Of a DNA stretch of 64,000 bases, positions 1 through 64,000 are shown piece after piece. Source of the DNA: Candidatus Bathyarchaeota archaeon (lineage in GTDB: Archaea > Thermoproteota > Bathyarchaeia > TCS64 > PIYN01); the NCBI GenBank assembly GCA_003601775.1, contig PIYN01000002.1, positions 203 through 64,202 on the forward strand. The letters are read 5' to 3'. A program made the position numbers and the translations under genes. Each line of letters starts with the position of its first letter. Within the stretch, counting starts at the first letter, position 1. The notes beneath the pieces were generated by a model, which saw only the letters and a program-made list of their open reading frames with translations, was not told the origin of the DNA and did not search any database.

Positions 1-8
1 GTTATTAT

Positions 9-467
9 TTGGATAAGGTTGCAAGGGAGATGTGTCATTACCTCCTTCAGATGAGAGGTAGAGGTGTAGCAAATGTTTATGCCATTAAGAAGAATCCTCT
101 ATCGAATTGGACTTACACCCCACTTATCGGGACTTTATATCTGAAACCTCCTTCTAAAGGACTGATTGATGCCTATGAGAAGTTGAGGCAGGAACATATG
201 GATGCCCTTTTCAATAGTCTGGGCGATCAATTGAAGGTTATGAGGCAGAGGAAAGAGGAGAAACTTAGGAGAGCATTGAAGCCCAGATACACCTTTGAAC
301 AACAAGTGGAAAGGGCTCGTCAAATACTGCCTGAAATCTACCATCCAGATAGACCTCTGAAGAAGGGGAGAATAGACGTCAATTTGATGAGGGAGAAGTT
401 AGATATCGGTCACAACCTCGCATATAGAATCCGTGCAAGGCTTCTAAGAGAATTAGAAGGAGAATAA
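9..467 (+). CDS. hypothetical basic protein in an AT-rich, possibly foreign segment
   Basis: Intact 152-aa ORF with K/R-rich C-terminal half. Local GC is about 43% versus >60% elsewhere. I recognise no conserved motif. Confidence 0.35.
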   Translation: MDKVAREMCHYLLQMRGRGVANVYAIKKNPLSNWTYTPLIGTLYLKPPSKGLIDAYEKLRQEHMDALFNSLGDQLKVMRQRKEEKLRRALKPRYTFEQQVERARQILPEIYHPDRPLKKGRIDVNLMREKLDIGHNLAYRIRARLLRELEGE

Positions 468-590
468 GAGCCTTATTTTTACTACTCTAAGTATGAAGGG
501 ATATATGAACGCTGTGTAAGTCTTTTCAATCGCTGTATTAGTTATAACACTTGGAAAACCTTAAATATATTAGTCCTAACTGTAATAGAA

Positions 591-1088
591 ATGTCCTCTC
601 TGAGCACCCGGGAGATAGCTGCCTCCGGCATCATGGCCGCCCTCGTCTGCGTCACCACCATGTTTATTCAGGTACCGATACCAGCTACTAAGGGCTACTT
701 CAACATCGGAGATGCTATGATTATGATCGCCGCCCTGACTTTCGGACCAGTAATCGGGGCTTTAGCGGGAGGAATTGGCTCATCCCTTGCTGACCTACTT
801 AGTCCCTATTACTACTGGGCTCCCTTCACCTTAATCATCAAGGGAACTGAGGGGTTCCTCGCTGGTTGGATCCTCACCAGAGGCGGTGAAGAGAGCGTCT
901 CAAAGGTCGTCGTGGCGTGGGCTGTCGGGGGATTAGAGATGGTCATAGGATACTTCATCACTCAAGTATTTATGTACGGGCTCGGTGCTGCCCTTTTTGA
1001 AGCCCCTTTCAATCTCGTCCAAATGGCCGTTGGAGGAATCGTAGGCATCCCTCTATCCTTAGCCCTGAGAACGAGAATTAGAGCCTGA
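591..1088 (+). CDS. ECF-type transporter substrate-specific (S) component-like membrane protein (ThiW/QueT-like)
   Basis: 165 aa with about 5 hydrophobic helices and a small-residue-rich core (GDAMIMIAALTFGP, AGGIGSSLADL) typical of ECF S components. An AT-rich promoter region precedes it. No EcfAA'T genes are adjacent. Confidence 0.45.
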   Translation: MSSLSTREIAASGIMAALVCVTTMFIQVPIPATKGYFNIGDAMIMIAALTFGPVIGALAGGIGSSLADLLSPYYYWAPFTLIIKGTEGFLAGWILTRGGEESVSKVVVAWAVGGLEMVIGYFITQVFMYGLGAALFEAPFNLVQMAVGGIVGIPLSLALRTRIRA

Positions 1089-1161
1089 CTCATTATAACC
1101 TCCTACTTTAGATTTTATTCCCATCTCCTTTTTTAATACCTTCTTTGAAAGGTTAGGTTAG

Positions 1162-2052
1162 ATGTCCTCCGTCGACCTCGCCGTCTCCCTCTTCCGCAGA
1201 CTTGAGGGCGGCGACTTCCGTGTGCTCCAGGGCTTGGAGTTGGGCATGACCCAGTATAGGTTCGTCCCTTTGGAGGAGGTCGTGAGGTACTCCTCCCTCC
1301 CCCCCTCCGAGGTCGGGTTCAGGATCTCGAACCTCCACAGGCTGGGCCTCGTCTATCGATGGGTCGGCCCCTATGTGGGGTATGCCCTCAACACCGCGGG
1401 GTACGACTGCCTCGCCCTCAACGCCCTGGTCAAGGGAGGCATCTTGGAGGCCCTTGGGAAGCCCCTGGGGGTGGGGAAGGAGGCCGACGTCTACGACGCC
1501 CTCACCCCGGAGGGCGAACGGGTGGCCGTCAAGTTCCACAGGATCGGGAGGACGAGCTTCAGGGATACGAGGAGGAAGAGGGGGTACGAGGGGGATCGGA
1601 GGCATATCTCTTGGCTCTACCGGTCGAGGCTCGCGGCGGAGAGGGAGTTCGAGGCCCTGAAGCTGGTTCACTCGGTTGGGGTGGCCGTCCCCCGGCCGAT
1701 AAAGCAGAACAGACACGTCATCGTCATGGGCCTCATCGAGGGATGGGAGCTCGCCGAGGTGGGGGAGATCGACGAGGCTGAGGCCGTTCTCAATGAGGTG
1801 CTGGAGAACGTGAGGCTCTCCTACCAGAAGGCGGGGGTCATCCACGCAGACCTCAGCGAATACAACATAATAATCCAGGCCGACGGCCACGTGCTCCTCA
1901 TCGACTGGCCCCAGTACGTCACAAGGGAGCATCCAAACGCAGAGGACCTCCTGAGGAGGGACGTCCGGAACGTCCTCAACTACTTCAGGAGAAAATTCAG
2001 GGTAAGGAGGAGTCTGGAGGAGGAACTGGCGAGGATAAAGGGAGAGGCTTAG
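1162..2052 (+). CDS. rio2: RIO-type serine/threonine protein kinase Rio2
   Basis: N-terminal winged-helix region followed by a RIO kinase core. Motifs: GKEADVY...VAVKFHRIG, catalytic HADLSEYNIII, and metal-binding LIDWPQ. Confidence 0.75.
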   Translation: MSSVDLAVSLFRRLEGGDFRVLQGLELGMTQYRFVPLEEVVRYSSLPPSEVGFRISNLHRLGLVYRWVGPYVGYALNTAGYDCLALNALVKGGILEALGKPLGVGKEADVYDALTPEGERVAVKFHRIGRTSFRDTRRKRGYEGDRRHISWLYRSRLAAEREFEALKLVHSVGVAVPRPIKQNRHVIVMGLIEGWELAEVGEIDEAEAVLNEVLENVRLSYQKAGVIHADLSEYNIIIQADGHVLLIDWPQYVTREHPNAEDLLRRDVRNVLNYFRRKFRVRRSLEEELARIKGEA

Positions 2053-3053
2053 GGCCTCCAGCCCTCGATGAGGAGCAGGTAGAGGGAGGAGGCCGTGAGG
2101 TCCGCGGTTGTCCCGGGGTTGAGGTCCCCCCCGGCTTTATGGAGCTCCTCGTCCATCTCCAGGACCCTCCTCCTCCCCTCCGGGGTGGTGAGCCCCCCCT
2201 CCTCCAACGCCTCGATGGCCATCCTGCTCACCCTCAAGGCGGCCTCCTTTCCAGACTTCCTCTCGATGAGGGAGTCGGGGACCCTCGAGAGGATGTGGAG
2301 GTAGGTATGGACGACCGCGGTGTTGATATCCCCCGTCTCCCCCAGCACTCCTTTCAGGTAGGGGTATCCAAGGGTGAAGGTGATGGAGAAGTCCGTCACC
2401 CACTCCTCGCAGATGGAGTCCCTCCTCCTGCACTCCTCGAAGACCCTCAGGGGCGTCACCCCCTCCTTCTCAACCCTGGTCAACGTCTCATCGTCCAAGA
2501 CGTCGAGGGCCTCAACCCTCCCGAGGACCCTCGGAGAGACAGCGATACGGATGGCCCTGTAGATCCCCAGAGTGTCCCTGGGCGTGGACGCCCGGATGAT
2601 CCTCCCAAGGTCACGCCTCAGCCGGCAGAGGTCGATACGCTCGTTCTCCGAGAGGTGGAGGCCGGAGGCGGCGGCCAGTGGGGAGAGGAGGAGTATGATG
2701 CCGAGGTTCACGTTCCCCCCGCCCTGCCACGCCCCTGCCTCCCTCACAGCCCTGAGGATCTGGTCACCTAGGCCGATCTCTCCGAGACCTAAGTGCCCCC
2801 TCCCGGCGTCGTAACCCCTCTGGGCCAGCTCCTTCATCGCCGGGCCGATGGCGACGGCGCCAGCGAGGAACTGCTCGAACCTCGTCTTTGAGGTGTCCCT
2901 CGTCCTGTGGACGTTCCCTGGCTTGGGGTACCCTGAGACCTCCAGGAGGGAGGCTAGGACGGCACATCTCTCCACGAGGTCCCCCACATCACTCCTCGAT
3001 GGACTTGGAGTCATAGGGTATCTTACCCCGAAATACGTAGTGGTTAAAGGCAT
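2049..3053 (-). CDS. triphosphoribosyl-dephospho-CoA synthase (CitG/MdcB)-family protein associated with H4MPT biosynthesis
   Basis: 334 aa with a CitG-like signature (SGYPKPGNVHRTRD, GGGNVNLGIILL). It lies divergent to a methanopterin gene block. CitG-family genes (orf21-type) are known components of H4MPT biosynthesis clusters. Confidence 0.6.
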   Translation of the reverse strand: MPLTTTYFGVRYPMTPSPSRSDVGDLVERCAVLASLLEVSGYPKPGNVHRTRDTSKTRFEQFLAGAVAIGPAMKELAQRGYDAGRGHLGLGEIGLGDQILRAVREAGAWQGGGNVNLGIILLLSPLAAASGLHLSENERIDLCRLRRDLGRIIRASTPRDTLGIYRAIRIAVSPRVLGRVEALDVLDDETLTRVEKEGVTPLRVFEECRRRDSICEEWVTDFSITFTLGYPYLKGVLGETGDINTAVVHTYLHILSRVPDSLIERKSGKEAALRVSRMAIEALEEGGLTTPEGRRRVLEMDEELHKAGGDLNPGTTADLTASSLYLLLIEGWRP

Positions 3054-3091
3054 AAATAGGCTAAGGGCAGACTTCCTCCTGGTGTTCTGAG

Positions 3092-3667
3092 ATGGTTCGG
3101 GTGTTGGGGATCGTTGGGAGCCCCAGGGTAGGGGGGAATACGGAGCGCCTCGTCGCCGAGGCCTTGAGGGCGGCTGAAGAGGAGGGGGCTGAGACGAAAT
3201 TGTTGAGGCTGGCCGGGAGGGAGATCAGGCCATGTGACGCCTGCTTATCCTGCAGGAGGACCGGGGAGTGTCGGATAGAGGACGACTTCGGCCCCGTCTT
3301 CGATGAGATGCTCAGGTCCGATGGGATCATCCTGGCCACGCCCGTCTACTTCGGCTCCGCGACGCCCCAGATAAAGGCCCTCATCGACAGGGCGGGGTTC
3401 CTCTCCTCCGCGAGAGGCAGGGTCTTCGAGGACAAAGTCGGCGGGGCCCTCGTCGTCGCGAGGAGGGCCGGGCAGAACTTCACCTTCGCCCAGCTCCTCT
3501 TCTTCTTCCTCCACCAAGGTATGATCGTCCCCGGCTCCACCTACTGGAACATAGCCTTCGGGAGGGAGAAGGGGGAGGTGGAGGGGGATGAAGAGGGCCT
3601 GAGGACGGTCAGGAACTTCGGGAGGAAGATGGTCTGGCTCATCAGGAGGATTAAGGGCTCGGATTAA
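3092..3667 (+). CDS. iron-sulfur flavoprotein / NADPH-dependent FMN reductase family (Isf-like)
   Basis: Flavodoxin-like start (VLGIVGSPRVGGNTE) plus a compact cysteine cluster, CDACLSCRRTGEC (CX2CX2CX5C), characteristic of archaeal Isf proteins. Confidence 0.6.
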   Translation: MVRVLGIVGSPRVGGNTERLVAEALRAAEEEGAETKLLRLAGREIRPCDACLSCRRTGECRIEDDFGPVFDEMLRSDGIILATPVYFGSATPQIKALIDRAGFLSSARGRVFEDKVGGALVVARRAGQNFTFAQLLFFFLHQGMIVPGSTYWNIAFGREKGEVEGDEEGLRTVRNFGRKMVWLIRRIKGSD

Positions 3668-3765
3668 TCCGTCTCTTCGCCTTCCTTTTATAGTTCGCAG
3701 TCGAGGGGGATCATAGGAGGAGAACAGCCCTGAAGGGTCTCCGCGAGGGCGACTACATCGAGACT

Positions 3766-4731
3766 GTGGAGCACCTCATCTTCACCGTCAAGGGACTATC
3801 CCACCCGAGGGGGAGGACCATCGCCTACCTCCGCTACATCCCGGACTCCAGAGGAGATAGGAGGAGGGGAGACGGCCTCAGGTTCAGGAGGGTCTACGAC
3901 ACCAGGGAGACCACCGAGTACCTGAGGAGGAACTTCCCCGAGTACCTGCACCCCGACGAGAGGTGGGGGGTACTCCTCCAATCCGTCCCTGATACAGAGG
4001 TCCTGAGGGTCTACCACCCAACGGAGGGACTGGAGGAGATGAGGAGGAGACCTGCTGGGGAGCTTGGGGAATTGGCCGTGAGGTTCGCCGAGGCGATAGC
4101 CAGAGAGGCCGATATTCCACTGGGGGGCATCGGCGTCTCAGGGTCCCTCCTCCTCGGGTTGGCGACCACCTCCTCCGACATCGACCTCGTCATCTACGGT
4201 GAGGAAAACTGCCGGCGGGCCTATGAGGCCCTTAGGAGGCTGAGGGAGAGTGAAACCTGGATCTCTCCCTACGACCGTGAAAGGGTGATGGGGGTCGTGG
4301 AGTCGAGGTGGGGGGAGACCGGGATCGACTTGAACGCTTTCGTCGAGATCGAGAGGGCGAAGGTCCTCCACGGCCTCGTCGAGGGAAGGGACTACTTCAT
4401 CAGGCTCGTGAAGGACTGGGAAGAAGTCGAGGAGGAACCGATCTCTTGTAGCCCCTTGGGCACCGCAAGGGTCCAGGCCAGAATTAAGGACGATAGCGAC
4501 TCCATCTTCACCCCCTGCAGCTACCCCTTAGAGGAATGTAGGTTCCTGGAGGGAGGGGCTGAGGGGTTCGTCAAGGAGCTGGCGAGCTTCAGGGGGAGGT
4601 TCACGGAGCAGGCCCGGGAGGGGGAAGTCGTCGAAGCGAGAGGGAGATTAGAGAAGGTCCTCACCGAGGGGGGGACCCATCTGAGGCTCCTACTGGGAGA
4701 CCCAAGGGATTACCTCATCCCGATAGGGTGA
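3766..4731 (+). CDS. Pol-beta superfamily nucleotidyltransferase with a C-terminal beta-rich domain
   Basis: Minimal NTase motif GVSGSLLLGLATTSSDIDLVIYGE (GS...DxD). About 150 aa of a C-terminal domain I do not recognise. Its stop overlaps the start of the next gene (4728), which suggests an operon. Confidence 0.5.
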   Translation: MEHLIFTVKGLSHPRGRTIAYLRYIPDSRGDRRRGDGLRFRRVYDTRETTEYLRRNFPEYLHPDERWGVLLQSVPDTEVLRVYHPTEGLEEMRRRPAGELGELAVRFAEAIAREADIPLGGIGVSGSLLLGLATTSSDIDLVIYGEENCRRAYEALRRLRESETWISPYDRERVMGVVESRWGETGIDLNAFVEIERAKVLHGLVEGRDYFIRLVKDWEEVEEEPISCSPLGTARVQARIKDDSDSIFTPCSYPLEECRFLEGGAEGFVKELASFRGRFTEQAREGEVVEARGRLEKVLTEGGTHLRLLLGDPRDYLIPIG

Positions 4732-5405
4732 GAGGACGGATGTTCCAAGGAGATGATGTGCAAACGCTCCTTGATAAACTGGGCTTCATACCCGGGGAGA
4801 TCGTGGAGATCATCCTAACGACCCGCGGGGTCGAGGGGGAACTGAATGCGGCCCCCATGGGGGTCATCAGGGTTGGAGCCAGGACCCTCGAGGTCAGACC
4901 CTTCCTCGAGACGAGGACCTACAGGAACCTGAAGGATACGGGCCTGGGGGTGGCAAATATCACATATGATGTGGGCCTCTTCTTGGAGACGGCCTTCAAG
5001 AGGGGTGGCGTGAGACCGGAGTGGTTCGAGGAGGAGCCGGTTGCAGATCCACCAGGCCTCAGGGGGGCGGACGCCCTCCTCTTCCTCTCCGTCCTGGAGG
5101 AGAGCTCCTTCTCGGAGATGAGGGCGAGGTTCCTCTGCCGGGTGGAGTGGGTGAGGGTCCGGACCCCCTTCCCCAGGGCCTTCAGCAGGGGCTTCGCCGC
5201 CGCCATCGAGGCGATCATCCACGCCACGAGGATAGAGGCCTTTATAAGGGAAGGGAGGAGGGAAGAAGTTGATAGGCTACTCCGTCTGTTCAGGGGGTGC
5301 AGGGATGTCATCGAGAGGGTCTCCCCCGAGGACTCGCCGAACAGGAGGGTCGTGGAGACCCTGGAGGACATGATAGCGGAGTGGATGAGTAAGGAATGGA
5401 GGTAG
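4728..5405 (+). CDS. DUF447-family protein (FMN-binding split-barrel-like; methanopterin-associated)
   Basis: 225 aa. The N-terminal PGEIVEIILTT...NAAPMGV resembles the flavin-reductase-like/DUF447 fold that co-occurs with mptG in H4MPT clusters. It overlaps both neighbours by 4 and 10 nt. Confidence 0.45.
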   Translation: MRGRMFQGDDVQTLLDKLGFIPGEIVEIILTTRGVEGELNAAPMGVIRVGARTLEVRPFLETRTYRNLKDTGLGVANITYDVGLFLETAFKRGGVRPEWFEEEPVADPPGLRGADALLFLSVLEESSFSEMRARFLCRVEWVRVRTPFPRAFSRGFAAAIEAIIHATRIEAFIREGRREEVDRLLRLFRGCRDVIERVSPEDSPNRRVVETLEDMIAEWMSKEWR

Positions 5406-6352
5406 TGGTGAAAACCCCCGCCAGGCTCCACTTCGGGATCATCGACATGAGGGGAGACCTCGGGAGGATCTACGGCAGCGTCGGCGTCGCCATAGATCGC
5501 CCCAACATCATCCTAAGGGCGAGGTCCTCCGGGGAGTTAAGGGTCTCCGGCTCGAGGGCTGAGAGGGTCAGGGGGTACGCCGAGGCCCTCCTGAGGGACT
5601 TCAGCCTCGAGGGAGGGGCCGAGATCAAGGTCCTGAGGGATATGCCAGAGCACGTCGGGTTCGGCTCAGGGACACAGCTCGCCCTGGCGACGGGGTCAGC
5701 CCTCTCAAAGCTCTTCGACCTCGGTCTCACGGTCGAGGAGATCTCAGAGAGGCTGGGGAGGGGGAGGAGATCGGGCGTGGGGACCTACGCCTTCAAGGTG
5801 GGGGGGTTCGTAGTAGATGGGGGTCACAGCACCAAGAACCCCCAAGGGGTCCCGCCCCTCATCTTCAGGTCAGAGGTCCCAGAGGACTGGCTCTTCATCG
5901 TCGGCCTCCCAAGACTGGGCCGAGGGGTGAGCGGAGGGAGTGAGAGGGAGGCCTTCAGACGGGTCCCCAAACCATCCCCGGAGCTCGTGGGGGAGGTCTC
6001 GAGGGTCGTCCTCCTCAAGATGATCCCCTCCATCATAGAGGGCGACATAGAAGCCTTCGGAGAGGCCATGACAACCCTGGACTTCAAGTTCGGGGAGTGC
6101 TGGATGACCGTCCAGGGGGGGAGGTTCTCCCACCCCCTCGTGGAGGCGGGCATAAACTTCCTCCTCGAGGAAGGGGTCCACGGTGTCGGGCAGAGCTCCT
6201 GGGGCCCCGTCTTCTACGGCCTCGTCGAGGGAGAGGGACGGGCAAGGAAGATTAGTGGAAGACTCCAGGAGTTCTTGGAGGAGAGGGGTGGGGGGGAGGT
6301 CTTCTACACCAGGGCAAACAATCATGGGGCGGAGATTACCGTAAGACGCTGA
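5396..6352 (+). CDS. mptG: beta-ribofuranosylaminobenzene 5'-phosphate (beta-RFAP) synthase, GHMP-kinase fold
   Basis: Alignable by eye to MJ1427-type RFAP synthase. Matching elements: KTPARLHFGIIDMRGDLGRIYGSVGVAI, the GHMP motif GFGSGTQLALATGSAL, and FVVDGGHS. Confidence 0.75.
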   Translation: MEVVVKTPARLHFGIIDMRGDLGRIYGSVGVAIDRPNIILRARSSGELRVSGSRAERVRGYAEALLRDFSLEGGAEIKVLRDMPEHVGFGSGTQLALATGSALSKLFDLGLTVEEISERLGRGRRSGVGTYAFKVGGFVVDGGHSTKNPQGVPPLIFRSEVPEDWLFIVGLPRLGRGVSGGSEREAFRRVPKPSPELVGEVSRVVLLKMIPSIIEGDIEAFGEAMTTLDFKFGECWMTVQGGRFSHPLVEAGINFLLEEGVHGVGQSSWGPVFYGLVEGEGRARKISGRLQEFLEERGGGEVFYTRANNHGAEITVRR

Positions 6353-6364
6353 GGGTGTGAGGGG

Positions 6365-7102
6365 ATGTTCCTGGCCTGGGGGATCACTGGTGCGGGGCAC
6401 TTCCTCCTCGAGACCTTCACCCTGATGGAGGAGGTGGCGAGACGGGGGGACGTGAAGGTGACGACCTACCTGACGAGGGCGGGGGAGGAGGTCGTGAAGA
6501 TCTACGGGCTCTGGGACCGCCTTAGGGAGATCTCCGACGGCGGCTACTACTCCGAGATCCTCAGGGAGAAGGAGGAGGGTGCGAGCTCACCCTCGGCCGG
6601 GCGCCTGGCGAGGGGCGTCTACAGGGCGCTCATAGTCTCCCCCGCCTCAGCCAACACCGTCGCGAAGATCAGGGTCGGCATCGCCGATACCCTGGTGACG
6701 AACGCCGTCGCCCAGGCCCTGAAGTCTGGGACGCCCGTGCTGATCCTCCCGACGGACCAGGCCCTGGAGGAGTTCGAGACCACGCTGCCGCATAGGGTTG
6801 ATAGGGAGGTCTGTAGGGGGTGTAGGCCCTGCCCAGCGAGGGAGGTATGTCCCACTGATGCCTTAAGGAGGGTGGAGGGTCGGATGAGGATTCACCTCCC
6901 CCTCTGTGTGGGCTGCGGTCTATGCCTGGAGGCCTGCCCCTATGGGGCGATAAGGTTTGGGGAGAGGATAAGGGTGAGGGCGAGGGGGGTGGATGTGGAG
7001 AATGTGGAGTCCCTGAGGAGGATGGAGGGCCTGAAGGTCGCCTCCGACCCCGAGGAGCTCAGAGAGGCCATAGAGGAACTCCTGGGAGGTTCCAGCCCTT
7101 GA
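6365..7102 (+). CDS. dmrX: archaeal dihydromethanopterin reductase-like flavoprotein (AfpA/DmrX family) with two [4Fe-4S] ferredoxin motifs
   Basis: HFCD/AfpA flavoprotein signature (WGITGAGH, SPASANTVAKI) plus two CxxCxxCxxxCP motifs (CRGCRPCPAREVCP; CVGCGLCLEACP), as in M. mazei DmrX. Confidence 0.6.
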   Translation: MFLAWGITGAGHFLLETFTLMEEVARRGDVKVTTYLTRAGEEVVKIYGLWDRLREISDGGYYSEILREKEEGASSPSAGRLARGVYRALIVSPASANTVAKIRVGIADTLVTNAVAQALKSGTPVLILPTDQALEEFETTLPHRVDREVCRGCRPCPAREVCPTDALRRVEGRMRIHLPLCVGCGLCLEACPYGAIRFGERIRVRARGVDVENVESLRRMEGLKVASDPEELREAIEELLGGSSP

Positions 7103-7125
7103 GGGTCCTCCTGGTAACGGGGCTG

Positions 7126-8688
7126 ATGGCCAAGGAGATGGTGGAGCGCTACGCGAGGGTGAACGGCGTCGAGGCCACGGTCCTCGCCCTCCCCGTCTCC
7201 GTAGCCGCCTTCCTCACCCCCGATCTCGTCGCGGAGAGGCTGAGAGGGAGGGACCTGAGCGGATACGACCTCATCCTCCTCCCAGGGGCCATGAAGGGGG
7301 ATGTCTCAGCTGTTGAGGAGGCTACGGGAGTCCCCACCTTCAAGGGGCCCCTCCACGCAGCAGACCTCCCCTTAGTCCTAAGCCTCCTCGGCGAGATCGA
7401 GCTCTCGAAGACCCGTCCAGCCTCGGAGCTGATCAGGGGAAGACTGAGGAAACGCGCCCTCAAGGAAATAGAGTCGGCCGAGAGGGAGTGGAGGAGACTC
7501 CTCGAGGAGGGAGGGGGGTTCACCCTGGGGAAGGGGGCCGGTAGGGTAGCCGTGGGACGGCTGCTCCCGATGCGCGTAGTGGCGGAGATCGTGGACGCCC
7601 CGAGGCTCACGGATAGAGAAATAGAGCGGAGGGCCATCTACTACGCGGAGTCGGGCGCCGATATAATCGACGTGGGGATGATGGCGGGGAGGCCCAGGCC
7701 AGGGGAGGTGCGGAGGATCCTCGAGGCCGTGAGGAGCGCCGTCGAAAAGCCCGTCAGCATAGACACCCTCGACCCCTCGGAGATAAGGGCCGCCGTGAAG
7801 GCGGAGGTGGACCTCGTCCTGAGCTTAGACAGGGGGAATATGGAGGAGGTTGCACCCCTCCTCCAGGACATCCCCGTCGTCGTGATACCGACGGATGTCA
7901 GAAGAGGGGAGCTACCCCGGAGGGCTGAAGAACGCGTGAGGCGGTTGGAGAAGAACATAGAGCAGGCCCGGGAGATGGGGGTCGAGAAGGTCGTCGCGGA
8001 CCCGATATTGGAGCCCGCCCTGACCCCGGGCGTCTTCGAGTCCCTCAGGGCCTACCACCTCTTCGCCGAGAGGAACCCAAGGATCCCCCTCCTCTTCGGC
8101 GTGGGGAACGTGACCGAGCTGATGGACATCGACTCCGTGGGCGTGAACGGACTACTCGCGGCGATGGCCGCGGAGCTCGGCGTGAGCCTCCTCTTCACGC
8201 CCGAGCATAGCGACAAGGCGAGGGGGAGCGTGAGGGAGCTCGCCACGGCGTCAAGGATGATGTTCCTCGCGAAGAGGAGGAGGACAACCCCCAAGGACCT
8301 CGGCATCGACCTCCTCATCCTCAAGGATAAGAGGTTCAGGGAGGAAGGTTATAAGAGGAGCATCGAGGAGGGCGTTGAGGTCCTGGAGCCCGAGGAGGTG
8401 GAGGGCTACCAGGAGGATGAGAGGGGCTGGTTCAGGATACTCCTCGACAGGGAGGAGGGGAAGATCGTCCTCCTCCATTTCCCCAGAGGAGGGAAGAGGC
8501 CGGACCTCATATTGAAGGGCAGGAAGGCAAGGCCCCTATACATCGCAGCCATCAAGAGGGGATTGGTCTCGAGGCTCGACCATGCGGCCTACCTCGGGAG
8601 GGAGCTGGGGAAGGCGGAGGTCGCCCTCTCCACGGGGAAGGCCTATGTGGAGGATGAACCCCTCTTCCTCCGCTTCCACTCGGCGTAG
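7126..8688 (+). CDS. mptH: dihydropteroate synthase-like pterin-binding protein (MptH-type)
   Basis: Pterin-binding barrel motifs ([21 protein letters not shown]) preceded by an N-terminal domain, as in the long archaeal DHPS homologs used for H4MPT. An in-frame TTG at 7099 overlapping the upstream stop is an alternative start. The ORF-track start at 6922 is rejected. Confidence 0.6.
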
Positions 8689-9758
8689 TCCTCCACGATC
8701 CTCCTCCAGTCAACGTACTCCCCGACGATATCCCTCGTCAGCCTTATCTTCTTCAGAGAGGAAGGAGTGGGGGAGATCCTACCGCTGATCTCCTCCAGCC
8801 GTCTCACCGTGGTGTAGGTATCCTGGGGGACGAGGACTATGGGGATCCCCTTCTCCTCAGCCCTCGTCAGGACGCTCAGGGAGGGGTAGAGGTTCCCCGT
8901 GAGGACCAGGACGCTCATATCCGCCTCGAGGGCGGTGAGGATCAGGTCCGTGCGGTCGCCACCGGTGATGAGGGCGCTCCCAGCGCCCCTCCTCAGCCAG
9001 TTCAGGGCCGATTCCGGGGTCATCGCCCCGACGAGGAATCCCTCCACAAGGCGGTCCAGGTGCTCCCGCCCGGCCAGGACCTCGGCGTTCAGCTCCCTCA
9101 CGAGGTCCTCCACACTCGGCAAGCTCAGCTCCTTCTTATCTGGGACCGCCCCCAGAGACTCTATGCCACACCTCTTAAGGGTGGGTAGGAGGACGCCCCT
9201 GACCCTTTCGATGACCTGTCTGGGGACGAAGTTGATGATGACCCCCATGAGCTCCCCCCCACCCCCCTCTATGAACTTTTTATAGAGGACGGCCTCCTCC
9301 ACGATCTCGTCTCCGCTCCCCTTCACGACGAAGAGGACCTTCGCGTCCAGCTCCCTTGAGAGCCGCGGGACATCACACCCCATGCAGGTGAGCGTCTCCG
9401 GCCGGGGAGGGCCCTCCACGATGACGAGGTCCTTCCCCCTGCTCAGCTCCCCATAGGCCTCAACTACTCTCTCAACCAGCCTCTGCCTCTCATCCGAGAG
9501 GAGCTCCAGATACCATCTGCCGAGGACTATGGGGGTTATCACCTCCAGGGACTCCTTGAGGGAGAGGACCTCCTTCATCGTGACGGTATCTGGATCCACA
9601 AGCCTCCCCTCCACGGTCTTGAGGCCGAACCCGATGGGCTTGAAGTATCCGACCCTGAGCCCGATCTCCTGGAACTTCTGGAAGAGCCCCAGGCAGAGGG
9701 CTGTCTTCCCACTCAACTCGGTCCCGCAGACGATTATGGGGTATGCCAACTCTCTCAA
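8643..9758 (-). CDS. standalone homolog of the phosphotransacetylase N-terminal regulatory domain (BioD-like P-loop + DRTGG domain)
   Basis: IIVCGTELSGKTALCLGLFQKFQEIGLRVGYFKPIG aligns with E. coli Pta N-terminus [37 protein letters not shown]. The DRTGG motif (ITGGDRTDLILTAL) is present. It overlaps the ACD gene by 4 nt, indicating an operon. Confidence 0.6.
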   Translation of the reverse strand: MRELAYPIIVCGTELSGKTALCLGLFQKFQEIGLRVGYFKPIGFGLKTVEGRLVDPDTVTMKEVLSLKESLEVITPIVLGRWYLELLSDERQRLVERVVEAYGELSRGKDLVIVEGPPRPETLTCMGCDVPRLSRELDAKVLFVVKGSGDEIVEEAVLYKKFIEGGGGELMGVIINFVPRQVIERVRGVLLPTLKRCGIESLGAVPDKKELSLPSVEDLVRELNAEVLAGREHLDRLVEGFLVGAMTPESALNWLRRGAGSALITGGDRTDLILTALEADMSVLVLTGNLYPSLSVLTRAEEKGIPIVLVPQDTYTTVRRLEEISGRISPTPSSLKKIRLTRDIVGEYVDWRRIVEDYAEWKRRKRGSSST

Positions 9759-11896
9759 CTCCTCGATAAGGTGATCTTCACATCCACCGCTATACAGCCC
9801 CTCCCTTCCTCATAGGCGAACAGGGGATTTATATCCATCTCCAGGATCTCGGGGAAGTCTGTCACCAGCTGGCTCACCCTGAGGATGATATTCAGGAGGG
9901 CGTTGATATCCGAGGGTTTCTCCCCCCGCACACCCTTGAGTAGGGTGTAGGCCTTCGTCTCCTCGACCATACCTCGAGCCTCCTCCAGGGACAACGGGGC
10001 CAGCCTAAAGGAGACGTCCCTCAGGAAGTTGACGTAGATGCCCCCGAGGCCGAACATGATGAGCGGCCCGAACTGGGGGTCCCTGCTGACACCCACGATG
10101 AGCTCCCTCCCCTGGGGGACCATCTTCATCACCAAGACACCGTATATCTGGGCCCTCGGCATGTACCGGGAGACCCGGGTGACGATCGACCTATAGGCCT
10201 CCCTGACCTCCTCCGGCGAACTGATATTGAGGACGATGCCCCCGACATCTGACTTATGGAGGATCTCAGGGGAGACGACCTTCAGGACGACGGGGTAGCC
10301 TATCTCCTCGGCAGCACGCATAGCCTCCTCCATGCTCGCCGCCATCCTCATGAGGGGGACGTGGATCCCATAGGCCCTGGCCACCCCCGCGGCCTCGTGG
10401 GGGAGGAGGACGACCCTCCCCTCCCTCCTCGCGGCCTCGACGATCTCACGGACCGCAGCTTTATCGACGTCGTAGAAGAACTCAGGCCTACTCTCAGGGC
10501 GCTCCAGGAACTCGGCATACTCTATGAGAGCCGCCAGCGCCCTAACGGCCTTCTCCGGGAAGTTGAAGCAGGGGATCCCATGATCTATGAGGTACCTGGA
10601 GGCCTCCTCCACGCTCTCCCCACCCATGAAGACGGCGAGGACGGGCTTATCCCTCCCCCCGCTGAGCTCCACGATGGCCTTAGCGGTCTCCACGCTCTCC
10701 GTCATCGCCTGGGGGGTGAGGATGACGAGGAGGGAGCTCACAGAGGGGTCATCGAGGACCTTCTCTATCGCTGTCCTGTACCTCTCCGCCCTGGCGTCCC
10801 CCAGGATGTCTACGGGGTTGTGGACGCTGGAGGCTGGGGGGAGCCCCTCCCTGAGCCCCTTGAGGGTCTCCGCGGAGAGGCGGGCGAGCTTCACGCCGAG
10901 CGCCTCACACATATCGGTCGCCAAGATCCCGGGTCCACCTGCATTCGTCACAATCGCGACGCTGTTTCCCCTCGGCAGCGGCTGGGTGCTGAAGGCGATG
11001 GCATAGTCGAAGAGCTCCTCCACACTCCGCGCCATGATGACCCCCGACTGCTTGAACGCAGTCTTGTAGGCCGTGAAGCTGCCCACCATCGCCCCCGTGT
11101 GGCTCCCCGCGGCCCTGGCGCCCGCCGTGGAGGTCCCGCCCTTGAGGACGATGAGGGGCTTCTTCCTTACAACTTCCCTCGCAACCCGGACGAAACGCTC
11201 CCCCTCCTCTATGGACTCCACGTAGAGGAGGATGACCCTGACCTCCGGGTCCTCGGCCATCGCCTCTATGAAGTCTATCTCATTCAAGTCCGCCTTATTC
11301 CCCAGGCTCACGAAGCTGGCGAAGCCTATATCCTCCCTCAGGACCCAGTCCAGGACGGCCGTCCCCAGGGCGCCGCTCTGGGAGATGAAGCCGATATTCC
11401 CCTTCCTGGGCATGGAGGCGGCGAAGCTGAGGTTCAGGGGGGTGTGAGTATCGATCACGCCGAGGCAGTTGGGGCCCTGCATCCTCATCCCGTAGCGTCT
11501 GCAGACCTCGAGGAGCTGCCTCTCCAGGGCGGCGCCCTCCACCCCAGTCTCCTTGAAGCCCGCGGAGATCACGATGACGGCCTTCACACCCTTCTCCCCG
11601 CAGGCCTTAACGACGTCAAGGACCAACGGCGCCGGGATCGCTATGACGGCGAGGTCGACCTCGTCGGGGATCTCCCTCACATCGCTGAAGCACCTCAGGC
11701 CCAGGATCTCCTTCGCCTTCGGGTTGACGGGGTAGACCTTCCCCGGGAACCCTGTATCGATCAAGTTCCTGACGAGGATATGCCCCACCTTCCCAGGGTT
11801 CCGGGAGGCCCCGATCACGGCCACGGACCTGGGGCGGAAGATGGCGCTGAGGATGGTCGAGGGGGACCTCGCCTCAAGTCGGGAAGGGGGGACCAT
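9755..11896 (-). CDS. acd: acetyl-CoA synthetase (ADP-forming), fused alpha-beta subunits (NDP-forming acyl-CoA synthetase)
   Basis: CoA-binding start (RSVAVIGASRNPGKVG), succinyl-CoA-synthetase-like central domains, catalytic His region (GSHTGAM) and a C-terminal ATP-grasp. The ATG at 11896 is preferred over the ORF-track start at 12271, whose first 125 aa lack homology. Confidence 0.8.
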   Translation of the reverse strand: MVPPSRLEARSPSTILSAIFRPRSVAVIGASRNPGKVGHILVRNLIDTGFPGKVYPVNPKAKEILGLRCFSDVREIPDEVDLAVIAIPAPLVLDVVKACGEKGVKAVIVISAGFKETGVEGAALERQLLEVCRRYGMRMQGPNCLGVIDTHTPLNLSFAASMPRKGNIGFISQSGALGTAVLDWVLREDIGFASFVSLGNKADLNEIDFIEAMAEDPEVRVILLYVESIEEGERFVRVAREVVRKKPLIVLKGGTSTAGARAAGSHTGAMVGSFTAYKTAFKQSGVIMARSVEELFDYAIAFSTQPLPRGNSVAIVTNAGGPGILATDMCEALGVKLARLSAETLKGLREGLPPASSVHNPVDILGDARAERYRTAIEKVLDDPSVSSLLVILTPQAMTESVETAKAIVELSGGRDKPVLAVFMGGESVEEASRYLIDHGIPCFNFPEKAVRALAALIEYAEFLERPESRPEFFYDVDKAAVREIVEAARREGRVVLLPHEAAGVARAYGIHVPLMRMAASMEEAMRAAEEIGYPVVLKVVSPEILHKSDVGGIVLNISSPEEVREAYRSIVTRVSRYMPRAQIYGVLVMKMVPQGRELIVGVSRDPQFGPLIMFGLGGIYVNFLRDVSFRLAPLSLEEARGMVEETKAYTLLKGVRGEKPSDINALLNIILRVSQLVTDFPEILEMDINPLFAYEEGRGCIAVDVKITLSRS

Positions 11897-12138
11897 AGGG
11901 GCTTCAAGTATCAAGGAACCCTCCAAGATAAAAACCTTAATCCTCCCGGGCCGGAGGGACAGGTTCTCTGTCCAAGGCTTCGAAACTACATTTTCTATAA
12001 GGCGTCGATATTTTGGGAGGTAGGAGACCCTTGAAAAGGGCTCCTTCACCCTGAAATAGACAGGATTAATGACTGAAATTCCCTCCTCATTCATCGGGTG
12101 GAGGAGGGTTGGACGATCTTTATGTCCATGTAACTGGC

Positions 12139-13110
12139 TCAGGGAGTTGGCTCCCTCAACAGGGCCCTTATGGTCTCCCGTATGGCCTCCCGGCTGTTGT
12201 ATCGGGGCCTCCAGCCCAGGTTCCTCAGCCTCCTCGTGTCCAACGCCATGTATTTCACATCCCCCTTCCATCCCCTCCCCCCCTCGACGCCCCCCGTGAA
12301 GCAGAATTGGACGTCCCTGAGGCCCATCTCCTCCACGACCATCTCGGCTATCGTCCTCACGTCCACACGGTCCTCAGAACCTATGTTGAAGATCTCGACC
12401 CTCCCCTCTGACCTCTCAAGGCCGAGGAGCATCCCCTCCACACAGTCCTCCACGTAGAGGTAGGACTTCGACTGGGTGCCGTCCCCGAGGATCTCCAACT
12501 CCCCCGGGTTCCTCCGTAGTTTCTCGATGAAGTCGTGGACCACTCCGTGATGACTCCTGGGACCCACGACGTTCGCCAGCCTATAGATGACGGCCCTGAA
12601 GCCGTAGAGGTGGGCGTAGGCGGATATGAGGGCCTCCGAGGCGAGCTTCGAGGCTCCGTAGATGGAGATGGGCTTCAAGGGGGCATAATCCTCGGGGGTT
12701 GGGAGGGTCTCTGCTTCCCCATAGACCGTGGAGGAGGAGGTGAAGACGAGGGCCTTGACGCCACGGCTCAACCTAACCGCCTCGAGGAGGTTGTAGGTGG
12801 CGACGATGTTCTGCTTGAAGTGGGCCTCTGGCCTCGCGTATGAGATGCGGATCTCCGGGTTCGCGGCGAGGTGGTAGACGACCTCACTCCCCTCCACGAC
12901 CCTCCTCACCTCCTCCGGGTCCAGTAGGTCGCCTTCCACAAACTCGAAGCGGGGGTCGCTCATCCATCCCCTAAGATTCTCCAACCTCCCAGAGGTCAGG
13001 TTATCCAGGACCCTGACCCTCACACCCCGTCTCATCAGGGCATCGACCAGATGGCTGCCTATGAAGCCCGCCCCGCCGGTGACGAGATGAAACCCTTGGA
13101 GATCCCCCAT
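12139..13110 (-). CDS. NAD-dependent nucleotide-sugar epimerase/dehydratase (SDR family, GalE/UXS-like)
   Basis: Rossmann motif VTGGAGFIGSHLV and the extended-SDR catalytic motif YGASKLASE (YxxxK). Confidence 0.7.
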   Translation of the reverse strand: MGDLQGFHLVTGGAGFIGSHLVDALMRRGVRVRVLDNLTSGRLENLRGWMSDPRFEFVEGDLLDPEEVRRVVEGSEVVYHLAANPEIRISYARPEAHFKQNIVATYNLLEAVRLSRGVKALVFTSSSTVYGEAETLPTPEDYAPLKPISIYGASKLASEALISAYAHLYGFRAVIYRLANVVGPRSHHGVVHDFIEKLRRNPGELEILGDGTQSKSYLYVEDCVEGMLLGLERSEGRVEIFNIGSEDRVDVRTIAEMVVEEMGLRDVQFCFTGGVEGGRGWKGDVKYMALDTRRLRNLGWRPRYNSREAIRETIRALLREPTP

Positions 13111-13120
13111 CCCAATCCCC

Positions 13121-14203
13121 CTAAGAGCCTCTGATGGATGTGAAATATCTGAAGGAGGAGAGGCCGAGGATCATGGCCCCGAAGGCTATGAGGACGAGGA
13201 GGAACATCGCGGACGTGATGAAGCCGAGGACGAACCCCCGGAGGAGGAGCCCCACGGTGATGAGGAAGCCGCCCCAGGCGATGTCTGAAACTCCTCGACC
13301 CCTATAGCCGAGGGCCACGCTCACCCCCGCGAGGAGGAGGTGCCAGAGGCCCATGAGGAGGAGGAATTGGAAGAGCGGCCACAGGATTGAGGCGGAGGGC
13401 ATAATTGGGGGCCCCCACGCCTCCCATCTCCTCAGGTAATCCACCACCTCCGAGGGGAGGCTCGGGTAGAGGAGTAAGATCACCGAGAGGGCTATGAGGA
13501 AGGCGCCGAAGTTGGCCAGCCCGAAGGAGATTCCCCTCTTCTCCTTGGGGGTCTCCCTGACCCTGGGGGGTGTATCTGAGGTTTCAGGAGGGGGACTGTT
13601 CCGGGGAGGGGGACGCCATCGCCTCCCCCTCCTCACGATGACCATCGTCTCGGCCACCTGATCCATGAACCTCTGCCTGGGATCACCGGCCGTGGCCAGG
13701 CCGAGGATCACGTCAAGGAGGAGGAAGGCCCAGAAGACCTTGCTCAGGTTCCTTATGAAGGCAGCGGTCAGGGTCGGTGGCCCGCCCTCCGCCGTGACGA
13801 CCTCCAGGTCCATGGCCTTCTTCCCGAAGGTGTAGCCGTAACTGCTCTCCATGAAGGAGAAGTAGAGGAGGTAGACGAGCCCTGTGATGGAGGGGAACTT
13901 GAAGAGCCTGTTCCACTGACCCATCCAGTTTAGGAAGCCCGTGAAGATGAGGGGGAAGGTCAGGACGGCGAAGAGGACGATAGTGAAGACGAAGACCAGG
14001 AGGGAGTCTATGAAGTAGGCGATGACCCTCCTCGCCCAATACCTCTGGATCCGCCGATCGGAGGCGAGGCGCCCGAAGCCCGCCTCAGGCCTCCACTGTA
14101 CCCCTACCCCCCTCTTGAGGGCTACTCCACAGTTAGGACAGAACCGAGCGTCCTCAGGGACCTCTATACCACAGTTAGGACAGTAGGGCATATCGGCAAT
14201 CAC
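13121..14203 (-). CDS. zinc-ribbon + RDD-family membrane protein
   Basis: N-terminal double zinc ribbon (CPNCG...CPNCG) followed by an RDD-like membrane region (RRVIAYFIDSLLVFVF) and further TM helices. Confidence 0.5.
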   Translation of the reverse strand: MIADMPYCPNCGIEVPEDARFCPNCGVALKRGVGVQWRPEAGFGRLASDRRIQRYWARRVIAYFIDSLLVFVFTIVLFAVLTFPLIFTGFLNWMGQWNRLFKFPSITGLVYLLYFSFMESSYGYTFGKKAMDLEVVTAEGGPPTLTAAFIRNLSKVFWAFLLLDVILGLATAGDPRQRFMDQVAETMVIVRRGRRWRPPPRNSPPPETSDTPPRVRETPKEKRGISFGLANFGAFLIALSVILLLYPSLPSEVVDYLRRWEAWGPPIMPSASILWPLFQFLLLMGLWHLLLAGVSVALGYRGRGVSDIAWGGFLITVGLLLRGFVLGFITSAMFLLVLIAFGAMILGLSSFRYFTSIRGS

Positions 14204-14272
14204 ACCTAAGATTCCGGCCCGAGGTATAAATAGTTAGAGTTCCCACATCCCTGATCCGCCATAGCAGACCCT

Positions 14273-14782
14273 TTAAGGTAGCTCTGGAGGTATGACGGGC
14301 TCCTCAGCCTTCTTAGATAGGAAGTCCACGGCCTGCAGCAGATTCTTCAGGATGCTCAGGAGGGAGAAGATAAGGAAGATGCCGAGTATGGTTCTGAAGT
14401 CTACGGTGAAGACCAGGGCCGAGCCCGGGGGGAGGGGGAGTCCAGCGGAGGGAGTGAGAGTGAAGGTCATGACCCCCCCATTTGTGATGAGCACCAGGGA
14501 TATAATGGAGATGAGGGCCCTCGCCATGCTGAGGCCGTACTGGATGATCGTCCCGTGGAAGAGCTGGATGGCGACCTCGAAGACGAGGAAGACGAGGGCG
14601 AGGTAGGAGAAGCTGAACTGGGTCATCGAGAAGTACTCCCCAAAGGGACCCCCGAAATTCGGGAAGAGGAGGGGAAGCAAGAAGATCTCCCCGCCCATGA
14701 TGAACCCCCAGACCACGGCCCTCAAGACCCGTGGAAGGATCAGCCTCAACCAGTCTCCCACGGTCCTCTCCTCCTCAATCAT
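14273..14782 (-). CDS. hypothetical polytopic membrane protein
   Basis: 169 aa with 4-5 hydrophobic helices. Its start overlaps the stop of the upstream gene (14775..15572), suggesting an operon. Confidence 0.4.
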   Translation of the reverse strand: MIEEERTVGDWLRLILPRVLRAVVWGFIMGGEIFLLPLLFPNFGGPFGEYFSMTQFSFSYLALVFLVFEVAIQLFHGTIIQYGLSMARALISIISLVLITNGGVMTFTLTPSAGLPLPPGSALVFTVDFRTILGIFLIFSLLSILKNLLQAVDFLSKKAEEPVIPPELP

Positions 14783-15572
14783 AGTAGATCCTCCCTAAGT
14801 CGAAGTGGCCGAAGATGGGGCTCTCGAAGGAGATCTCCACATATCCTGCCCCCGTGAATTTCAGGGGGTCCTCTATGACCACCTCGATGAAGTCGCTGTA
14901 CCCATAGCCTGCCTGGACGTGGATTGTCTTATCCCCGGAGCCTATGTACTCCCCTTTATCGTTGTAGACGTTTATGTGGACGGTCCCCTCCACGTCGAAG
15001 AAGGCGTGGTTCTCGAACTCCACGAAGGCCTCAAGCAGGTAGTGAGTCCCGTTGAAGAAAGGTCTCACCTCGGTGATGGAGAAGTTGTAGAGTGGAGCGC
15101 CCCAGGGTATCGAGAGGTTCATCATGGCGACCTGGAAGGCGAGGGCCTCGGCATACCTCAGCCCTAAGGAAAGGCTCATGTTGAACTTGGTGTCCTGGGT
15201 CAGGTCCGTCACGTAGGAGAGTATATCCGTCAAACTGAGGGACATGTTATGCTCTCTCGTGATCGCCGACCCCCTCGGCACCCGCTCCACGAAGGTACTC
15301 GCCCTGGAGATCACCCCTCCCTGAGGGCCCAAGAGGACCGTCGTCACGTTCAACTCGGACATATCATAGTACCCCGTGTTGTTGACGTAGAGGGGGAAAG
15401 AGAGGGTCAGGGTCTCGTTGGAGAAGGAGATCTGGGGCTCACCCCCGAGGCCTATGCCCTGGTTCATAAGGACTGTTTGGACCATGGAGTAGATGGATGT
15501 CGCTAAGAAGGCGAAGAGTAGGAGCATGGAGATCGTTGTAGTCCAGCCGAGTGCCCTGATGCTCTGCCTCAT
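14775..15572 (-). CDS. hypothetical secreted or membrane-anchored protein, probably N-glycosylated
   Basis: N-terminal signal anchor (TTISMLLLFAFLATSIY) and a beta-rich domain with at least 8 N-x-S/T sequons. These features are typical of archaeal surface proteins. Confidence 0.4.
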   Translation of the reverse strand: MRQSIRALGWTTTISMLLLFAFLATSIYSMVQTVLMNQGIGLGGEPQISFSNETLTLSFPLYVNNTGYYDMSELNVTTVLLGPQGGVISRASTFVERVPRGSAITREHNMSLSLTDILSYVTDLTQDTKFNMSLSLGLRYAEALAFQVAMMNLSIPWGAPLYNFSITEVRPFFNGTHYLLEAFVEFENHAFFDVEGTVHINVYNDKGEYIGSGDKTIHVQAGYGYSDFIEVVIEDPLKFTGAGYVEISFESPIFGHFDLGRIYYD

Positions 15573-15608
15573 GGGAGCCTCTTCCCTCTCCTCAATACCT
15601 GGGCGTCA

Positions 15609-15983
15609 TCACTCTTTGATCTTTATATCCAGCTTCTTGCCCTTGACATCCGCGCCGCCCTCGGGCTTGGGGACCTCCCTCGCTTTCACCTCCCCCCGCT
15701 CCACGATCCTCACCCCCGCCTCCTCCCTCCTCGCGGTGACCGTCTGCACGCCCCTTCTCGTCAGGATCGACCCGATCCACCCCATGATGCCGAGGTATAG
15801 CGCCCGGATCGCGTATACGATCAGTGGGGCGAGGGCCTCCCCGAAGAGGTCTATGAGGCTGCCGGAGGAGGGTATCTCCAGGACGCCGATGAGGAAGGTG
15901 TAGGCGCTATAGAAGGTGAAGAGCAGCACGCCGACGCCTATGAAGAGGACGATGAACCCAGAAACCTTGACACTATCCATCAC
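15609..15983 (-). CDS. small membrane protein
   Basis: 124 aa, two to three TM helices and a charged C-terminal tail. It is the first gene of a probable three-gene membrane operon. Confidence 0.35.
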   Translation of the reverse strand: MMDSVKVSGFIVLFIGVGVLLFTFYSAYTFLIGVLEIPSSGSLIDLFGEALAPLIVYAIRALYLGIMGWIGSILTRRGVQTVTARREEAGVRIVERGEVKAREVPKPEGGADVKGKKLDIKIKE

Positions 15984-16110
15984 TAAGCCTCCTCTAACCT
16001 TTCCTCTTCTTTCGATATATAAAATGGATAGGTTCAGAGCCTACTTTAAGCCGGTGAACCTCGTTATGATATTAAGAAAGGGGGGAGAAGAGGCTCGCCC
16101 TGGCTATCCC

Positions 16111-17127
16111 TTAAGCCCTTGAGGGTGTGGCCGAGGGTATGGGGAGGTCCTTCATCGTCTTCAAGCCCGGCTCCGCCTTGATCACCTTCGGTATGGAGTT
16201 TATCGTGATGCCGACGGTGCCGTAGTCGCCGTGGACACAGGGGGAGATCCTCTCCCTGATGGTGGGGACCCCCTCGATGGTGATGGCGTCGTACTCCTCC
16301 TCCGCCCCGATGTAGGCCCGGAAGTCGAGGGTTATAACGGCCTCGCCGCCCCTCACCCCCATCGCCCTCTGCCTCAGACCCGCGCAGTACCCCGCGGGGA
16401 CCTTGACCGCCTCGCTCTCCACAGGTCTCTCAGCTATGACGGGCTCCACAGGCTCCACCCTCACCTCATCAAGCCTCCATCCAAGGGCGTCGGCGATCAT
16501 CCCTATCGACTGCTCGAGGCCCACATGCCCCGTGATCTCGTGGCTGGAGATCTTCCTCTTGAACTCCTCCACCGTGAGGCCCGCGCCGATCTTCCTCTGG
16601 AAGGGGACCCTCCTCGTCGCAGCGTTCATCTGCCTGACGACCTCGATCCTATCCACCCTTATGCAGGGGCCCGTGAGGGTGATTACGAGGGTGTCCATGA
16701 GGAAGCCGGGATTGATCCCCGTCCCCAGGATCGTCACGCCCTTCTCCCTCGCGAGCTTGTCCAGCTTCTCGGCCAGCTCCCTCTGCTCCTCCGTCACGTA
16801 GGGGTAGGAGAGCTCCTCACAGGTCGAGACGACATTCACCCCATGCCCCAGGATCTTCACGAACTGCGGGTAGGTGTCCCGGAGGTAGGAGGTGGTGGTG
16901 TGGACCACGATATGGGGCTTCGCCTCAGAGAGCACGGCATCCGGGTCGTCGGAGATGATCACCCCCAGGGGCTTCTTCCCTATCAGATCCCCGAGGTCCC
17001 TCCCAACCTTATTGGGGTCGATGTCGACTGCCCCCACGATCTTGGCCCACTTCTTCTCCAGAAGAGCACTCGCCATCCGCCTGCCGATCGCCCCGATCCC
17101 ATACAACACAACCTTTACTTCTTTCAT
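16111..17127 (-). CDS. DapB-like NAD(P)-dependent oxidoreductase (dihydrodipicolinate reductase N-domain / amine dehydrogenase family)
   Basis: N-terminal Rossmann start (VVLYGIGAIGRRMA) and an overall layout resembling 2,4-diaminopentanoate dehydrogenase-like enzymes. Confidence 0.5.
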   Translation of the reverse strand: MKEVKVVLYGIGAIGRRMASALLEKKWAKIVGAVDIDPNKVGRDLGDLIGKKPLGVIISDDPDAVLSEAKPHIVVHTTTSYLRDTYPQFVKILGHGVNVVSTCEELSYPYVTEEQRELAEKLDKLAREKGVTILGTGINPGFLMDTLVITLTGPCIRVDRIEVVRQMNAATRRVPFQRKIGAGLTVEEFKRKISSHEITGHVGLEQSIGMIADALGWRLDEVRVEPVEPVIAERPVESEAVKVPAGYCAGLRQRAMGVRGGEAVITLDFRAYIGAEEEYDAITIEGVPTIRERISPCVHGDYGTVGITINSIPKVIKAEPGLKTMKDLPIPSATPSRA

Positions 17128-17258
17128 CTTAGCTCACTAAGAAGAGGGGGGACCTCCCTTATACTTTTCGCAGGTGAGAGAGATAGATCATCCCGAAGGG
17201 GATGTTTTTTATACAAAGATGGGATATTTTAGAGGGTTCAAGAAGGGAGGAACATCGG

Positions 17259-18605
17259 ATGAGGATCGTGATCATCGGCGGCAACGCCGCTGGCCTCAAC
17301 GCTGCCTCAGCGGCGAGGAAGACGAATCGTGAGGCTGAGATCGTCCTCATCGAGTCTGAGGATAAGCCCGCCTACTCCAGGTGTGCCATACCCCATGTCA
17401 TCTCGGGTGAGATAGACTCCTTCAACCGCCTGATCGTTTACCCCATGAGCTATTACAGGATGATGAAGATAGACCTGAGGCTGGAGACCACGGCAAAGTG
17501 GATCGATGTGAAGGAGAGGCGGGTAGGCATCGAATACGGCGGAGAGGAGGAGGTCATGGATTATGACAGACTCATCTTAGCCACGGGGTCGAAGGTCTTC
17601 ATCCCCCCGATCAAGGGGAGGGAGCTGCAGGGCGTGTATGCGCTCCGGACGATAGCGGATGGGGAGAGGCTCCTCGAGGTAGTGAAGAGAGCCTCATCGG
17701 CCGTGGTGGTCGGCGGGGGCCTGATCGGGCTTGAGATGGCCGTCGCCCTGAGGCAGAGGGGATTGGAGGTTACGCTTGTCGAGATGCTTCCGCAGATCGC
17801 CCCAAATATGCTGGACGAGGACATGGCCCAACTCCTCCAGAAGAGGCTGGAGGGAGGGGGGATCAGGATCTTCACGGGGAGCAGGGTCGAGGAGATCGAA
17901 GGTGGGGATCGAGTCCATAGCGTGAGGTTCTCTGGGGGCAGAGCCGAAGCGGACCTCGTCATCATGGCCACAGGGGTGAGGCCCAACACAGATCTGGCGA
18001 GGGAGGCGGGGATAAGGATCGGGGAGACGAGAGCGATCCGGGTCAATCAACGGATGGAGACGAGCGCGGAGGACGTCTATGCGGCGGGGGAGTGCGCGGA
18101 GGCGATAAACCTGGTCACCGGCCGCCCCGTACTGAGCCAGGTTGGGACCACCGCCGTCAAGGAGGGGAGGGTAGCGGGGATCAACGCGGCCGGTGGATAC
18201 ACCACCTTCCCAGGCGTCCTGAATAGCTCCGTCTCAAAGCTGCTCGATGTAGAGGTGGGGTCGACGGGGCTGACGGAGAGGATGGCGGAGGCTCAGGGGC
18301 TTAAGACGATCTCGGGGAAGGTCGTGGGGAAGACGAGGGCGAGATACTATCCGGGGGCGAAGGACCTCTCGGTGAAGCTCGTCTTCGATAGGGAGACCCT
18401 GAGACTTGTCGGTGCACAGATTATAGGGGGGGAGGGGGTGACCCATAGGATAAACACCCTCTCGATGGCGATAAGGGCGGGGATGGACGTATGGGACCTG
18501 GCGAAGGCCGAGAACTGCTATACCCCACCACTCTCGGAGACCTGGGAGCCGAGCCTTCATGGAGCCTCGGAAGCTGTTCTGTCTAAGTTGCTGAGGAGAC
18601 GATAG
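17259..18605 (+). CDS. CoA-disulfide reductase / NADH oxidase (pyridine nucleotide-disulfide oxidoreductase)
   Basis: FAD motif (IVIIGGNAAGLNAA), a redox-active single-Cys motif (YSRCAIP), a second Rossmann (VVVGGGLIGLEMA) and a dimerisation domain. The start at 17259 is preferred over the ORF-track start at 17202. Confidence 0.7.
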   Translation: MRIVIIGGNAAGLNAASAARKTNREAEIVLIESEDKPAYSRCAIPHVISGEIDSFNRLIVYPMSYYRMMKIDLRLETTAKWIDVKERRVGIEYGGEEEVMDYDRLILATGSKVFIPPIKGRELQGVYALRTIADGERLLEVVKRASSAVVVGGGLIGLEMAVALRQRGLEVTLVEMLPQIAPNMLDEDMAQLLQKRLEGGGIRIFTGSRVEEIEGGDRVHSVRFSGGRAEADLVIMATGVRPNTDLAREAGIRIGETRAIRVNQRMETSAEDVYAAGECAEAINLVTGRPVLSQVGTTAVKEGRVAGINAAGGYTTFPGVLNSSVSKLLDVEVGSTGLTERMAEAQGLKTISGKVVGKTRARYYPGAKDLSVKLVFDRETLRLVGAQIIGGEGVTHRINTLSMAIRAGMDVWDLAKAENCYTPPLSETWEPSLHGASEAVLSKLLRRR

Positions 18606-18657
18606 CTCCTTAGAGATTCCTTTCATCCCCCCGAGGGATACGATGACCTTCCCTTAG

Positions 18658-19644
18658 TCACAGTTCGGGGAGGAGGGGTCTCCCTCTCCTTTTCTTGCTC
18701 CAGGATAGGAAGAAGATCAGGCATCCGGGGAGGAGTAGGAGTCCAAGCGTGGTCAGGTAGGTGTAGTAGAGGGGGGTCTCGCCTGAGAGGAACCAAATTA
18801 TGGGGACTGTCCCGCTCGGCTTGTACCACCACCTATTCGGCGTTATCCCCGTGAGGCGGTATATGAGGTCGCTCCCCACGGGCAGGACGATGAGCGTGAA
18901 GTGGTACAGCCAGAGCATGAGGGAGTCGTCCTCGTCCCTTATGCCAAGAGGAAGGAGGAGATCGCAGGCATACCAGCAGAGGAGAGCGACGACGTCGACG
19001 AGGACCCAAAGGCCCTTGAGGAAGTAGAAGAGGAGACAGGGAAGAGAGGAGAGGAGGAGAAGAGTGAGAGTCATATAGGAGAGATCCTTCCTCCACTTCT
19101 CCTCGCCTGAGGGAATCAAAGCCCCTTCACCCCTCTCTGGTGGTACTATGTAATCTATGAAGAGGACCAAACAGACCAGGGCGATGATGGTGACGATGCC
19201 CCCTGAGGTCCTCTCGAAGAGGGAGAAGTAACCGACGAGAGGGACCCTCCCATAGACCCTCCCGACGATATTCCACTCTGGGACCTCCCACCAATCTGGG
19301 GCCACGTTATTATCCCCCTTCGTTTTAAAGTAAATGGCGCCATCCCTCGGGATCCTCCCCACAGCCCTGTGGACGATATACTCATTTAGGGAGCCGGGCT
19401 TGAGGAAGACGATTATATCGCCCCTGGGACCCACCTCTATGCTATTTACATCTTCCACACCCCGGACGAGGATGTAGTCCCCCACCCCGAGGGTGGGCTC
19501 CATGCTCTCGGAGACCACAACCATGATGGGATATCTCGTCCCCATCAGAGCCCTGAGGACATAGAAGCCCCCAAAGGTGCCGAGAAATAGTAATACATAC
19601 AATAAGACGAGTTTCAGGGATACGCCCGCCCTGCTCTCCTCCAT
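18658..19644 (-). CDS. signal peptidase I (archaeal Sec11/S26B type) with a long C-terminal multi-TM extension
   Basis: Catalytic Ser motif SESMEPT, the conserved GDNN box, and about 180 aa of additional TM helices. The ATG at 19644 is preferred. Confidence 0.6.
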   Translation of the reverse strand: MEESRAGVSLKLVLLYVLLFLGTFGGFYVLRALMGTRYPIMVVVSESMEPTLGVGDYILVRGVEDVNSIEVGPRGDIIVFLKPGSLNEYIVHRAVGRIPRDGAIYFKTKGDNNVAPDWWEVPEWNIVGRVYGRVPLVGYFSLFERTSGGIVTIIALVCLVLFIDYIVPPERGEGALIPSGEEKWRKDLSYMTLTLLLLSSLPCLLFYFLKGLWVLVDVVALLCWYACDLLLPLGIRDEDDSLMLWLYHFTLIVLPVGSDLIYRLTGITPNRWWYKPSGTVPIIWFLSGETPLYYTYLTTLGLLLLPGCLIFFLSWSKKRRGRPLLPEL

Positions 19645-19706
19645 CCCCAAGTCAAGTACTAAAGATGTTTTGAGGAAATATTTAAGAGGAAACCTCCAAA
19701 TTCGAG

Positions 19707-20075
19707 TTAGGGGCTTCTCATTCCATCCCTCTTTGCCAGTAGGAGTATCCACTCCGTGAGTCTCTCACAGGAGATGGGGGAGACGGTCCCCCCCTCATAG
19801 CATTTATCTATATCATCGCATAGCAGGCAGGGGCAATCAGCGATCGATCGGAGGGAGACGTTCTTCCTCTTTGAAATAAGCCTGTAGGTCCAACGTCCCT
19901 TATATAACGCCCTCTCCCTCCTGATCAACCCCCTCCTCTCAAACCTGAGGGAGAGGCGTGACCCCTCCCTGCTGTTGATCCCGAGCCTCTTCCATAACTC
20001 GCTCTGAAAGATGCCTTCTTCACCTGCCTCGATGATCATCCTCAACGCCCGACCCTCGAGATCGTCTTTAGACAC
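19707..20075 (-). CDS. putative winged-helix DNA-binding protein with a C-terminal Cys cluster
   Basis: 122 aa. Helix-turn-helix-like region (IFQSELWKRLGINSREGSRLSLRFERRGLIRR) and a CPCLLCDDIDKC cysteine cluster. Confidence 0.3.
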   Translation of the reverse strand: MSKDDLEGRALRMIIEAGEEGIFQSELWKRLGINSREGSRLSLRFERRGLIRRERALYKGRWTYRLISKRKNVSLRSIADCPCLLCDDIDKCYEGGTVSPISCERLTEWILLLAKRDGMRSP

Positions 20076-20141
20076 GATCCTACACTCTCCGGTAACCCAT
20101 TATAGACATGACGGGAGGGGCACTATCGGGGACACTGCCGG

Positions 20142-20702
20142 CTATTCGTAGTAGATGAGGCCCTCCTCCTCGAGCATCTTGTGGAGTTTCTCAACGGCTT
20201 CCCTGACCATCTGCTCGTTCTTCGCCCCTGTGCAGACGAGTTTTCCGCTGGCGAAGAGGAGCATTACAACCTTGGGGTCCTCCATGCGGTAGATGAGGCC
20301 GGGGAACTGTTCAGGCTCGTACATCACGTTCTCCATCCTGCGGACCGCCTCCTCAAGGTCTATGGAGCCGCCGAGGTTCGCGGAGGCCACTATGTTCTGG
20401 ATGACGATCTTCGGCTTCGAGAGGATGATGATGCCGTTGTTCTGCAGCTCCCTCACGACCTTCTTCACCGCGCTCCTCGCCTGCTGCTCCGACTTGGACC
20501 CCGTGCAGACCATCTTCCCCGAGGCGAAGATGAGGGTCGCCGTCTTCGGGCGCTTCAACCTGAAGACAAGGCCGGGGAACTGCTTAGGGCGGTACTCCAC
20601 GTTCCGGAAGACCTTCATAATCGCCGAGAGGTCGATCTTCTGGTCCAGAGTCGCCGAGGCGACGACGTTCTCGATGTTTATGACGACCTTCCTCTTAGGC
20701 AT
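20142..20702 (-). CDS. tbp: TATA-box binding protein
   Basis: Two TBP direct repeats. Motifs: IENVVASATLDQKIDL, ATLIFASGKMVCTG, VMLLFASGKLVCTGAK. Start at MPKRK. Confidence 0.85.
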   Translation of the reverse strand: MPKRKVVINIENVVASATLDQKIDLSAIMKVFRNVEYRPKQFPGLVFRLKRPKTATLIFASGKMVCTGSKSEQQARSAVKKVVRELQNNGIIILSKPKIVIQNIVASANLGGSIDLEEAVRRMENVMYEPEQFPGLIYRMEDPKVVMLLFASGKLVCTGAKNEQMVREAVEKLHKMLEEEGLIYYE

Positions 20703-21042
20703 CCTCACCCCACTCCTGCAGGCTATTGACCGTCTCCACAAGTTCCTTCGAGAGGAGATCCTGATTCACGATCTCTATGATGGGGATGGAGTTCAAGTTC
20801 GGATCCGTCCTGACCCTCTCGCTGAAGCTCACCTCCCCCGAGAGGGTGTTATAGATGATGTACCTACCATCGACCTTCTCCTTCAACTTCACAAAGTAGA
20901 GGAAGACCTCGCTCAGGGTACCGCCTATAATGAAGTACAGGTGCCCCTCCTTCAGGGGAAGGTGCTGCACCACCCCTATGGAGGCAGCGGAGGAGACGAG
21001 CATAGCCAGATCCTTCAGGTCCTTGAGTTGAATATACTTCAT
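20695..21042 (-). CDS. small roadblock/LC7-like protein (tentative)
   Basis: 115 aa with an alpha-beta pattern resembling the MglB/roadblock fold. There is no sequence-level certainty. Confidence 0.3.
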   Translation of the reverse strand: MKYIQLKDLKDLAMLVSSAASIGVVQHLPLKEGHLYFIIGGTLSEVFLYFVKLKEKVDGRYIIYNTLSGEVSFSERVRTDPNLNSIPIIEIVNQDLLSKELVETVNSLQEWGEDA

Positions 21043-21136
21043 CCCTTACACACTCTTTATAAAGTAGAGGATGGAGACTTAAAAACCTTAAATAGGTGGA
21101 GGGGGGAAGAATTTATCTCCGGAACGGGGGATCGCC

Positions 21137-21613
21137 TTGAGTTGGTCCAGCATCTCGATCGCACCCTATGTCCCTTCTCCACTTGAGGTCATCAAGCAGA
21201 TGCTAACTTTGGCCGATTTGAAGCCCGGGGAGAAGTTATATGACTTGGGGTGCGGCGACGGTCGAATCCTGATCATGGCAGCCCAGGAGTTCGGCGCCGA
21301 GGCCGTCGGGGTCGAGTTGAACCTGAGCCTCGTGAGGGAGGGGCGTGAGAAGGTCTCAAGCCTCGGCCTCGAGGAGAAGGTCAAGATTATTCATGGAAAC
21401 CTCTTCGACATCGATGTGAGCCCCGCGGATGTGGTCACCCTCTACCTCACCACGAGTGCGAATGAGAAGGTGAAGCCGAAGCTGGAGAAGGAGCTGAGAC
21501 CGGGGGCCCGCGTCGTCTCCCATGACTTCATGATACCCGGGTGGAAACCCGTTAAGACAGTGAGGTTCCGGGAGAACTATAGGACCCACACTATCTACCT
21601 GTACATCAGATAA
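21137..21613 (+). CDS. class I SAM-dependent methyltransferase
   Basis: Motif I LYDLGCGDGRILIMAA followed by an acidic post-I residue (VELN). Confidence 0.55.
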   Translation: MSWSSISIAPYVPSPLEVIKQMLTLADLKPGEKLYDLGCGDGRILIMAAQEFGAEAVGVELNLSLVREGREKVSSLGLEEKVKIIHGNLFDIDVSPADVVTLYLTTSANEKVKPKLEKELRPGARVVSHDFMIPGWKPVKTVRFRENYRTHTIYLYIR

Positions 21614-22321
21614 TCAATTCTCTTCCATCGTCGCTAAGACACGGGGCAGCTCGAGGACCGTATCGATGACGTAGTCTGGTGGATAATCGAGGTCCTGGAC
21701 CTTCCCTTCCCTCTCCCCTCTCACCCAGACGGCTGTCATACCGACGCTCTTCGCCCCCTTGATATCCTCCTCCAGTGAATCTCCGACGAAGACCGCCTTC
21801 CTTGGAGAGGCCCCAATCCGATCGAGGACGTACCTAAAGGCCCTCGCATCGGGCTTCCTTATCCCCAGATCCCTGGAGCAGACGATGACCTCGAAGAGGC
21901 CTCCAAGTCCCTGAGCCATAAGGAAGCGTCGAGGTATATCGCTCATGGTATTAGATAGGACGGCGAGCCTATATCTCCCTGATAAACGTCTGAGAAGGTC
22001 CTCTACTCCCGGGATCAGGGCCACAGTGAAGTTCCTCCTGTACACCTCATAGAGATGGCCTAAGATCTCCTCCTCAACAGGGATCTTCAGCCTCCTCAGA
22101 ACCTCCCCGTAGACATCCTCGAAGGATAACTCCCTCCACCTCGCCCTCGTCCTCCCCAGACGACCGAGGGCTGCCCTCTGAGAGGCCCTCAGATCCGCCC
22201 GGGAGACCCTGTACCCGAGGCTACTCAGGCACTCTAATAGATCTGCTTCAAAGGACGCCACCTCGAGTCCTCCCTCCGCGAGAGTGCCGCCGAAGTCGAA
22301 GATCACCGCCTGGATGCCCAT
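21614..22321 (-). CDS. HAD-superfamily hydrolase
   Basis: Motif I VIFDFGGTL and downstream HAD motifs (SNT..., GDS..D). Confidence 0.65.
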   Translation of the reverse strand: MGIQAVIFDFGGTLAEGGLEVASFEADLLECLSSLGYRVSRADLRASQRAALGRLGRTRARWRELSFEDVYGEVLRRLKIPVEEEILGHLYEVYRRNFTVALIPGVEDLLRRLSGRYRLAVLSNTMSDIPRRFLMAQGLGGLFEVIVCSRDLGIRKPDARAFRYVLDRIGASPRKAVFVGDSLEEDIKGAKSVGMTAVWVRGEREGKVQDLDYPPDYVIDTVLELPRVLATMEEN

Positions 22322-22382
22322 CGAGGGAGGTAAGGGGTGATTTAATATTTATGTTGCGGGGAGAAGGAGATCGGGACGTGAA

Positions 22383-22817
22383 TTGAGGGGCGTCTACTGC
22401 CTTATTGTCTCAGTTTTATGCGACATAAACCTCCGGGTGGGCGCCCTCGGAGTGAGGAAGTTCCCGGCGGGCAAGTACATCTACGTGGGATCGGCGCTGA
22501 ACGGCCTTGAGGCACGGATCGGTCGGCACCTCCGAACAGATAGTCAGGGGGTCAGGAGCAGGCCCCACTGGCACATAGATTACCTCCTCCTGAGCAAGGA
22601 TACGAGAATAGAGGAGGTCTGGGTTAAGGAGTGTGAGGAGAAGGAAGAGTGTTGGGTCGCCGAGGAGGTCTCAAGGCACGGAGACCCCATCAAGGGCTTC
22701 GGCTGCAGCGACTGTAACTGCGTCAGCCACCTCTTCAGAGTTGAGGACATCGATTTCCTAAGGAAACTGGGGCTCAGGCCCTGGAGAAAGATTTATGATT
22801 CCGGTCTCACCCCATAA
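22383..22817 (+). CDS. DUF123-family GIY-YIG-like nuclease-superfamily protein
   Basis: GVYCLIV...GKYIYVGSALNGLEARIGRHL matches the DUF123/Uri-like pattern. A C-terminal Cys cluster (CSDCNC) is present. Confidence 0.55.
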   Translation: MRGVYCLIVSVLCDINLRVGALGVRKFPAGKYIYVGSALNGLEARIGRHLRTDSQGVRSRPHWHIDYLLLSKDTRIEEVWVKECEEKEECWVAEEVSRHGDPIKGFGCSDCNCVSHLFRVEDIDFLRKLGLRPWRKIYDSGLTP

Positions 22818-22825
22818 TCGATTAG

Positions 22826-23083
22826 GTGAAAGGGTTGAGCATCTCCTCCATCCTCTTCGCAGCCGGCCTCCTGGCGATCATAGCCGGCTTCCTAATCATC
22901 TTGGTGAGCGTCTTCTCCATGGGGAGGAGGGAGGGAGAGGCGAGAGGCTTCGGCATACTCTTCATAGGTCCCATCCCCATAGTATTCGGCTCGGGGAGGG
23001 GGCGGATGAGGGTCCTGACCCTCCTCTCCATCGCCCTCCTCGTCCTCCTCCTATTCTTCTTCCTACCCCATCTATCCAGATGA
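22826..23083 (+). CDS. small membrane protein
   Basis: 85 aa. Two TM helices flank an RREGEARGFG loop. Confidence 0.3.
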   Translation: MKGLSISSILFAAGLLAIIAGFLIILVSVFSMGRREGEARGFGILFIGPIPIVFGSGRGRMRVLTLLSIALLVLLLFFFLPHLSR

Positions 23084-23095
23084 GGGGACGGGGCG

Positions 23096-23482
23096 GTGAA
23101 GTGCGAGATCTGTGGACGGGAAGGGGCGGAGTATATCTGCCGCGTCTGTAACCGTGTGGTCTGTAGGCGCTGCTACCTACCAGAAGAAGGCCTCTGTCTC
23201 CAGTGCGCCAGGAGACAGCGCCTGCTCAGCAGCCCCCTCGGCAACCCCTTTGGACTGATGAAGGTTGGGATGCTCTTGGTCTTCGTGGGGTTCTTCCTCA
23301 TCTTCCTCGCATCCATCCTATCCCTCCAGTCAGGGGGCTGGACGATCATCCTCTTCCCCTTCATCTTCACCAGCGGCGGGGGGTGGTTAGTGGCGATTAT
23401 AATGCTCATCTTCTTCCTCCTCATGATCCTCCCCTGGTTCCTGGGGATGAGATGGTCGGAGGGATGGGAAGCCGAGGAGTAG
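23096..23482 (+). CDS. membrane-anchored double zinc-ribbon (B-box-like) protein
   Basis: CEICG...CRVCNRVVCRRC...CLQC cysteine array followed by three TM helices. Confidence 0.4.
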   Translation: MKCEICGREGAEYICRVCNRVVCRRCYLPEEGLCLQCARRQRLLSSPLGNPFGLMKVGMLLVFVGFFLIFLASILSLQSGGWTIILFPFIFTSGGGWLVAIIMLIFFLLMILPWFLGMRWSEGWEAEE

Positions 23483-23529
23483 ACAGGAACTTTCGAAGGG
23501 TTTAAAGGTGAGGAAGTGACCACGATCTA

Positions 23530-24087
23530 ATGGGTATAACCCGAAGGGGGTTGATAGCGATATCCGGGATCCTCTTCTCACTCATCTTAGCGGGGTTGAC
23601 TCTGAAGATTATGAGAGATCTGATGGTAGGCGGGTTCGGGCTTAGGGAGATCGCCCCAGGGAGCTGGAGGGGCTACATCAGGGAGGGTCGGTACAACGTC
23701 GAGGTCCACATAAAGCGACGGGGGGACGAGGTGCTCTTCCTCCTACCAGATAAGTCGATCCCCGAGGAGATCTGCAAGAAGGTCGTGAGGCGCCTCTCGG
23801 CGAAGCTCTACGCCCTACTCCATAAGACGGAGATGCCCCCTGACCGCGTGGAGATCGTGGGTCCGGCGAACTCCTTCTGCTACTACTGCCTGGAGCCCGT
23901 CTACATGCCCTTCCGATGCAATAGGTGCGGCGGCTACTTCTGCGCGGAACACCGCCTACCGGAGAAGCATAACTGCCCAGGAGACGAAGAGAGAAGGGCA
24001 GTCGCCCCAGTCAGGAGGCCGGATAAAGGGGAGAAGGCGGAGAAGAAGAGGAAGAAACTCTTCGTCAAGGCCATCGCGTGCGGATAA
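23530..24087 (+). CDS. membrane-anchored AN1-type zinc-finger protein
   Basis: N-terminal TM helix and a C-terminal AN1 signature (CYYC...[22 protein letters not shown]). Confidence 0.55.
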
Positions 24088-24182
24088 AAGAGGGGCTAAG
24101 AACTTCAGCAAGTTAGGTTCCTTTTGAAGAAGGATACAAACCTTTTTAGATTGATCCGGAGAACCTTCTAAGGGACTCGGCG

Positions 24183-24842
24183 ATGTCGATGGACCTTGGT
24201 CTATATGATGAGAGGCTGAGGGGAGTTCACCTGATCCAGGGGATTGGGCTGAGCTCCAACATCTACGTGATCGGGAGGAGGATGGTGACACTCATCGATA
24301 CGGGCGTAGGGAATAGGCCTAATGCCGTGTGGCCGAGGCTCAGAGCCCTGGGCATCGGCCCGGAGGACCTGGCGCAGGTTGTGATCACCCATGCCCACCA
24401 CGACCATGTAGGGGGGATCTTCCAGATATTGGAGTTGGCCTCGCCCAAGGTCTTCCTCCATCCGATGGATGCCCGGTATATCGCCGGCTACCTGGGGCCC
24501 AACCTCGTGAGGGTGGAGGATGGGGATGTCGTGGAGACGGAGATCGCGCCGCTTGAGGTGATCCATACGCCAGGTCACACGGCTGGGGGCATCTGCCTCT
24601 ACGCCAAAGAGAAGCGCCTCCTCTTCTCCGGCGACACGGTCTTCCCCGAAGGTCTCTACGGCGCCTATCAGGGGGAGAGCGGTAGCCTTGAGGAGATGGT
24701 GAACTCCCTGAGGCGCCTCACGGAGTTGGATGTGGATATCCTCCTCGCTGGCCATGGAGAACCCCTCTTCCATGGAGGAAGAGACCATATAAGGCTCGCC
24801 TACAAGAAGGCCCTGAGGAGATACGAATCTCTTAGGCGTTAG
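24183..24842 (+). CDS. MBL-fold metallo-hydrolase
   Basis: HxHxDH motif (ITHAHHDHVGG) and downstream His/Asp ligands. Confidence 0.65.
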   Translation: MSMDLGLYDERLRGVHLIQGIGLSSNIYVIGRRMVTLIDTGVGNRPNAVWPRLRALGIGPEDLAQVVITHAHHDHVGGIFQILELASPKVFLHPMDARYIAGYLGPNLVRVEDGDVVETEIAPLEVIHTPGHTAGGICLYAKEKRLLFSGDTVFPEGLYGAYQGESGSLEEMVNSLRRLTELDVDILLAGHGEPLFHGGRDHIRLAYKKALRRYESLRR

Positions 24843-24922
24843 TGGACCACCTAAAGGGGAGAGAGTTCTTATATAGACCCTCCCCAATCCATGGAATTGT
24901 GTAAGGATGGAGGCCGTGATTC

Positions 24923-25954
24923 ATGAAGATTATAGACCTCAGGAGTGATACAGTCACGCTCCCCACGAGGGAGATGCTGGAGTCCATCCTGACGGCGCCC
25001 CTCGGCGACGATGGATGGCGGGACGACCCGACGGTCATCAAACTCGAGGAGCTGGCGGCTGAGAAGATGGGGAAGGAGGCAGCGCTCCTCGTCCCCAGCG
25101 GGACCCAGGGGAATGCCGTCTCGATCCTGGCGCAGACGGAGAGGGGAGGGGAGATCATCCTCGGGGCACGCTCCCACATCTACAACATAGAAGGGGGACA
25201 CTACTCGCTCATCGGGGGGCTGGTTCCCAGACCCCTCCGGGATGACGATGGATGCATGAACCCCCACGAAGTGGAGGCGGCCATAAGGCCCAGGCGTCCA
25301 GGCTTCCCCGGGACCTCCCTCATCTGCATAGAGAACACCCATAACGCAGCGGGGGGGATCGCCCTCTCCCCGGAGCAGACGAAGGCGATCTGGGACGTGG
25401 CCCAGGACCACGGCATCCCCATGCACACCGACGGCGCAAGGATCTTCAACGCCGCAGTGTACCACGGCATAGACGTGCGGGAGCTGACGAGGTACACGGA
25501 CTCGGTGATGTTCTGCCTCTCCAAGGGACTGAGCGCCCCCATCGGCTCGCTGGTCTGTGGGACGGAGGAGTTCATCGAGAGGGCGAGGAATATCAGGAGG
25601 ATACTCGGCGGCACCATGCGTCAGGCTGGGGTCATCGCAGCACCCGGGATCATCGCCCTGACGAAGATGGTCGACCGGCTGAAGGAGGACCACGAGACGG
25701 CCAGGATGCTGGCGGAGGGGTTGAAGAGGTTTGAGGGGATCAAGATCCTGAACCCCGTCCAGACGAACATGGTCTACATCGATATCCGTGGAACAGGGAT
25801 GACGGGGTACGAGCTGAGCCAGAGGCTGGCCCCCTTCGGAATAAAGATAGGTGGGAGGAGGGGGACGGTCATCAGATTAGTGACCCATAGGGGCATAGAG
25901 AAGGAGGATATCACCTACTTCCTCGAGTGCCTGGAGAAGATCCTCTCGAAGTGA
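24923..25954 (+). CDS. ltaE: low-specificity L-threonine aldolase (PLP-dependent beta-eliminating lyase family)
   Basis: Canonical start IDLRSDTVTLPT, SGTQGN, and a PLP-lysine region (LSKGLSAPIGS). Confidence 0.7.
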   Translation: MKIIDLRSDTVTLPTREMLESILTAPLGDDGWRDDPTVIKLEELAAEKMGKEAALLVPSGTQGNAVSILAQTERGGEIILGARSHIYNIEGGHYSLIGGLVPRPLRDDDGCMNPHEVEAAIRPRRPGFPGTSLICIENTHNAAGGIALSPEQTKAIWDVAQDHGIPMHTDGARIFNAAVYHGIDVRELTRYTDSVMFCLSKGLSAPIGSLVCGTEEFIERARNIRRILGGTMRQAGVIAAPGIIALTKMVDRLKEDHETARMLAEGLKRFEGIKILNPVQTNMVYIDIRGTGMTGYELSQRLAPFGIKIGGRRGTVIRLVTHRGIEKEDITYFLECLEKILSK

Positions 25955-25974
25955 GAAACCCCTTTTATCCCTTT

Positions 25975-26601
25975 CTATTTTTTCGTCCGTAGGAGGATGG
26001 CCTCATACTCCTCCTCCGTGATGATATCGAAGTTGTGAAGGGTCTCGGCCGCCTCGGTGATGGTCATCAGAGAGTGCACCCGCACCCCCTCCTCCTTCAA
26101 GCGCCTGACCCCTCCCTCCTCCCTGTCCACGAGGACGACAGCCTCCTCAACGACGGCCCCCTCATGGCGGAGAGCCTTCACCGCATAACTCAGGCTCCTA
26201 CCCGTCGTGATCACGTCGTCCACGGGCAGGACCCGGTCTCCTGGCATAAGGATCCCCTCGACCCTCCTCTCCCTCCCATGCTCCTCCCCCTCCCTACGTA
26301 TCAGGACGAGGGGCTTCCTGAGGGTGAAGCTGAGGCAGGAGGCGAGGGGCAGCGCGCTGAGGGGTATCCCCCCTATCCTCTCGAAGGAGGCCAGGCCAAT
26401 CTCCTCCTCAACGAGGCGCTGGTAGATGGAGCAGATCTTCTGGAAGACCTCGGGAAAACTCGGGACGATCCTCAGGTTAATGTAGTAGGGGCTCAGGGCC
26501 CCGCTGGGGAGGGTGAAGGTCCCAAACTTGAGCGCCCCTATCTTTATGAGGACCTTGCAAAGCCACTCCTTCAGAGCCCCCTTCTCGGCCTTCCAAACCA
26601 A
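25975..26601 (-). CDS. pyrE: orotate phosphoribosyltransferase
   Basis: Type I PRTase PRPP-binding motif (VLPVDDVITTGRS) and a PyrE-like N-terminal hood (FGTFTLPSGALSPYYINL). Confidence 0.6.
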   Translation of the reverse strand: MVWKAEKGALKEWLCKVLIKIGALKFGTFTLPSGALSPYYINLRIVPSFPEVFQKICSIYQRLVEEEIGLASFERIGGIPLSALPLASCLSFTLRKPLVLIRREGEEHGRERRVEGILMPGDRVLPVDDVITTGRSLSYAVKALRHEGAVVEEAVVLVDREEGGVRRLKEEGVRVHSLMTITEAAETLHNFDIITEEEYEAILLRTKK

Positions 26602-26706
26602 ACTCTACGCCCATCTTACCACTCCCTCCCGCTCTTTATAACCTTTTGGCAGGAGAAACCTCCGACAGGGAAATAAGAGAGCGGGTGTAAGGAGAGTCTG
26701 GTCGAG

Positions 26707-27948
26707 ATGGTCGAGTGCTGGCTACCCTACGGCAGGACAGAGGTCCACGTCGCCGTGCCGATAAGGAACCTACTGGGGATCGCGGAGATCGAGGCAAAGG
26801 CAGCCGAGGACCCCGAGGCGGAGATATTGGGCTCCATTCAGAACCCCATAGGCACCCCGAGGTTGATGGAGGTCAGCGGCAAGGGCAAGAGGGCCGCCGT
26901 GGCCCTCGACGGGGACCTCCCCTCCACCCACATGGGTTTCATCGCGGAACAGGTGGTAGGGGAGCTCTCCAAGGCCGGCGTCGAGGATATCTCCGTCATC
27001 ATCTCCCCCGGGGCCGTCGGGACCGTCAGAAGTGACCTGTGGGAACAGCTCAGGTCCTTGGAGAAACTCAGGGTCAGGGTTATCCAGCATAGTTGGACCC
27101 AGGGAGAGGCGGTGACCGTGGGGAAGACCTCTGGAGGGACCCGAGTCTCCCTGAACAGGGAGTTCGTGGAGGCGGATATCAGGGTCGTCATAGGGGAGGT
27201 GAAGCCTGATCCAGTTGCCGGGTATAGTGGGGGGAGCGCGATCCTCTTCCCGGGCCTCTCCTTGGAGAGGGATATCTGGTCGTGCCTGAGGAGGTCCTTC
27301 GACGTGGAGAGACTCTCAACATTGAAGGGGAACCCGGTCCATGAGGATTCTATGGAGGCGGCTGAACTCCTCGGCGTAGACTTCTCCGTCAACATCGTCT
27401 CGGACCCGAGGGGACGGCTGATGAGGGTCTTCTCAGGAGATTTGGGAAGGAGTTGGAGGGAAGCCATGGAGGTCGCGGAGGAGACCTACACGGTCTCCGT
27501 GGGGAAGAGGGCGGATCTCATCGTGGTCAGCGCCGGTGGATACCCCTATGACAGGACCCTCTATCGTGCGACCATGACCCTTGAGCACCTCCTGGCCCTC
27601 GGGAGGCGGGAGAGCAAGGTCATCCTCCTCGCGGAGTGCCTGGAGGGCCCTGGAGACCCCCACTTCCGCAGGTATATGGCAGAGTATAGAGATCTGAGAG
27701 AGATGAAGCGAGAGTTGAGGAAGAGATATGTCCTCGGGGGGGAGAGGGCCTACCGACTAAGAGAGGTGCTGGAGGATCACCAACTCACCCTCGTCTCGAT
27801 ACTACCGGATAACATCCTGAGAACCCTTAACATTAAGGCGAGGAGGACCGCGACCGACGCCCTGAGATACGCCACTCGTGGATCCTTAGAGGATGAGAAG
27901 GTGATCGTCATACCCTTCGGCTGCGTAACAGTTCCGGCAAGGGCTTAG
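26707..27948 (+). CDS. LarA-like (lactate racemase / DUF2088 family) nickel-pincer-dependent enzyme homolog
   Basis: 413 aa with the LarA N-terminal domain architecture. The His/Lys-rich catalytic region is plausible. No larBCE genes are in the window. Confidence 0.5.
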   Translation: MVECWLPYGRTEVHVAVPIRNLLGIAEIEAKAAEDPEAEILGSIQNPIGTPRLMEVSGKGKRAAVALDGDLPSTHMGFIAEQVVGELSKAGVEDISVIISPGAVGTVRSDLWEQLRSLEKLRVRVIQHSWTQGEAVTVGKTSGGTRVSLNREFVEADIRVVIGEVKPDPVAGYSGGSAILFPGLSLERDIWSCLRRSFDVERLSTLKGNPVHEDSMEAAELLGVDFSVNIVSDPRGRLMRVFSGDLGRSWREAMEVAEETYTVSVGKRADLIVVSAGGYPYDRTLYRATMTLEHLLALGRRESKVILLAECLEGPGDPHFRRYMAEYRDLREMKRELRKRYVLGGERAYRLREVLEDHQLTLVSILPDNILRTLNIKARRTATDALRYATRGSLEDEKVIVIPFGCVTVPARA

Positions 27949-29072
27949 AAGAGGATGGGACGGATGACGGTGACGGTGAGGGCTAAGACAGCGACATAGA
28001 CCAAGAGGAGGATCTTCCTCCCGAGGCTGAGTGGAGAGACGTCGTCAAGGGGCCCTATATCCTGCTTGGCTCTCAACATGAAGAAGGCGAGGAGGATCGC
28101 CATCATATAGAAGCCGCAGAGCACCATCACGAGCAGTCCAACAAGGGATACGACCCTATGTCTCTTGGCCCCAAGAAGCGCCCTCGATATATGGCCGCCA
28201 TCAAGCTGCCAGATGGGGAGGAGGTTCAGAAAGGCTATAAGGCACCCTACCCAGGCCGCGAAGGCAACGGGGTGAAGGATGAGGGTCTGCCCAGGAGGGA
28301 TCGGCTTTATGAGGGGGATGAGGAGGTTTATCAGAGGGGGCATGGGCAGGGGCTGGAAGGCGACCTCCGGATATCTCCGTGACCACTCCTGTAACTTGCT
28401 ATAGGGGACTGTGAAGGAGAGGGAGATCCCGAAGATGGAGACGATGACGGTGGCCAAGAAGCCGATGAGGGGGCCGCTGAGGCCGAGGTCAAAGAGCTCA
28501 TCCCTGTTCGTCGGGGGCTCCCTCTGGATGATCACCGCCCCGTAGGTCCCACCCAGTCCAGGGGGAGCTGGGATGAAGTAGGGCATCGAGGCCTCTATAT
28601 TCTCCTTCATGGAGACGAACTTATGGGCGAGTTCGTGGAGCCCGAAGATCCCGAGGACGCTGACGAGGAAAAGGAGGGTATTGACGAGGACGGGGGTATT
28701 GGCCATCAGGTCCTCGGTGAATATCCTTATATTGCTCTTCAGGTAGCCGTCGAGGGAGATCGTCCCTATGGTTATCAGCAGGAGGAGGAGGTTCAACCTA
28801 TAGCTCGGCCTGCCACTGGGCCTCTTCTTGACGACCCTGATGATGAGGCGCCCACCCTCCCGCCTGAGGAAGGGGAGGAACCCCTTCTCCCGGAAGGCTC
28901 TGGCCACCCTCTTGAAGGAGTCCTTCACTACCTCGGGGCGGTAGACCCCCTCCCTCGGCGAGACGATGAAGGTGGGGGTATCGAACTCTATGTACCTATC
29001 CTCCACGAAGAACTCGGCCTCGATCACCCGCTCCAGGTCCGGATCGAAGATGTAGGGGGAGAAATCTCCCAA
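27945..29072 (-). CDS. site-2 protease family M50 zinc metalloprotease
   Basis: Intramembrane HExxH (LHELAHKF) with a downstream GP/LDG region and multiple TM helices. Confidence 0.65.
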   Translation of the reverse strand: MGDFSPYIFDPDLERVIEAEFFVEDRYIEFDTPTFIVSPREGVYRPEVVKDSFKRVARAFREKGFLPFLRREGGRLIIRVVKKRPSGRPSYRLNLLLLLITIGTISLDGYLKSNIRIFTEDLMANTPVLVNTLLFLVSVLGIFGLHELAHKFVSMKENIEASMPYFIPAPPGLGGTYGAVIIQREPPTNRDELFDLGLSGPLIGFLATVIVSIFGISLSFTVPYSKLQEWSRRYPEVAFQPLPMPPLINLLIPLIKPIPPGQTLILHPVAFAAWVGCLIAFLNLLPIWQLDGGHISRALLGAKRHRVVSLVGLLVMVLCGFYMMAILLAFFMLRAKQDIGPLDDVSPLSLGRKILLLVYVAVLALTVTVIRPILF

Positions 29073-29268
29073 GGCCCTTCCCTCTCACACTCCTCTCAAG
29101 ATAATCCTACAGACTTCTATTTTAACCTCTGGTTCTAAGTTGTGAACTTAGGGGTTTTCGGAGTACGGTAGGAAGACATTCATGAGGGTCTGCATCCTCC
29201 AAGGGTATAAAGTAGATCGTCGGGATAATGGGGCTCTTGGAGACCAAGAGGGCCCAAATTGAAGGCTC

Positions 29269-30315
29269 TTAGAAGAATAGGAGACGGCGATGCTTCTCCC
29301 TTTTCCCCACGAGGGGTAGGGTTTCGCCGCAGAACTTGCACTTCATGTCTTCGGTGAGGTTCCATCCTGTTATGGTGTAGCCCTCTCTCCCGATGACCCT
29401 CCTGCCACAGGAGGGGCAGAAGGTGCTCTCGTAGTCGGAGCCTGGGACATTCCCGACGTAGACGTAGCGAACTCCCTCTTCCTGGGCGATCTCCCTGTTC
29501 CTGACGAGGGTCTCGTAGGGGGTAATGGGCTTGAACCTGAACTTATAGTGGGGGTAGAACCTGCTGAGATGGAGAGGAACATCCGGCCCTAAGTTATCAA
29601 CAAGGTACCTGGCCATCCTCCTCATCTCCTCCGGTCCATCGTTGAGTTCCGGGATGACGAGGAAGGTCACCTCCACGTGCACCCCCTTCCGCTTCATCTC
29701 CACCGTCGCATCGAGGACGCTCTTCAGATCCCCCCTGATGTACTCCCGGTAGACCCTCTCATCAAAGGACTTCCAGTCCACGTTGGCGGCGTCTATGAGC
29801 CCGACGACCTCGTCCAGGGCCTCGAGGGTGATGTAGCCGTTGGTGACGAGGACGTTCTTCACACCCTCCCTCCGAGCCACCCGCGCCACGTCCTCCACGT
29901 ACTCGAGGTTGATGAGGGGCTCGTTGTAGGTGTAGGCGATGCTCGTACAGTCGCGCCTCTTCGCCAGGGAGACCACCTCCTCGGGCTCCACGTACCTCGT
30001 CGGGATCTCCCCTGGACGTGACTGTGAGAGCTCCCAGTTCTGACACCAGGGACAGGTGAAGGAGCAGCCGAGGCTGCTGATGGAGAAGGCAAGGCTCCCG
30101 GGGTAGAAGTGGAAGAGGGGCTTCTTCTCTATGGGATCGACGGCGAGGGCCGTCAGCTCCCCGTAGGTGAGAGTGTAGAGCCTCCCATCCCGATTCTCCC
30201 TCGTCCCGCAGAACCCCCTCTCCCCGGGCTTGATCACGCAGCGCCTGGGGCAGATGGTGCACCTCACGAGGTTATCCCCGAAGGGCTCGAAGAACCTCGC
30301 CTCTCTCTCCGTCAC
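29269..30315 (-). CDS. radical SAM enzyme, COG1180 family, AmmeMemoRadiSam (AmrS)-like
   Basis: N-terminal CTICPRRCVI...GFCG motif, radical SAM cluster CSFTCPWCQNWELS, and a C-terminal Cys pairs (CPSCG...CKFCG). No ATG is available, so GTG at 30315 is proposed (TTG at 30378 is the alternative). The ORF-track start at 30996 is rejected. Confidence 0.6.
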   Translation of the reverse strand: MTEREARFFEPFGDNLVRCTICPRRCVIKPGERGFCGTRENRDGRLYTLTYGELTALAVDPIEKKPLFHFYPGSLAFSISSLGCSFTCPWCQNWELSQSRPGEIPTRYVEPEEVVSLAKRRDCTSIAYTYNEPLINLEYVEDVARVARREGVKNVLVTNGYITLEALDEVVGLIDAANVDWKSFDERVYREYIRGDLKSVLDATVEMKRKGVHVEVTFLVIPELNDGPEEMRRMARYLVDNLGPDVPLHLSRFYPHYKFRFKPITPYETLVRNREIAQEEGVRYVYVGNVPGSDYESTFCPSCGRRVIGREGYTITGWNLTEDMKCKFCGETLPLVGKREKHRRLLFF

Positions 30316-30420
30316 CCTCCCCTCCTCATCCCATGTGATCCTCCTTCCCGAGGCTAATAACCCTTTCCTCGGGGGCAAAGCTTCTATGTCTCCCCTCAGA
30401 GAATATAGTGGAGCAACATC

Positions 30421-31512
30421 ATGTGGCGGCTGATGCGCCCGGACGCGGTGGAGGTCCTCAGGGACGGCAAGGTGAAGAGGAGCCTCCCCAGGTATCTGGG
30501 CATCCTGGCTGGGCGGAGGACCGCGAAGTTCCTCATAGCGAAGAGGCTCCCCGTCGACTTCAGCGAGGACGACTCGACGGCCGATCTCTGGAGAATGCAC
30601 AGGGAGGCGACGAGACGATACTATCGGGTGGAGAAGGAGATCGACGAGGGAAAGCTTAGCCTCAAGGACCTCGATGAAGATGAGAGGTCCTACCTCGACC
30701 TGAAGATCGAGCTGGGACGCCGGATCATGTCCCACTGCCACTTCTGCGAGAGGAGGTGCGGCGTGAACCGCCTGGAGGGGGAGAAGGGGTACTGCCGATG
30801 CGGGATCGAGATGGCCGTCTCCACGATCTTCGCCCACATGGGGGAGGAGCCCGAGCTCGTCCCCTCCGGGACGGTCTTCTCCTGCGGCTGCACTATCCGC
30901 TGCATCCACTGCCAGAACTGGACCATCTCCCAGTGGTATGAGGAGGGGGAGAGCTACACCCCGGAGCGCCTCGCCAGGGTCGTGGAGGGCCTCCACAGGA
31001 GGGGTTGCAGGAATGTGAACATGGTTGGAGGGGAGCCTACTCCCTACACCTGGTTCTGGCTGAGGACGATGAGGGAGGTCGGGGTGAATATCCCGACGGT
31101 CTGGAACAGCAACAGCTACTACAGCCTCGAGACGGCGGAACTTCTCGCCGGCTTCATAGATGTCTACCTACTCGATTTCAAGTATGGAAACAACGAGTGC
31201 GCCGTGAGGATCTCGGAGGCGCCGGGGTACTGGGAGGCCTGCACACGGAATCACCTCGCCGCCGTGAGGTACGGGGAGGTCATCATCAGGGTCCTTGTCC
31301 TCCCCGGCCACTTGGAGTGCTGCACCAGGCCGATCCTCCACTGGATCGCGGAGAACCTCGGGAGGTGGGTGAGGGTGAACGTCATGTTCCAGTACAGGCC
31401 GGAGTACCAAGCCCATAAGATCGAGGAGCTGAGGAGGAGGCTGACGAGGGAGGAGCGGAGGAGGGCGTTGGAGATAGCGGAGGAGGCAGGGCTCCAGAAC
31501 GTGATAACCTAA
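30421..31512 (+). CDS. radical SAM enzyme, PflX-like (COG1313/COG1180 family) with an about 100-aa N-terminal extension
   Basis: HCHFCERRCGVNRLEGEKGYCRCG followed by a radical SAM cluster (CGCTIRCIHCQNWTIS). It is divergent from the AmrS-like gene. Confidence 0.6.
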   Translation: MWRLMRPDAVEVLRDGKVKRSLPRYLGILAGRRTAKFLIAKRLPVDFSEDDSTADLWRMHREATRRYYRVEKEIDEGKLSLKDLDEDERSYLDLKIELGRRIMSHCHFCERRCGVNRLEGEKGYCRCGIEMAVSTIFAHMGEEPELVPSGTVFSCGCTIRCIHCQNWTISQWYEEGESYTPERLARVVEGLHRRGCRNVNMVGGEPTPYTWFWLRTMREVGVNIPTVWNSNSYYSLETAELLAGFIDVYLLDFKYGNNECAVRISEAPGYWEACTRNHLAAVRYGEVIIRVLVLPGHLECCTRPILHWIAENLGRWVRVNVMFQYRPEYQAHKIEELRRRLTREERRRALEIAEEAGLQNVIT

Positions 31513-34500
31513 GCCTTCTCCTCGATCTTCACGAGGCCCAGCCTCAGCCTCATCCCGTCTATCTCGAACTCCGCCGTGTGCGCCCCCTCGGGGGGCTCCC
31601 CCTCTATGAGGGCCTTGGAGAGAGTCTCGGCCGAGATGTAGTCGCTGTGGATCTGGAAGACCTCTGCGAGCTGTGGGGGGGCCTCGTAGTAGGTCTCTAT
31701 GTAGTCGTCTATCTGGAAGCCGGCCTCCTTCCTCAGGTACTGTATCCTGCGGACGACGTCCCTCGCGAGGCCCTCCCTCCTCAACTCCTCCGAGATCTCC
31801 ACCCAGATCGCCACGACCATCCGCGGGTCCTCCGCCACGACGTACCCCTCCCTCGGCCTCCTCTGGACCTCCACCTCCTCGGGGAGAACCCTTATGGCCT
31901 TGCCCCCGACGCTCACCTCGACCCCCTCCCCCTTCAGGAACCTTGAGGCCAGCGACCTCGCATCCATCTTGGAGAAGGCCTCCTTGATCCTCGGGAAGAG
32001 CCTCCCGTGCTTCTTCCCCAGGATGTGGGAGAGCGGCCTGACCTCGTACTCGAAGACCTCCTCCTCATCGTTCGTCAGGACCAGCCTCTTCACGTTCAGC
32101 TCATCCCTCACCAGCTCCTCCAGGGGCCTCAGCTTCTCTAAGAGACCCTCCTCTGCGAGGACCTTCGCCTCGAGGAGGGGTTGGCGGAGCTTTATGCCCG
32201 CCTTGTTACGCGCCGACCGTCCGAGGCTGCTTGCCAGGATTGCGAGGTCCATGGCCTCCATCAGGTCCTCGTCTATCATCGAGGGGTCCGCCGTCGGCCA
32301 GTCGTTGTGGTGGACGCTCTCCGGGGCCTCGGGCTCGGCGCTCCTGACGAGGTTCTGGTAGAGGGCCTCGGCTATGAAGGGGGTGAAGGGGGCGATGAGC
32401 TTCAGGAGGGTCTTGAGGCAGGTGTAGAGGGTGGTGTATGCGACCCTCTTATCTACGTCGTCCTCGCTCTTCCAGAACCTCCTCCTCGAGCGGCGGACGT
32501 ACCACTTCGAGAGGTCATCCACGAAGGCCTGGATCCTCAAGGCGGGTGTGTAGGGGTTGTAGTCCTCCAGCCCCTCAGTCACCTCTTGGATGAGCCTGTG
32601 GAGCTTGGAGAGGATCCACCGGTCGAGGGGGGTGTACTCCTCAGAGGACTTCTCGGGGGTCCAGTGGTCGAGGTTGGCGTAGATGGCGAAGAAGTTCGCC
32701 ACGTTTATTAGGGGGATGAAGAACTCCCGCTTGACTTGGTCCGCCCGCTTGTAGCCGAAGAGGAGGTTGCTCTCGGGCCTCGTGGTGCAGTACATCCACC
32801 TCATGACGTCGGCGCCCATCGTCTCCGCGGCCTCGTCGAAGAAGATGGCGTTTCCCCAGGACTTGTGCATCTCCCTCCCATCCTCGCCGAGGACGAGGCC
32901 GTGGCCCAGGCAGGTCTTGAAGGGGGTCTCCCCCTCCATCACGGTGCTCATCGTCAGCATCGCGTAGAACCAGTTCCTGAACTGTCCGGGGAAGCACTCG
33001 GTGACGAGGTCGGCGGGGAACCACTTCCTCCAGTACTCCCTGTCCCTCCGGTAGTTGAGGGTCGAGTAGGCGACGATCCCTGCGTCGAGCCAGGGGTTCC
33101 CCACATCGGGGATGCGGGAGGCGAGGGAGCCACACTTCGGGCACCTGATCTTCACCTTGTCGACCCAGGGGCGGTGGGGGGTATGACCTTCGAACTCCTC
33201 CCACCCCTCCACGGCCTTCTCCCTCAACTCCTCCTTGCTCCCTATGACCTCGAAGTGCCCACAGTTGGGGCACTCCCAGATGGGGAGTGCCAGCCCCCAG
33301 TACCGCTTCTTCGAGATCATCCAGTCCTCCATGTTCATCAGCCAGTCCATCTCCTGCTTCAGCCCGAACTCCGGGATCCACCTCACCCTCTTCGCGACCT
33401 CCATGATCTGATAGCGGAGGTTCTCCCTCTTCTCCTCCTCCGTCACCTCCTCCAGCGGCTTGCCGAGCTTCTTCCCCATGGAGATGAACCACTCGTCGAC
33501 GAGCCTGAAGACGAGCTCGCTCCCACACCGCCAGCAGACGGGGTACCGGTGGGTGTAGTCCTCCCTCCTGACGAGGAGGCCCTTCTCCTTCAGGTTCTCT
33601 ATGATCGGCTCAGCCGAGTCGTAGACGTGGGTCCCCGTCAGCCAGCCGAAGCCCTCGATGAAGACGCCGAAGTCGTCGAGGGGGGCGACTGCTGGTAGAC
33701 CGTAACGCTTGCTGAGCTCGAAGTCCTCCTTCCCGCAGCCCGGGGCGATGTGGACGAGCCCCGTCCCCTCCTCCTCGCTGACCTCCTCCCATAGGATCAC
33801 CCTATGGGCCTCCACCGCCCCGGATCGCTGCTCCGCCGGCAGCTCGTCGAAGGGGCCGTCGTAGATCCATCCCTCCATCTCGGCGCCCCTCAGCTCCTCC
33901 AGGACCTGGTAATCGCCGTCGGGGAAGACGGAGGGGAGGGTACCCTTCGCGAGGTAGAGGATCTCCCCTTCCCTGCGGACCTTGACGTATGTGAGGTCGG
34001 GGTGGACGGCGACGGCGACGTTGGAGGTGAGGGTCCAGGGGGTCGTCGTCCAGATGAGGAGGGACTCACCCTCCCGCCCCCTGAGGGGGAACTTCACGAA
34101 GACGCTGGGGTGGGTGATCTCCCGGTATCCCTCGGTGACGATCTCGTGCTGGGAGAGGGCAGTGGAGCAGCGGGGACACCAGGGCATGACGTCCCTCCCC
34201 TTGTAGATCAGGCCCCGCTCATGGCACTTCTTCAAGAAGGCCCAGATCATGTAGTTGTTCTCATCCGAGAAGGTGAAGTAGGAGCCCCCGAGCTCTGGAC
34301 TCCCCAACCGCCCCACGAGCATCTCAACCCTGCCGGTCACGGGGCCCTGAGGTCCCTGGAGGGTTATCACCTGGTCGGGGTCCTCAAGTTTCTCAGCCAA
34401 CATCCTGAGCTCCTCGGGGTCGTTCCAGTCCATCCAGTAGCCCAGCCTGATCGACTGCTCCGTCTGGACGGCGGCGTAGCGGAGGACCCTCTGCTTGCAC

Positions 34501-34856
34501 TTCTTGACGAACTCCGCGATCCCATAGGCCTCGATGTCCTTCTTGCTCTTGAAGCCCAGCTCCCTCTCAACCTCAACCTCGACCCAGAGCCCCTGGCAGT
34601 CGAAGCCGTTCTGGTATCGGGTGTCGAAGCCCCTCATCGCCTTGTACCTGTGGAAGAGGTCCTTGTAGGTCCGACCCCAGGCGTGGTGGACCCCCATAGG
34701 GTTGTTCGCCGTGATCGGCCCATCTATGAAGGACCAGCGCTTCTTCCCCCTATTCATCTCCCGCCTCTTCCTGAAGGCGTCCGTCTCCTCCCAGAACTTG
34801 AGGATCCTATGCTCAAGCTCCGGAAAGTTGAGCGAGCTATCTATCTCCTTAAACAC
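31509..34856 (-). CDS. ileS: isoleucyl-tRNA synthetase
   Basis: 1115 aa class I aaRS with a HIGH-region equivalent, a large CP1 editing domain, KMSKS (MHKSWGN), and IleRS-specific zinc-binding Cys pairs. Confidence 0.9.
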   Translation of the reverse strand: MFKEIDSSLNFPELEHRILKFWEETDAFRKRREMNRGKKRWSFIDGPITANNPMGVHHAWGRTYKDLFHRYKAMRGFDTRYQNGFDCQGLWVEVEVERELGFKSKKDIEAYGIAEFVKKCKQRVLRYAAVQTEQSIRLGYWMDWNDPEELRMLAEKLEDPDQVITLQGPQGPVTGRVEMLVGRLGSPELGGSYFTFSDENNYMIWAFLKKCHERGLIYKGRDVMPWCPRCSTALSQHEIVTEGYREITHPSVFVKFPLRGREGESLLIWTTTPWTLTSNVAVAVHPDLTYVKVRREGEILYLAKGTLPSVFPDGDYQVLEELRGAEMEGWIYDGPFDELPAEQRSGAVEAHRVILWEEVSEEEGTGLVHIAPGCGKEDFELSKRYGLPAVAPLDDFGVFIEGFGWLTGTHVYDSAEPIIENLKEKGLLVRREDYTHRYPVCWRCGSELVFRLVDEWFISMGKKLGKPLEEVTEEEKRENLRYQIMEVAKRVRWIPEFGLKQEMDWLMNMEDWMISKKRYWGLALPIWECPNCGHFEVIGSKEELREKAVEGWEEFEGHTPHRPWVDKVKIRCPKCGSLASRIPDVGNPWLDAGIVAYSTLNYRRDREYWRKWFPADLVTECFPGQFRNWFYAMLTMSTVMEGETPFKTCLGHGLVLGEDGREMHKSWGNAIFFDEAAETMGADVMRWMYCTTRPESNLLFGYKRADQVKREFFIPLINVANFFAIYANLDHWTPEKSSEEYTPLDRWILSKLHRLIQEVTEGLEDYNPYTPALRIQAFVDDLSKWYVRRSRRRFWKSEDDVDKRVAYTTLYTCLKTLLKLIAPFTPFIAEALYQNLVRSAEPEAPESVHHNDWPTADPSMIDEDLMEAMDLAILASSLGRSARNKAGIKLRQPLLEAKVLAEEGLLEKLRPLEELVRDELNVKRLVLTNDEEEVFEYEVRPLSHILGKKHGRLFPRIKEAFSKMDARSLASRFLKGEGVEVSVGGKAIRVLPEEVEVQRRPREGYVVAEDPRMVVAIWVEISEELRREGLARDVVRRIQYLRKEAGFQIDDYIETYYEAPPQLAEVFQIHSDYISAETLSKALIEGEPPEGAHTAEFEIDGMRLRLGLVKIEEKA

Positions 34857-35035
34857 CCCTAATCAACCCCGATATAAGGAAATACCGACTCTTAAACATG
34901 ACACGGGTCCGTGGTGGAGCGCAAAATCTGGTCTAAATTTTGCAGTCACCGGGCACCCTTCGCACCAAAGATGGTGATATCCACTACAAATATAAAGTTG
35001 TCTACTCCAAGTTCCTCTCCAAGACCGCCTGGGCG

Positions 35036-35347
35036 TTACCTTTTATGCCGCTTCTGACGAGATCTCCTCTGCTCCTTCCTCCGGTAGTCCCGCTTCCTCT
35101 CGCCGTGGATCCTCACCCTCCTGAACTCCTGCCTCCCGGGGTCCCTCAGATACTGATTGACCTCGCGGTAGAAGTGGGAGTAGCTTATCTCCTCCTTGGA
35201 GAGCCTGGAGATCAGGTTGTTCAGCCTCTGCCTCTCCTCGACCCTGTGCAGGCCGTCCCAGGCCTTGGAGTAGGCCTCATAGGCCGCTCTGAACTTGAAG
35301 TCTCCCATCGAATCGAAGGTGAGCTTAGAAACCGGCTCTCTCTTCAT
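35036..35347 (-). CDS. hypothetical protein with a highly basic C-terminal tail
   Basis: The start at MKREPVSK is supported by an upstream TATA-like box. The C-terminal 35 aa are >50% R/K. Confidence 0.4.
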   Translation of the reverse strand: MKREPVSKLTFDSMGDFKFRAAYEAYSKAWDGLHRVEERQRLNNLISRLSKEEISYSHFYREVNQYLRDPGRQEFRRVRIHGERKRDYRRKEQRRSRQKRHKR

Positions 35348-35388
35348 CGTCACTACCAAGTCCTCAGAGGGATGAGATGGGTCCGTGG

Positions 35389-35396
35389 ATATAAAC
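35389..35396 (-). promoter_or_regulatory. TATA-like box (TTTATAT on minus strand) about 40 nt upstream of the 35347 start
   Basis: AT-rich octamer in an otherwise GC-rich context. Its spacing is consistent with an archaeal promoter with a short leader. Confidence 0.3.
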
Positions 35397-35526
35397 TCTT
35401 TCCCCCCATCGAGGACCCCGCAACGGGAATACAAAGCTTTAATAGTGTGGACCCTACCTATTGTGGCGTATACTTGGGATACCTCCCGGTATTCTGGGTG
35501 TAACTAATCGAAGAGGAGTGAGAAGT

Positions 35527-35685
35527 GTGAGTTACAGAGGGCGCAGCTACGGCCGCGGTCCGAGGGAGATGCATAAGGCCATCTGCTCCGATTGTGGGAA
35601 GGAATGTGAAGTTCCCTTCAAGCCCACTGAAGGTCGTCCGGTCTACTGCCGTGAGTGCTTCCAGAAGCGCAGAAGAAGATTTTAG
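35527..35685 (+). CDS. small CxxC-x17-CxxC zinc-ribbon protein with an RGG/SYRG-like N-terminus and a basic tail
   Basis: CSDCGKECEVPFKPTEGRPVYCRECFQKRRRRF has exactly 17 residues between the Cys pairs. GTG at 35527 lies 9 nt after a GGAG. ATG at 35569 is the alternative start. Confidence 0.5.
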   Translation: MSYRGRSYGRGPREMHKAICSDCGKECEVPFKPTEGRPVYCRECFQKRRRRF

Positions 35686-35865
35686 AATCTAAGTTAACGC
35701 TTTATCTTCACAGACCTTCTCTTTTTGTCATTTGAAGCATCTCAGAGGATAGCAGGCCTTCCTTTGAGCCGATTGCCGAGGATGAACATCATGGAGGTCG
35801 CGGATTGTAGCGTTTAGTAAAACTATTATTCCTTAAGGGGGATTTTATTTCTGGAGCTGCCTGGC

Positions 35866-36315
35866 TTGAACTCGGGGTTGAGCGACGCCGAGATCGAGGC
35901 CTTGTTGAAGGGTAAGACCCTCCTCGTCTACCTCTACCTCCTCAGGAGGGCGAATGAGGAGGGCGTGGGAGTCCGGGAGGTCCAGAGGATGCTCGGGTTC
36001 TCGAGCCCCAGCGTCGCCTCCTACCACCTGCAGAAGCTCGTGAACCTCGGCCTCGTGAGGAAGGAGCGGGGTCAGTATCTCCTTGCGAGGGAGGTGAGGG
36101 TCGGGATCCTCCGCCACTTCGTCATGATCGGCAGGTTCATGCTCCCCAGGTACCTCTTCTACGCCGTCCTCCTCACCACGATGCTCATTACCTACCTCAT
36201 CCAGTTCCCCCAGACCCTCTCAAGGTACAACGTCGCAACCCTCCTCCTGGGCACAGTCCCCACGATCATCCTATGGTACGAGACGATAAGAATATGGAGG
36301 GAGAAATTTCTATAA
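35866..36315 (+). CDS. membrane-anchored winged-helix (MarR/ArsR-like) transcriptional regulator
   Basis: N-terminal wHTH (VREVQRMLGFSSPSVASYHLQKLVNLGLVRKE) followed by two or three TM helices. Confidence 0.45.
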   Translation: MNSGLSDAEIEALLKGKTLLVYLYLLRRANEEGVGVREVQRMLGFSSPSVASYHLQKLVNLGLVRKERGQYLLAREVRVGILRHFVMIGRFMLPRYLFYAVLLTTMLITYLIQFPQTLSRYNVATLLLGTVPTIILWYETIRIWREKFL

Positions 36316-36412
36316 TAGGAGTCCTCCACCCCCATTAGCAGGATCCCTTTGGGGCAGAGAGGTGTTCTAAAGAGTAGTATTAAAAGGGTGTTCAGGGAGA
36401 TCCTTCTGCGGG

Positions 36413-36670
36413 ATGAAGCGGGCCTCCAAGATACTGGTGTACATCCTGATAGCGGCGATCTTGGGATATACGCTCATATCTATCCTGCCGGAGGAGGGAG
36501 TGAAGGTCTTAAGGAGGGAGTTGAATATGGCGGAATCCCTCTCCGGAGAAGGGTCTTCACCCACCCTCCCCCTCTGGGGCAAAAGCGGGGTTACGTGGAG
36601 CCTAGCTTGGCTCTTAGACCTGGCCATCGCCCTCTGCGTCTACCTGATCGCGAGGAACAGAATTCCGTAG
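36413..36670 (+). CDS. small membrane protein
   Basis: 85 aa with two hydrophobic helices. Confidence 0.3.
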   Translation: MKRASKILVYILIAAILGYTLISILPEEGVKVLRRELNMAESLSGEGSSPTLPLWGKSGVTWSLAWLLDLAIALCVYLIARNRIP

Positions 36671-36743
36671 AGAGACTTCGTAATACTCTCTAATATATTA
36701 GTCCTTATAACAGGGCTTTTAATCCTCCTATCAAAGACCGTGA

Positions 36744-36760
36744 CAGGGCCCTGGGATTTT
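36744..36760 (+). terminator. GC palindrome (CAGGGCCCTG) followed by a T-run; candidate terminator for the upstream + strand genes
   Basis: Perfect 10-nt palindrome followed immediately by GGATTTT, in a convergent intergenic region. Confidence 0.25.
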
Positions 36761-36803
36761 ACATGATCAGGGGATAAAATATCAGGGGCTCGAGGAAGGA
36801 TCC

Positions 36804-37601
36804 TCACTCGAAGCCCTTCTCCGTCAGGGCCTCGGCGAAGATCTCGCCGAACTCCGTGAGACGGACGCCCTTCAACTTCGCCCCCATCTCAGCCCTCACG
36901 AGGCCCTTCTCCTCCAACCGTGCCACGATCCTGCTGAAGCGGTTCCTCAGCGTGGAGTTCGGACTCTTATAGCCGAACCATCCGATGATCTCGCTTATGG
37001 AATCAGCCCGCCCCCCATGCTCCCTCAAGAGGATCAACAGCCTCTTCTCCTGCTCCCAGATCCTGCTCTCCCTCTCGCTATGCGGCTCAAGCCTATACCC
37101 AGGCAGCTTGATCTCCAACGGCTCCAGACTCGGGACGTTCCTCGCCGTCTCAAACCACTTCTGGAACTCCGGGTCTTCGGGCTTCCCCTTCACATACCAG
37201 GCGGGGCGTGCAGCCGGGACGGTGTAGACCCGGGCGTTCCTGAACATCAAGGCGATCGTCAGGGCGGCGCCCTCAGCGATATTCGTCGTTGAGGTGATAT
37301 CTATAAGGACCTCCTCCCCCTCCTCCCTCGCCCTGGCCAGGATCGCGTAGATCTTCTTGAAGGTATCCTTGTAGTCCATCGGGTCGAAGCCGACCAGGAT
37401 CGGGTCGAGGATCTCCAGCCTCTCCATCAGGTCCAGGGCGTTCTTACGGGACATGTAGGTGAAGACCTTCGTCTCGTCCTCAGCCTCCTTATCGCTGTAG
37501 AGGAGGTAGAGGCGAGTTATGCCCTTCCTCTTACTCCAGTACCTGATCCCCTCGAAGGGCCTCCTGAAATGCGTACCCACAAGGCAGACTATGACAGTCA
37601 A
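36804..37601 (-). CDS. Csa3-like transcriptional regulator (N-terminal CARF-like Rossmann domain + C-terminal winged helix)
   Basis: N-terminal VIVCLVGTH... and IDITSTTNIAEGAALTIALMFRNARVYTV parallel the Csa3 ligand-pocket segment. A C-terminal wHTH is present (SISEIIGWFGYKSPNSTLRNRFSRIVARLEEKGLV). Confidence 0.4.
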   Translation of the reverse strand: MTVIVCLVGTHFRRPFEGIRYWSKRKGITRLYLLYSDKEAEDETKVFTYMSRKNALDLMERLEILDPILVGFDPMDYKDTFKKIYAILARAREEGEEVLIDITSTTNIAEGAALTIALMFRNARVYTVPAARPAWYVKGKPEDPEFQKWFETARNVPSLEPLEIKLPGYRLEPHSERESRIWEQEKRLLILLREHGGRADSISEIIGWFGYKSPNSTLRNRFSRIVARLEEKGLVRAEMGAKLKGVRLTEFGEIFAEALTEKGFE

Positions 37602-37997
37602 ACCCGATAATCACCCAGATTCCGCATAAAGGGTATCTGTGAGGGGACTTAAGAATTTTTTGGAAGAACACTAAAAAGATCAATTGTTACAAAAATATTG
37701 GACATACATAATTATATCAGCATAATACTCTATTTTTAAATAACTCGAAGAAAGACGTCGAAAATCGATCTTCGAAGTATTAACGAAGATGAACAACTTT
37801 TTATAGGATGATTTTCAAAAGTTGATCTTAGCCTTTGATGCGGAGGCTTAGTATTCATGTCCTCTAAGGAGGTTACGGTATCTACTCTCCTACAGGATAT
37901 CCCCAACCAGTTCCCCAAGGCTTGGTTGAGGAGGGGTCAAGTAGGAACAGATAATGGCATCTTTCAACGTTAAATCGCCAACTCTGGGGCAAAGAAG

Positions 37998-40241
37998 ATG
38001 GATAAGGAATTGCAAAGATCGGTTGAAAAAATAAGACATCCGAGGTATATAAGGAAGAGAGATGGCAGACTTGAGGAGTTTGACCAGAGGAGGATCACCA
38101 TAGCCATATCCAAGGCCTTTAATGCAGTTGGGGAGAAGGATGGAGAGATCCACAAGAGGCTCAGCGACGAGGTCGTCCGCCAGCTGTATGAGAGGTACGG
38201 GGAGGAAGGCGTCCCAACGGTTGAGGAGATACAGGACCTGGTAGAGCATACGCTGATGAAGAACGGGTTCTACGAAGTCTCGAGGGCCTACATCCTCTAC
38301 AGGGAGAAGAGGAAGGAACTCCGGGAGCTGGCCTTCCTCTTGGAGTCAGGGGACATGGTCGATAAGTATCTTCAAGAGATGAGCTGGTATGTGAGAGAGA
38401 ACGCCAATCTGGGATATTCGATGCAGGGGCTCAACAATTATCTCGTCTCGAAGGTCATCTCCCAGTACTGGCTTATGCGGATCTACCCCCCGGAGATAAG
38501 GAGGGCACATATTAATGGAGACTTTCACATCCACAACCTTGGCATTCTCGGCCCCTATTGTGTTGGATGGTCCCTGCCAGATCTGTTGATGGAAGGGTTC
38601 GGCGGGGTCGCAAACAAATTGGAGAGTAAGCCCCCAAAGCACTTCAGCGTCGCCCTTGGCCAAGTCGTCAACTTCATGTATACCCTCCAAGGTGAGGCCG
38701 CCGGTGCTCAGGCCTTCAGCAACTTCGACACGTATCTCGCCCCCTATATCAGAGAAGATAGACTGACCTACAGAGAGGTCCTCCAGACGATGCAGGAGTT
38801 CCTCTTCAACATGAACGTCCCCACTCGTGTCGGGGGTCAGACGCCCTTCACCAACATAACAATGGATCTGAGGGTTCCGAGGTTCATGGAAAATGAGGGA
38901 GTAATAATCGGTGGGAAGATACAAGACTCCGTGTTCGGGGACTTCCAGGAAGAGATGGAGATGTTCAACAAGGCTTACCTCGAGGTCATGCTCCAAGGTG
39001 ATGCGAAGGGCAGGATCTTCTCCTTCCCGATACCAACCTACAATGTCACAGAGGATTTCCCTTGGGATTATGAGCCTCTATGGAAGTTGACCGCAAAGTT
39101 CGGGGCTCCATACTTCTCCAATTTCATCAACTCGGATATGAAGCCAGAGGATGTCCGGTCGATGTGCTGTAGGCTGAGGATAGATAACAGAGAGCTGAGG
39201 AAGAGAGGAGGGAGCTTCTTCGGCGCTAACCCCCTAACGGGCTCCATCGGGGTAGTCACGATAAACATGCCAAGGCTGGGATACCTCTCAAAGGAAGAGG
39301 ACGAATTCTTCGAAAGACTCGATCACCTCATGGACCTGGCGATGCAGAGCCTGGAGATCAAGAGGAAGACGGTGGAACGATTCACGGAATACGGCCTATA
39401 CCCCTTCTCCAGGCACTATCTCAGACACATCAAGGAAGGATTTGGGAGTTATTGGAAGAATCACTTCTCAACGATAGGATTATTAGGAATGAATGAGGCT
39501 TGCCTGAACTTCTTCGGCGAGGGGATAGAGAGCGATGCTGGGTTGGCCTTCGCCAGAAAGGTGCTCCTGCACATGCGGGAGAGACTCGCCGACTATCAGA
39601 TAGAGACGGGAAATATCTACAATTTGGAGGCGACCCCGGCCGAGGGGAGCAGCTACCGCTTAGCGAAGTTGGATAAGAGTAGGTACCCTGATATAATAGT
39701 CGCGAATGAGAGGTTCTTAGCCAGTGGCGCCGAGCCCTTCTATACCAACAGCACATGGCTCCCAGTGGACCATGAATTATCGCTTGGGGAGGCCCTCCGT
39801 CACCAGGATCAGCTGCAGCCGCTCTACACGGGTGGGACGGTCTTTCATATATACTTGGGGGAGGCATACACCTCATGGGAGGGGGCTTCCAAGTTGATAA
39901 GGAGGATCTTCAAGAACTTCCACCTCCCCTATGTCACCGTCACTCCAACATTCAGCGTGTGTCCAACCCATGGCTACATCTCAGGAGAACACTTTAGATG
40001 TCCGACTTGTGGTGCTGCCTGTGAGGTCTACTCCAGGATCGTAGGATACTTCCGCCCAGTCTCCCAGTGGAATAAGGGTAAGCAGAGCGAGTTCAAGATA
40101 AGGAAGGTCTTCGGAGGGGTTAAGAGTGACAAGGATATGAGCCCGGCGTCACCTTTGCCAATAATCCCCCGTACGAAGGAGGAGGTAAAGATCGAGAGAA
40201 GAGTGTCTGAGGAAGATGGGGCTGGGGGTGATCTTCTGTGA
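37998..40241 (+). CDS. nrdD: anaerobic ribonucleoside-triphosphate reductase (class III), ATP-cone-containing
   Basis: N-terminal ATP-cone (IRKRDGRLEEFDQRRI), a C-terminal zinc ribbon (CPTHG...CPTCG) and a glycyl-radical motif (SRIVGYF). Confidence 0.8.
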   Translation: MDKELQRSVEKIRHPRYIRKRDGRLEEFDQRRITIAISKAFNAVGEKDGEIHKRLSDEVVRQLYERYGEEGVPTVEEIQDLVEHTLMKNGFYEVSRAYILYREKRKELRELAFLLESGDMVDKYLQEMSWYVRENANLGYSMQGLNNYLVSKVISQYWLMRIYPPEIRRAHINGDFHIHNLGILGPYCVGWSLPDLLMEGFGGVANKLESKPPKHFSVALGQVVNFMYTLQGEAAGAQAFSNFDTYLAPYIREDRLTYREVLQTMQEFLFNMNVPTRVGGQTPFTNITMDLRVPRFMENEGVIIGGKIQDSVFGDFQEEMEMFNKAYLEVMLQGDAKGRIFSFPIPTYNVTEDFPWDYEPLWKLTAKFGAPYFSNFINSDMKPEDVRSMCCRLRIDNRELRKRGGSFFGANPLTGSIGVVTINMPRLGYLSKEEDEFFERLDHLMDLAMQSLEIKRKTVERFTEYGLYPFSRHYLRHIKEGFGSYWKNHFSTIGLLGMNEACLNFFGEGIESDAGLAFARKVLLHMRERLADYQIETGNIYNLEATPAEGSSYRLAKLDKSRYPDIIVANERFLASGAEPFYTNSTWLPVDHELSLGEALRHQDQLQPLYTGGTVFHIYLGEAYTSWEGASKLIRRIFKNFHLPYVTVTPTFSVCPTHGYISGEHFRCPTCGAACEVYSRIVGYFRPVSQWNKGKQSEFKIRKVFGGVKSDKDMSPASPLPIIPRTKEEVKIERRVSEEDGAGGDLL

Positions 40242-40282
40242 GGTTGATCTTCTTTAGATAGCATGAGGGAGGGTTATCAATT

Positions 40283-40558
40283 ATGACCTCGGAGTCTGTA
40301 AGGGTGTATACTCTCCCTGGGTGTCCCCACTGCCAGGTCTTGAAGGATTGGTTGAATAGGAGGGGGATACCCTTTGAGGAGAGGAGTTTCGACACCGAGG
40401 TTCAGGTGGAGTTCATCATGAGGAATATCTTCTCGGACCCGCCGATCCTGGAGGTGGGGTCGAGGATCCTCACCTCCGATGAGATCTTTCAGGGGGAGGA
40501 GATAGATGAGGATAAATTGAGGGAGGTCTTCCATGAAGAGGGCGAGGAGAAGGGGTAA
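40283..40558 (+). CDS. nrdH: NrdH-like glutaredoxin/thioredoxin-fold redoxin
   Basis: 91 aa with a CPHC active site near the N-terminus (VRVYTLPGCPHCQVLKDWL). It sits between the two nrdD genes. Confidence 0.65.
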   Translation: MTSESVRVYTLPGCPHCQVLKDWLNRRGIPFEERSFDTEVQVEFIMRNIFSDPPILEVGSRILTSDEIFQGEEIDEDKLREVFHEEGEEKG

Positions 40559-40619
40559 GGGAAAGGTCCTGCCACCCCCCTTGGAGCAGTTCTTCAAGGC
40601 GGAGAGGAGATACAGAGGC

Positions 40620-42797
40620 ATGCCGATGGTCAGGACGACCGACGGCTACCTCGTCCCCTGGAATAAGAGGAGGATCGTCGAGCAGCTCCTCGAGGAGACC
40701 CAATTGGCGGAGAAGATGTTCGGTGTTCCGCCGATCAGCGTGGAGTACGCGGAGAAGATCGCGGATGAGATCGAGCGACGTGTCAAGACGATGAGGCCGA
40801 GGTTCGTGAGCGGGCCGCTGATACGTGAGGTGGTGAACAACGTCCTCTTGGAGTGGTCTGAGGAGCGCCCGGAGTTCCAGATCTACAGGAACATCCTCAC
40901 CCGTGTCGGCGTCCCCATCTATGACGCCTATCAGATCGACCTGGGGCGGGGGTGGGAGGCGAGGGAGAACGCCAACCTCCAGCCCAACCCCGAGACGACG
41001 CATAAGAAGAAGGCCGACAGGCTGAGCAAGGAGGAGTACCTCCTCCTCCTGGACCCGGAGATCGCGACGGCCCACCACCAGGGCGACATCCACATCCACA
41101 CCCTGGAGTACTTCGGGACCCGCCCCTTCTGCCAGGACTGGGACCTGAGGTTCTTCCTCTACTACGGGCTCCTCCCCGACGGCACAGGCTTCAGGTCGAG
41201 CGTCGCCGGGCCCGCGAAGCACCCCGAGGTGGCGATCCTCCACAGCGTCAAGGTCCTGGCGGCGGGGCAGACGAACTTCAGCGGCGGCCAGGGCTTCATG
41301 TACTACACCGTCTTCCTGGCGCCCTACCTGAGAGGACTTCCCTACGAAGAGGTGAAGCAGCTGGCCCAGATGATGTTCTACGAGTTGACGCAGACCTACG
41401 TCACCCGTGGGGGACAGCTGGTCTTCAGCAACATCCAGCTCCCCATGGGAGTCCCGGAGATCTGGGAGGACGTCCCCGTCGTCATGAGAGGCAGGGTCGG
41501 CCCTGACATCTATGGGAACTATGAGGACGAGGTCCAGACCTTCTTCCGGGCCATCACGGAGGTGGCTCTGGAGGGGGACTACTGGGGGAAGCCCTTCAAC
41601 TTCCCGAAGAACGAGAACTACGTCAGCCCAGAGTTCTTCAAGCCCGAGTACGACGACCTCTGGCTCCTCGTCCACAGGGTCGTGGCTAAGTATGGCGCCC
41701 CCTACTTCGATAACATGCTCCCCAGGTACAGGGGCTACGGCCATGGGATCTCCTGCTACCAGTGCTGTGCCTACAACTTCGTCGAGACGCCGGAGACGGA
41801 TCCGGATTTCGAGGCCAAGGTCAACTTCGAGGATGGCGCCCACTTCAGTATGGGTGGGTGGCAGGTCGTGAGCATCAACATGCCCCGTCTGGCCTACAGG
41901 GCCAACGGGGACTATGATAAGCTCCTCGAGGGGGCGAGGAGGAATATGCGCCTCGCCGTCGAGGTCTTCAAGGCGAAGAGGCAGTGGATGGAGACTATGC
42001 TGGAGAATAACCTCATACCCTTCGCGACACAGAGGCCGAGGGACCCGAGGACCGGGAAGCTGGCGCCCCCAGCCGTAGACTTCAAGGAGCTCGTCTACGT
42101 CATAGGCGTCGTGGGGATCAACGAGATGGTCCAGTACTTCACGGGGAGCCAGCTCCATGAGAGCCAGGACGCCGTGAGGCTCGCCCTCCGCCTCCTGCTG
42201 GATATGGAGAGGTATCGGAAGGGTCTTGAGATGCAGACGGGGATGAAGATCAGGTTGGCGAGGACGCCGGCAGAGAGCACCGCTCAGACCTTCGCCGTCG
42301 CGGACCTCGTCTCGCCCAAGTACAGGAAAGCAGCCCAGACGGTGATCAAGGGGGACCTGAAGGAGGCGAAGAGGCTCCTGGCCCTTGGGGAGAGGGACCT
42401 CCCCATCTACTACAGCAACGGAACCCACACCTACGTCGGCGCGAAGATCCCCCTGGGGAAGAAGATCGATATAGAGCATAAGTTCTTCCCCATCCTGAGC
42501 GGGGGGAATATCTTCCACGTCTGGATGGGGGAGGCCTCACCCGACCCCGAGGCGGTCTACAAGATGACGAAGCGGATAGCCTCCAAGACCCAGATCGGCT
42601 ACTTCGCCTACACCAAGGACCTGACGATCTGTAGCCACTGCCAGACGACCTCCAGCGGCCTGAACGACGCCTGCCCCAACTGCGGGAGCAAGGATGTTAG
42701 ATGGTGGTCGAGGATCACGGGCTACTACACCGACGTCACGGGCTGGAACGAGGGGAAGAAGCAGGAGCTGAAGGAGAGGTACCGGCTCAGCATCTGA
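40620..42797 (+). CDS. nrdD: anaerobic ribonucleoside-triphosphate reductase (class III) paralog 2
   Basis: Degenerate ATP-cone (MVRTTDGYLVPWNKRRIV), zinc ribbon (CSHCQ...CPNCG) and a glycyl-radical motif (SRITGYY). The ATG at 40620 has a GGAGAGGAG 9 nt upstream and is preferred to the ORF-track start at 40533. Confidence 0.75.
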   Translation: MPMVRTTDGYLVPWNKRRIVEQLLEETQLAEKMFGVPPISVEYAEKIADEIERRVKTMRPRFVSGPLIREVVNNVLLEWSEERPEFQIYRNILTRVGVPIYDAYQIDLGRGWEARENANLQPNPETTHKKKADRLSKEEYLLLLDPEIATAHHQGDIHIHTLEYFGTRPFCQDWDLRFFLYYGLLPDGTGFRSSVAGPAKHPEVAILHSVKVLAAGQTNFSGGQGFMYYTVFLAPYLRGLPYEEVKQLAQMMFYELTQTYVTRGGQLVFSNIQLPMGVPEIWEDVPVVMRGRVGPDIYGNYEDEVQTFFRAITEVALEGDYWGKPFNFPKNENYVSPEFFKPEYDDLWLLVHRVVAKYGAPYFDNMLPRYRGYGHGISCYQCCAYNFVETPETDPDFEAKVNFEDGAHFSMGGWQVVSINMPRLAYRANGDYDKLLEGARRNMRLAVEVFKAKRQWMETMLENNLIPFATQRPRDPRTGKLAPPAVDFKELVYVIGVVGINEMVQYFTGSQLHESQDAVRLALRLLLDMERYRKGLEMQTGMKIRLARTPAESTAQTFAVADLVSPKYRKAAQTVIKGDLKEAKRLLALGERDLPIYYSNGTHTYVGAKIPLGKKIDIEHKFFPILSGGNIFHVWMGEASPDPEAVYKMTKRIASKTQIGYFAYTKDLTICSHCQTTSSGLNDACPNCGSKDVRWWSRITGYYTDVTGWNEGKKQELKERYRLSI

Positions 42798-42810
42798 GAG
42801 GAAGCGGGGA

Positions 42811-43344
42811 ATGATACTATCGGACGCCGAGCTGATACGGTACATCGAGGACAAGTTGCTGATCGTGGAGCCCTTCGATGAGGAGATCCTGAAGGAGAAC
42901 GGCCTCGACCTGAGGATCGGCTACGAGATCGCGAGGATCATCGACCCAGGGGCCGTGATCGATATCCGGAGCCCCGGGCTCGAGCGGTTCTACAGGAGGG
43001 AGAGGGTGAATGAGGGGGGTTTCATCCTCCATCCAAATGAGCACCTCCTCACCACCACCCTCGAGGCCATCACCCTCCCAAACGACCTCATGGCCTTCTG
43101 CGAACTCAGGAGCACCTTCGCCCGCCTCGGCATCAGTATCCCCCCCACGGTCGTGGACGCCGGCTTCTCCGGAAACCTCACCATCGAACTCCTGGGGAGC
43201 ATGGCCCCTGTGAGGCTGTACCCCAAGACGAGGTTCCTACACCTGGTCTTCGCGAGGCTCTCCAGCCCCGTGAGGAGGCCCTACAGGGGGAAGTACTATA
43301 GGCAACAGGGAGTGACCCTCCCGAGGATGGAGGAGCCCAGGTAA
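42811..43344 (+). CDS. dcd: dCTP deaminase (dUTPase-fold)
   Basis: 177 aa. ILSDAELIRYIE start and dUTPase-like motifs (VVDAGFSGNLTIEL). Confidence 0.75.
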   Translation: MILSDAELIRYIEDKLLIVEPFDEEILKENGLDLRIGYEIARIIDPGAVIDIRSPGLERFYRRERVNEGGFILHPNEHLLTTTLEAITLPNDLMAFCELRSTFARLGISIPPTVVDAGFSGNLTIELLGSMAPVRLYPKTRFLHLVFARLSSPVRRPYRGKYYRQQGVTLPRMEEPR

Positions 43345-43404
43345 GGCCCGGTCTTTCACCGCTTAAGATTTTAGGAGGGATGGACTCCCCCTTAGTGAGC
43401 ACAC

Positions 43405-44331
43405 ATGAGGCCGAAGGTTGTCCATGTAAGAGGGAGCGTCTACATGATCGACGCCAGCTACCACGGCCGGAGAGGCGTCCTCGGCACCTACGTGGTGAAG
43501 GGAGAGGAAGTGGCCGTGGTGGACCCAGGGCCAACGGTCTCGATCGACGGCCTCGTGGAAGCGTTAAGGGACCTGGGCATCGACCTCAGCGATGTGAGGT
43601 ACGTCGCCCCCACCCACATCCACCTGGACCACGCCGGGGGGTCCTGGAGGCTCCTGGAGCTCTGTCCTGGGGCGAGGCTCTACATCCACCCCAAGGGGGC
43701 GCCCCACATGGTCGACCCCTCGAGGCTCGAGGCAGCAGCTCGGAGGCTCTTCGGAGACCGTGTGGACGAATACGGCGAAGTCAGGGGCGTGTCTGAGGAG
43801 AGGGTCACGGTCTCTGTCGACGGAGAGGAGCTGGACCTCGGGGGTGGACTGAGGATAAGAGTTGTCTGGACCCCTGGGCATGCCTCCCACCATCAGAGCT
43901 ACTACATCCCCGATGGCAAAGTGGTCATCCTGGGGGATGCAGGGGGGATATATAACCGGGACCTCGATGTCGTCATACCTACCTCCCCGCCGCCCTTCAA
44001 TCCGGAGAAGGCGATGAGGAGCCTTGAGAAGCTGGCCGCCTTGAGGCCGGAGATCGTGTGCTACGGGCACTTCGGCTTCGCAGATGATGCCGTCAAGAGG
44101 CTCAGGGCTCATAGGGAACAGCTGGCGCTCTGGATGAGGGTTGTCGAAGAGGGGCTCAAGGAGGGGGCGGGGATGGGGGAACTCTACGATAGGTTGAGGT
44201 CCGAGGACCCCATGCTGGGGAGGCTCCCCGCCCCAGGGCATTTTGGAGGGAGAGCTATCGAACGGTCGCCCTCCGTGAACCTCCTGGGCTTCGTGGAGTA
44301 CTTCAAATGGCTCTGGAGGGGAGGGAGGTGA
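43405..44331 (+). CDS. MBL-fold metallo-hydrolase
   Basis: THIHLDHAGG motif with downstream His/Asp ligands. Confidence 0.6.
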   Translation: MRPKVVHVRGSVYMIDASYHGRRGVLGTYVVKGEEVAVVDPGPTVSIDGLVEALRDLGIDLSDVRYVAPTHIHLDHAGGSWRLLELCPGARLYIHPKGAPHMVDPSRLEAAARRLFGDRVDEYGEVRGVSEERVTVSVDGEELDLGGGLRIRVVWTPGHASHHQSYYIPDGKVVILGDAGGIYNRDLDVVIPTSPPPFNPEKAMRSLEKLAALRPEIVCYGHFGFADDAVKRLRAHREQLALWMRVVEEGLKEGAGMGELYDRLRSEDPMLGRLPAPGHFGGRAIERSPSVNLLGFVEYFKWLWRGGR

Positions 44332-44337
44332 CTCCGC

Positions 44338-45753
44338 TCACGCCTTGACCTTGTGGTAGCGGTTTCTCTCTATGTAGAGGTCTATCTTCTCCGGCGACTC
44401 CACCACGAACTCCACGGGCTGCTTAACGCCCTCCGAGTAGATATAGAACTCATAGTTCTCCATATCCTCCCTCTCTGGGATCAGGGGGACGCGCATCTCC
44501 GAGAACCAGCCCCCCCTCTCCAGATATAGGAGGCCACCATGCTTCACTACCTTCACCCTACTCAACCCCCGGTAGATCTCGTAGGTCCCCGTAAGCAGAT
44601 CCATCCTCCTCCATATCCGCAAGAGGGGGACGACCTCCTCAGGGTCCTTTCCCATCAAGGCCGCGAAGATCCCCTGGGCGATGGGGGCGTAGGGAAAGCC
44701 CGCGATGTTGGAGGCCATAGCGACACCCATCCTCTCTTCAGGCACAAAGGCAAGGTAGGCGGTGGACACCAGTATCGACCCCCCATGGGAGACCAATTTA
44801 TGTCCCAGGAAGTTCTCTATGACGCCCCAGCCATAGCCGTACCCGTTCCTCCCATAGAGGCCTGGAGGCCTCTCTATATGTATCCTCTGCATCTCCTCCA
44901 TGAGCTCAGGGCTCAGGAGCTCAACATTCCCGAACCTGCCTCCGTCGATGTTCATCCTCAGGTAGTTCGTGAGTTCCCTCACCGAGCTCAACATCCCTCC
45001 AGCGGCGGCTATGAAGGAGAACTCGGGGTTGCTCTTCACATCTGGATAGGGGAAACTCTTGGGGATCAGCCTCCCCTCCTTGTCCTTGATGTAGGGGGTC
45101 ATCCTATCCGGGTCCCTCTCGAAATCTCCCTTTGAAAAAGTCGTCCTCTCCATCTTGAGAGGCTTCAGGATCTTCTCCCTGATGTAGACATCAAAGGGCA
45201 TCTCGCTCACCCTCTGGATGATATCGCCGAGCATCCGGTACCCCGCGTTCAGGTAGAAGAACCTCCTGCCGGGCTCGTCCGCTATCTCCTCCTGAGCCCC
45301 GTTGATATGCCTGTAGAAGTCGTCGGCGCTCCCGAAGGGGATCCCCACGTCCCCCCTGATCCCCCTTGAGAGGGCTATCGTCGACGTGCCGAGGGAGGGG
45401 ATACCGGAGGAATGGGTCAATAGGTGGTGCACCGTGATCGGCTTCCCCGGTATCCCGATCTTGAGGGGGATGTACTTACTCACAGGGTCGTCGAGGCTGA
45501 TCTCCCCCCTCTCCACCAGCTGGAGGATTGCGAGAGCGACGAAGGACTTTGTGCAGGACCCTATGCCGTAGAGGGTATCCGGGGTGGCGGGGAGACTCCT
45601 CTCGACATCCCGCACACCGAACCCCTCGGCGTACACGACTTCCTCTCCTTCAACTACAGCTATGCTGAGGCCAGGCACTCTCCTCTGAGCCATAAGCTCT
45701 GGAACTCTCTTCTCAATAAAGCGCCTCATCCCATCAAGGTCTTCCTTAGACAA
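44338..45753 (-). CDS. serine hydrolase of the beta-lactamase / penicillin-binding-protein family
   Basis: S-x-x-K motif (GSCTKSF), and a 471-aa size typical of class C-like esterases and D-aminopeptidases. Confidence 0.65.
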   Translation of the reverse strand: MSKEDLDGMRRFIEKRVPELMAQRRVPGLSIAVVEGEEVVYAEGFGVRDVERSLPATPDTLYGIGSCTKSFVALAILQLVERGEISLDDPVSKYIPLKIGIPGKPITVHHLLTHSSGIPSLGTSTIALSRGIRGDVGIPFGSADDFYRHINGAQEEIADEPGRRFFYLNAGYRMLGDIIQRVSEMPFDVYIREKILKPLKMERTTFSKGDFERDPDRMTPYIKDKEGRLIPKSFPYPDVKSNPEFSFIAAAGGMLSSVRELTNYLRMNIDGGRFGNVELLSPELMEEMQRIHIERPPGLYGRNGYGYGWGVIENFLGHKLVSHGGSILVSTAYLAFVPEERMGVAMASNIAGFPYAPIAQGIFAALMGKDPEEVVPLLRIWRRMDLLTGTYEIYRGLSRVKVVKHGGLLYLERGGWFSEMRVPLIPEREDMENYEFYIYSEGVKQPVEFVVESPEKIDLYIERNRYHKVKA

Positions 45754-45771
45754 CTCAACCTCCCCTCTAAC

Positions 45772-46710
45772 CTATCCTGTTTTCTCGAGGAATATACTCC
45801 GGGGCAGATAAGCCGAGACGATCCAGTTGGGCTTATCGACGACCTCCGTGATCTTGAGGTCCACGACGATGCTGCAGAGCATATAGGCCTCCCACGGCTC
45901 CATCTGGTGCTCCTCAGAAAGGTACTCGACCATCTCCTTGACGGCCCTCCTCGAGGCCTCCATGAGGTCAGGGGCGATCCCCATCGTCACGTAGTACCCG
46001 GCCTCGTCGTACCTCCTCGTGAGCGGCCCGGGTGTGATGATCCTCGGTGCGAGGAGGCCCATCTTCTTCCTCAGCCTGAACCTGAGACTCACGTGAAGCG
46101 GGGCCTCTATCGCCGTGACGCAGACCTCCCCGTCTCCCTGGGCGGCGTGGCCGTCCCCGAGGGAGAAGAGGGCCCCTTCCACCCAGACGGGGAGGAGGAG
46201 CCTGCTCCCCCTCGTCAGGTGCCGCAGGTCCATGTTCCCGCCATGCCTCCCCGGCGGCATCACGGGGTGCTTCCCCTCCTCCAGTGGGGCCACCCCCATC
46301 GTCCCGCAGAAGGGGTCGAGGGGGATCCTTATGTCCTCCCTGAAGTAGGTGTGGTCGCCTGGGGAGAGGTCCCAGATCTTCAGCCTCGGCTCACTGAACT
46401 CCTCTAAGAGGCCGAAGCCCGGTATGATCGCGGACCACCCCCACCCCTTCGCGTGGATATCCAAGATCTCCACCTCCAAGGCATCCCCGGGCTCCGCCCC
46501 CTCGATGTACGTCGGCCCGGCGAGGGGGTACAGCCGATCCCAGTCAAGGCGGGAGAGGACGTCTGCCGTGGACTGGGGGGTTATCTGCCCGTCGGAGACC
46601 TCCCTCAGCTCGTACACAACGACGTCTCCAGGTGATACCCTTATCGCCGGCTCCAGGCTGTTATCCCACTTATAGTGGACCTTATCCTCGGGGAAAAGAT
46701 GGAACTTCAT
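45772..46710 (-). CDS. acetamidase/formamidase family amidohydrolase (FmdA/AmdA)
   Basis: GPTYIEGAEPGDALEVEI and HGGNMD motifs typical of the family. Confidence 0.65.
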   Translation of the reverse strand: MKFHLFPEDKVHYKWDNSLEPAIRVSPGDVVVYELREVSDGQITPQSTADVLSRLDWDRLYPLAGPTYIEGAEPGDALEVEILDIHAKGWGWSAIIPGFGLLEEFSEPRLKIWDLSPGDHTYFREDIRIPLDPFCGTMGVAPLEEGKHPVMPPGRHGGNMDLRHLTRGSRLLLPVWVEGALFSLGDGHAAQGDGEVCVTAIEAPLHVSLRFRLRKKMGLLAPRIITPGPLTRRYDEAGYYVTMGIAPDLMEASRRAVKEMVEYLSEEHQMEPWEAYMLCSIVVDLKITEVVDKPNWIVSAYLPRSIFLEKTG

Positions 46711-46761
46711 CCCAAGGGAAATGGTCTCAGTGGGGTTAAAAGATTTCTGGGGCGATTGATG

Positions 46762-47271
46762 TCATAGCCGGAAGAGGGGGTAGGGTATCTTGTAGTCCGT
46801 CGAGTAGTACTGCCTCGTCCTCTTCCCGAGGCTGATCTCGACGATCTCGGGGAGGACCTTGGTCACAAACTCCCTGCTGGGGGTCCCGAGCCTGATCCCG
46901 GGGCAGTGGGGGTCGAGGTAGATGTAGAGCTCCACGCCCCGATAGTTGTAGTAGGCCTCGCCTCCGCCCGGGTACTTCGGCCTGCTCAGAACCCTGAAGG
47001 GGTAGAGCTTACAGGCGAGGGGTTTCATCGCCTGGAGGGAGCAGAGCCACTTCCCACCCCAATAGCGCTGGAATATACACCGGTCGTTGATACCCCTCTT
47101 CAGGTACACCTTCCCCAGGTCGAACTCCACCGCGCCGTAGCCGAACCTGCTCGCGATCTTCACGTACTCGTCCATCCTGAGGGGGACCCTGAAGCCCTTA
47201 CAGCAGAGGCCACAGGCATCACAGCGCCAGGAGTGGACCTCCCCCCAGGGGATGACCCTGTATCCCTCCAC
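46762..47271 (-). CDS. YkgJ-family Fe-S/zinc-chelating protein (CxxCxxCC)
   Basis: CDACGLCC motif plus further conserved Cys residues. Confidence 0.5.
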   Translation of the reverse strand: MEGYRVIPWGEVHSWRCDACGLCCKGFRVPLRMDEYVKIASRFGYGAVEFDLGKVYLKRGINDRCIFQRYWGGKWLCSLQAMKPLACKLYPFRVLSRPKYPGGGEAYYNYRGVELYIYLDPHCPGIRLGTPSREFVTKVLPEIVEISLGKRTRQYYSTDYKIPYPLFRL

Positions 47272-47379
47272 GTCTCCTCCGCCAAAATAGACGCACCGGA
47301 GATTTAAATTTTTTCTGAAAGAGACCTCTTGAAAAATACTCTTAAATTCATCAACCCATAGTTTTGAGGGGAGTCCCCC

Positions 47380-47910
47380 TTGGAGGAGAGGGGTTTCGTC
47401 GTCTGGTTCACGGGGCTACCGGGATCGGGGAAGACGACTATTGCCAGGAGGGTGGAGAAGGCCCTTAGAGCAATGGGGTGGAGGGTGGAGCTCCTCGACG
47501 GTGATGAGGTGAGGAGGAGACTCGACCCGGAGATCGGGTTCAGCAGGGAGGACCGGGAGATCCATATAAGGAGGGTCGCCTACGTGAGCCACCTCCTTGC
47601 CAGAAATGGGGTGGCGGTCCTCGTCTCCCTCGTCTCCCCCTACATCAGCTCCAGGAAGCGGGCGAGGAAGATCGTCGGGGAGCGCTTCCTGGAGGTCTGG
47701 GTGAAGTGCTCCCTCGAAACCTGTATCAAGAGGGACCCGAAGGGCCTGTACAAACGAGCCCTGGCCGGCGAGATCACGAACATGACGGGGATACAGGACC
47801 CCTACGAGGAACCCCCCAATCCGGACGTTACAGTGGACACGGAGAGGGACGACCCAGAGGAGGGCGCCGAGAAGGTCCTGCAGAAGCTCAGGGAACTCCG
47901 ATTCATCTGA
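47380..47910 (+). CDS. cysC: adenylylsulfate (APS) kinase
   Basis: P-loop FTGLPGSGKTT, an ELLDGDEVRR region, and a 176-aa length typical of CysC. Confidence 0.75.
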   Translation: MEERGFVVWFTGLPGSGKTTIARRVEKALRAMGWRVELLDGDEVRRRLDPEIGFSREDREIHIRRVAYVSHLLARNGVAVLVSLVSPYISSRKRARKIVGERFLEVWVKCSLETCIKRDPKGLYKRALAGEITNMTGIQDPYEEPPNPDVTVDTERDDPEEGAEKVLQKLRELRFI

Positions 47911-47926
47911 AAAGGATGCTCAGGGG

Positions 47927-49405
47927 TCATTCTCCAGGGATTATCGCCAGAAGCTTCTCAGCGAGGGATAGAATAAGGTTGAAGAGGTATGAGAATGGAC
48001 CGAGCTCCGTCAGTATCTCCCTCAGGCTCGCGATATCATTCCTCCCCACGGCCCTCGTCAAGACGATGAGGAGGACATAGAGAAGGAGGAGGAGAAGGCC
48101 TCCCAGGAGGAAGGCTATCACATCCCCCTCCCCCAGCCTGGGAAGGAAGAAGTAGACCAAGACGGCTGAGGCCAGGGTTGCAGCACAGATCCTCAGGGAG
48201 GAGTTGAGGTCTACGGTGAACCCGAAGTCCCTCCTCACCCACCAAGCCCCCACAACTAAGGGGGGGATATTGGCCGTTATCATCGTGATGAGGAGGCCTA
48301 TGATCTGAAATCTTGGGATGAGGTACAGGCTGAGGGGTAGCCCCACGGAGAGGGAGGCCATGTTCAGCGCCATCGTTGCCCGTGTCCTTCCCTGGCCGTT
48401 GAGTAGGTTAGTTATGCTCAGACTACCGAGCCCGAGGAAGACGTAGCTTAGGGCGTAGAGCGTCAAGAAGAGTGGGGCGGACTCATAGCCTCTGCCAAAG
48501 AGGATATGGATGAGGGGCTGGGAGAGGACGACGAGGGCGGCGATGACCGGGAGGGTGACCAGCGCGGTATACTTCACCGAGTTCTGAAAGACTATCCTGA
48601 GGGCCTCCCCCTCCCTCTCCTGGTCGAGTTGGGAGAAGGCGGGGAAGAGGACCGTCGAGATGGGCATCGTCAGGAAGGTGATGAGCACGGAGAAATTCGA
48701 GGCCGCCAGGTAGTTTCCTATCATAGACTCGCTGCAGTGTAGGGCCATGAGGAAGTTGTAGATCTGGGCGAGGGCGCCTGCGAGGAGGGTTGAGATGAAG
48801 AGGGGGTAGCCGTAACTCAGCATGGTCCTAAGGTTTCTGAGGAAGTTCAGGGAGACGCCATCCCCGCGGAAGGGACGCCACAGCGAGAAGTATAACATGA
48901 GGAGCGCTGCCACAGAGGTGAGGAGGAGACTCAACGTTTGCCCGAGGAGGGCGCCCAGAGCCCCGTAGCCTAATAAGACTAAGAAGGGGGAGAGAAGGGT
49001 CTTCATCGAGGACCGCAGGAACATGGTAAGGCTGTAGAACTCCATTCTCTCGAAGCCGATAAAGGAGGCCTGGGAGGCGGTGAGTAGCGAGTTCAGGACG
49101 AGGGTAAATGAGACGATCTTGATGAGTGGGGTCAGATCCGATCTATTGAATACCCGAGTGGCGAGGAAGGGGGCTGAGAGGATGGCTATAAGGGAGAGGA
49201 GGAGGCCGATGAGAAACTTTGCGAGCAGTCCTGTGAATAAGATCCCCCTCGCCTCCCGATCCCTCCCCCTCGACCTATACCGAGCCAGAAATCTTATCAT
49301 GGCCGGCCTGATCCCCCAGTCACCGAATAGAGTCATGATCGATACGGGGACCATCACGACGCCGACGACGCCGTAGTTTATCGAGCCCAGGAATCTGGCA
49401 ACCAA
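47927..49405 (-). CDS. MOP-superfamily polysaccharide/oligosaccharide flippase (Wzx-like)
   Basis: 492 aa and about 12-14 TM helices, consistent with the polysaccharide biosynthesis protein family. Confidence 0.6.
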   Translation of the reverse strand: MVARFLGSINYGVVGVVMVPVSIMTLFGDWGIRPAMIRFLARYRSRGRDREARGILFTGLLAKFLIGLLLSLIAILSAPFLATRVFNRSDLTPLIKIVSFTLVLNSLLTASQASFIGFERMEFYSLTMFLRSSMKTLLSPFLVLLGYGALGALLGQTLSLLLTSVAALLMLYFSLWRPFRGDGVSLNFLRNLRTMLSYGYPLFISTLLAGALAQIYNFLMALHCSESMIGNYLAASNFSVLITFLTMPISTVLFPAFSQLDQEREGEALRIVFQNSVKYTALVTLPVIAALVVLSQPLIHILFGRGYESAPLFLTLYALSYVFLGLGSLSITNLLNGQGRTRATMALNMASLSVGLPLSLYLIPRFQIIGLLITMITANIPPLVVGAWWVRRDFGFTVDLNSSLRICAATLASAVLVYFFLPRLGEGDVIAFLLGGLLLLLLYVLLIVLTRAVGRNDIASLREILTELGPFSYLFNLILSLAEKLLAIIPGE

Positions 49406-49649
49406 TATGGAGCCTATCGCTGCGACCAGATCTGAGAGGACCCTCCCGATGAAGAGGATGAGAGCCCCTCGAGCAGAGCCCTTGGCTAAGCCACTGATCT
49501 TGTCCTTCAGCTCTAAATCCCACCGACGTATATTCTGATCAGGCTACAAATCCCATATATTTTATTATCTCTTGTGTTTTGAGTTGGGAAGAGCAGTGAG
49601 TTACCCTGGAGGAGAGGTCTGATTTAAATACGGAGAGGCAGTTTTATGT

Positions 49650-50738
49650 TTGTTGGTGGTTCCCTTGGGGAAGATCCGAGTGGCCATAGCGGGCCTCGGC
49701 AACTGCGCCTCCGCTCTGATCCAGGGGGTTGAGTTCTACAAGGATCGGGTGGAGGGGAACATCCCGGGGCTCATGCATGTGAACTTCGGCGGGTACTTAG
49801 TGAGGGATATCGAGTTTGTGGCGGCCTTCGAGGTAAATGCCCTGAAGATCGGGAGGGATATCTCGGAGGCCATCTTTGCCGAGCCAAATAGGGTTAGGTT
49901 CGCCGAGGTCCCGCCACTGGGCGTCGAGGTCATGCCTGGGCCTATCTTGGACGGGGTCGCCCCCCACATGAGGTCCTCCTTCAGGGTCTACAATGAGGAA
50001 GAGGTCGAGCCGGTGGATGTGGCGGAGGTCCTCAAGGAGAGTGGGGCTGATATGTTGGTGAACTACCTCCCCGTTGGGAGCCGGGAGGGGACGAGGTACT
50101 ACGCCGAGGCGGCCCTGGAGGCGGGGTGCGCCTTCGTGAACTGCATCCCCGAGTTCATCGCCTCTGATGAAACTTGGGCAAGGAAGTTCGAGGAGAGAAG
50201 GCTGCCCGTGGCCGGGGACGACATCAAGAGCCAGGTCGGCGCCACGATCCTCCACAGGGTCCTGACGGAACTCTTCCTGGATAGGGGGGTGAAGGTGGAG
50301 GCGACCTACCAGCTGAACATCGGGGGGAATACGGACTTCGAGAATATGACGGTGGAGGAGCGGCTGAAGACGAAGAGGATCAGTAAGACCGAGGCCGTGA
50401 AGAGCCTCGTCCCCTACGATGTTCCCACCAGGATCGGCCCCTCAGACTACGTCCCCTTCCTCGGGGACACGAAGATCTGCTACATCAAGCTCCTGGGCAG
50501 GAGCTTCGGGGACCTCCCCATCAAGGTGAACGCGAAGCTCCAGGTGGAGGACTCGCCGAATAGCGCCGGGGTCGTCATCGACGTCATAAGGGGCGTGAAG
50601 CTCGCCCTCGACAGGGGCGTGAGGGGCCCTCTGATCAGCATCTCCTCCTACGCCTTCAAGCACCCACCCGTCCAGGTTCCGGATGATCAGGCGAAGAGAT
50701 GGGTGGAGGACTTCATAAAGGGGGAGAGGGAGAGATAG
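49650..50738 (+). CDS. myo-inositol-1-phosphate synthase (archaeal type)
   Basis: [19 protein letters not shown]-terminal NAD motif, and a 362-aa size typical of archaeal IPS. Confidence 0.75.
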
Positions 50739-50739
50739 C

Positions 50740-51672
50740 CTAAAGCTTGACTTTAATATATAGTTTCTGGATGAGCTCCTTGTATCGGTTCCTGATCGTC
50801 ACCTCCGTGACGTGCGCCCCCTTCGCGATCTCGCCCTGCGTCCTCCTCTCATCTGTGAGGAGGCTCGCTATGTAGGTGGCCGCGGCCGCGACACCAGCCG
50901 GACCCCTCCCGCTGGTCAGCTTGAGCTCCGAGGCTATCTTGATGATCTTTATGGCGAGGGACTCGGCGTTTCCCGAGAGGGAGAGCTGGCTGATGAACTT
51001 CGAGACGTAGTTGTTGGGATTCACTGGGAGCACCTTGGTGTTCAGGTTCCTGAGCAGGAACCTGTAGTTCCTCCCCCCCTCCTTCTTCGAGGTGTTACTC
51101 GCCTTCGCGACCTCCTCGAGGGTCCTGATCACGTTGCACTGCCTACAGGCCATGTAGATGGAGGCGGCGGCGACCCCCTGGATCGACCTCCCCCTGATGA
51201 GCCGCTTCCTCACCACCTGCCTGTAGATGACGGAGGCCGTCTCCAGGACGTTCTTGGGCAGGTTGAGCTTGTAGGCCACCTTCGTGAGCTCTGAGAGGGC
51301 GTAAGCTAAGTTCCTCTCCGTCGCCCCTGAGACCTTCGACCTCCTATGCCACTTCCTGAGCCGGTAGATGCGGGCCTTCTGCTTGGGCTTGAGCTTCCTC
51401 CCATAGATGTCTGAGTCGTGCCAGTCGATGACCGTCGAGAGACCCTTGTCGTGGATCGTCCAGGTCAGTGGTGCCCCGACCCGGGTCCGCTTCTCCCTTT
51501 GTTCCTCGTCGAAGGCCCTCCACTCGGGCCCTGTGTCGAAGAGGATCGTGGAGATGACGTAGCCGCATCTCTCACATACGATCTCCCCAGCTTCATAATC
51601 CCTGATGAGGTCGGTGCTCCCACACTCCGGGCAGACCATCGCCCGGGACCTCTTCTTCTCCACTTCATTCAT
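50740..51672 (-). CDS. tfb: transcription initiation factor IIB (TFB), paralog 1
   Basis: Zinc ribbon (CPECGS...CERCG), a B-reader region (GPEWRAFD), and two cyclin-fold repeats. Confidence 0.85.
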
Positions 51673-51935
51673 TTCCCCAACCTCTTATTGGCCTTCACGT
51701 AGAGGGGTTTTCCCACATATCGCTCAGGGTTCTCAACTGTTGGGTGCACCGAGATGAAGGGAGACGCGACGGGTCCGAAGAGGTCGAAGACCCTCCCGAT
51801 CTTCCTCTTCTTCCAGTCATAAACAGGTTCGCCGATCTTGGGTTCCCACTCAGCCTTCAGGATTAGGTTTCCACTGCTAAAAGAGAGGTGTGACACTACA
51901 CCGATTCTCTCAAAACCCTTCATGAAACCCCCCAA
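51669..51935 (-). CDS. gar1: H/ACA ribonucleoprotein complex subunit Gar1
   Basis: About 88 aa with a Gar1 barrel pattern (GNLILKAEW...[19 protein letters not shown]). Its stop overlaps the tfb start. The gar1-tfb pairing is a conserved arrangement in archaea. Confidence 0.65.
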
Positions 51936-51965
51936 AGGCTATGACTAAGAACGCATTCACACTTA

Positions 51966-52274
51966 TTAATGTTTTTCAATCTTCCCCTTCGAGGACCTAT
52001 TTTCACGCATCTTCTCCGCAACAAGTCTCAATATAAGAGATTTATTACGCCCCCACTCCACGAGGACGACCCCCGACCTCCTCCAGGGCTGGGAGGGATG
52101 AGCGGCTATCGGCCTCACCTCGGGGTGGAGCCCCAGGTCCTCCGCGGCCCTTAAGACTTCCTCAAGTTTTACACCCCTCAGGGCCAGCTTCCTTGCCACT
52201 CTTCGTCCTCCTCGACGGGAGAGTGAGGCCTCAAAATACAGTGGCCAGAGGTAGAGCTTCCCCCTCCGCCTCAT
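51966..52274 (-). CDS. srp19: signal recognition particle 19 kDa protein
   Basis: LYLWPLYFEASLSRRGGRRVARKLA matches the SRP19 signature (WPxYxD..S...GRRV). Confidence 0.7.
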   Translation of the reverse strand: MRRRGKLYLWPLYFEASLSRRGGRRVARKLALRGVKLEEVLRAAEDLGLHPEVRPIAAHPSQPWRRSGVVLVEWGRNKSLILRLVAEKMRENRSSKGKIEKH

Positions 52275-52306
52275 CGAGGCACCCCATCATACTGGAGAAA
52301 CTGTAC

Positions 52307-52696
52307 TCACTCTTCAGGTAGGAGGACGGCGTTTATCACGCCGTTCTGACCCGGCCTCGAGACGACCTTGGCGGTGCCCAGTTCGGTCCTTATTATCGCC
52401 CCCCTCGTCAGGATCCTCCTCCTATTATAGTCCATGTTCGCGGGGTTCCTGATGACATCGAGTATCTCAACCTTCACGGTCTTCCCGGTCCTCGGGTCCG
52501 AGATGTTGGCGTACTTGGCGGCCATGAGCTTCACCTTCCGCCCGCCACCCCTCACCCGGACGACTTTCCGCTCCTCCCCTTCCCCGAGCACCGTCTCAAC
52601 AGGGTAGCGCCCCCTCTCGAACTTCCTCTTCTTCCTATAGGGCTTAGTCCTCCCGCCCGTCCTCTTCCTCTTATGGAGGTCACCGTGCCAGACCAT
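52307..52696 (-). CDS. rps8e: 30S ribosomal protein S8e
   Basis: MVWHGDLHKRKRTGGRTKPYRKKRKFE start typical of S8e. Confidence 0.8.
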   Translation of the reverse strand: MVWHGDLHKRKRTGGRTKPYRKKRKFERGRYPVETVLGEGEERKVVRVRGGGRKVKLMAAKYANISDPRTGKTVKVEILDVIRNPANMDYNRRRILTRGAIIRTELGTAKVVSRPGQNGVINAVLLPEE

Positions 52697-52773
52697 TGAA
52701 CCCCCTCGGCTGTAGGTTTTCTACAGTGTCGACCTATATGAGGCTTTCGAGGGAGACGGGTATTAAGAAGGAA

Positions 52774-53463
52774 TCAGGAGTCGTCGAAGTCCTGGGGAAG
52801 CAGGGTCTTCTCTACGGGCTTGTCCCAGGACCCGGTTAGGACGGACGCCTTCTTGCCGAGAAGAGGCTTGTGTCTCTTCTGCCCGTTGCCGTTGTTCTTC
52901 AGGTTCTCGATCTTCTGGATCTTCAGCTGCTCAAAGAGCCTCCTCAGTTGGACCTTCACCCTGTGGGGGTTATGGCTGAAGCCGAAGTAGTCGGCGAAGT
53001 AGGGGGTGGTCCTGATTATCGTCCCCTTCCCGTTCACCCGTTCCCTCGTTATCAGCCCCATCTCCTCCAGCCTCTTGAGGTGTGAGTAGACGTGCCTCCC
53101 ACGGGCCTCTATCACCTTCCCCTGCTCGATGGGCTGGTAGTAGGCTATGAAGGACAGGGTCTTCAGGGGTCCCCTGCTCAGCAGCGGCTTATTCGCCAGT
53201 CTCCTCACCTTCTCTGTGTAGGTCGGCCTCAGCTGCAGGACGAAGCGGGAGCCCGGGAGCTCCTTGATCTCCAGGGCGCTCCCCTCCTCCTCGTACCGCC
53301 TGGCCAGTCCCCCTATGAGCCTCAGCACGACGTTCTCCGACCTGGTCCCAGCTATCCTGGCCAAGGTCTTCAGCTCTAAGGGGCGGCCCGCCGCGTAGAG
53401 AGCCGCCTCTATCAGAGCCATCCTCCTCGCGTCTCTATTCATCTCATCTTTCCTCATCTTCAT
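52774..53463 (-). CDS. scpB: segregation and condensation protein B
   Basis: Tandem winged helices. LIEAALYAAGRPLELKTLARI matches the ScpB N-terminus. Confidence 0.65.
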   Translation of the reverse strand: MKMRKDEMNRDARRMALIEAALYAAGRPLELKTLARIAGTRSENVVLRLIGGLARRYEEEGSALEIKELPGSRFVLQLRPTYTEKVRRLANKPLLSRGPLKTLSFIAYYQPIEQGKVIEARGRHVYSHLKRLEEMGLITRERVNGKGTIIRTTPYFADYFGFSHNPHRVKVQLRRLFEQLKIQKIENLKNNGNGQKRHKPLLGKKASVLTGSWDKPVEKTLLPQDFDDS

Positions 53464-54112
53464 CCACCTCCAATCTGACTATGATATCCGATTCCCCCTC
53501 CTGCAGGAGGTCTATCTCCCCCCTCTGGGCGAGGAAGAGCAGGAGGAGGAAGGTCCTGATATACTGAAGCCTGTCGCTCCCTTCCACCAACCTCGAGAAG
53601 AGCACCTCCTCGCCGCGCAGGGACATATCTCGGATCCTCTCCAGGAGCTCCTCGGCCTTCTCCTTGATCTCGACGAGCCACTGGTCTATCTTTGGAAGAT
53701 CATAGATGGGCTCCGGTAGGATGGGGGGCTTGGGCTTAGTTGACGCCGTCTCACCCTCCATCAGCGCCCTCTCAAGGGCCGAGATGAGGTCCTTGAGGGT
53801 GGTGGAGGGGAGCTCGAACCTCAAGGGGAGGGTTATGGGCGGAGGGAGGTAGAACTCCGCCTTCTCCTTCCTCTTCTGGGGTGGCTCCTCGAGCTTTAGG
53901 AGGAGCTCCGCCTTCTTCAGGTAGAGGAGCCCGGAGGAGTAGACGGCTGTCCCAGCGAGCCTGAAGTCGATCCCGGCCTTGTACATCTCCTCCAGGAGGG
54001 ACATGAGGAGGTAGGCGAGGTCTATGCTCCAGGGGTTGACGTTCTCCAGCTTGGTGATCTTGAAGAGGACGTCCCAGGGCGGGCGGAGGTAGTAGGGCTT
54101 CTCGGCCGTCAC
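53444..54112 (-). CDS. scpA: segregation and condensation protein A (kleisin)
   Basis: About 222-aa helical protein placed between smc and scpB, with overlapping starts and stops. It has a kleisin-like N-terminus. Confidence 0.55.
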   Translation of the reverse strand: MTAEKPYYLRPPWDVLFKITKLENVNPWSIDLAYLLMSLLEEMYKAGIDFRLAGTAVYSSGLLYLKKAELLLKLEEPPQKRKEKAEFYLPPPITLPLRFELPSTTLKDLISALERALMEGETASTKPKPPILPEPIYDLPKIDQWLVEIKEKAEELLERIRDMSLRGEEVLFSRLVEGSDRLQYIRTFLLLLFLAQRGEIDLLQEGESDIIVRLEVDEDEER

Positions 54113-57100
54113 GTCACCACCTCCAACCTCGGCAGCGTGACGACCCTGGACCTCCCCCCTCTGCTGAAGCAGCCGTAGACCCGCTCGGCCCTGTTTATCA
54201 TCGCGTCCTTGAGGGTTATGACGATGAACTGGGCCTCAGCGGAGTTCTCCCTGAGGACCTCCGCCAGCCGGTCCGTGTTGAGGTCGTCCAGGTGAGCGTC
54301 TATCTCGTCGAAGAGGTAGAAGGGGGCCTTGAGGAACTTCTGTATCGCGAGGAGGTAGGCTATGGCCGCGACCGACCTCTCCCCCCCGCTCGCCCCACTC
54401 GCCAGCCGCATCGGCTTCCCCGGGAACTGTACGTAGAGGTCTATCCCAGCGGAGAAGGGGTCCTGGGGGTTCTGGAACTCGAGACGCCCCTCCCCACCGC
54501 CGGTCAGTTTTGAGAAGAACTCGGTGAAGTTCTCACAGATCTCGTTGAAGGACTTCATGAAATGTCTCAGTTTCTCCTCCTCTATCTCCTCTATAAACTT
54601 CAGTATGGACGCCTTCTCCTCCTCCAGCTCGTTGATCCTGATGGAGAGCTGCTTGTAGTTCCTCATCTGCTCGTCGTACTGCTCCACGGCGAGCTGGTTG
54701 ATGGCCCCTATCCTCTCGATCTCTGAGCGGACCGCCCTCAGCGCCCTCTCGAACCCCTTGATCTCGTCCTCCCCTGTGGGGATCGGCTCGGCTTGTCCCA
54801 GCTCCCTCAGACCCTTCATGAGCTGCTCCACGTGTAGCCTCCTCCTCTCCACCTCCAGTGAGAGCTCCATCCTCTCCTGCTCCAGGGCGCCCATACGCCT
54901 CTCAATCTTCTCGATCTCGGCTTCGATCCCCTTGATCTTCTCTTGGTGAAGACGCATGACCCTGCTCGTGGACTCCACCGCCTCGGTGAGCGCGCTCCTC
55001 TCCTCCTCAAGCTCCCTCAGGATCTTCTCAGCCTCCTCGAGCTCGCCCCTGACCTTTACGTTCTCCTCCTCAAGGGCCTTCAGGGAGTCGGCCGCCGAGA
55101 GGAGCCTCTTCTCCAGATCCGAGATCTTAGGTTTGATGAGGCTCTCGAGCCTCCCCCTGGCCATCAGCCTCTCCCTCTCCAGCTCTCCCCTCTCCTTCCT
55201 CAGCGCCTCGAGTTCCTTATCCAGCTGAGCCGCTTGAACCTCCAGGCTCGCCACGTCGGAGGGCTTCCTCCCTGAGAGCTTGGAGATCTCCCCCTTGAGG
55301 CGTTCCATCTCCTTTAGGGTCCTCTCCTTCCTCTCCCTTAGCGAGGCGATCAGGCCTTCCTCCCTCTTGATCTCCCTGAGGGTCTCCTTCACCTTCCTCT
55401 CAATGAGTCCCCTGTTCCTCTCAGCCCGCCTTATGCTCTCTGCGATCTGCTCGATGTTGCTCTCCAGGTTCTCGATGTGCTTCCTCGAGTCTTCGATGTA
55501 GCTGGAGACTTTTCTCAAGTCCCCTCCGGAGAGCTTTAGGTCCCTCATCTTCTTATTCAGGACTCTCTTCAGGGCCTTGATGGTCTTGGAGAGCTTGACC
55601 ACCGACTCCTTGCTGGGTATGATCTTCGAGATCCCAAGGATGGACCGGTAGTGTCCGCCCATCATCCCCCCCTCGGGCTCGTAGACGTCGCCCGACGGCG
55701 TCACCGCCCTGTAGCCCTGGCTCGAGACCCTGATGGCTGCCTCAACGTTCTTGACGAGGAGGGTATCCCCCCATACGAGGTTGACCAGGGAGGAGAACTT
55801 CTCCCTGCACCTCACCAGCGACGGGATGGGGGCGACGAGTCCCTCGTCGGTGGCGCCCTCCCTGACCCCGACGGGTCTGACCTCCTGGAGGGGGAGGATC
55901 CTCACCATCCCCATCTCCGACTTCTTCAGGCTCTTGATGCAACGGAGCGCCGATGAGAGGTCCTCGACGACCACCGCGTTTATCCATCCATCGGAGGAGG
56001 CCTCCACCGCCCTCCTGTATTTCTGTGGAACCTTAATGAGGTCCCTCAGTATACCATGGTATCCGGGTATCGCCCCGGACTTGCCCATCTCCTCGATGCG
56101 CTGCAGGGCCTTCTCCTCGGTCGCGATCCTCTCCCAGAGATCCCTCTTGGCGGTGAATTCGATTATCGCGTTCTCCACCTTGGAGACGAGGTCGCTGGCC
56201 TCCTCAGCCCTCCTCCTCAGGCTCTTCTGCCTCTCCACGCGTTGCTCCAAATCCCTCAGGAAGTCCTCCAGTTTCTTCTCTTCCGCCCTCTTCAGCTCCT
56301 CAAACTCTCTCAGGTTCTTCTTCAGGTTCTCGATGCGTTTATCAGACTCGCTCATCTTCTCGTTAAGGCCCTTGAGCCTCTCCCTCAGGGTCTCCAGGGC
56401 AAGGAGGTGCCTATTGATCTCGATCTCCAAGCCCTCGAGGCTCTCCCTGATGGGGCCGAGCCTCTCCTCCAGCTCCTCGATCCTCCTCTGTCCCCTCTCG
56501 ACCTCCTCTCTCAGCTGGGAGATGCGCTCGGAGAGTCCGAGGCGGAGCGATTCCTTCTCCTCGATCTCACCCTCGAGGGAGGAGATCTCCCCGCTCAAGG
56601 TCTTGATCTTCCTCTCGACCTCCTCCCCTTCCCTTCTCAGTCGCTCCAGCTCCTCCCTCCATTCTTTCATGCTCCTCAGAAGGATGCCTCTCCTCCGCTC
56701 GATCTCCTCAGCCCTCTTCCTCAGGGCGCCTATGATCTCCCTCTGCCTGACCACCTCAGAGTTGATCAGCGGGAGCCTCGTATTGCCCTTCTCAGCGGCC
56801 TCTTGGCTGAACCTCTCCAGGGCCTCCTTGGCCTCCGCCCTCTCAGAGAGGAGCCTCCCCCGCTCCGCCTCCAGACGACGCAGCTCCTCCTCCTTCGCCT
56901 TTATCCTCTGGTTCAGCCTCTCTATCTCAGCCTCGACTCTGAGCACCTCATAGGAGAGCTGCCTGGCTTTGAGCCGCCTCTCTTCCTCCTTAAGGAACTG
57001 GTATCTCAGGGCGTCGTTCCTCTCCCTCTCCAGGGAGATGAGCCTCTTCCTCACCTCATCGATACGGGCGGCGGCGACCTCGACCTTCCTCTCAGCCTCC

Positions 57101-57654
57101 TCGAGACGCTTCTTAGCCTCGGCCTTCTTCTCATCGTACTCGGTGATGCCTATGAGGCTCTCTATCGCCCTCATCCTCTCGATGGGGGTGATGTCACTGA
57201 GCCTCGTGGCCGTCCCCTGAAGGACGATGTTATAGCCCTCCGCGCTTATGCCGGCCATCTTCAGGAGGTTGATCACGGTCTTCCTGGAGACGGGCTTGCC
57301 GTTCAAGAAGTACTTGCTCCTCCCCTCCCGGTCCACCCTCCTCCCTATGCTGACAACTCCCTTATCTATCGCTATCCCCCTATCGGAGTTATCGAACTTC
57401 AGGGTGACCTGGGCATAATCTACCTTTCTACCACCTGCCTCTCCAGCCCCATCGTAGATGACTCCGGAGAGGGAGGAGACCCGCATTCTCCTCGGTCCGA
57501 GCTCCCCGAGGACGAACTGGAAGGCGTCGATGATGTTGCTCTTCCCACTCCCATTAGGGCCCGTGATGACCGTGAAGCCCGGGGCCAAGTTCAGCTTGAC
57601 TGTTCCATGGAAGGACTTGAAGTTCCTTAATACGATCTGCTTCACGTAGACCAT
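54109..57654 (-). CDS. smc: chromosome segregation protein SMC
   Basis: Walker A (GPNGSGKSNIIDAFQFVLGE), a long coiled coil, a hinge (AIPGYHGIL region) and a C-terminal signature/Walker B (LSGGERSVAAIAYLLAI, LFDEIDAHLD). Confidence 0.9.
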   Translation of the reverse strand: MVYVKQIVLRNFKSFHGTVKLNLAPGFTVITGPNGSGKSNIIDAFQFVLGELGPRRMRVSSLSGVIYDGAGEAGGRKVDYAQVTLKFDNSDRGIAIDKGVVSIGRRVDREGRSKYFLNGKPVSRKTVINLLKMAGISAEGYNIVLQGTATRLSDITPIERMRAIESLIGITEYDEKKAEAKKRLEEAERKVEVAAARIDEVRKRLISLERERNDALRYQFLKEEERRLKARQLSYEVLRVEAEIERLNQRIKAKEEELRRLEAERGRLLSERAEAKEALERFSQEAAEKGNTRLPLINSEVVRQREIIGALRKRAEEIERRRGILLRSMKEWREELERLRREGEEVERKIKTLSGEISSLEGEIEEKESLRLGLSERISQLREEVERGQRRIEELEERLGPIRESLEGLEIEINRHLLALETLRERLKGLNEKMSESDKRIENLKKNLREFEELKRAEEKKLEDFLRDLEQRVERQKSLRRRAEEASDLVSKVENAIIEFTAKRDLWERIATEEKALQRIEEMGKSGAIPGYHGILRDLIKVPQKYRRAVEASSDGWINAVVVEDLSSALRCIKSLKKSEMGMVRILPLQEVRPVGVREGATDEGLVAPIPSLVRCREKFSSLVNLVWGDTLLVKNVEAAIRVSSQGYRAVTPSGDVYEPEGGMMGGHYRSILGISKIIPSKESVVKLSKTIKALKRVLNKKMRDLKLSGGDLRKVSSYIEDSRKHIENLESNIEQIAESIRRAERNRGLIERKVKETLREIKREEGLIASLRERKERTLKEMERLKGEISKLSGRKPSDVASLEVQAAQLDKELEALRKERGELERERLMARGRLESLIKPKISDLEKRLLSAADSLKALEEENVKVRGELEEAEKILRELEEERSALTEAVESTSRVMRLHQEKIKGIEAEIEKIERRMGALEQERMELSLEVERRRLHVEQLMKGLRELGQAEPIPTGEDEIKGFERALRAVRSEIERIGAINQLAVEQYDEQMRNYKQLSIRINELEEEKASILKFIEEIEEEKLRHFMKSFNEICENFTEFFSKLTGGGEGRLEFQNPQDPFSAGIDLYVQFPGKPMRLASGASGGERSVAAIAYLLAIQKFLKAPFYLFDEIDAHLDDLNTDRLAEVLRENSAEAQFIVITLKDAMINRAERVYGCFSRGGRSRVVTLPRLEVVT

Positions 57655-57932
57655 ATCCGAAGCTCTCCACGCGACGCCCTGAGTTGACTCGTCGCCTCTC
57701 CTTACTGTCTTCCTCTTAATTCCTCGGGGAGGCCTCGCCGATTATTTTAGGTATGCATTAAAGATGTTCAACCCTTCGCTACGTTGATCGCCCTAATTGG
57801 GGAGTATTATTCGATATTAGAACGAGGGATCGAAGCAGTTATTCGAAGATATGGGGAACTACGATCCTCTTGCACTTAGTAAGTGGTCGATCCTTTAAAT
57901 AACTTTATCGATCCTTCTTGACCTGAGGAGGT

Positions 57933-58997
57933 ATGAGGATAGGGAAACTAAGGGAGGTCCAAGAGAGGGAGGGATTAGGAGCTTACATCCTCACGAGGAC
58001 CCCTAACGTACTCTACTACACAGGCTCGACCAGCGGGGGTATCCTCATCTCCACGCTCGGGGAGGAGCCCCTGCTACTTGTATCAAGGATGAATCTTGAG
58101 ATGGCGAGGGCCGAGGCTAAGGGCTGTGAGATAGCGACCTATGAGAGAAAGACCCTCCTGAGGGATATAGCAGAGAGGGTCAGGAGAGCAGACCCGAAGA
58201 TCGTCGGCTTCGACGAACTCCGCCTGGAGACCTTTCTCAAACTCAGGGAGAGATTGGAGGGCTTCAGGATGGAGGCGAAGCCCGAGATCATCTGGGAGAT
58301 GAGGAGGATTAAGGACGAGGAGGAGGTCTCAAGGATCAGGAAGGCCTGTGAGATCGCGGACGCAGGGATGGAGGCCGTGAGGTCCTCCTTGAAGATCGGC
58401 ATGAGGGAGTACGAGGTCGCCGCGGAGCTCGAGTACGCGATGAGGAGGGCGGGAGCGGAGAGTCTTGCCTTCGAGACCATCGTCGGGTCGGGACCGAGGT
58501 CGGCGTACCCCCATGCTGGATGTAGGGACAGGAGGATAAGGGAGGGGGACCTCATCGTCATCGATGCGGGAGCGACCTATAGGGGCTATCGATCCGACAT
58601 CACCAGGACCTTCATTATAGGACGTCCATCGGAGGAGCAGAGGAGGATCTACGAGACGGTGTTAGAGGCTAATGAACGGGCGCTGGAGGGGATAAGGGAA
58701 GGGGTCAAGGGGAGGGAGGTGGACGCCATCGCCAGAGAAGTCATAACAAAGGCGGGATACGGCGAGTTCTTCACTCACTCCCTGGGCCATGGGGTGGGGC
58801 TGGAGGTCCATGAGCCGCCATCCCTCTCGAAGGAGAGCGAGGACATTCTCAAGACGGGGAACATCGTGACGGATGAGCCTGGGATCTACATAACTGGAAA
58901 GGGCGGGGTGAGGATAGAGGATACAGTCCTCGTGAGGAAGGATGGAGCAGAGAGGCTCACGAGGTTCGGGAAGAGCCTCGAGGATATAATCCTTTAA
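57933..58997 (+). CDS. pepQ: Xaa-Pro aminopeptidase / prolidase (M24B family)
   Basis: Creatinase-like N-domain and a pita-bread domain with metal ligands (DAGATYRGYRSDITRT, HSLGHGVGLEVHE, EPGIY). Confidence 0.75.
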   Translation: MRIGKLREVQEREGLGAYILTRTPNVLYYTGSTSGGILISTLGEEPLLLVSRMNLEMARAEAKGCEIATYERKTLLRDIAERVRRADPKIVGFDELRLETFLKLRERLEGFRMEAKPEIIWEMRRIKDEEEVSRIRKACEIADAGMEAVRSSLKIGMREYEVAAELEYAMRRAGAESLAFETIVGSGPRSAYPHAGCRDRRIREGDLIVIDAGATYRGYRSDITRTFIIGRPSEEQRRIYETVLEANERALEGIREGVKGREVDAIAREVITKAGYGEFFTHSLGHGVGLEVHEPPSLSKESEDILKTGNIVTDEPGIYITGKGGVRIEDTVLVRKDGAERLTRFGKSLEDIIL

Positions 58998-59007
58998 AAG
59001 GGAGGGG

Positions 59008-59799
59008 TCACCTCCCGAATCTCCTCTTCCTCCTCTGGAAGGTCCTAATCGCCCTCTCCAAGTCGATCTCCCTGAACTCGGGCCAGTAGACGTCCATGAA
59101 GCAGAGCTCGCTGTAGGCGGACTGCCAGAGGAGGAAGCCGCTGAGCCTCGACTCCCCTGAGGTCCTGATGATGAGGTCGGGGTCCTGCTGGGGTAGATGT
59201 GAGGTGTAGAGGTACTTCTCGAAGACCTCCTCATCCACCTCCTCCAGGCGGAGCCTCCCCTCCGCCACCTCCTTCGCGATCTTCCTCGCCGCGTCGACGA
59301 TCTCGGCCCTCCCGCCGTAGGCGATGGCGATGTTCAGGTAGAAGCCATCATAGTCCTTCGTCCTCTCCTCTACCTCCTTTATCATCCGCCGGAGGCTCTC
59401 CGGCAGCAGGTTGATCCTACCCAGGGCCTTGATCCTGACCCTGTGCTTATGGATGCTCTCATCCTCTATCACTTGCCTCAGATACTCCTCGGCCAGCCTC
59501 ATGATCTCCTCGACCTCCTTCCTCGGCCTCTGGAAGTTCTCTGTGGAGAAGACATAAAGGGTGATAGTCTTTATCCCAAGGTCCAGACACCACCTGAGAA
59601 ACTCCCGGACCTTCTCCGCCCCACGACGATGACCCTCCCAGGGCGCCAACTCATGGAGGGAGGCCCACCGCCTGTTCCCATCGAGGATCACACCGATGTG
59701 CTCAGGCTTCTTCCCATGCTTAATCTGGTACCTGAGCCACTTATGGTAGATTTTGTAAACACCCAGGGCGGAGAGCAGTCTTCTAAGCACTCCAGACAC
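59008..59799 (-). CDS. uppS: cis-prenyltransferase (undecaprenyl/di-trans,poly-cis-polyprenyl diphosphate synthase)
   Basis: HIGVILDGNRRWA motif and an RTSGE/SGFLLWQS region. Confidence 0.8.
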   Translation of the reverse strand: MSGVLRRLLSALGVYKIYHKWLRYQIKHGKKPEHIGVILDGNRRWASLHELAPWEGHRRGAEKVREFLRWCLDLGIKTITLYVFSTENFQRPRKEVEEIMRLAEEYLRQVIEDESIHKHRVRIKALGRINLLPESLRRMIKEVEERTKDYDGFYLNIAIAYGGRAEIVDAARKIAKEVAEGRLRLEEVDEEVFEKYLYTSHLPQQDPDLIIRTSGESRLSGFLLWQSAYSELCFMDVYWPEFREIDLERAIRTFQRRKRRFGR

Positions 59800-59847
59800 C
59801 AGCCCTCAGAAATCCAGGAAAGGCCAGTTCTCCCCTAAGGATCTCGC

Positions 59848-61008
59848 TCATCCCAGACTCTCCTTCTCGAAGTAGTAGGAGAAGGCCTTATGTGCCCTAT
59901 AGATCACCAGGACGAGGACAGCCGTCGTCACCAGGCAGGCGATGGTCATCAGGACCAGGGGGGAGTAGAGGGTCACGGTCCTACTCGGCTCCAAGAGGAC
60001 GTTAGCGGACTCTATGAGGATGAACCTTAGCCAGAAGGAGATGGCGATGCCGACGATGTTCCTCCACATCCTGATATCTCGACCCAGGAAGGAGTAGATC
60101 GTCTCTCCCACGAGGGAGAAGATGACCCCGATGATTATGAGGTCGGTCCCCCTTAGAAGGAAGTAACCGCTCAACTTTGGGGTCATTCCAATCCAATACC
60201 AGGGGTCCACCCAGATAGGAGGGCCAGCAGCTACGTTGCTGGCTGCGTAGGTACCGCCGAGATAACAGCCGATGATTATTAGACCTAAGCCTATGGCCCT
60301 CGTCGTGATCTTCAGCTGCTCCTCGGGGGCTGGGAGCTTCACTATGAGAGATGCTATCTTCTCATCCCATCCAAAGCCCTTTATGCAGAGCGCCCCGCCG
60401 AGGATGAAGAGAGTGACCATCCCAGCGTTCTGCAGCTGGTTGAAGATCCATAGGACCCCGATCACCATTAGGAGTATCCCTGGGACACCGAGGCTGAACT
60501 TGGAGTACCTCGGGTCATTCACTAACATCCTTCCGTAGCGGAGGAACACCGCCCATGTCTCCTCGAGTCTCTCACTGTGCTTCACGACGACGTGCCTCAA
60601 CGAGAGGATGGGGACCCTGGACTGGATTATGGGGATGATGGATTCGTCTGAGTATCCATCGGAGACGAGTATGACGCTGTCCGCGGGGAAGATCTTCAAT
60701 ACCTCGTTGAGCTCCTGAGTTATCCTCCTATCCGCCTCCAAGCCACCGGCCTCAGAGCCGGCGATCGTCGCCACCTCATACTCGTCTCCGGAGTCCTCGG
60801 TGCTCAACGTGTCCAGGGTCTTGACCGCCGCGAACATGGCGTTCGCATCCGCCTCCTCCGGGTCCTCCAGGGCCAACTTCGTCGCGGCCTCGATGTTCGC
60901 CTCCCTACCTATGATCGGCGTGGGGACCCCTGCCTTGACCACTATATCTGCATCGCTGTCCACGCAGAGAATGAGCACCCTCTCTCCTCTAACCCCCTCA
61001 CCCGACAT
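59848..61008 (-). CDS. DUF373-family archaeal membrane protein
   Basis: Cytoplasmic N-domain (VLILCVDSDADI... VILVSDGYSDE) followed by about 7 TM helices. Confidence 0.45.
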   Translation of the reverse strand: MSGEGVRGERVLILCVDSDADIVVKAGVPTPIIGREANIEAATKLALEDPEEADANAMFAAVKTLDTLSTEDSGDEYEVATIAGSEAGGLEADRRITQELNEVLKIFPADSVILVSDGYSDESIIPIIQSRVPILSLRHVVVKHSERLEETWAVFLRYGRMLVNDPRYSKFSLGVPGILLMVIGVLWIFNQLQNAGMVTLFILGGALCIKGFGWDEKIASLIVKLPAPEEQLKITTRAIGLGLIIIGCYLGGTYAASNVAAGPPIWVDPWYWIGMTPKLSGYFLLRGTDLIIIGVIFSLVGETIYSFLGRDIRMWRNIVGIAISFWLRFILIESANVLLEPSRTVTLYSPLVLMTIACLVTTAVLVLVIYRAHKAFSYYFEKESLG

Positions 61009-61045
61009 AGCGGTCTCTCTATAAATGTCTGCACCAAAAGACTAT

Positions 61046-61978
61046 TTATATATCCAGTTTGAGGGCTTCCTTCAGCCCCTTATATCTGTTCCTGATGGTG
61101 ACCTCCGTGACACCGGCCGCATCGGCGATCATCTTCTGCGTCCTCTTCTCGTCATTCAGGACACAGGCGATGTAGAGGGCCGCGGCTGCGAGGCCCATGG
61201 GGTCCTTCCCCGCAGTCTTCCTGAGCGCCCCCGCCCTCCTGAGTATCTCCACAGCCTTCTGCTGCGTCCTCTCCCCAACCCCCACCTTCGCGGCGATCTT
61301 GGGAATCCTCTCCTCGGCCCCAGGGATCGGCATCCTTAGATCCAGCTCCCGGACCAGAAGCCTATAGCACCTCGCGATATCCTTCTTATCTATGGGACTA
61401 TGGGCGGCGACCTCCTTCAGCGTCCTGGGAGTGCGCGTCAGACGGCAGGCGGCATAGAGGGCCGCTGCGGTTATCGCAGCGATGGAGCGCCCCCTCACCA
61501 GACCCTTATCCAGGGCCTTCCGGTATATGATCGCCGCTCGCTCCTTGATCGTGGGGGGTATATGGAGTTTATCCGTGAGCCTATCGAGCTCGGCCATGGC
61601 CTGGGCCAAGTTCCTGTCGACGGAGGAGTGAACCCTCGACCTGATCTGCCACTTCCTCAGCCTGAGCATCTGGAGCTTCGTCTTGAGCGGCAGCTTCCTT
61701 CCCAGGGCGTCCCTTCCGACCCTCCCGATGACGGTCGTCAGTCCCTTATCGTGGACGGAGAAGGAGAGTGGGACACCCACCCGGCTCCTGCTCTCCTTCT
61801 CACTCTGGGTGAAGGCCCTCCACTCGGGCCCCTTATTTATGATGGACTCACTGATGACCAGACCACAATCTCCACAGATGATCTCGCCTGATTCCTCATC
61901 ATGAATAAGGTTCTCACTACCACACTCGGGGCAACGGTCGATATTCCCCCAATCCTCCTTCTTCTTCAACCTACTCAC
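61046..61978 (-). CDS. tfb: transcription initiation factor IIB (TFB), paralog 2
   Basis: Zinc ribbon (CPECGS...CGDCG), GPEWRAF and two cyclin folds. Distinct from paralog 1 in its N-terminus and linker. Confidence 0.85.
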   Translation of the reverse strand: MSRLKKKEDWGNIDRCPECGSENLIHDEESGEIICGDCGLVISESIINKGPEWRAFTQSEKESRSRVGVPLSFSVHDKGLTTVIGRVGRDALGRKLPLKTKLQMLRLRKWQIRSRVHSSVDRNLAQAMAELDRLTDKLHIPPTIKERAAIIYRKALDKGLVRGRSIAAITAAALYAACRLTRTPRTLKEVAAHSPIDKKDIARCYRLLVRELDLRMPIPGAEERIPKIAAKVGVGERTQQKAVEILRRAGALRKTAGKDPMGLAAAALYIACVLNDEKRTQKMIADAAGVTEVTIRNRYKGLKEALKLDI

Positions 61979-62212
61979 CTCTCTATATTCGCCCCATCAC
62001 AGAAACCACACCTCTTAGATTCAGAATAAACTGCTCATCTGGTAGCGCATAGAATTCCCTCACTCAATTATATATAAACTTTTCGGTTTCCTCATCCATT
62101 CTATGGTACATTTCATCAACTAAAAGAGAAGAGGGGGGGGACCTCTCCTCCACCCTTGTTGTTTAAAAGGGTAAAGCTAAAATCTCTAAAGGGAGAAGTG
62201 TAGGTTGGAGTT

Positions 62213-63313
62213 GTGGCGATGACCGCGTCGGAGAGCAGGATCAACTCGATACTCGGGGAGTTCCTCAGGGATCTGGTCAAGCAGGAGACGATCTCGGCCG
62301 TCGGGCTGTATGGGAGCTGGGGCAGATATGAGGCCTCCCCTCAGAGCGACGTCGACCTTCTCATCGTCGATAGGCGTAGCTTCGACTATAAGTACCTTGA
62401 GCTGCTGGACCATGGGGATCTTCTGATAGATATCCTCCGCATCCCAAGGAAGTGGATCGACGTGACCGTGAACCCCGAGGTGGATCATGTACTGTTTGAG
62501 TCCATCGTCCTCCACGACCCTGAGGGCGTCCTGGAGAGGGCGAGGGAGTGGGTCGCCGAGAACTACCGAACCCCTGGGAGGATAGACGTGAGAACGGAGC
62601 ATAATCTGATCCTCTCAGACTCCTACCTCAGCCGCGCAACCTCCGCGATGCTTCGAGGGGACTGGGAGAGCGCTGCCGTCTACGCGGCGTTCTCCATGGA
62701 TCCGGGGGTCGAGGTCCTGATAGATATCGCCTCCCTCCCTGTCACTGAGATCTCCTTCATCTGGAACCTCAGGAGGGCCTCTGAGGGCCTCGGATTGCTT
62801 GGCCTATATAGGACGTACCTCTCTACGGCGCGGCTCACAGGTCTGAAGGCCGATGATATCTCATCGAGTATCAAGGCCTTCGAGGAGTCCTGGAGGCTCG
62901 TCTCCTCCTTCATGGAGGAGAATAGGAGGGTCGTGGAGAGGGTCCACCGGAGGCTGAGGAATGAGATCTCCTATAGGACGACGTCAACCTACCTGAAGGC
63001 CGTGCTGGCCCGTGTCAGGAGGGTGGTGGAGGAGAGGAATTACATGGAGGCGGGGCACTACCTAAGGGGGAATCACCTGAGGCTGCTGGAGGAATTCTCA
63101 GAGATCTCAGCCAGGAAGCGGGGAAGAAAGTTTGATTATCCCTCTCTCTTCAAATCGCTGAGAGAGGACGAGGAGATCTATAGGCACGCCGTAGAGATCT
63201 TCGACCTCAGAGAACTGGACGAGGGGAAGGCAAAGGAGGCGATCGAATCGGCCCGGAGCGTCATAAGCTACATAAGGAGGAACCGAAAGGAGCTCATCGC
63301 AAAACACCTGTAG
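62213..63313 (+). CDS. Pol-beta superfamily nucleotidyltransferase fused to an about 250-aa helical C-terminal domain
   Basis: GS-x9-DxD motif (LYGSWGRYEASPQSDVDLLIVD). The C-terminal domain resembles the helical substrate-binding domains of KNTase/HEPN-like partners. Confidence 0.5.
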   Translation: MAMTASESRINSILGEFLRDLVKQETISAVGLYGSWGRYEASPQSDVDLLIVDRRSFDYKYLELLDHGDLLIDILRIPRKWIDVTVNPEVDHVLFESIVLHDPEGVLERAREWVAENYRTPGRIDVRTEHNLILSDSYLSRATSAMLRGDWESAAVYAAFSMDPGVEVLIDIASLPVTEISFIWNLRRASEGLGLLGLYRTYLSTARLTGLKADDISSSIKAFEESWRLVSSFMEENRRVVERVHRRLRNEISYRTTSTYLKAVLARVRRVVEERNYMEAGHYLRGNHLRLLEEFSEISARKRGRKFDYPSLFKSLREDEEIYRHAVEIFDLRELDEGKAKEAIESARSVISYIRRNRKELIAKHL

Positions 63314-63335
63314 AATATGGGAGCCCTTCGGTCAA

Positions 63336-63343
63336 ACTTATAA
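63336..63343 (+). promoter_or_regulatory. TATA box (TTATAAAT) about 29 nt upstream of the tRNA-Gln 5' end
   Basis: AT octamer at the canonical archaeal distance from the tRNA start. Confidence 0.35.
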
Positions 63344-63371
63344 ATTAGAGCTGAATAGAAATCTCATGGTC

Positions 63372-63466
63372 AGCCCGGTCGTCTAGCGGTCAAGGATGGG
63401 AGGCTCTGGAGGCCTATGGGCCGGGGAGACCTCCTGACGAGAGTTCGAATCTCTCCCGGGCTACCA
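63372..63466 (+). tRNA. tRNA-Gln (anticodon CUG) with an about 19-nt intron after position 37; genomically encoded CCA
   Basis: Manual fold: acceptor AGCCCGG/CCGGGCT (A1-U72, typical of archaeal tRNA-Gln) and a D-arm GUCU-AGCGGUCAA-GGAU with G18G19. The anticodon stem is GGAGG/CCUCC with loop CUCUGGA, interrupted by 63410-63428 (contains a GGCC-UAUG-GGCC hairpin). T-arm GAGAG-UUCGAAU-CUCUC, discriminator A, CCA, then a T-run. Confidence 0.55.
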
Positions 63467-63469
63467 TTG

Positions 63470-63960
63470 CTTATTGTTATTTTCATGTTTTTGGTGGGTG
63501 TTCTTTTGGGGTGGGGGTGTTGTGGAAGGGCCTGGGGTGTTTGGAGCGGGACTGATTTTAGAAGTAATACTTGGGCCCTTCCTGTTGATACTCCTCTTAG
63601 GGTGTTTGAAAAGTTTTATGGATTATCGCTTCTTCTGGTTTGGAGAGGTGTGGTCTGGGTGGGTGTAGATTAGGGTGAGGTTCTTGGTGGGAAGAGGTTG
63701 TTGAAGTTCGAGTTGGTCACTAGGATCCTGTCTTTCCACTGTAAGCGACGTGATGTGTTTGGGGAGATGGGTAGTTAGGGGGTTGGGGATATGGTTGGAA
63801 TGATGGTTATGGGCGGAGGGGTGGCCAGAAAAGTTTGGCTGGACTTTTAGAGGCCGTTGGGGAAACCCTCTTCCGCCGTATTTGGGATGAGGCTTGAGTA
63901 TATTAATTTTGTGTTTTAATTCCTAGGATGAGGTATTTGTCTATTAGTCTTCTGATGGCG
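63470..63960 (+). other. non-coding, strongly G+T-skewed, G-run-rich region downstream of tRNA-Gln
   Basis: About 500 nt with almost no C on the + strand and many GGG/GGGG tracts (GGTGGGTG, GGGGTGGGGG, GGGGGTTGGGG). No credible ORF on either strand. Confidence 0.4.
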
Positions 63961-64000
63961 GTTTCGATGAACTCCTCTCTGCTTGTGTAGCCTAGCTTCT

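Follow-up and report, generated by a model that had tools for sequence, protein, structure and literature searches.

Gene content and organization of the locus

Five plus-strand genes, in the order NTase-like, DUF447, MptG, DmrX and MptH, together with a divergent CitG-like gene, were read from the open reading frames of the window (the whole 64,000-nucleotide stretch of Candidatus Bathyarchaeota DNA analysed here). In the window sequence the plus-strand genes overlap by 4, 10 and 4 nt with a single 12-nt gap, and they are translationally coupled. The arrangement is found again in independent genomes and is thus not due to chance. Judged from sequence, it is a real Bathyarchaeia-type operon, conserved in archaea, for tetrahydromethanopterin (H4MPT) or a close pterin relative. 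A first-pass annotation had placed seven genes in named families here; Pfam and NCBIfam profiles recovered all seven, with two gene starts corrected.

The CitG-like protein (2049..3014, minus strand; 321 aa; 'orf7' subfamily) matches positions 2–283 of the 284 in the Pfam CitG profile PF01874 with an E value of 4.5e-71, in agreement with the earlier assignment of 2049..3053 to this family. The open frame reaches 3053; the start is probably Met14 at 3014 instead, because close relatives are 321 aa long. At 52 bits against 282, the protein falls far short of the NCBIfam equivalog cut-offs for CitG and MdcB. Comparison with E. coli CitG by hhalign gave a probability of 97.8% (E 9e-13, 255 columns) with the common motifs kept, and this homology along the entire length makes it reasonable to infer ribosyl transfer from ATP, so that the protein is a candidate ATP-dependent triphosphoribosyl transferase. 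Its KPGNV and NPGTTAD motifs are common to the Methanobacterium, Natrinema and Azospirillum orf7 proteins, and the NPGTTAD signature marks it as belonging to a separate CitG subfamily that extends from archaea to Azospirillum orf7. Among the approximately 40 window proteins scanned we found no citrate-lyase or malonate-decarboxylase genes and saw no acyl carrier protein (ACP), CitX or MdcG partner near the CitG-like gene.

Between the CitG-like and Isf-like genes lies a divergent intergenic region (3015..3091, no strand) with an A+T-rich ATAAATA box at 3052-3058, which may be a TATA element for both directions. The Isf-like iron-sulfur flavoprotein (3092..3667, plus strand) matches FMN_red (E 8e-31; FMN reductase fold) and carries a CX2CX2CX5C cluster motif (CDACLSCRRTGEC), read from the translation. 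An Isf-like gene occupies this slot only in the window and in one relative (L094) whose NTase is 96% identical. A locus with a 77% identical CitG (L092) has a glyoxalase gene there instead, and the slot is empty in L001, L003 and most other genomes. In two further loci (L021 and L030) an Isf-like gene lies immediately upstream of AfpA. The earlier inclusion of the flavoprotein in the cluster could therefore not be upheld: on this comparison the gene is a recent, local and lineage-specific insertion and no conserved cluster member.

The first gene of the operon encodes a three-domain NTase-like protein (3730..4731, plus strand). Its first canonical start is GTG at 3766, but CTG at 3730 is the likely start because conserved coding sequence begins upstream of that GTG. 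The second, DUF447 (4728..5405, plus strand), shares its first 4 nt with the end of the NTase gene and encodes a protein of FMN-binding split-barrel type with DUF447_N (E 5.8e-19) and DUF447_C domains in Pfam, as had been claimed for this frame. Profile searches matched 2IML, 2PTF (MTH_863), 3B5M and 2NR4 (E values from 1e-24 to 4e-30) and, more weakly, two FMN-binding proteins, 1EJE (1e-3) and 3IN6 (0.02); the protein is a candidate reductase.

MptG (5396..6352, plus strand), of the beta-ribofuranosylaminobenzene 5'-phosphate (beta-RFAP) synthase family, starts 10 nt inside the DUF447 gene, contains the Pfam GHMP kinase N and C domains and scores 194 bits against TIGR00144 (cut-off 113.5). 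The DmrX-type dihydromethanopterin reductase (6365..7102, plus strand) reaches 287.5 bits against TIGR02700 flavo_MJ0208 (cut-off 251) and combines Flavoprotein and ferredoxin-like 4Fe-4S (Fer4) domains. The last gene (7099..8688, plus strand) encodes MptH, a DHPS-like pterin-condensing enzyme with DUF6513, Pterin_bind and DUF4346 domains that scores 424 bits against TIGR00284 (cut-off 257). By our reading its start is the TTG at 7099, overlapping the DmrX stop codon; relatives in L001, L003 and L092 are 522-527 aa long. An ATG at 6922 was rejected as the start, the TIGR00284 match beginning at residue 60 of that longer frame.

Conservation of the cluster across genomes

A scan of a genome collection confirmed 587 relatives among the 600 pattern matches listed, and thus at least 587, of which the best 80 loci were kept. 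The Bathyarchaeia set (n=42) was drawn from these best 80 of at least 587 relatives plus L001 and L003. An NTase-family gene lies within 10 kb of the CitG-like gene in at least 33 of the 42 loci and directly adjacent to it in at least 31, DUF447 and MptG are present in at least 19 and MptH in at least 17, all of these being lower bounds because many contigs are short. The block of NTase-like, DUF447, MptG, (DmrX) and MptH, divergent from the CitG-like gene, is found in many Bathyarchaeia genomes, and the cluster is present in L001, L003 and L092.

Partial versions of the cluster occur well beyond this class. Hydrothermarchaeota show CitG-DUF447-DmrX and CitG-DUF447 arrangements, so that CitG-like and DUF447 genes co-occur there with dmrX; one Thermoproteota genome has MptG-DUF447 beside CitG, and another locus (L035) reads DmrX-MptH-CitG. 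An Azospirillum plasmid carries both mptG-mtdB-ATPgrasp-mch-RimK-CitG-fae, a block also present on a Rhizobium plasmid, and DHNA-hyp-MptH-DUF447-MfnB, in which the DUF447 and MptH genes overlap and DUF447 adjoins MfnB. The haloarchaeon Natrinema has CitG and DUF447 as a pair of overlapping genes, and haloarchaea retain this pair plus an MptG-like gene. The gene beside DUF447 is thus MptG in Bathyarchaeia and Thermoproteota, CitG in Hydrothermarchaeota and Natrinema, and MptH in Azospirillum.

These loci agree with the first-pass annotation, which expected the CitG-like and DUF447 genes to accompany mptG elsewhere: both products fall in the families named for them, and the genes occur with mptG and mptH in Bathyarchaeia, in another Thermoproteota genome and in bacterial H4MPT islands. 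Its proposal that the cluster is a candidate set for side-chain assembly holds for family assignments and co-occurrence, and fails for the Isf-like gene and for orf21. The suggested mapping to orf19/orf21-type genes is right for orf19, the genes being orf7 and orf19/20, with the CitG-like gene at the orf7 position of mch-orf5-orf7-fae; Orf21 is instead a homologue of MfnE (PMC8141765). That CitG-like and DUF447 genes are linked to H4MPT genes has long been known in methylotrophs, and the super-cluster itself is no discovery.

A nucleotidyltransferase accompanies the CitG-like gene in Bathyarchaeia

What is new here is that in Bathyarchaeia no gene accompanies the CitG-like one as constantly as that of a pol-beta nucleotidyltransferase with an OB fold, a constancy that suggests a two-step logic like that of CitG and CitX. 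The only Pfam match of the protein is NTP_transf_2 (24.9 bits, cut-off 21). It comprises an N-terminal domain, a pol-beta NTase core and a C-terminal OB fold (AF2 model, pLDDT 92.3), and its GS...DxD motif is invariant across 26 homologues, as are many further residues. Structural matches are at domain level only, with SSB/RPA OB folds on the one hand and pol-beta/X, cGAS-like and poly(A) polymerases on the other; no sequence homologue was found in the PDB, and hhalign detected no homology to CitX (probability 0.2%). With regard to the mechanism proposed below, this lack of homology to CitX, the existence of several paralogues, one of them at the end of a fwd/ftr block, and an OB fold most like nucleic-acid-binding ones are observations on the other side.

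The best-scoring 120 NTase homologues among the matches listed are all apparently from Bathyarchaeia, and tblastn found none in a plasmid collection that included replicons with whole bacterial H4MPT/dephospho-H4MPT-linked islands. Among the loci kept, only those of Bathyarchaeia and of two Asgard genomes (Frey/Jord) have an NTase-family gene no more than 10 kb from the CitG-like one, and the family may thus fall short of being the universal enzyme for the hydroxyglutarate step.

Proposed side-chain steps and alternatives

Methanopterin has an alpha-linked ribosyl 5-phosphate in its side chain, as does the compound made by CitG, and inversion takes a beta-nucleotide donor to an alpha product, with PRPP leading to beta. 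A ribosyl-transfer mechanism on these lines would be chemically attractive. The steps of MptG, MptH and DmrX are assigned by family membership, and we infer those of DUF447, CitG-like and NTase-like proteins. By that assignment MptG makes beta-RFAP, which MptH condenses with the pterin pyrophosphate. DUF447, as an FMN-dependent reductase, would open and reduce the C-ribofuranosyl ring to 1-deoxyribitol. The CitG-like enzyme would then use ATP, releasing adenine, to place a 5-triphospho-alpha-D-ribosyl group on the ribitol 5-OH, with inversion as in the action of CitG on dephospho-CoA. On the NTase-like protein, the 2-OH of hydroxyglutarate (or another lineage-specific terminal group) would attack the alpha-phosphate, expelling pyrophosphate and forming the phosphodiester, in analogy to the CitX/MdcG reaction with an acyl carrier protein serine; in bacteria with dephospho-H4MPT, phosphatases would remove the triphosphate instead. 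DmrX, again by family, reduces H2MPT to H4MPT, and the Isf-like protein would be at most an optional electron donor or accessory redox partner. The CitG-like, DUF447 and new NTase-family proteins are good but unproven candidates for side-chain steps, and we give the whole reading, an H4MPT-type operon with these three acting as proposed, a probability of about 50%.

Observations that run against the proposed mechanism are the RuBisCO-III context in Asgard genomes, the haloarchaeal CitG-DUF447 pair, the methylofuran reassignment of neighbouring genes and the PRPP scheme. It is conceivable, if unlikely, that the operon serves H4MPT while the CitG-like, DUF447 and/or NTase proteins serve methanofuran/methylofuran or another cofactor, C1-cofactor genes merely clustering together. 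The same bacterial islands contain the 'archaeal-like' genes orf5, orfY, orf17, orf9, orf21 and orf22, once assigned to H4MPT, which proved to be methylofuran genes; CitG lies beside a RimK/MyfB-like ligase and mch-fwd-ftr genes in many archaeal loci and bacteria, and a haloarchaeon keeps the CitG-DUF447 pair, methanopterin being reportedly absent from haloarchaea; the reassignments and this pair make assignment by neighbourhood alone risky. The MfnB gene beside DUF447 in Azospirillum and the NTase paralogue closing a fwd/ftr block point the same way. To our knowledge, however, methanofuran has no ribosyl unit and no phosphodiester for CitG-type chemistry, and the gene that DUF447 overlaps is mptG in Bathyarchaeia and that for MptH in Azospirillum; the CitG-DUF447-DmrX unit of Hydrothermarchaeota and the DmrX-MptH-CitG order in L035 likewise tell against this explanation.

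We find it rather improbable that PRPP and an unidentified transferase carry out the ribosyl step, with the CitG-like enzyme using ATP-derived triphosphoribose to make a prosthetic group for an unknown carrier or acting in nucleotide/pentose-bisphosphate metabolism. In approximately 22 Asgard genomes RuBisCO-III is transcribed divergently from the CitG-like gene, an IF-2B-family member (ribose-1,5-bisphosphate isomerase-like) is close by and mpt genes are absent within 10 kb, and the homologue in the methanogen Methanobacterium sits between hemB and pheS; White's extract experiments reportedly favoured a PRPP donor, and in the classical cell-extract scheme of 1996 the ribosyl step takes PRPP and the hydroxyglutarate step ATP. 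Those Asgard loci, however, come mostly from closely related Promethearchaeota lineages, whose synteny may just be inherited, and the absence of an ACP, CitX or MdcG partner, the stereochemical preference for a nucleotide donor and the repeated linkage to H4MPT genes in four archaeal lineages and bacteria all weigh against a PRPP-based route. Equally doubtful is a reading of the NTase-like protein as an RNA or DNA nucleotidyltransferase outside cofactor synthesis, its gene and the CitG-like one having no more in common in Bathyarchaeia than a bidirectional promoter region. Nucleic-acid binding is suggested by the OB fold, whose best matches are SSB, RPA and tRNA-synthetase anticodon-binding folds, and the match of the core to poly(A) polymerases and pol X, the narrow distribution of the family and its absence near CitG in most other lineages would all fit. 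Yet adjacency to CitG persists in Bathyarchaeia loci where CitG identity to the window protein drops to approximately 40%, and in L039, L042 and L060 the slot is filled by a 28-31% identical paralogue. The overlap of the NTase stop with the DUF447 start, the widely kept NTase-DUF447-MptG-MptH order and the tandem NTase copies near MptH in the Frey/Jord genomes also weigh against a role outside cofactor synthesis.

Comparison with known systems

CitG/CitX (E. coli citCDEFXG) and MdcB/MdcG synthesize and attach the 2'-(5''-phosphoribosyl)-3'-dephospho-CoA prosthetic group. Like CitG, the window protein is a true CitG homologue (full length in Pfam and by hhalign), and as in CitG/CitX the proposed chemistry would move a triphosphoribosyl group from ATP to a hydroxyl, a second hydroxyl then displacing pyrophosphate to give a phosphodiester. 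Unlike CitG and MdcB, it scores far under the equivalog cut-offs, has NPGTTAD and KPGNV in place of SPGGSAD and KPGLVD, lacks citrate-lyase or malonate-decarboxylase genes nearby and is paired with an NTase not homologous to CitX; its acceptor would be a small molecule rather than dephospho-CoA or an ACP serine. With regard to TIGR00144, TIGR00284 and TIGR02700, the products in the window score above the cut-offs of the characterised archaeal enzymes MptG (MJ1427/AF2089), MptH, whose reference we take to be the MJ0301-type DHPS-like enzyme, and DmrX (MJ0208), with MptG falling under the stricter NF040726 equivalog cut-off (238.7 vs 328 bits). The structural-genomics entries 2IML, 2PTF, 2NR4 and 3B5M (DUF447) and 3H9P (CitG-like) are sequence homologues that give the fold, not the reaction.

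A close parallel in gene linkage is with the 'archaeal-like' H4MPT-linked islands of methylotrophic bacteria (mch-orf5-orf7-fae-orf17; orf19-orf20-afpA-orf21-orf22), which make dephospho-H4MPT. The same families and linkages recur there, with the CitG-like gene as orf7 beside a RimK-type ligase and mch, DUF447 by the DHPS-like MptH, and mptG close. Unlike these islands, the archaeal cluster has DUF447-MptG-DmrX-MptH as a single operon, with the NTase-OB gene as an addition.

A translationally coupled gene cluster

Profile searches recovered all seven ORFs that the first-pass annotation had joined into a tetrahydromethanopterin (H4MPT) super-cluster, each in the family named for it. The CitG-like gene lies on the minus strand (2049–3053), and its product matches PF01874 over profile positions 2–283 of 284 (E = 4.5e-71, 240 bits against a cut-off of 27). 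On the plus strand follow an Isf-like gene (3092–3667; FMN_red, E = 8e-31), a pol-beta nucleotidyltransferase (NTase) gene (3766–4731; NTP_transf_2, 24.9 bits against 21), a DUF447 gene (4728–5405; PF04289, 68.6 bits against 24, and PF20766, 25.6 bits against 24.8), a gene of the MptG family (5396–6352; TIGR00144, 194 bits against 113.5), a DmrX gene (6365–7102; TIGR02700, 287.5 bits against 251, with flavoprotein and 4Fe–4S ferredoxin domains) and the gene for DHPS-like MptH (TIGR00284, 424 bits against 257, with DUF6513, Pterin_bind and DUF4346 domains). With both of its domains over the gathering score, the DUF447 protein belongs to the family as proposed. The MptG protein exceeds the cut-off of its family model and scores 238.7 bits on the equivalog NF040726, below the cut-off of 328; the DmrX protein reaches 144 bits on the AfpA model, under the cut-off and lower than its TIGR02700 score.

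All seven ORFs stand where they were first placed, with two starts to be shifted. For the CitG-like protein Met14 (position 3014) is the most likely first residue, because close relatives are all at most 321 residues long and an ATAAATA box lies at 3052–3058. MptH begins not at 6922 but at a TTG at 7099 that overlaps the DmrX stop codon. Five plus-strand genes overlap by 4, 10 and 4 nt and are separated by a single gap of 12 nt, the signature of a translationally coupled operon. The G+C content around the cluster is about 60%, and the best protein matches of the window are to Bathyarchaeia. We consider it very probable that the operon makes an H4MPT-type cofactor.

A scan of the rest of the window found no further C1-cofactor genes (mch, fwd, ftr, RimK or radical-SAM methylase). 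The radical SAM gene at 29269–30996 (minus strand), considered as a methylase of the C1-cofactor type, encodes an AmmeMemoRadiSam-type enzyme instead: the C-terminal 330 residues of the 575-residue protein match that family with 368 bits, and the additional N-terminal ~230 residues have no reported family match, so that the protein may be a fusion. The window also carries tandem genes for the anaerobic ribonucleotide reductase NrdD (37998–40241 and 40533–42797), with an ATP-cone in the first only.

A distinct subfamily of CitG homologues

Alignment with E. coli CitG by hhalign gave a probability of 97.8% (E = 9e-13, 255 aligned columns), with the motifs K-P-G, N-T-x-x-G, D-T and P-G-x-x-A-D in register. 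Together with the full-length PF01874 match, this alignment identifies the window protein as a real homologue of the characterised E. coli enzyme and bears out its earlier assignment to the CitG family. Orthology to CitG or MdcB is ruled out by the equivalog models (TIGR03125, TIGR03132, NF002315 and NF007503), on which it scores at best 52 bits against 282, cut-offs being about 280, in an alignment that covers only the C-terminal third. Among the roughly 40 window proteins scanned there are no citX/citDEF, citrate-lyase or malonate-decarboxylase (mdc) genes, and in related loci the neighbours of the CitG-like gene are mpt, mch, fwd, RimK or RuBisCO genes. A Rhizobium plasmid hit considered as an mdc operon, and so a source of MdcG, proved to be another H4MPT island.

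The window protein carries the signature of the H4MPT-linked ‘orf7’ CitG-like proteins (KPGNV, PD[ST]L[IV]xRK and NPGTTAD), named after a gene in islands of methylotrophic bacteria; in E. coli CitG, KPGLVD and SPGGSAD stand in place of KPGNV and NPGTTAD. The signature is common to the proteins of Methanobacterium and the haloarchaeon Natrinema and to Azospirillum orf7, and linkage of the subfamily to mch, RimK-type ligase or mpt genes is present in related loci. In a five-way alignment the homologue from the methanogen Methanobacterium is 38% identical, and a solved, unannotated structure of a CitG-like relative exists (3H9P). The CitG-like protein probably acts on the cofactor side chain; that it does so by transferring a 5-triphospho-alpha-D-ribosyl group from ATP to the ribitol 5-OH falls a little short of an even chance.

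Gene neighbourhoods across archaea and bacteria

We searched for the subfamily motif LNPGTTADL in one genome per species, using as seed 15 sequences that share it. Among the first 600 pattern matches at least 587 proved to be relatives, of which the 80 best loci were retained; this sample holds the closest loci, and methanogens and bacteria are missing from it. Neighbours were called with iterated HMMs, built from the window proteins, on six-frame ORFs and tallied by lineage, the counts of partner genes near CitG being lower bounds because many contigs are short.

In Bathyarchaeia (42 loci) the NTase family lies within 10 kb of the CitG-like gene in 33 cases, 31 of them directly adjacent, with DUF447 and MptG in 19 each and MptH in 17. 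The corresponding counts in Asgard archaea (33 loci) are 2 for the NTase, 1 for MptH and 0 for both DUF447 and MptG. The CitG-like gene adjoins MptG–DUF447 in one genome among the four loci of other Thermoproteota, and the two Hydrothermarchaeota loci show CitG–DUF447–DmrX and CitG–DUF447. The products of 2049–3053 and 4728–5405 belong to the expected families and their genes co-occur with mptG in other genomes, the two points on which the initial proposal had staked its refutation. On two long Bathyarchaeia contigs (L001 and L003), as in the window, the CitG-like gene points away from a block of NTase-like, DUF447, MptG, (DmrX) and MptH genes; beyond MptH come a DRTGG/AAA_26 gene and a gene resembling those of ADP-forming acyl-CoA synthetases, and Rio2 lies on the opposite side. 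The synthetase-like ORF of the window (9755–12271, minus strand) has 838 residues against 701–723 in relatives, and its listed start is probably too far upstream. One related locus (L035) has DmrX–MptH–CitG in the same direction, and a RimK-type ATP-grasp ligase, Mch, Fwd subunits and Ftr lie downstream of CitG in many Bathyarchaeia, Baldr-, Odin- and Brockarchaeota and Thermofilaceae loci, an order repeated on bacterial replicons.

In 16 loci, 15 from Bathyarchaeia and one from Brockarchaeota (L077), a CofE-like gene (F420-0:gamma-glutamyl ligase family; for example 3770–4624 in L037 and 1456–2310 in L020) adjoins MptH and a RimK-type ligase adjoins CitG, which hints at glutamyl tails on the pterin of these archaea. 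A typical Bathyarchaeia MptG–DUF447–NTase/CitG block also occurs on a contig of 3.5 kb (L023; DATKWN010000029.1) assigned to a Krumholzibacteriaceae bacterium MAG; this contig is probably a binning contaminant.

A nucleotidyltransferase family beside the CitG-like gene in Bathyarchaeia

The nucleotidyltransferase, the least known protein of the cluster, belongs to the pol-beta superfamily by its catalytic motif, hG[GS]...DxD, and by its NTase core fold. For its family, Pfam gives a generic NTase domain only, NCBIfam has no model and the PDB no sequence relative. Homologues number 507 to 880 sequence clusters, those listed all seemingly from Bathyarchaeia. A confident AlphaFold model (pLDDT 92.3, pTM 0.88) divides the protein into an alpha/beta domain at the N-terminus, a pol-beta core and an OB fold at the C-terminus (NTase-OB); structural matches were found for single domains and none for the whole chain. 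Across homologues the catalytic GS…DxD motif is invariant, as are many polar residues spread over the three domains. Homology to CitX was rejected, with an hhalign probability of 0.2% against the E. coli protein.

When the NTase copies of the fetched loci were clustered, one orthologous group emerged that is always divergent-adjacent to CitG; at three loci (L039, L042 and L060) that place is taken by a paralogue with 28–31% identity. That the CitG-like gene of Bathyarchaeia has the NTase-OB family as its constant partner is new here.

Several NTase-OB paralogues exist, with 26–31% identity. In five genomes (L021, L025, L026, L030 and L037) one stands at the end of a RimK–mch–fwd–ftr block, roughly 8.4 kb downstream from CitG. 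Frey- and Jordarchaeia have tandem copies close to MptH, some Bathyarchaeia have up to three or four copies together, and further sites lie in L015 (7508–9632), L017 (17704–19821), L057, L076 and L079. In L021 (8620–9966) an ORF that looks like an NTase–DUF447 fusion is an assembly artefact, caused by a stretch of N.

The NTase gene of the window likely starts upstream of the first canonical start, GTG 3766. The in-frame sequence ahead of it encodes (L)REGDYIET, a motif conserved at the N-terminus of the family, and between the stop codon at 3691–3693 and GTG 3766 there is no ATG, GTG or TTG. A TTTTATA box lies at 3686–3692 and a Shine–Dalgarno-like GGAGGAG at 3716–3722, 7 nt ahead of CTG 3730. 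In one relative (L092, NTase 69% identical) an ATG lies two codons upstream of the position equivalent to this CTG, and a closer one (L094, 96% identical) shares the loss of a canonical start. From these sequence features, CTG 3730 is the likely start codon.

DUF447 and Isf-like proteins

A DUF447 profile built from eight proteins of archaea and Azospirillum matched the unannotated structures 2IML, 2PTF (MTH_863, from a methanogen), 3B5M and 2NR4 with E-values of 1e-24 to 4e-30. Matches to the FMN-binding structures 1EJE (E = 1e-3) and 3IN6 (E = 0.02) are distant and span only about 50 residues. The 2IML crystal is reported to contain bound FMN. The DUF447 gene overlaps mptG in the window, the MptH gene in Azospirillum and the CitG-like gene in Natrinema (L088, 6986–8430; N. 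thermotolerans replicon CP031304.1). A gene for CofD (2-phospho-L-lactate transferase) lies 3 kb upstream of the Natrinema pair.

The Isf-like protein has an FMN_red fold and, read from the translation, the compact N-terminal four-cysteine motif CDACLSCRRTGEC. Its gene had been counted as a member of the cluster and is not conserved there: in most genomes nothing lies between CitG and the NTase gene, L092 (CitG 77% identical) has a glyoxalase-family gene at this place, and an Isf gene occurs there only in the window and L094. Elsewhere (L021, 663–1846; L030, 275–1413) an Isf-like gene immediately precedes an AfpA archaeoflavoprotein gene (TIGR02699 above cut-off) and overlaps it, an arrangement that suggests an Isf–AfpA redox pair. 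Because AfpA is a relative of DmrX, the Isf-like protein could conceivably be a redox partner for this flavoprotein class, for which support is weak. The L094 contig begins (1–20) with AGATGTGTATAAGAGACAG, which we take to be the Nextera transposase adapter, left untrimmed in the public assembly.

A proposed route to the methanopterin side chain

Methanogenesis, anaerobic methane oxidation, the archaeal Wood–Ljungdahl pathway and bacterial formaldehyde oxidation all have H4MPT as their central one-carbon carrier. Family membership assigns beta-RFAP synthesis to MptG, its coupling to the pterin to MptH and the final reduction to DmrX. In the proposed further steps, the DUF447 protein would use flavin to reduce the C-ribofuranosyl ring to 1-deoxyribitol, the CitG-like protein would move a 5-triphospho-alpha-D-ribosyl group from ATP onto the ribitol 5-OH, and the NTase would let the hydroxyl of hydroxyglutarate attack the alpha-phosphate with release of pyrophosphate. 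Bacteria use dephospho-H4MPT; there the triphosphate would be removed instead, fitting the apparent absence of the NTase. In a plasmid collection that includes complete bacterial H4MPT islands, tblastn gave no NTase match, which is weak evidence because it likewise gave no DUF447 match though annotated DUF447 genes exist there.

An alpha-ribosyl 5-phosphate is present in both methanopterin and the CitG product. Inversion at a beta-nucleotide gives the alpha product and inversion at PRPP the beta, and this stereochemistry is an added reason for preferring ATP over PRPP as ribosyl donor. The two-step proposal follows from NTase-OB being the constant partner of CitG: by analogy, the two may form a small-molecule version of the CitG/CitX machinery that builds the alpha-ribosyl-5-phospho-hydroxyglutarate end of methanopterin from ATP, with DUF447 as the third missing enzyme. 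We give this whole reading a probability of roughly 0.2. Taken singly, the reactions assigned to the NTase and to DUF447 as ribofuranosyl-to-ribitol reductase are each somewhat less doubtful, while still unlikely.

Against an ATP donor counts the classical scheme, in which PRPP is reportedly the donor. Guilt by association has itself already failed in the bacterial islands, six of whose ‘archaeal-like’ genes, neighbours of those discussed here, were once ascribed to H4MPT synthesis and have since been moved to that of methylofuran. Also counted against the two-step reading is a CitG-like gene in a RuBisCO-III context: in about 22 Asgard loci (L045–L075 and L082; Promethearchaeota, Hod-, Hermod- and Thorarchaeota) it is divergent from a form III RuBisCO gene less than 2 kb upstream, with an IF-2B-family (ribose-1,5-bisphosphate isomerase-like) gene close by, a DHH-family gene downstream and no mpt genes within 10 kb.

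Haloarchaea raise a related issue. They are reported to be folate users without methanopterin, yet have an MptG-like gene (PMC8305020). With the overlapping CitG–DUF447 pair kept in Natrinema, this leaves two readings: a related compound that has gone unrecognised in haloarchaea, or a wider role for the MptG/DUF447/CitG module. The narrow distribution of the NTase and its nucleic-acid-like OB fold leave room for a function unrelated to the cofactor.

Significance and comparison with methylotroph islands

In the open-access literature we found nothing tying CitG, triphosphoribosyl or DUF447 to methanopterin biosynthesis and no reaction assigned to orf7/CitG-like or DUF447 genes; the searchable literature likewise assigns no enzyme to the late side-chain steps (ring reduction, dephosphorylation, ribosylation and hydroxyglutarate addition). 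The CitG/CitX-like two-step proposal is offered here as new. The cluster leaves three small soluble proteins as candidates, every one with a concrete reaction that can be tested, and makes a pathway gap of about 30 years directly testable. If true, the proposal would replace the PRPP-plus-ATP scheme held since 1996 and assign two missing enzymes, with DUF447 a third, and the NTase-OB paralogues beside fwd/ftr genes would mark further tailoring of C1 cofactors in Bathyarchaeia. Confirmation would complete a textbook cofactor pathway and provide new targets for methanogen inhibition and markers for H4MPT-type metabolism in uncultured archaea; if the proposal is wrong, the cluster remains a well-documented, ordinary cofactor operon.

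The cluster itself would not surprise a specialist: methylotroph genetics had already revealed both this type of cluster and a connection between H4MPT metabolism and the orf7/CitG-like and DUF447 genes. The Azospirillum p2 plasmid carries fhcD–fhcA–…–mptG–mtdB–ATPgrasp–mch–RimK–CitG–fae–orf17 and, 10 kb from this block, DHNA–hyp–MptH–DUF447–MfnB; a Rhizobium megaplasmid repeats the first block (mptG…RimK–CitG–fae type). The earlier link to orf21-type genes does not hold, as orf21 is a homologue of MfnE (PMC8141765). The Azospirillum and Rhizobium blocks match the published islands mch–orf5–orf7–fae–orf17 and orf19–orf20–afpA–orf21–orf22 (PMC3615186), and the CitG-like gene therefore corresponds to orf7 and the DUF447 gene to orf19 or orf20.

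Follow-up and report, generated by a model that had tools for sequence, protein, structure and literature searches.

[quoted passage not shown] Phosphotransacetylase (Pta) from E. coli is built from an AAA_26, a DRTGG and a PTA_PTB domain (residues 392-707), and PMC12724200, drawing on Campos-Bermudez 2010 and Brinsmade 2007, states that the N-terminal half of Pta is needed for oligomerisation into a hexamer, for maximal activity and for the allosteric response, with NADH, pyruvate, PEP and ATP as the effectors. In haloarchaea, a 'putative PTA' gene adjoins that for ADP-ACS in Haloferax mediterranei (HFX_0997 with HFX_0998), H. volcanii and Haloarcula hispanica, and is widespread in the group; the excerpted text of PMC11784441 leaves its function undetermined and regards the protein as a candidate Pta, not as a non-catalytic half. 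According to the same excerpts, the adjacent 364-aa 'PTA' protein of Haloferax is upregulated by glucose, whilst its ACD is an acetate-overflow enzyme that is downregulated on acetate (PMC11784441). Published work on Desulfovibrio vulgaris describes DVU3031, an uncharacterised standalone AAA and DRTGG protein encoded next to pta-ack in a lactate-oxidation operon and associated with a fitness defect on L-lactate, and in six Desulfovibrio relatives an ACD gene replaces ack-pta. The position and fitness phenotype of DVU3031 suggest that standalone proteins of this kind are functional in acetyl-CoA-to-acetate flux.

Here, we compare these systems with a locus in the window (the whole 64,000-nucleotide stretch of DNA analysed), in which a fused ACD gene is followed by the gene for a protein that we refer to as PtaN-like. 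Likened by published description, DVU3031 shares its two domains and its metabolic context, but has Pta-Ack as its neighbour rather than ACD. The haloarchaeal pair belongs to mesophilic halophiles, whereas the window derives from a high-GC Bathyarchaeia-like archaeon; the HFX and HVO proteins are compared by published description, and the sequence comparison is with homologues on the megaplasmids of cultured haloarchaea, where the same ACD and PtaN-like pair occurs with a 4-bp overlap at the ACD stop (PGAP annotation) and the PtaN-like proteins contain AAA_26 and DRTGG and are 33-37% identical to that of the window. An earlier note on this DNA had called the arrangement uncharacterised, which holds for its function; the adjacency, however, has already been published for haloarchaea (PMC11784441, in excerpt), and the window locus is therefore one more instance of a pairing that is known though uncharacterised. 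The breadth of the pairing and the intact P-loop of the protein appear to be unreported in the literature searched.

The ACD gene and its junction with the downstream gene

The first gene (9755..11896, minus strand) encodes a 713-aa fused alpha-beta NDP-forming acyl-CoA synthetase, as assigned with Pfam and NCBIfam profiles. Its product combines alpha (CoA-binding and CoA-ligase) and beta (ATP-grasp) domains, matching CoA_binding_2, Succ_CoA_lig, Ligase_CoA_2 and ATP-grasp_5 in Pfam with E-values of 1e-18 to 1e-90, and scores 611.6 bits against TIGR02717 (AcCoA-syn-alpha, NCBIfam), above the 567.15-bit cut-off. Both catalytic-histidine motifs of ACD can be read from the translation: SHTGA, which starts at residue 265 and contains His266 (11090..11104, minus strand), and HKSDVGG, at residue 547 and containing His547 (10238..10258, minus strand). 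We take His266 to be the alpha-domain phosphohistidine of established ACD/SCS enzymology, a role reportedly set out by Brasen et al. in 2008, and His547 is presumably the second, beta-domain catalytic histidine. On these features, the product is predicted to be a catalytically complete ADP-forming acyl/acetyl-CoA synthetase. Its substrate is probably acetyl-CoA/acetate; the protein falls below the cut-off of every substrate-specific NCBIfam equivalog, including the 4-hydroxybutyrate-CoA ligase model (714 bits, cut-off 1300 bits), and its nearest solved structure is a 4-hydroxybutyrate-CoA ligase (8wzu, E 1.5e-184).

Both ORFs lie on the minus strand, with ACD first and the PtaN-like gene downstream, as the earlier note had placed them in proposing an operon. 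The junction, interpreted from the sequence and from the starts of homologues, occupies 9747..9764 (minus strand) and contains a Shine-Dalgarno-like GAGGAG motif (9764..9759), the TGA stop of ACD (9757..9755) and two TTG codons. The first in-frame TTG of the PtaN-like ORF (9758..9756) overlaps the stop as TTGA (9758..9755), and the stop/start overlap described in the earlier note is therefore real for the longest ORF. However, the N-terminus of the homologues aligns to codon 4 of that ORF, and a second TTG (9749..9747) lies 9 nt downstream of GAGGAG, so the true start is probably 9749, which leaves a 5-nt gap after ACD; the orthologue in locus L001 likewise has a 5-nt gap between the two genes. 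Under either start the two genes are tightly coupled.

Domains and nucleotide site of the PtaN-like protein

The second gene (8643..9758, minus strand) has a longest ORF of 371 aa, which shortens to about 368 aa with the probable start, and its product was examined with Pfam, NCBIfam, BLASTP and an AF2 model. Pfam finds only AAA_26 and DRTGG above threshold in the 371-aa ORF, the former covering a BioD-like P-loop domain (residues 10-212, 9123..9731, E 3e-19) and the latter residues 218-323 (8790..9107, E 2e-32). The AF2 model (pLDDT 87.9, pTM 0.83) contains two well-folded domains followed by a C-terminal helical hairpin (residues 335-370, 8649..8756) formed by helices 335-348 and 351-370. 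This hairpin aligns with residues ~350-386 of E. coli Pta, the linker ahead of the catalytic domain, and its W351 is nearly invariant among homologues.

The best NCBIfam match is to Pta itself (PRK05632), spanning positions 10-379 of 708 with an E-value of 9e-41 and 140.2 bits, well short of the 418-bit cut-off. BLASTP against E. coli Pta gives a single colinear alignment of residues 8-364 to Pta 7-386 (26% identity, E 4e-17), which ends ahead of the catalytic domain; Pfam finds no PTA_PTB (PF01515) in the protein, and the ORF ends at 8643 without any fusion to that domain. The protein thus shares both domains, and their order, with the class IIa Pta N-terminal half (E. coli and Salmonella, residues ~1-390), to which it is colinear from end to end, as the earlier note had perceived, and like that half it is associated with an enzyme interconverting acetyl-CoA and acetyl-phosphate or acetate. 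It differs in being a separate polypeptide, without PTA_PTB, beside ACD. In architecture, length and full-length similarity it matches the standalone 'phosphotransacetylase family protein' family (COG0857-type, about 350-370 aa), for which we obtained 1199 matches, the best 120 being 320-386 aa long and nearly all AAA_26 plus DRTGG; among 348 clusters at 50% identity with E <= 1e-30, the best 150 representatives are all about 350-370 aa or shorter.

The ATPase domains of BioD, CobQ/CobB and CTP synthase are related to the N-domain, and Foldseek places this domain nearest the dethiobiotin synthetases 1dbs/1dts (TM(target) ~0.7). The N-domain of E. coli Pta (7t85) is matched as well, and the search also returns HypB, of the ATPase type, and PAB0955, a GPN-loop GTPase. 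The fold is that of BioD and the P-loop, K37 (here K40), E115 and N175 (here N176) of BioD align, which points to a working like that of BioD-fold NTPases rather than to membership of that family; identity is 15-23%, and the protein has an additional DRTGG domain and hairpin. Assignment to BioD itself was rejected (TIGR00347, 30.5 bits with a cut-off of 83.3, E 3e-7, and no biotin gene context), as was a CobQ/CobB amidotransferase (CbiA, 17.2 bits with a cut-off of 25.4, and no GATase_3 or other GATase domain). The CBS-DRTGG inserts of family II pyrophosphatases (3l2b/3l31), described as regulatory and oligomerising in a nucleotide-regulated enzyme, share the DRTGG fold with weak sequence similarity (E ~1e-5), but bind nucleotides on their CBS domains rather than on DRTGG and have no BioD-like domain; the corresponding profile match (~1e-11) is far weaker than that to the Pta N-half. 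The grouping with Pta, on which the earlier note depended, accordingly prevails over each of these families. The DRTGG domain also matches AF1212 of Archaeoglobus fulgidus (2ioj; 49% identity, TM(target) 0.84), a structural-genomics entry which consists of DRTGG only and for which we found no functional study. We take AF1211 to be ACD I of A. fulgidus, an enzyme that Musfeldt & Schonheit reportedly characterised in 2002. In metagenomic DNA, a protein 72% identical to AF1212 is encoded in the gene order ACD, AAA_26 gene, DRTGG gene, in which the same module is split in two.

The nucleotide site is conserved throughout an alignment of 76 family members. Walker A (G17-K18-T19, 9702..9710, minus strand) retains G17 in 76/76, K18 in 75/76 and a threonine or serine at position 19 in 69/76, and the further site residues K40 (75/76), D57 (76/76), E115 (61/76) and N176 (74/76) are also kept; in the DRTGG domain there is little or no variation at T265-G-G-D-R269, D271, T287-G288 and D313-T314. 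Such conservation indicates that the nucleotide site of the standalone family is under selection. In contrast, the Ptas of E. coli, Deinococcus and Pseudomonas (3/3 class IIa Ptas examined) read G-L-T at Walker A, with leucine in place of K18. It follows that the effector specificity of Pta (NADH, pyruvate, PEP) is not simply transferable to the PtaN-like protein, and the suggestion in the earlier note that a regulatory domain had been transplanted from Pta is doubtful in its direction, since it is the Pta copy that looks degenerate. That note's term 'free Pta regulatory domain' is apt for the domains and their colinearity but not for the intact Walker A and BioD-type site; judged on sequence, the protein is more than a free copy of that domain.

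Linkage to ACD across genomes

We gathered 82 loci with a PtaN-like relative (35-75% identity) from at least ten phyla of Archaea and Bacteria, with members from Bathyarchaeia, Asgard archaea, Thermoproteota, Hadarchaeota, Thermococci, Methanosarcinales, Bacillota, Chloroflexota, Brocadiales and Actinomycetota. A fused ACD gene lies immediately upstream on the same strand in 77 of them (94%), separated by a median gap of 13 bp, with gaps of <=30 bp in 62/77 and overlaps in 21 pairs. The pairwise distances of the two proteins correlate (r = 0.91; none of 999 Mantel permutations reached the observed value), and distances between Archaea and Bacteria scarcely exceed those within either domain. 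ACD and PtaN-like are the only families common to the loci: the next commonest family occurs in 13, and no third conserved gene was found across the 82. The synteny that the earlier note had asked about therefore extends well beyond the window, where the PtaN-like gene is flanked by ACD and pterin-biosynthesis genes. The operon linkage is near-obligatory, spans both domains of life and amounts to adjacency far beyond chance.

Exceptions exist in both directions. PtaN-like members away from ACD occur in Methanocella, beside RuBisCO, in one Anaerolineae locus, as tandem copies beside NuoE/F-like genes, and in one Chloroflexi locus, beside FBPase. ACD-family genes without a partner include those of Kovacikia (45% identity) and a Salinirubellus paralogue, and the proteobacterial and actinobacterial ACD homologues in the plasmid set all lack the partner among those listed.

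Possible roles of the PtaN-like protein beside ACD

The role that we consider most likely, at about even odds, is that of an accessory or regulatory nucleotide-binding subunit of ACD. The two genes form a two-gene operon, whose products would be made in step through translational coupling; the P-loop of the PtaN-like protein would bind an adenine nucleotide, and the protein would oligomerise through its DRTGG and/or BioD-like interfaces and set the oligomeric state, activity or direction of ACD according to the energy or carbon state of the cell, as a counterpart in trans of the part that class II Pta's own N-terminal half plays in cis. Physical binding to ACD, nucleotide dependence and a regulatory effect are each what we infer from the linkage and domain content. 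ACD genes expressed alone from a plasmid are described as rescuing acetate activation in a mutant, so ACD catalysis is possible without the partner, which suits an accessory protein better than a catalytic one. Several observations count against this reading. No natural ACD-PtaN fusion occurs among the 77 loci or among the best 150 of the 50%-identity cluster representatives, and the members away from ACD and the partnerless ACDs do not obviously suit a dedicated subunit. Native and recombinant ACDs have been purified as homodimers or tetramers and, to our knowledge, a partner has never been reported. The retained BioD catalytic residues, moreover, suit an enzyme equally well.

Such an enzyme, in place of a regulator, would be ATP-dependent, of the BioD, CobQ or CTP-synthase type, and would phosphorylate a carboxylate or carbamate-like group, its target being ACD itself or a substrate, intermediate or product of the ACD reaction; we consider this unlikely. 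The complete BioD set (the GTxxxGK[T/S] P-loop, the K37-equivalent lysine, E115 and N176) and the structural proximity to dethiobiotin synthetases speak for it, as do the polar DRTGG residues (TGGDR, D271 and DT in 74-76/76 members), which resemble a ligand site more than a plain interface, and the loss of the Walker lysine from the Pta copy, which implies that the standalone protein does something that the Pta domain does not. Against this are the bioD and CbiA scores below cut-off, the lack of a glutamine amidotransferase or other partner domain and of biotin or cobalamin genes nearby, and the replacement of E115 in 15/76 members; we also know of no missing step in the interconversion of acetyl-CoA and acetate. 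The P-loop and the return of HypB and PAB0955 in the fold search, together with a CbiA/MinD/ParA match that is weak here and above cut-off in the haloarchaeal homologues, could also belong to a SIMIBI-type ATP-dependent dimerisation switch which, like MinD/ParA, HypB or Get3, would serve assembly, maturation or localisation (here of ACD) rather than act as an allosteric regulator. We regard this as improbable: ACD is not known to us to require cofactor insertion, its genes are functional when expressed alone, and the nearest homology is to the Pta N-half, whose role is in oligomerisation and allostery (PMC12724200).

That the adjacency has no functional meaning, being an accidentally conserved neighbourhood or a selfish hitch-hiker, is strongly disfavoured. 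A few family members without ACD and many ACDs without the partner would suit it, but not the persistence of the pair over two domains of life while other neighbours vary, the overlapping or tightly coupled junctions, the correlated distance matrices or the glucose response of both proteins in Haloferax (PMC11784441, in excerpt). We give next to no credence to the protein being a real phosphotransacetylase that forms a Pta-type route with ACD, for which the names 'phosphate acetyltransferase [archaeon BMS3Bbin15]', 'phosphotransacetylase family protein' and 'putative PTA' (PMC11784441, in excerpt) are the argument; the region equivalent to Pta residues 392-707 is absent, the score lies far under the equivalog cut-off, and a search of the window and of all 82 loci turned up neither a Pta catalytic domain nor acetate kinase. 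These names, carried by proteins that lack the catalytic domain, could lead metabolic reconstructions from archaeal MAGs to infer a Pta step wrongly.

Returning to the accessory subunit, the PtaN-like protein is an obvious candidate for the control of ACD, as it is nearly always encoded directly behind it, is a relative of the allosteric half of Pta and has an intact nucleotide site, and Haloferax offers a genetically tractable host of the same pair. The standalone proteins read GKT where the three Ptas examined read GLT, a difference that provides a testable hypothesis on the origin of the Pta regulatory domain. We would suggest, tentatively, that the protein is an overlooked ATP/ADP-binding subunit of a major ACD clade in Archaea and Bacteria, which forms a stoichiometric complex and gates the flux or direction of acetyl-CoA <-> acetate + ATP by energy charge, the N-domain of class II Pta then being a degenerate fused descendant of an older module whose P-loop is intact. 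If this is the case, then all in vitro enzymology of ACD carried out on the catalytic protein alone would have missed its physiological control.

The acd gene and its downstream neighbour

The minus strand of the window carries two co-directional ORFs, the upstream one (9755..11896, 713 aa) encoding a fused alpha-beta ADP-forming acyl/acetyl-CoA synthetase (ACD) and the downstream one (8643..9758, 371 aa) a protein referred to here as PtaN-like, after phosphotransacetylase (Pta). Because the former has the complete NDP-forming acyl-CoA synthetase domain set in Pfam, in alpha-then-beta order (CoA_binding_2, Succ_CoA_lig, Ligase_CoA_2 and ATP-grasp_5), exceeds the curated threshold for TIGR02717, which models the ACD alpha subunit, and contains both catalytic-histidine motifs (SHTGA, residue 265; HKSDVGG, residue 547), it is predicted to be a competent ACD-family enzyme. 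It does not reach the threshold of any substrate-specific equivalog, among them the 4-hydroxybutyrate-, 3-hydroxypropionate- and Archaeoglobus-type acetate-CoA ligases, and its nearest solved structure is an ADP-forming 4-hydroxybutyrate-CoA ligase (8wzu); acetate is its likely, putative substrate. Within the 64-kb window there is no Pta catalytic domain, no acetate kinase and no second ACD. The nearest homologues of the window (57-97% identity) are metagenomic, those with named sources being Bathyarchaeia. Its GC content is about 60%, and a 592-aa ORF antisense to the ACD (10256..12034, plus strand), with an Arg/Gly/Pro/Asp-rich low-complexity translation, is, like further long ORFs opposite real genes, a typical high-GC artefact and not a gene.

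Profile searches of the PtaN-like product matched both of the domains that the earlier note had proposed, AAA_26 (residues 10-212) and DRTGG (residues 218-323), and no other Pfam family. E. coli Pta, of class IIa, has the order AAA_26, DRTGG and PTA_PTB (residues 392-707). The best curated-family match was the Pta model PRK05632, far below its cut-off and confined to model positions 10-379 of 708, and BLASTP against E. coli Pta gave a single colinear alignment that extends to Pta residue 386 and stops short of PTA_PTB. On account of these matches, the protein is the counterpart of the non-catalytic half alone of a class IIa Pta. The possibility that it is a real Pta was rejected, given that it lacks PTA_PTB and its alignment stops at residue 386, as was membership of the BioD/CobQ group on the Pfam and curated-family profile searches. 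The haloarchaeal 'Pta homolog' of Barnhart et al. 2015 is also different, having PTA_PTB/MaeB catalytic-type domains.

The earlier note had the start of the PtaN-like gene overlapping the ACD stop, which is true of the longest ORF, whose TTG overlaps the TGA of the ACD (TTGA at 9758..9755), but the probable start is at 9749. Homologues' starts align with codon 4 of the longest ORF, a second TTG at 9749..9747 lies 9 nt downstream of GAGGAG, and in the closest long-contig orthologue (L001, a 75%-identical contig) 5 nt separate the two genes. Whichever start holds, the two genes are tightly coupled. Convergent to the pair is a methanopterin-biosynthesis-like cluster (4728..8688, plus strand), comprising a DUF447-like ORF (4728..5405), a GHMP-kinase-like one (5396..6352), a flavoprotein bearing two 4Fe-4S motifs (6365..7102) and, at ~7100..8688, a protein with DUF6513, Pterin_bind and DUF4346. 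This cluster also adjoins the pair in L001. At their 3' ends the pterin-binding gene (ending at 8688) and the PtaN-like gene (ending at 8643) share 46 bp (8643..8688), whereas the L001 orthologues show no such overlap; the basic tail of the window protein is longer (10 residues, letters not shown).

Conservation and transfer of the pair

With each species represented by a single genome, a scan turned up at least 595 relatives; the 80 best were taken forward and, with two metagenomic contigs added, gave 82 loci. The earlier reading of the gene as operonic with acd was borne out, and the lack of synteny in other genomes that would have told against it was not seen, a fused ACD lying directly upstream on the same strand in 77 of the 82. 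The median gap at these 77 junctions is 13 bp, with 21 overlapping and 62 of the 77 separated by 30 bp or less. The archaeal loci span Bathyarchaeia, four Asgard lineages, Ignisphaera and Desulfurococcaceae, Hadarchaeota, Thermococci and Methanosarcinales, and the bacterial ones Bacillota, Chloroflexota, Brocadiales/Planctomycetota, Actinomycetota and others. When all ORFs of the loci were clustered, the ACD and its partner were the sole shared families, the next commonest occurring in 13 loci; neither acetate kinase nor the Pta catalytic domain was present in any of the 82. Pairwise distances for the two proteins are strongly correlated (r = 0.91, a value reached by none of 999 Mantel permutations), and those between the domains of life are scarcely greater than those within them. 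The two genes therefore travel together, crossing between Archaea and Bacteria as well. Chance adjacency is ruled out by this evidence, and we conclude firmly that the two genes are functionally coupled. Cultured haloarchaea carry the same pair on megaplasmids (Halobaculum, Halomicrobium, Halolamina and Natronococcus), where PGAP names the products 'acetate--CoA ligase' and 'phosphotransacetylase family protein', with a 4-bp overlap of the genes. With at least 348 clusters of PtaN-like proteins at 50% identity (E ≤ 1e-30), the window locus belongs, as a typical member, to a large family that is already annotated.

Some loci have features of their own. A divergent fusion of about 620 aa, joining an acetyl-CoA hydrolase/transferase to GNAT, lies right upstream of the ACD in 13 loci (L018, L022, L024, L027-L029, L031-L033, L036, L040, L043 and L054; ~1800..3700, minus strand, in locus coordinates) from a Bathyarchaeia subclade, Hadarchaeota, Thermoproteota and Thermococci, and in Halomicrobium a small GNAT gene is directly upstream (L088, 2104..2742). 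These neighbours recall Pat, in which an ACD-like domain is fused to GNAT, and might possibly point to a link with protein acetylation. In Methanosarcinales (L060, L061, L066, L069, L072, L074 and L080) a convergent AMP-forming acetyl-CoA synthetase immediately follows the PtaN-like gene, and then phosphoglycerate kinase; in L034 such a synthetase is ~3.4 kb downstream of the pair. The Methanosarcinales loci therefore bring together enzymes that activate acetate and enzymes that form it. A contig labelled Patescibacteria group bacterium (L009) is probably mis-binned and archaeal, its ACD and PtaN-like proteins being 65% and 51% identical to those of the window. In L027 the ACD was matched as two adjoining pieces (3863..5954, meeting at 5433/5434; the ORF call is a 1.2 kb fragment), which could mean that the gene is frameshifted or a pseudogene, or that the assembly is wrong there.

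Five of the 82 loci have no adjacent ACD. In two from Methanocella (L046 and L058), with no ACD within 6 kb, a lone PtaN-like gene sits between genes for a form-III-like RuBisCO large subunit and quinolinate phosphoribosyltransferase. An Anaerolineae locus (L057, 26..2586 and 2593..5132), on a contig with no ACD, has two tandem paralogues, after which come genes of NuoE-like (2Fe-2S thioredoxin-like) and NuoF-like (Complex1_51K) type; here the partner context differs and is NADH-related. The remaining two are a Chloroflexi locus beside FBPase and a short contig. On the ACD side, a plasmid collection gave an ACD-family match in 376 records and a partner match in only 35, the 12 haloarchaeal ones examined being standalone and most of the others listed full-length Ptas. 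No partner accompanies a cyanobacterial ACD of 45% identity, a haloarchaeal paralogue that sits among PHA/thiolase genes, or the homologues from Proteobacteria and Actinobacteria in the plasmid set, many of which are ACD-GNAT fusions. On Methylobacterium nodulans pMNOD01 an ACD-family gene in beta-then-alpha order (L092, 6001..8019), likewise partnerless, adjoins formyl-CoA transferase and phosphoketolase. Since linkage holds for 77 of 82 loci on the partner side, but most ACD-superfamily genes have no partner, the association is asymmetric: the partner is nearly always with an ACD, and only one ACD clade has the partner.

In a further variant, of Archaeoglobus type, separate AAA_26 and DRTGG genes take the place of the single partner gene and likewise follow the ACD directly. 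In L087 (3..1471) an ACD C-terminus precedes genes for a 217-aa AAA_26 protein and a 118-aa DRTGG protein. The DRTGG protein shares 72% identity with AF1212 of A. fulgidus (PDB 2ioj), a solved DRTGG protein that is of split-variant type. The AF1212 query, a fragment from a PDB alignment, gave eight matches (52-72% identity), AF1212 itself not being among them; one of the eight revealed the split variant. In L085 the copy is more fragmented and does not adjoin an ACD.

A predicted nucleotide site

An AlphaFold model of the PtaN-like protein is of high confidence (pLDDT 87.9, pTM 0.83). Its N-terminal domain matches both dethiobiotin synthetases (TM ~0.7) and 7t85, the N-domain of E. coli Pta, and its C-terminal domain matches AF1212 (TM 0.84). 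On alignment with E. coli BioD, the BioD active-site residues fall on conserved positions of the family. Across 76 members, the Walker A residues G17, K18 and T/S19 are conserved in 76, 75 and 69, K40 (equivalent to BioD K37) in 75, D57 in all 76, E115 in 61 and N176 in 74, and the polar DRTGG residues (TGGDR, D271, T287-G288 and D313-T314) in 74-76. In class IIa Ptas from E. coli, Deinococcus and Pseudomonas, Walker A instead reads G-L-T. As the predicted nucleotide site is kept here and G-L-T occurs in all three Ptas examined, a small sample, the standalone protein does not appear to be a copy of Pta's domain. The earlier description of a standalone Pta N-terminal domain is therefore apt as to colinearity with the Pta N-half, but not in so far as it implies a copy.

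A possible role in controlling ACD

According to a summary in PMC12724200, Pta depends on its N-terminal half to oligomerise, to be fully active and to respond allosterically, with no function assigned in that summary to the DRTGG part of this half. In haloarchaea, PMC11784441 describes a 364-aa 'putative PTA' (HFX_0997) adjoining the ADP-forming ACS HFX_0998, an organisation widespread in the group; HFX_0997 is upregulated by glucose, as in H. volcanii (Kuprat et al. 2021), and ACD genes expressed alone from plasmids are functional in vivo. That paper assigns HFX_0997 no physiological function, in keeping with the earlier statement that the pairing had not been characterised, but the adjacency itself was already noted there for haloarchaea. 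In Desulfovibrio vulgaris, DVU3031, a standalone AAA and DRTGG protein beside pta-ack, is needed for normal growth on L-lactate. Within the literature searched, none of the 18 papers mentioning DRTGG connects it with ACD, and we found none on DRTGG and ADP-forming ACS that discusses their pairing. Against that literature, what appears to be new is that the PtaN-like protein corresponds only to the non-catalytic half of Pta, that in Archaea and Bacteria alike it is almost invariably linked to ACD, that it has kept a P-loop which the three examined Ptas have lost, and that the names it bears in databases could lead to a Pta being wrongly called in archaeal MAGs.

Because the BioD catalytic set is retained, the protein may be an enzyme in its own right, which we think unlikely, or a SIMIBI-type ATP switch for assembly, which seems more improbable still. 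We give roughly even odds to its being a putative accessory nucleotide-binding subunit that controls the oligomeric state or activity of ACD. No natural ACD-PtaN fusion was found in the 77 loci or among the best 150 cluster representatives, which counts against a tight complex between the two, and to our knowledge purified ACDs have been described without a partner, which does so too. The accessory-subunit model is nevertheless the most economical mechanism, and under it the PtaN-like subunit would control ACD in parallel to the role that the homologous module plays in Pta.

Follow-up and report, generated by a model that had tools for sequence, protein, structure and literature searches.

The 265-aa protein encoded beside the anaerobic ribonucleotide reductase (RNR) genes of this Bathyarchaeota contig, hereafter REG, is probably a transcription factor of the Csa3/HFX_2341 lineage in which a CARF domain is joined to a winged helix-turn-helix (wHTH) domain, and which serves as a non-CRISPR housekeeping regulator of the glutaredoxin-RNR operon grx-nrdD in one clade of Bathyarchaeia. 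Its fold and family placement, the loss of the Csa3 motifs from its pocket, a synteny with grx-nrdD that is conserved in both directions, and conserved cis-elements in the DNA between them carry this reading. The window, i.e., the whole stretch of DNA that we analyzed, spans 64 kb, and its relevant features are collected in Table 1. The original prediction, made from the sequence of the window, had seen an orphan Csa3-like CARF regulator that responds to nucleotide signals and controls deoxynucleotide supply, an interpretation that as a whole is partly supported by our results.

Table 1. Features of the REG-nrd region (positions in the window)
Feature	Position	Strand	Basis
149-aa wHTH protein with C-terminal membrane anchor (putative)	35866..36315	+	ORF, sub-threshold wHTH matches, hydropathy
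Degenerate TAATAY-N3-RTATTA copy, 2 mismatches, 110 bp past the REG stop	36681..36695	+	Motif scan
REG, CARF-wHTH protein, 265 aa, start TTG	36804..37601	-	ORF, homologues, AF2, profiles
REG C-terminal winged helix (~176-260), predicted	36822..37076	-	AF2 secondary structure; faint DUF6293_C/MarR_2 matches
REG linker motif LPGYRLEP, residues 166-173, between CARF and wHTH	37083..37106	-	Invariant columns in alignment A1
REG D101-I-T-S-T-T-N107 signature, beta4-alpha4 loop, CARF motif II position	37281..37301	-	Orthologue alignment
REG CARF-like sensor domain, residues 1-~135, predicted	37197..37601	-	Secondary structure, superposition, profile matches
Divergent control region REG-nrdD1, 396 bp	37602..37997	.	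Composition, inverted repeats, spacer alignment
Second TAATAC box, inverted orientation	37723..37728	+	Sequence scan
TAATAC box (GTATTA on +), candidate REG half-site	37777..37782	-	Spacer conservation
Putative archaeal TATA box TTTTTATA, nrd operon promoter	37798..37805	+	Aligned to conserved TATA block of 58 spacers
nrdD1, anaerobic RNR, intact ATP-cone	37998..40241	+	Pfam NRDD 1e-193, ATP-cone 1.7e-25; NCBIfam
grx, glutaredoxin/NrdH-like redoxin, first gene of conserved target operon	40283..40558	+	Pfam, NCBIfam
nrdD2, conserved partner RNR	40533..42797	+	Pfam, NCBIfam; synteny
dCTP deaminase-like gene, final nrd-island gene of this lineage	42811..43344	+	Pfam DCD 7e-32

Fold and family of REG

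The REG gene and its start are real because the protein aligns over its entire length with 149 database homologues, each of which shares 63% identity or more with it and comes from Bathyarchaeota wherever a name is given, and both this ORF and the neighboring one of 149 aa are confirmed where they had originally been placed. An AF2 model of the REG monomer (pLDDT 89.2, pTM 0.87) predicts an N-terminal alpha/beta domain and a C-terminal winged helix, and the linker motif between them was the pattern that we used to search for related loci. When this model was compared to the PDB with Foldseek, the top match was Csa3 (2wte_A, E 9.9e-8), the cA4-bound Csa3 structure 6WXQ was also among the matches listed, and all 50 of these were CARF proteins; the CARF domain superposes on Can2 (8bao_B) over 128 columns with an rmsd of 1.6 Å. 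Searches of PDB sequences with REG alone gave nothing but noise and required a profile of distant relatives (A2, built from 56 of them), which matched Can2 (4e-10), the ring nuclease Crn1 Sso2081 (6.5e-6), Sis0811, Csm6', Card1, and Csx1, while MarR-family structures were matched by profile in the wHTH part. As modeled, REG is a CARF domain followed by a C-terminal winged helix, and AF2, Foldseek, profiles, and the CARF3 family of PADLOC agree on the Csa3-like architecture that had been proposed for it.

Profile comparisons also place REG within the diversity of CARF proteins. The PADLOC CARF3 model PDLC01866 matches it with E 5.3e-14 (positions 1-204 of the 207 in the profile pair with residues 1-256), and 12 more of the 13 matching CARF3 models score below this one; the label "CARF3" rests on the model names of PADLOC-DB, and the underlying CARF1-9 classification scheme reportedly goes back to Makarova et al. 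2020. The best Pfam family is HFX_2341_N (E 1.2e-5), though REG stays under the gathering scores of both HFX_2341/DUF6293 entries (26.1 vs 30 and 15.5 vs 27 for PF19810 + PF22665). Some of its orthologues carry precomputed PF19810 or PF22665 annotation and one is already named an HFX_2341 family regulator by NCBI. Among the 56 more distant relatives, the N- and C-terminal HMMs of this family match 48/56 (HFX_2341_N) and 35/56, respectively, with some matching Csa3_N or CARF_Card1 as well. An IDITSTT loop, which by our own reading of the alignments and not by any published definition is an HFX_2341/DUF6293 signature, stands in the consensus of both the orthologue alignment A1 and A2, and DITSTT is kept across the wider HFX_2341 family at identities down to ~20%. 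Judging from these similarities, REG is a divergent HFX_2341/DUF6293 member within the PADLOC CARF3 clade; its orthogroup is a separate, tight one (a single 50%-identity cluster), and the sister group of relatives at 41-44% identity adjoins NurA-HerA.

Conserved residues of REG lie in two loops of the predicted CARF pocket, the beta1-alpha1 loop LVGTHFRRPF and the beta4-alpha4 loop DITSTTN. CARF motif II, which follows beta4, is said to read [DN]-x-[ST]-x3-[RK] (Makarova et al. 2014); REG has D101-I-T103, but the usual terminal Arg/Lys is replaced by Asn107. Across A1, D101 and T103-T106 are invariant, and G9, H11, R14, and N107 nearly so. Few parts of the protein are conserved as well as these loops, a pattern that argues for a functional site. 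It is improbable, in our view, that the CARF-like domain has become a ligand-free dimerization scaffold of a repressor that is constitutive or controlled by redox state or a partner: the canonical phosphate-binding Gly and Arg/Lys are indeed gone from the pocket, and Csa3a binds DNA in vitro independently of cA4 (PMC8699464), but such a scaffold would fit poorly with the near-invariance of the pocket loops and with the retention of DITSTT throughout the wider HFX_2341 family.

REG compared with Csa3 and CRISPR-linked CARF proteins

The original prediction had invoked the sensing of cyclic oligoadenylates and had counted HFX_2341/DUF6293-type regulators as a non-CARF family whose recognition would speak against a Csa3-like protein. 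REG is of the HFX_2341/DUF6293 type, yet this family is itself Csa3-like CARF, so that the choice between Csa3 and HFX_2341 is a false dichotomy. HFX_2341 resembles Csa3a (HHpred 99.7% to 2WTE), is found in CRISPR-free haloarchaea, and acts in Haloferax mediterranei as a global regulator with a diffuse regulon and vertical, CRISPR-independent inheritance (PMC11434293). REG shares the DITSTT signature with the HFX_2341/DUF6293 family (PF19810 + PF22665) but differs from HFX_2341 in having a conserved, specific partner operon.

As to the ligand, Csa3 contacts cA4 through motif 1 (T-h-G-F-(N/D)-E-x4-R) and motif 2 (L-x2-G-h-R), of which G96 and R98 bind the phosphates (PMC8699464). Both motifs are absent from REG, which has L7-V-G-T-H-F-R-R-P-F-E17 and L99-I-D-I-T-S-T-T-N107 instead and keeps Gly9 alone. 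With the cA4-contacting residues of Csa3 replaced by GTHFRR and a Ser/Thr-rich DITSTTN loop, the effector of REG is probably not cA4, at variance with the proposed oligoadenylate sensing. The Csa3 HMM TIGR01884 reaches only 11.9 bits in REG (cutoff 60.2) with a match confined to the wHTH, and Pfam Csa3_N does not match REG itself. By its sequence, REG is not a Csa3.

The genomic context points the same way. No CRISPR-like array turned up in the window, which makes up almost the entire 64.8-kb contig, or in 75 related loci, a total of 1.03 Mb of sequence, and PADLOC analysis of the 65 ORFs of the window gave no cas family among the best 25 of 112 matched families. This agrees with the original statement that the window holds no CRISPR-Cas. 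A defense island can be dismissed as well, given that a single SMC-like protein of 1181 aa accounts for all the many PADLOC matches to ATPases (LmuB, JetC, mad3, GajA, and others). We accordingly regard it as unlikely, at roughly a long shot, that REG is an ordinary CRISPR-ancillary Csa3 that senses Cas10-made cyclic oligoadenylate, with its place beside nrd genes being incidental or reflecting an antiviral coupling to dNTP supply. The identical architecture, the structural matches to 2WTE and cA4-bound 6WXQ, and the CARF3 profile matches would suit such a protein, and CRISPR-Cas could lie beyond the contig. The failure of TIGR01884 outside the wHTH, the missing motifs 1 and 2, the absence of arrays from all 1.03 Mb, and the CRISPR-free hosts of the kindred HFX_2341 (PMC11434293) argue against it, as does the fact that nrdD rather than cas is the neighbor at essentially every locus.

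Two characterized CARF proteins with DNA-binding domains are instructive here. Csa3a (Sso1445 / SiRe_0764), a CRISPR-associated transcription factor, has the same order of N-terminal CARF and C-terminal MarR-like wHTH, and it also controls DNA-repair genes, which may be compared to the NurA-HerA neighborhood of the REG relatives at 41-44% identity. Unlike Csa3a, REG has its cA4-contacting motifs replaced, does not match the Csa3 HMM, lacks cas/CRISPR context, and has an anaerobic RNR operon as its neighbor and likely target. The CARF-HTH ring nuclease Sis0811 (SSO1393) combines CARF and HTH as well and gives the best whole-chain TM-scores (0.46-0.50 with 7pq2/7pqa). Together with the profile match to Crn1 Sso2081 (E 6.5e-6), this might suggest that REG degrades a cyclic nucleotide instead of regulating transcription, as a ring nuclease of the Sis0811/Crn1 kind, a reading to which we give very little credence. 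In the profile alignment, DITSTTN pairs with the Sso2081 segment DITGGRK and the Sis0811 segment INATAGLK, so that the nearly invariant Asn107 falls on Sso2081 K106 (our own numbering) and on the K169 position of Sis0811 that is mutated in 7pqa (the mutant names S12A and K169G are taken from PDB titles). The catalytic pair of a beta1-loop Ser and a beta4-loop Lys is absent from REG, which has Thr10-His11 and Asn107 there. REG further differs from Sis0811 in lacking type III context, and CRISPR context is likewise missing from the PADLOC families listed and, as far as arrays go, from the 1.03 Mb of related loci.

The RNR island and its control region

A class III RNR island lies divergent to REG, as originally described and as seen from ORFs and Pfam matches (Table 1). 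Of the 49 orthologous loci that extend 3 kb or more upstream of REG, 48 have a divergent nrdD next to it on this side, in 46 of them behind a leading glutaredoxin gene; these counts stem from kindred genomes and are not independent. The sole exception (L049) has no nrdD nearby. The nrdD2 orthologues adjoining REG are 74-89% identical. In the reverse direction, REG is found ~500 bp upstream in 19/20 NrdD2 orthologues at least 72% identical, the single exception being the lineage of the window itself. Overall, the pairing is near-universal both ways across ~65 species-level genomes, while the genes beyond it vary from locus to locus. The genomes with REG include two complete ones, CP070640 and CP070784. 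More distant NrdD2 relatives (62-70% identity) keep grx but have REG in 0/39 cases, which means that the operon does not generally need REG.

In the window, nrdD1 is an extra nrdD paralogue, which L003 and L074, both close relatives, lack at this place. Gene order in these relatives points to a lineage-specific insertion of nrdD1 directly behind the conserved promoter and ahead of grx. The dCTP deaminase-like gene at the end of the island is shared with both relatives. The two reductases also differ in their ATP-cones, which is degenerate in NrdD2 (KRDG changed to VRTTDG). At one further locus (L068), the neighbor of REG is of the other nrdD type, that of nrdD1.

The DNA between REG and nrdD1 fits the palindrome-rich, AT-rich leader that had been noted there, with 38.4% GC compared to 58.7% in the window and 27 short inverted repeats vs 8.8 ± 4.9 in dinucleotide shuffles, 0/200 of which reach 27. 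Its REG-proximal ~230 bp, aligned with L003, are homologous to the REG-grx spacer of the relatives, which is mostly 255-266 bp long (58 loci) and contains conserved blocks in spite of a protein identity of only ~65%. Of the 58 spacers, 57 have TAATAC or the complementary GTATTA (shuffles: mean 16, max 25), and TAATAC stands at a fixed position, ~15-20 bp upstream of the putative nrd-side TATA box across loci and ~15 bp in the window. There, the two TAATAC boxes flank nested palindromes (arms 37739-37751 and 37769-37781). In Csa3a, the CAPPa site lies 12 bp upstream of BRE/TATA (PMC8699464), i.e., like the candidate operator of REG just upstream of these elements. The spacers also contain an AATCRT repeat (1.69 vs 0.45 per spacer), an enrichment that is not separable from shared ancestry. 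A riboswitch-like leader of nrdD1 was rejected because its ~170 nt fold no better than shuffles (z = -0.03), and Rfam gave no match in the window at gathering thresholds. The conserved boxes could also be sites of another factor or core-promoter elements.

A related palindrome, TAATAY-N3-RTATTA, is found at 1.6 copies per kb downstream of REG, 0.73 upstream, and 0.008 in the other 790 kb, i.e., ~100-200-fold denser beside the REG gene than elsewhere in the loci. In 32 orthologous loci it stands at +110..+132 past REG, ahead of a 258-aa gene that follows REG in 57/61 loci; its product has no Pfam, NCBIfam, or PDB-sequence match, and its fold shows only weak likeness to eIF2B / ribose-1,5-bisphosphate isomerase. 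In the subclade of the window, copies of this palindrome deviate from it by 2 mismatches and the REG-side TATA box is weak, both of which count against our preferred reading. That these strongest palindromes precede the 258-aa gene, and that HFX_2341 acts as a global regulator (PMC11434293), would be compatible with a REG that controls itself and this gene only, or a dispersed regulon. The nrdD adjacency could then reflect an inherited, frozen gene order of one clade and no regulatory link. We hold this to be a minority possibility, since the window, L003, and L074 keep the REG-nrd pair without the 258-aa gene, a near-invariant box stands by the nrd-side TATA in a REG-grx spacer of fixed length, and the pairing outlasts replacement or insertion of the nrdD type (L068 and the window).

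On the other side of REG, the 149-aa protein had been proposed as a membrane-tethered wHTH regulator next to the nrd locus. Residues ~14-77 give sub-threshold matches to MarR/TrmB/ArsR wHTH domains, and a clear hydrophobic segment (96-115, Kyte-Doolittle >= 1.6) is followed by a weaker second one, in line with that description. As a partner of REG, it was rejected: it belongs to a large family (>1,500 proteins, widespread in Bathyarchaeia), no homologue is present in 70 REG loci, and one adjoins REG only in L074, the closest relative examined, and not in L075. From this distribution, it appears to be an incidental neighbor outside the REG module.

REG as a probable regulator of DNA-precursor synthesis

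As REG lies beside anaerobic RNR genes throughout the clade, its dedicated role is probably to regulate the synthesis of DNA precursors, and the original suggestion that it controls deoxynucleotide supply draws strength from the two-way synteny with grx-nrdD in ~65 species-level genomes and from the conserved spacer elements. Most likely, REG regulates grx-nrdD locally and under the control of a ligand. DNA binding at the cis-elements, the sign of regulation, dimerization, and the ligand are what we infer beyond these observations. REG would form a dimer, as presumed by analogy with other CARF proteins, whose winged helices would bind AT-rich boxes of the TAATAC type in the divergent region of fixed length that REG shares with the grx-nrdD operon, and the related palindrome downstream of the REG gene may be a further site. 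Through these sites, REG would govern how the anaerobic RNR operon, and probably its own gene, is transcribed. A small nucleotide-like effector in the CARF pocket would switch DNA binding or the recruitment of TFB/TBP, and our leading guess is an endogenous nucleotide, whether an adenine (deoxy)nucleotide or a different one.

More speculatively, and only as a tentative proposal, REG may be the Bathyarchaeial counterpart of NrdR, with its remodeled CARF pocket (GTHFRR / DITSTTN) reading an endogenous metabolite, either an adenine (deoxy)nucleotide or a compound related to it, to set anaerobic RNR transcription. NrdR, the bacterial RNR repressor, senses nucleotides and is devoted to RNR operons, whose promoters its paired boxes overlap, and it is reported to be absent from or rare in archaea. 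The likeness is functional only because the folds are unrelated; neither the Zn-ribbon nor the ATP-cone of NrdR finds a match in REG with Pfam and family HMMs. We found nothing relevant in the literature tying CARF wHTH proteins to RNR. The practical payoff is modest. Bathyarchaeia are known to have few cultured representatives, if any, so that biochemical or heterologous routes are required.

Control of RNR transcription in archaea is poorly understood, and REG offers a strongly conserved candidate together with a ~260-bp control region and candidate operators. CARF domains are known almost solely as receptors of CRISPR-made cyclic oligoadenylates. A protein of this kind that is inherited vertically throughout a clade and lacks the cA4 contacts, yet conserves its pocket, points to a non-CRISPR ligand. 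If the reading as an NrdR counterpart is true, the action of REG would make up for the degenerate ATP-cone in the conserved partner NrdD2, and the CARF-wHTH lineage would include dedicated housekeeping regulators for DNA precursors and DNA repair, of nrdD here and of NurA-HerA in the sister group, with the CRISPR-linked Csa3 proteins as one branch of it.

Fold, family, and ligand pocket of the regulator

Both reading frames of the original prediction, i.e., the 265-aa CARF-wHTH protein (hereafter REG) and a 149-aa wHTH membrane protein, lie where it had placed them, and gene and start of REG are validated because its homologues align end to end. The database holds 149 of these, every one at least 63% identical and ca. 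265 aa long, and the named ones are from Bathyarchaeota. The AlphaFold2 model of REG (pLDDT 89.2, pTM 0.87), made from a shallow alignment of 31 orthologues that are all at least 63% identical, shows an N-terminal alpha/beta domain joined by a linker to a C-terminal winged helix. All 50 matches listed by Foldseek against the PDB are CARF proteins, headed by Csa3 (2WTE, E 9.9e-8) and followed by Csm6, the CARF-HTH ring nuclease Sis0811, SSO1393, Card1, Can2, Cad1, and Cam1, which bears out the proposed Csa3-like CARF and wHTH architecture. Whole-chain TM-scores are modest (0.37-0.50), an effect that we ascribe to domains being oriented differently; taken by itself, the CARF domain superimposes on Can2 over 128 columns at 1.6 Å.

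Only 79 clusters related to REG emerged when 1.84 billion representatives were searched exhaustively with a profile. Against the PDB, a profile from 56 relatives matched Can2 (4e-10), Crn1 Sso2081, Sis0811, Csm6', Card1, and Csx1; 48 of these 56 match Pfam HFX_2341_N, and fewer match Csa3_N, CARF_Card1, or Cas_APE2256. REG itself scores 26.1 bits against HFX_2341_N, slightly under the threshold of 30, and is matched across its full length by the PADLOC CARF3 profile (E 5.3e-14). We rejected REG as a member of the Csa3 family (HMM, 11.9 vs 60.2 bits), the match being confined to the wHTH. HFX_2341 is a vertically inherited regulator that also occurs in CRISPR-free haloarchaea and matches Csa3a 2WTE at 99.7% in HHpred (PMC11434293). 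An HFX_2341/DUF6293-type assignment had been set up as the non-CARF alternative, yet REG is of this type and a CARF protein at once, so that the dichotomy is false. It belongs to the CARF3/HFX_2341 lineage, not to Csa3 proper, and like Csa3a and HFX_2341 it couples a CARF sensor to a wHTH.

The ligand site of Csa3 is formed by motif 1 (T-h-G-F-N/D-E-x4-R) and motif 2 (L-x2-G-h-R), with Gly96 and Arg98 of the latter holding the cA4 phosphates (PMC8699464). Compared by loop position and inspection, the corresponding loops of REG read LVGTHFRRPFE and LIDITSTTN, i.e., the cA4-contact motifs are replaced at both and one Gly alone survives; Asn107 of the second loop aligns with a loop Lys in the ring nucleases Sso2081 and Sis0811. 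Even so, few parts of the protein are as well conserved as the pocket loops, and DITSTT is kept throughout the wider family down to ca. 20% identity. Such a pocket looks functional but retuned; neither ring-nuclease activity nor sensing of the cyclic oligoadenylate cA4 is likely.

Pairing with an anaerobic ribonucleotide reductase locus

The class III RNR island described beyond the 396-bp spacer next to REG is genuine, with two nrdD paralogues that are 28-30% identical. In the window, nrdD1 is a recent insertion between a conserved promoter and grx, not present at this position in L003 and L074, two close relatives. The scanned ORFs of the island and its flanks (35036..46710) included no identifiable nrdG-like activase.

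Features of the regulator locus and other annotated elements of the window
Feature	Position (strand)	Remarks
74-aa CxxC-x17-CxxC treble-clef zinc-finger gene	35461..35685	Pfam zf_Tbcl_2, E 6e-21; between IleRS and 149-aa wHTH genes
149-aa wHTH gene	35866..36315 (+)	
85-aa ORF	36413..36670	two strongly hydrophobic segments; between 149-aa wHTH gene and REG 3' end
Degenerate palindrome	36681..36695	exactly +110 from REG stop
REG	36804..37601 (-)	265 aa, TTG start
REG-nrdD1 spacer	37602..37997	
Inverted TAATAC	37723..37728	nested palindromes between this and GTATTA
GTATTA	37777..37782	TAATAC in REG orientation
Putative nrd-side TATA	37798..37805	
nrdD1	37998..40241 (+)	NRDD, intact ATP-cone
grx (glutaredoxin/NrdH-like)	40283..40558 (+)	
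nrdD2	40533..42797 (+)	NRDD, degenerate ATP-cone (VRTTDG where nrdD1 has KRDG)
dCTP-deaminase-like gene	42811..43344 (+)	last of the island
SMC-like gene	54109..57654	1181 aa
TAATAY-N3-RTATTA, one mismatch	57805..57819	divergent spacer upstream of SMC-like gene
tRNA-Pro(TGG), predicted	63372..63466	95 nt

The divergent position of REG and nrd genes extends well beyond this contig. The contexts of three homologues showed a small glutaredoxin-like gene as divergent neighbor and then nrdD, with varying farther flanks. Scanning one genome per GTDB species yielded 70 loci, and among orthologues (at least 60% identical) whose upstream sequence extends for 3 kb or more, nrdD is the divergent neighbor in 48 of 49 (grx and nrdD in 46, nrdD alone in 2; the remaining locus has neither). 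In the reverse direction, with NrdD2 as query against metagenome contigs, REG lies ca. 500 bp upstream in 19 of 20 orthologues at least 72% identical; the sole exception is the window's own lineage, in which nrdD1 intervenes. NrdD2 relatives of 62-70% identity keep grx and have no REG (0/39). These counts make the pairing tight both ways inside one clade and absent outside. It also outlasts a change of nrdD type, in the window and in locus L068, where the divergent neighbor is an nrdD1-type gene instead of grx-nrdD2 and the spacer lacks the conserved blocks; a 79-aa ORF in between (L068:3048-3287) is possibly a small wHTH by eye.

Three distant REG relatives (41-44% identity) have no nrdD close by. 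Two of them, which rank as closest to REG outside its orthologues and come from Thermoprotei and Methanomethylicia MAGs, divergently adjoin a two-gene NurA-HerA operon (L071:7219-9748, L072:926-3474), in which the ca. 310-aa gene before HerA matches NurA in L071 and has no Pfam match in L072. This context is reminiscent of Csa3a, which controls DNA-repair genes.

As originally noted, the window, which is nearly all of a 64.8-kb contig from a Bathyarchaeota MAG, shows no CRISPR-Cas: no CRISPR-like array was found within it, and the best 25 of 112 PADLOC families matched by its 65 scanned ORFs include no cas family. PADLOC ATPase matches (mad3, 8.5e-55; LmuB, JetC, GajA, PtuA) were rejected as defense systems, all being spurious matches of the single SMC-like protein. 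The length of the tRNA-Pro(TGG), exceeding that of a standard tRNA, is consistent with an archaeal intron.

"Membrane-tethered wHTH" is a reasonable description of the 149-aa protein (100% identical to CW700_00780, encoded on the same contig) because of its wHTH matches to MarR/TrmB/ArsR, all sub-threshold, and its C-terminal hydrophobic segments, one clear and a second weaker. Its family is widespread in Bathyarchaeota (>1,500 members, mostly 146 aa). No homologue was found in the 70 REG loci. Besides the window, only L074, the closest lineage, has the gene next to REG, and L075 does not; the protein is an incidental neighbor. A 71%-identical copy of the zinc-finger protein lies near REG in L003. 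The 85-aa ORF has no family matches and an 81-aa counterpart at the equivalent place in L074; its coding status is uncertain because of overlapping ORFs in other frames.

At 57 of 61 orthologous loci (L002:10999-11775 and 56 others), though not in the window, the gene that comes after REG in the same orientation encodes a conserved ca. 258-aa protein. Its 643 homologues are all "hypothetical", it has no match in Pfam, NCBIfam, or PDB sequences, and its AlphaFold2 model (pLDDT 87) bears a weak likeness to eIF2B alpha/beta/delta and ribose-1,5-bisphosphate isomerase (E ~1e-3). This protein may act together with REG in handling sugar phosphates or nucleotides.

Candidate cis-elements around the regulator gene

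The spacer had been called a palindrome-rich AT leader, and its composition agrees: GC content is 38.4% (58.7% for the window), and its 27 short inverted repeats are threefold the 8.8 +/- 4.9 of dinucleotide shuffles, of which 0/200 reach 27. The REG-grx spacer of relatives is 255-266 bp long in most of 58 loci and holds conserved blocks between flanking proteins that are merely ca. 65% identical, i.e., two TATA-like elements, a nearly invariant cATAATACT, GAATAATCAC/GACAATC, GATTGTCTCA, and AATCAT. We found TAATAC or its complement in 57 of 58 spacers (shuffle mean 16, maximum 25); TAATAC stands at a fixed position, some 15-20 bp before the nrd-side TATA.

Of 57 spacers downstream of REG, 50 also contain the hexamer, in many cases within the palindrome TAATAY-N3-RTATTA, which typically marks the ca. 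200-280-bp gap to the 258-aa gene. When one mismatch at most is tolerated, the 300 bp after REG contain 32 copies of this palindrome, all at +110..+132, the 300 bp before REG contain 14, and the other 790 kb of the loci contain just 6. These counts are drawn from related genomes and do not represent independent events, yet they identify a putative cis-element specific to REG flanks. In the window, the box, an inverted copy with nested palindromes between the two, the putative nrd-side TATA, and a degenerate downstream palindrome are preserved at the positions tabulated above. The candidate box shares the geometry of the Csa3a CAPPa site, reported just upstream of BRE/TATA (PMC8699464).

Proposed control of deoxynucleotide supply

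The best-supported reading is ligand-controlled CARF-wHTH control of grx-nrdD: REG, presumably as a dimer, would bind TAATAC-type boxes and thereby govern how this operon, and probably its own gene, is transcribed. Activation is mildly favored because the candidate box stands upstream of the TATA. An adenine (deoxy)nucleotide is an attractive guess for the ligand, given that the remodeled loop is rich in Ser/Thr, that His/Arg are conserved, that the genomic context is one of nucleotide metabolism, and that the ATP-cone of the conserved NrdD2 is degenerate; for HFX_2341, cAMP or c-di-AMP was suggested by its authors (PMC11434293). Among the REG-less NrdD2 relatives, locus L140 carries a 769-aa NrdD-like paralogue upstream of grx-nrdD (L140:1157-3466) with a fused N-terminal ArsR-like wHTH and a C-terminal glycyl-radical motif that looks altered; this paralogue may be another kind of regulator for the operon, one derived from an enzyme.

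Judged against the searchable literature, four things are new: the clade-wide pairing of REG with an anaerobic RNR operon, the cis-elements that go with it, its loss of cA4 contacts, and the position of the sister group next to NurA-HerA. What REG does past its fold, family, and synteny we infer. NrdR, the bacterial nucleotide-sensing RNR repressor, is absent from archaea according to one source and, according to another, controls just a few archaeal RNRs; REG would be its functional analogue with an unrelated fold.
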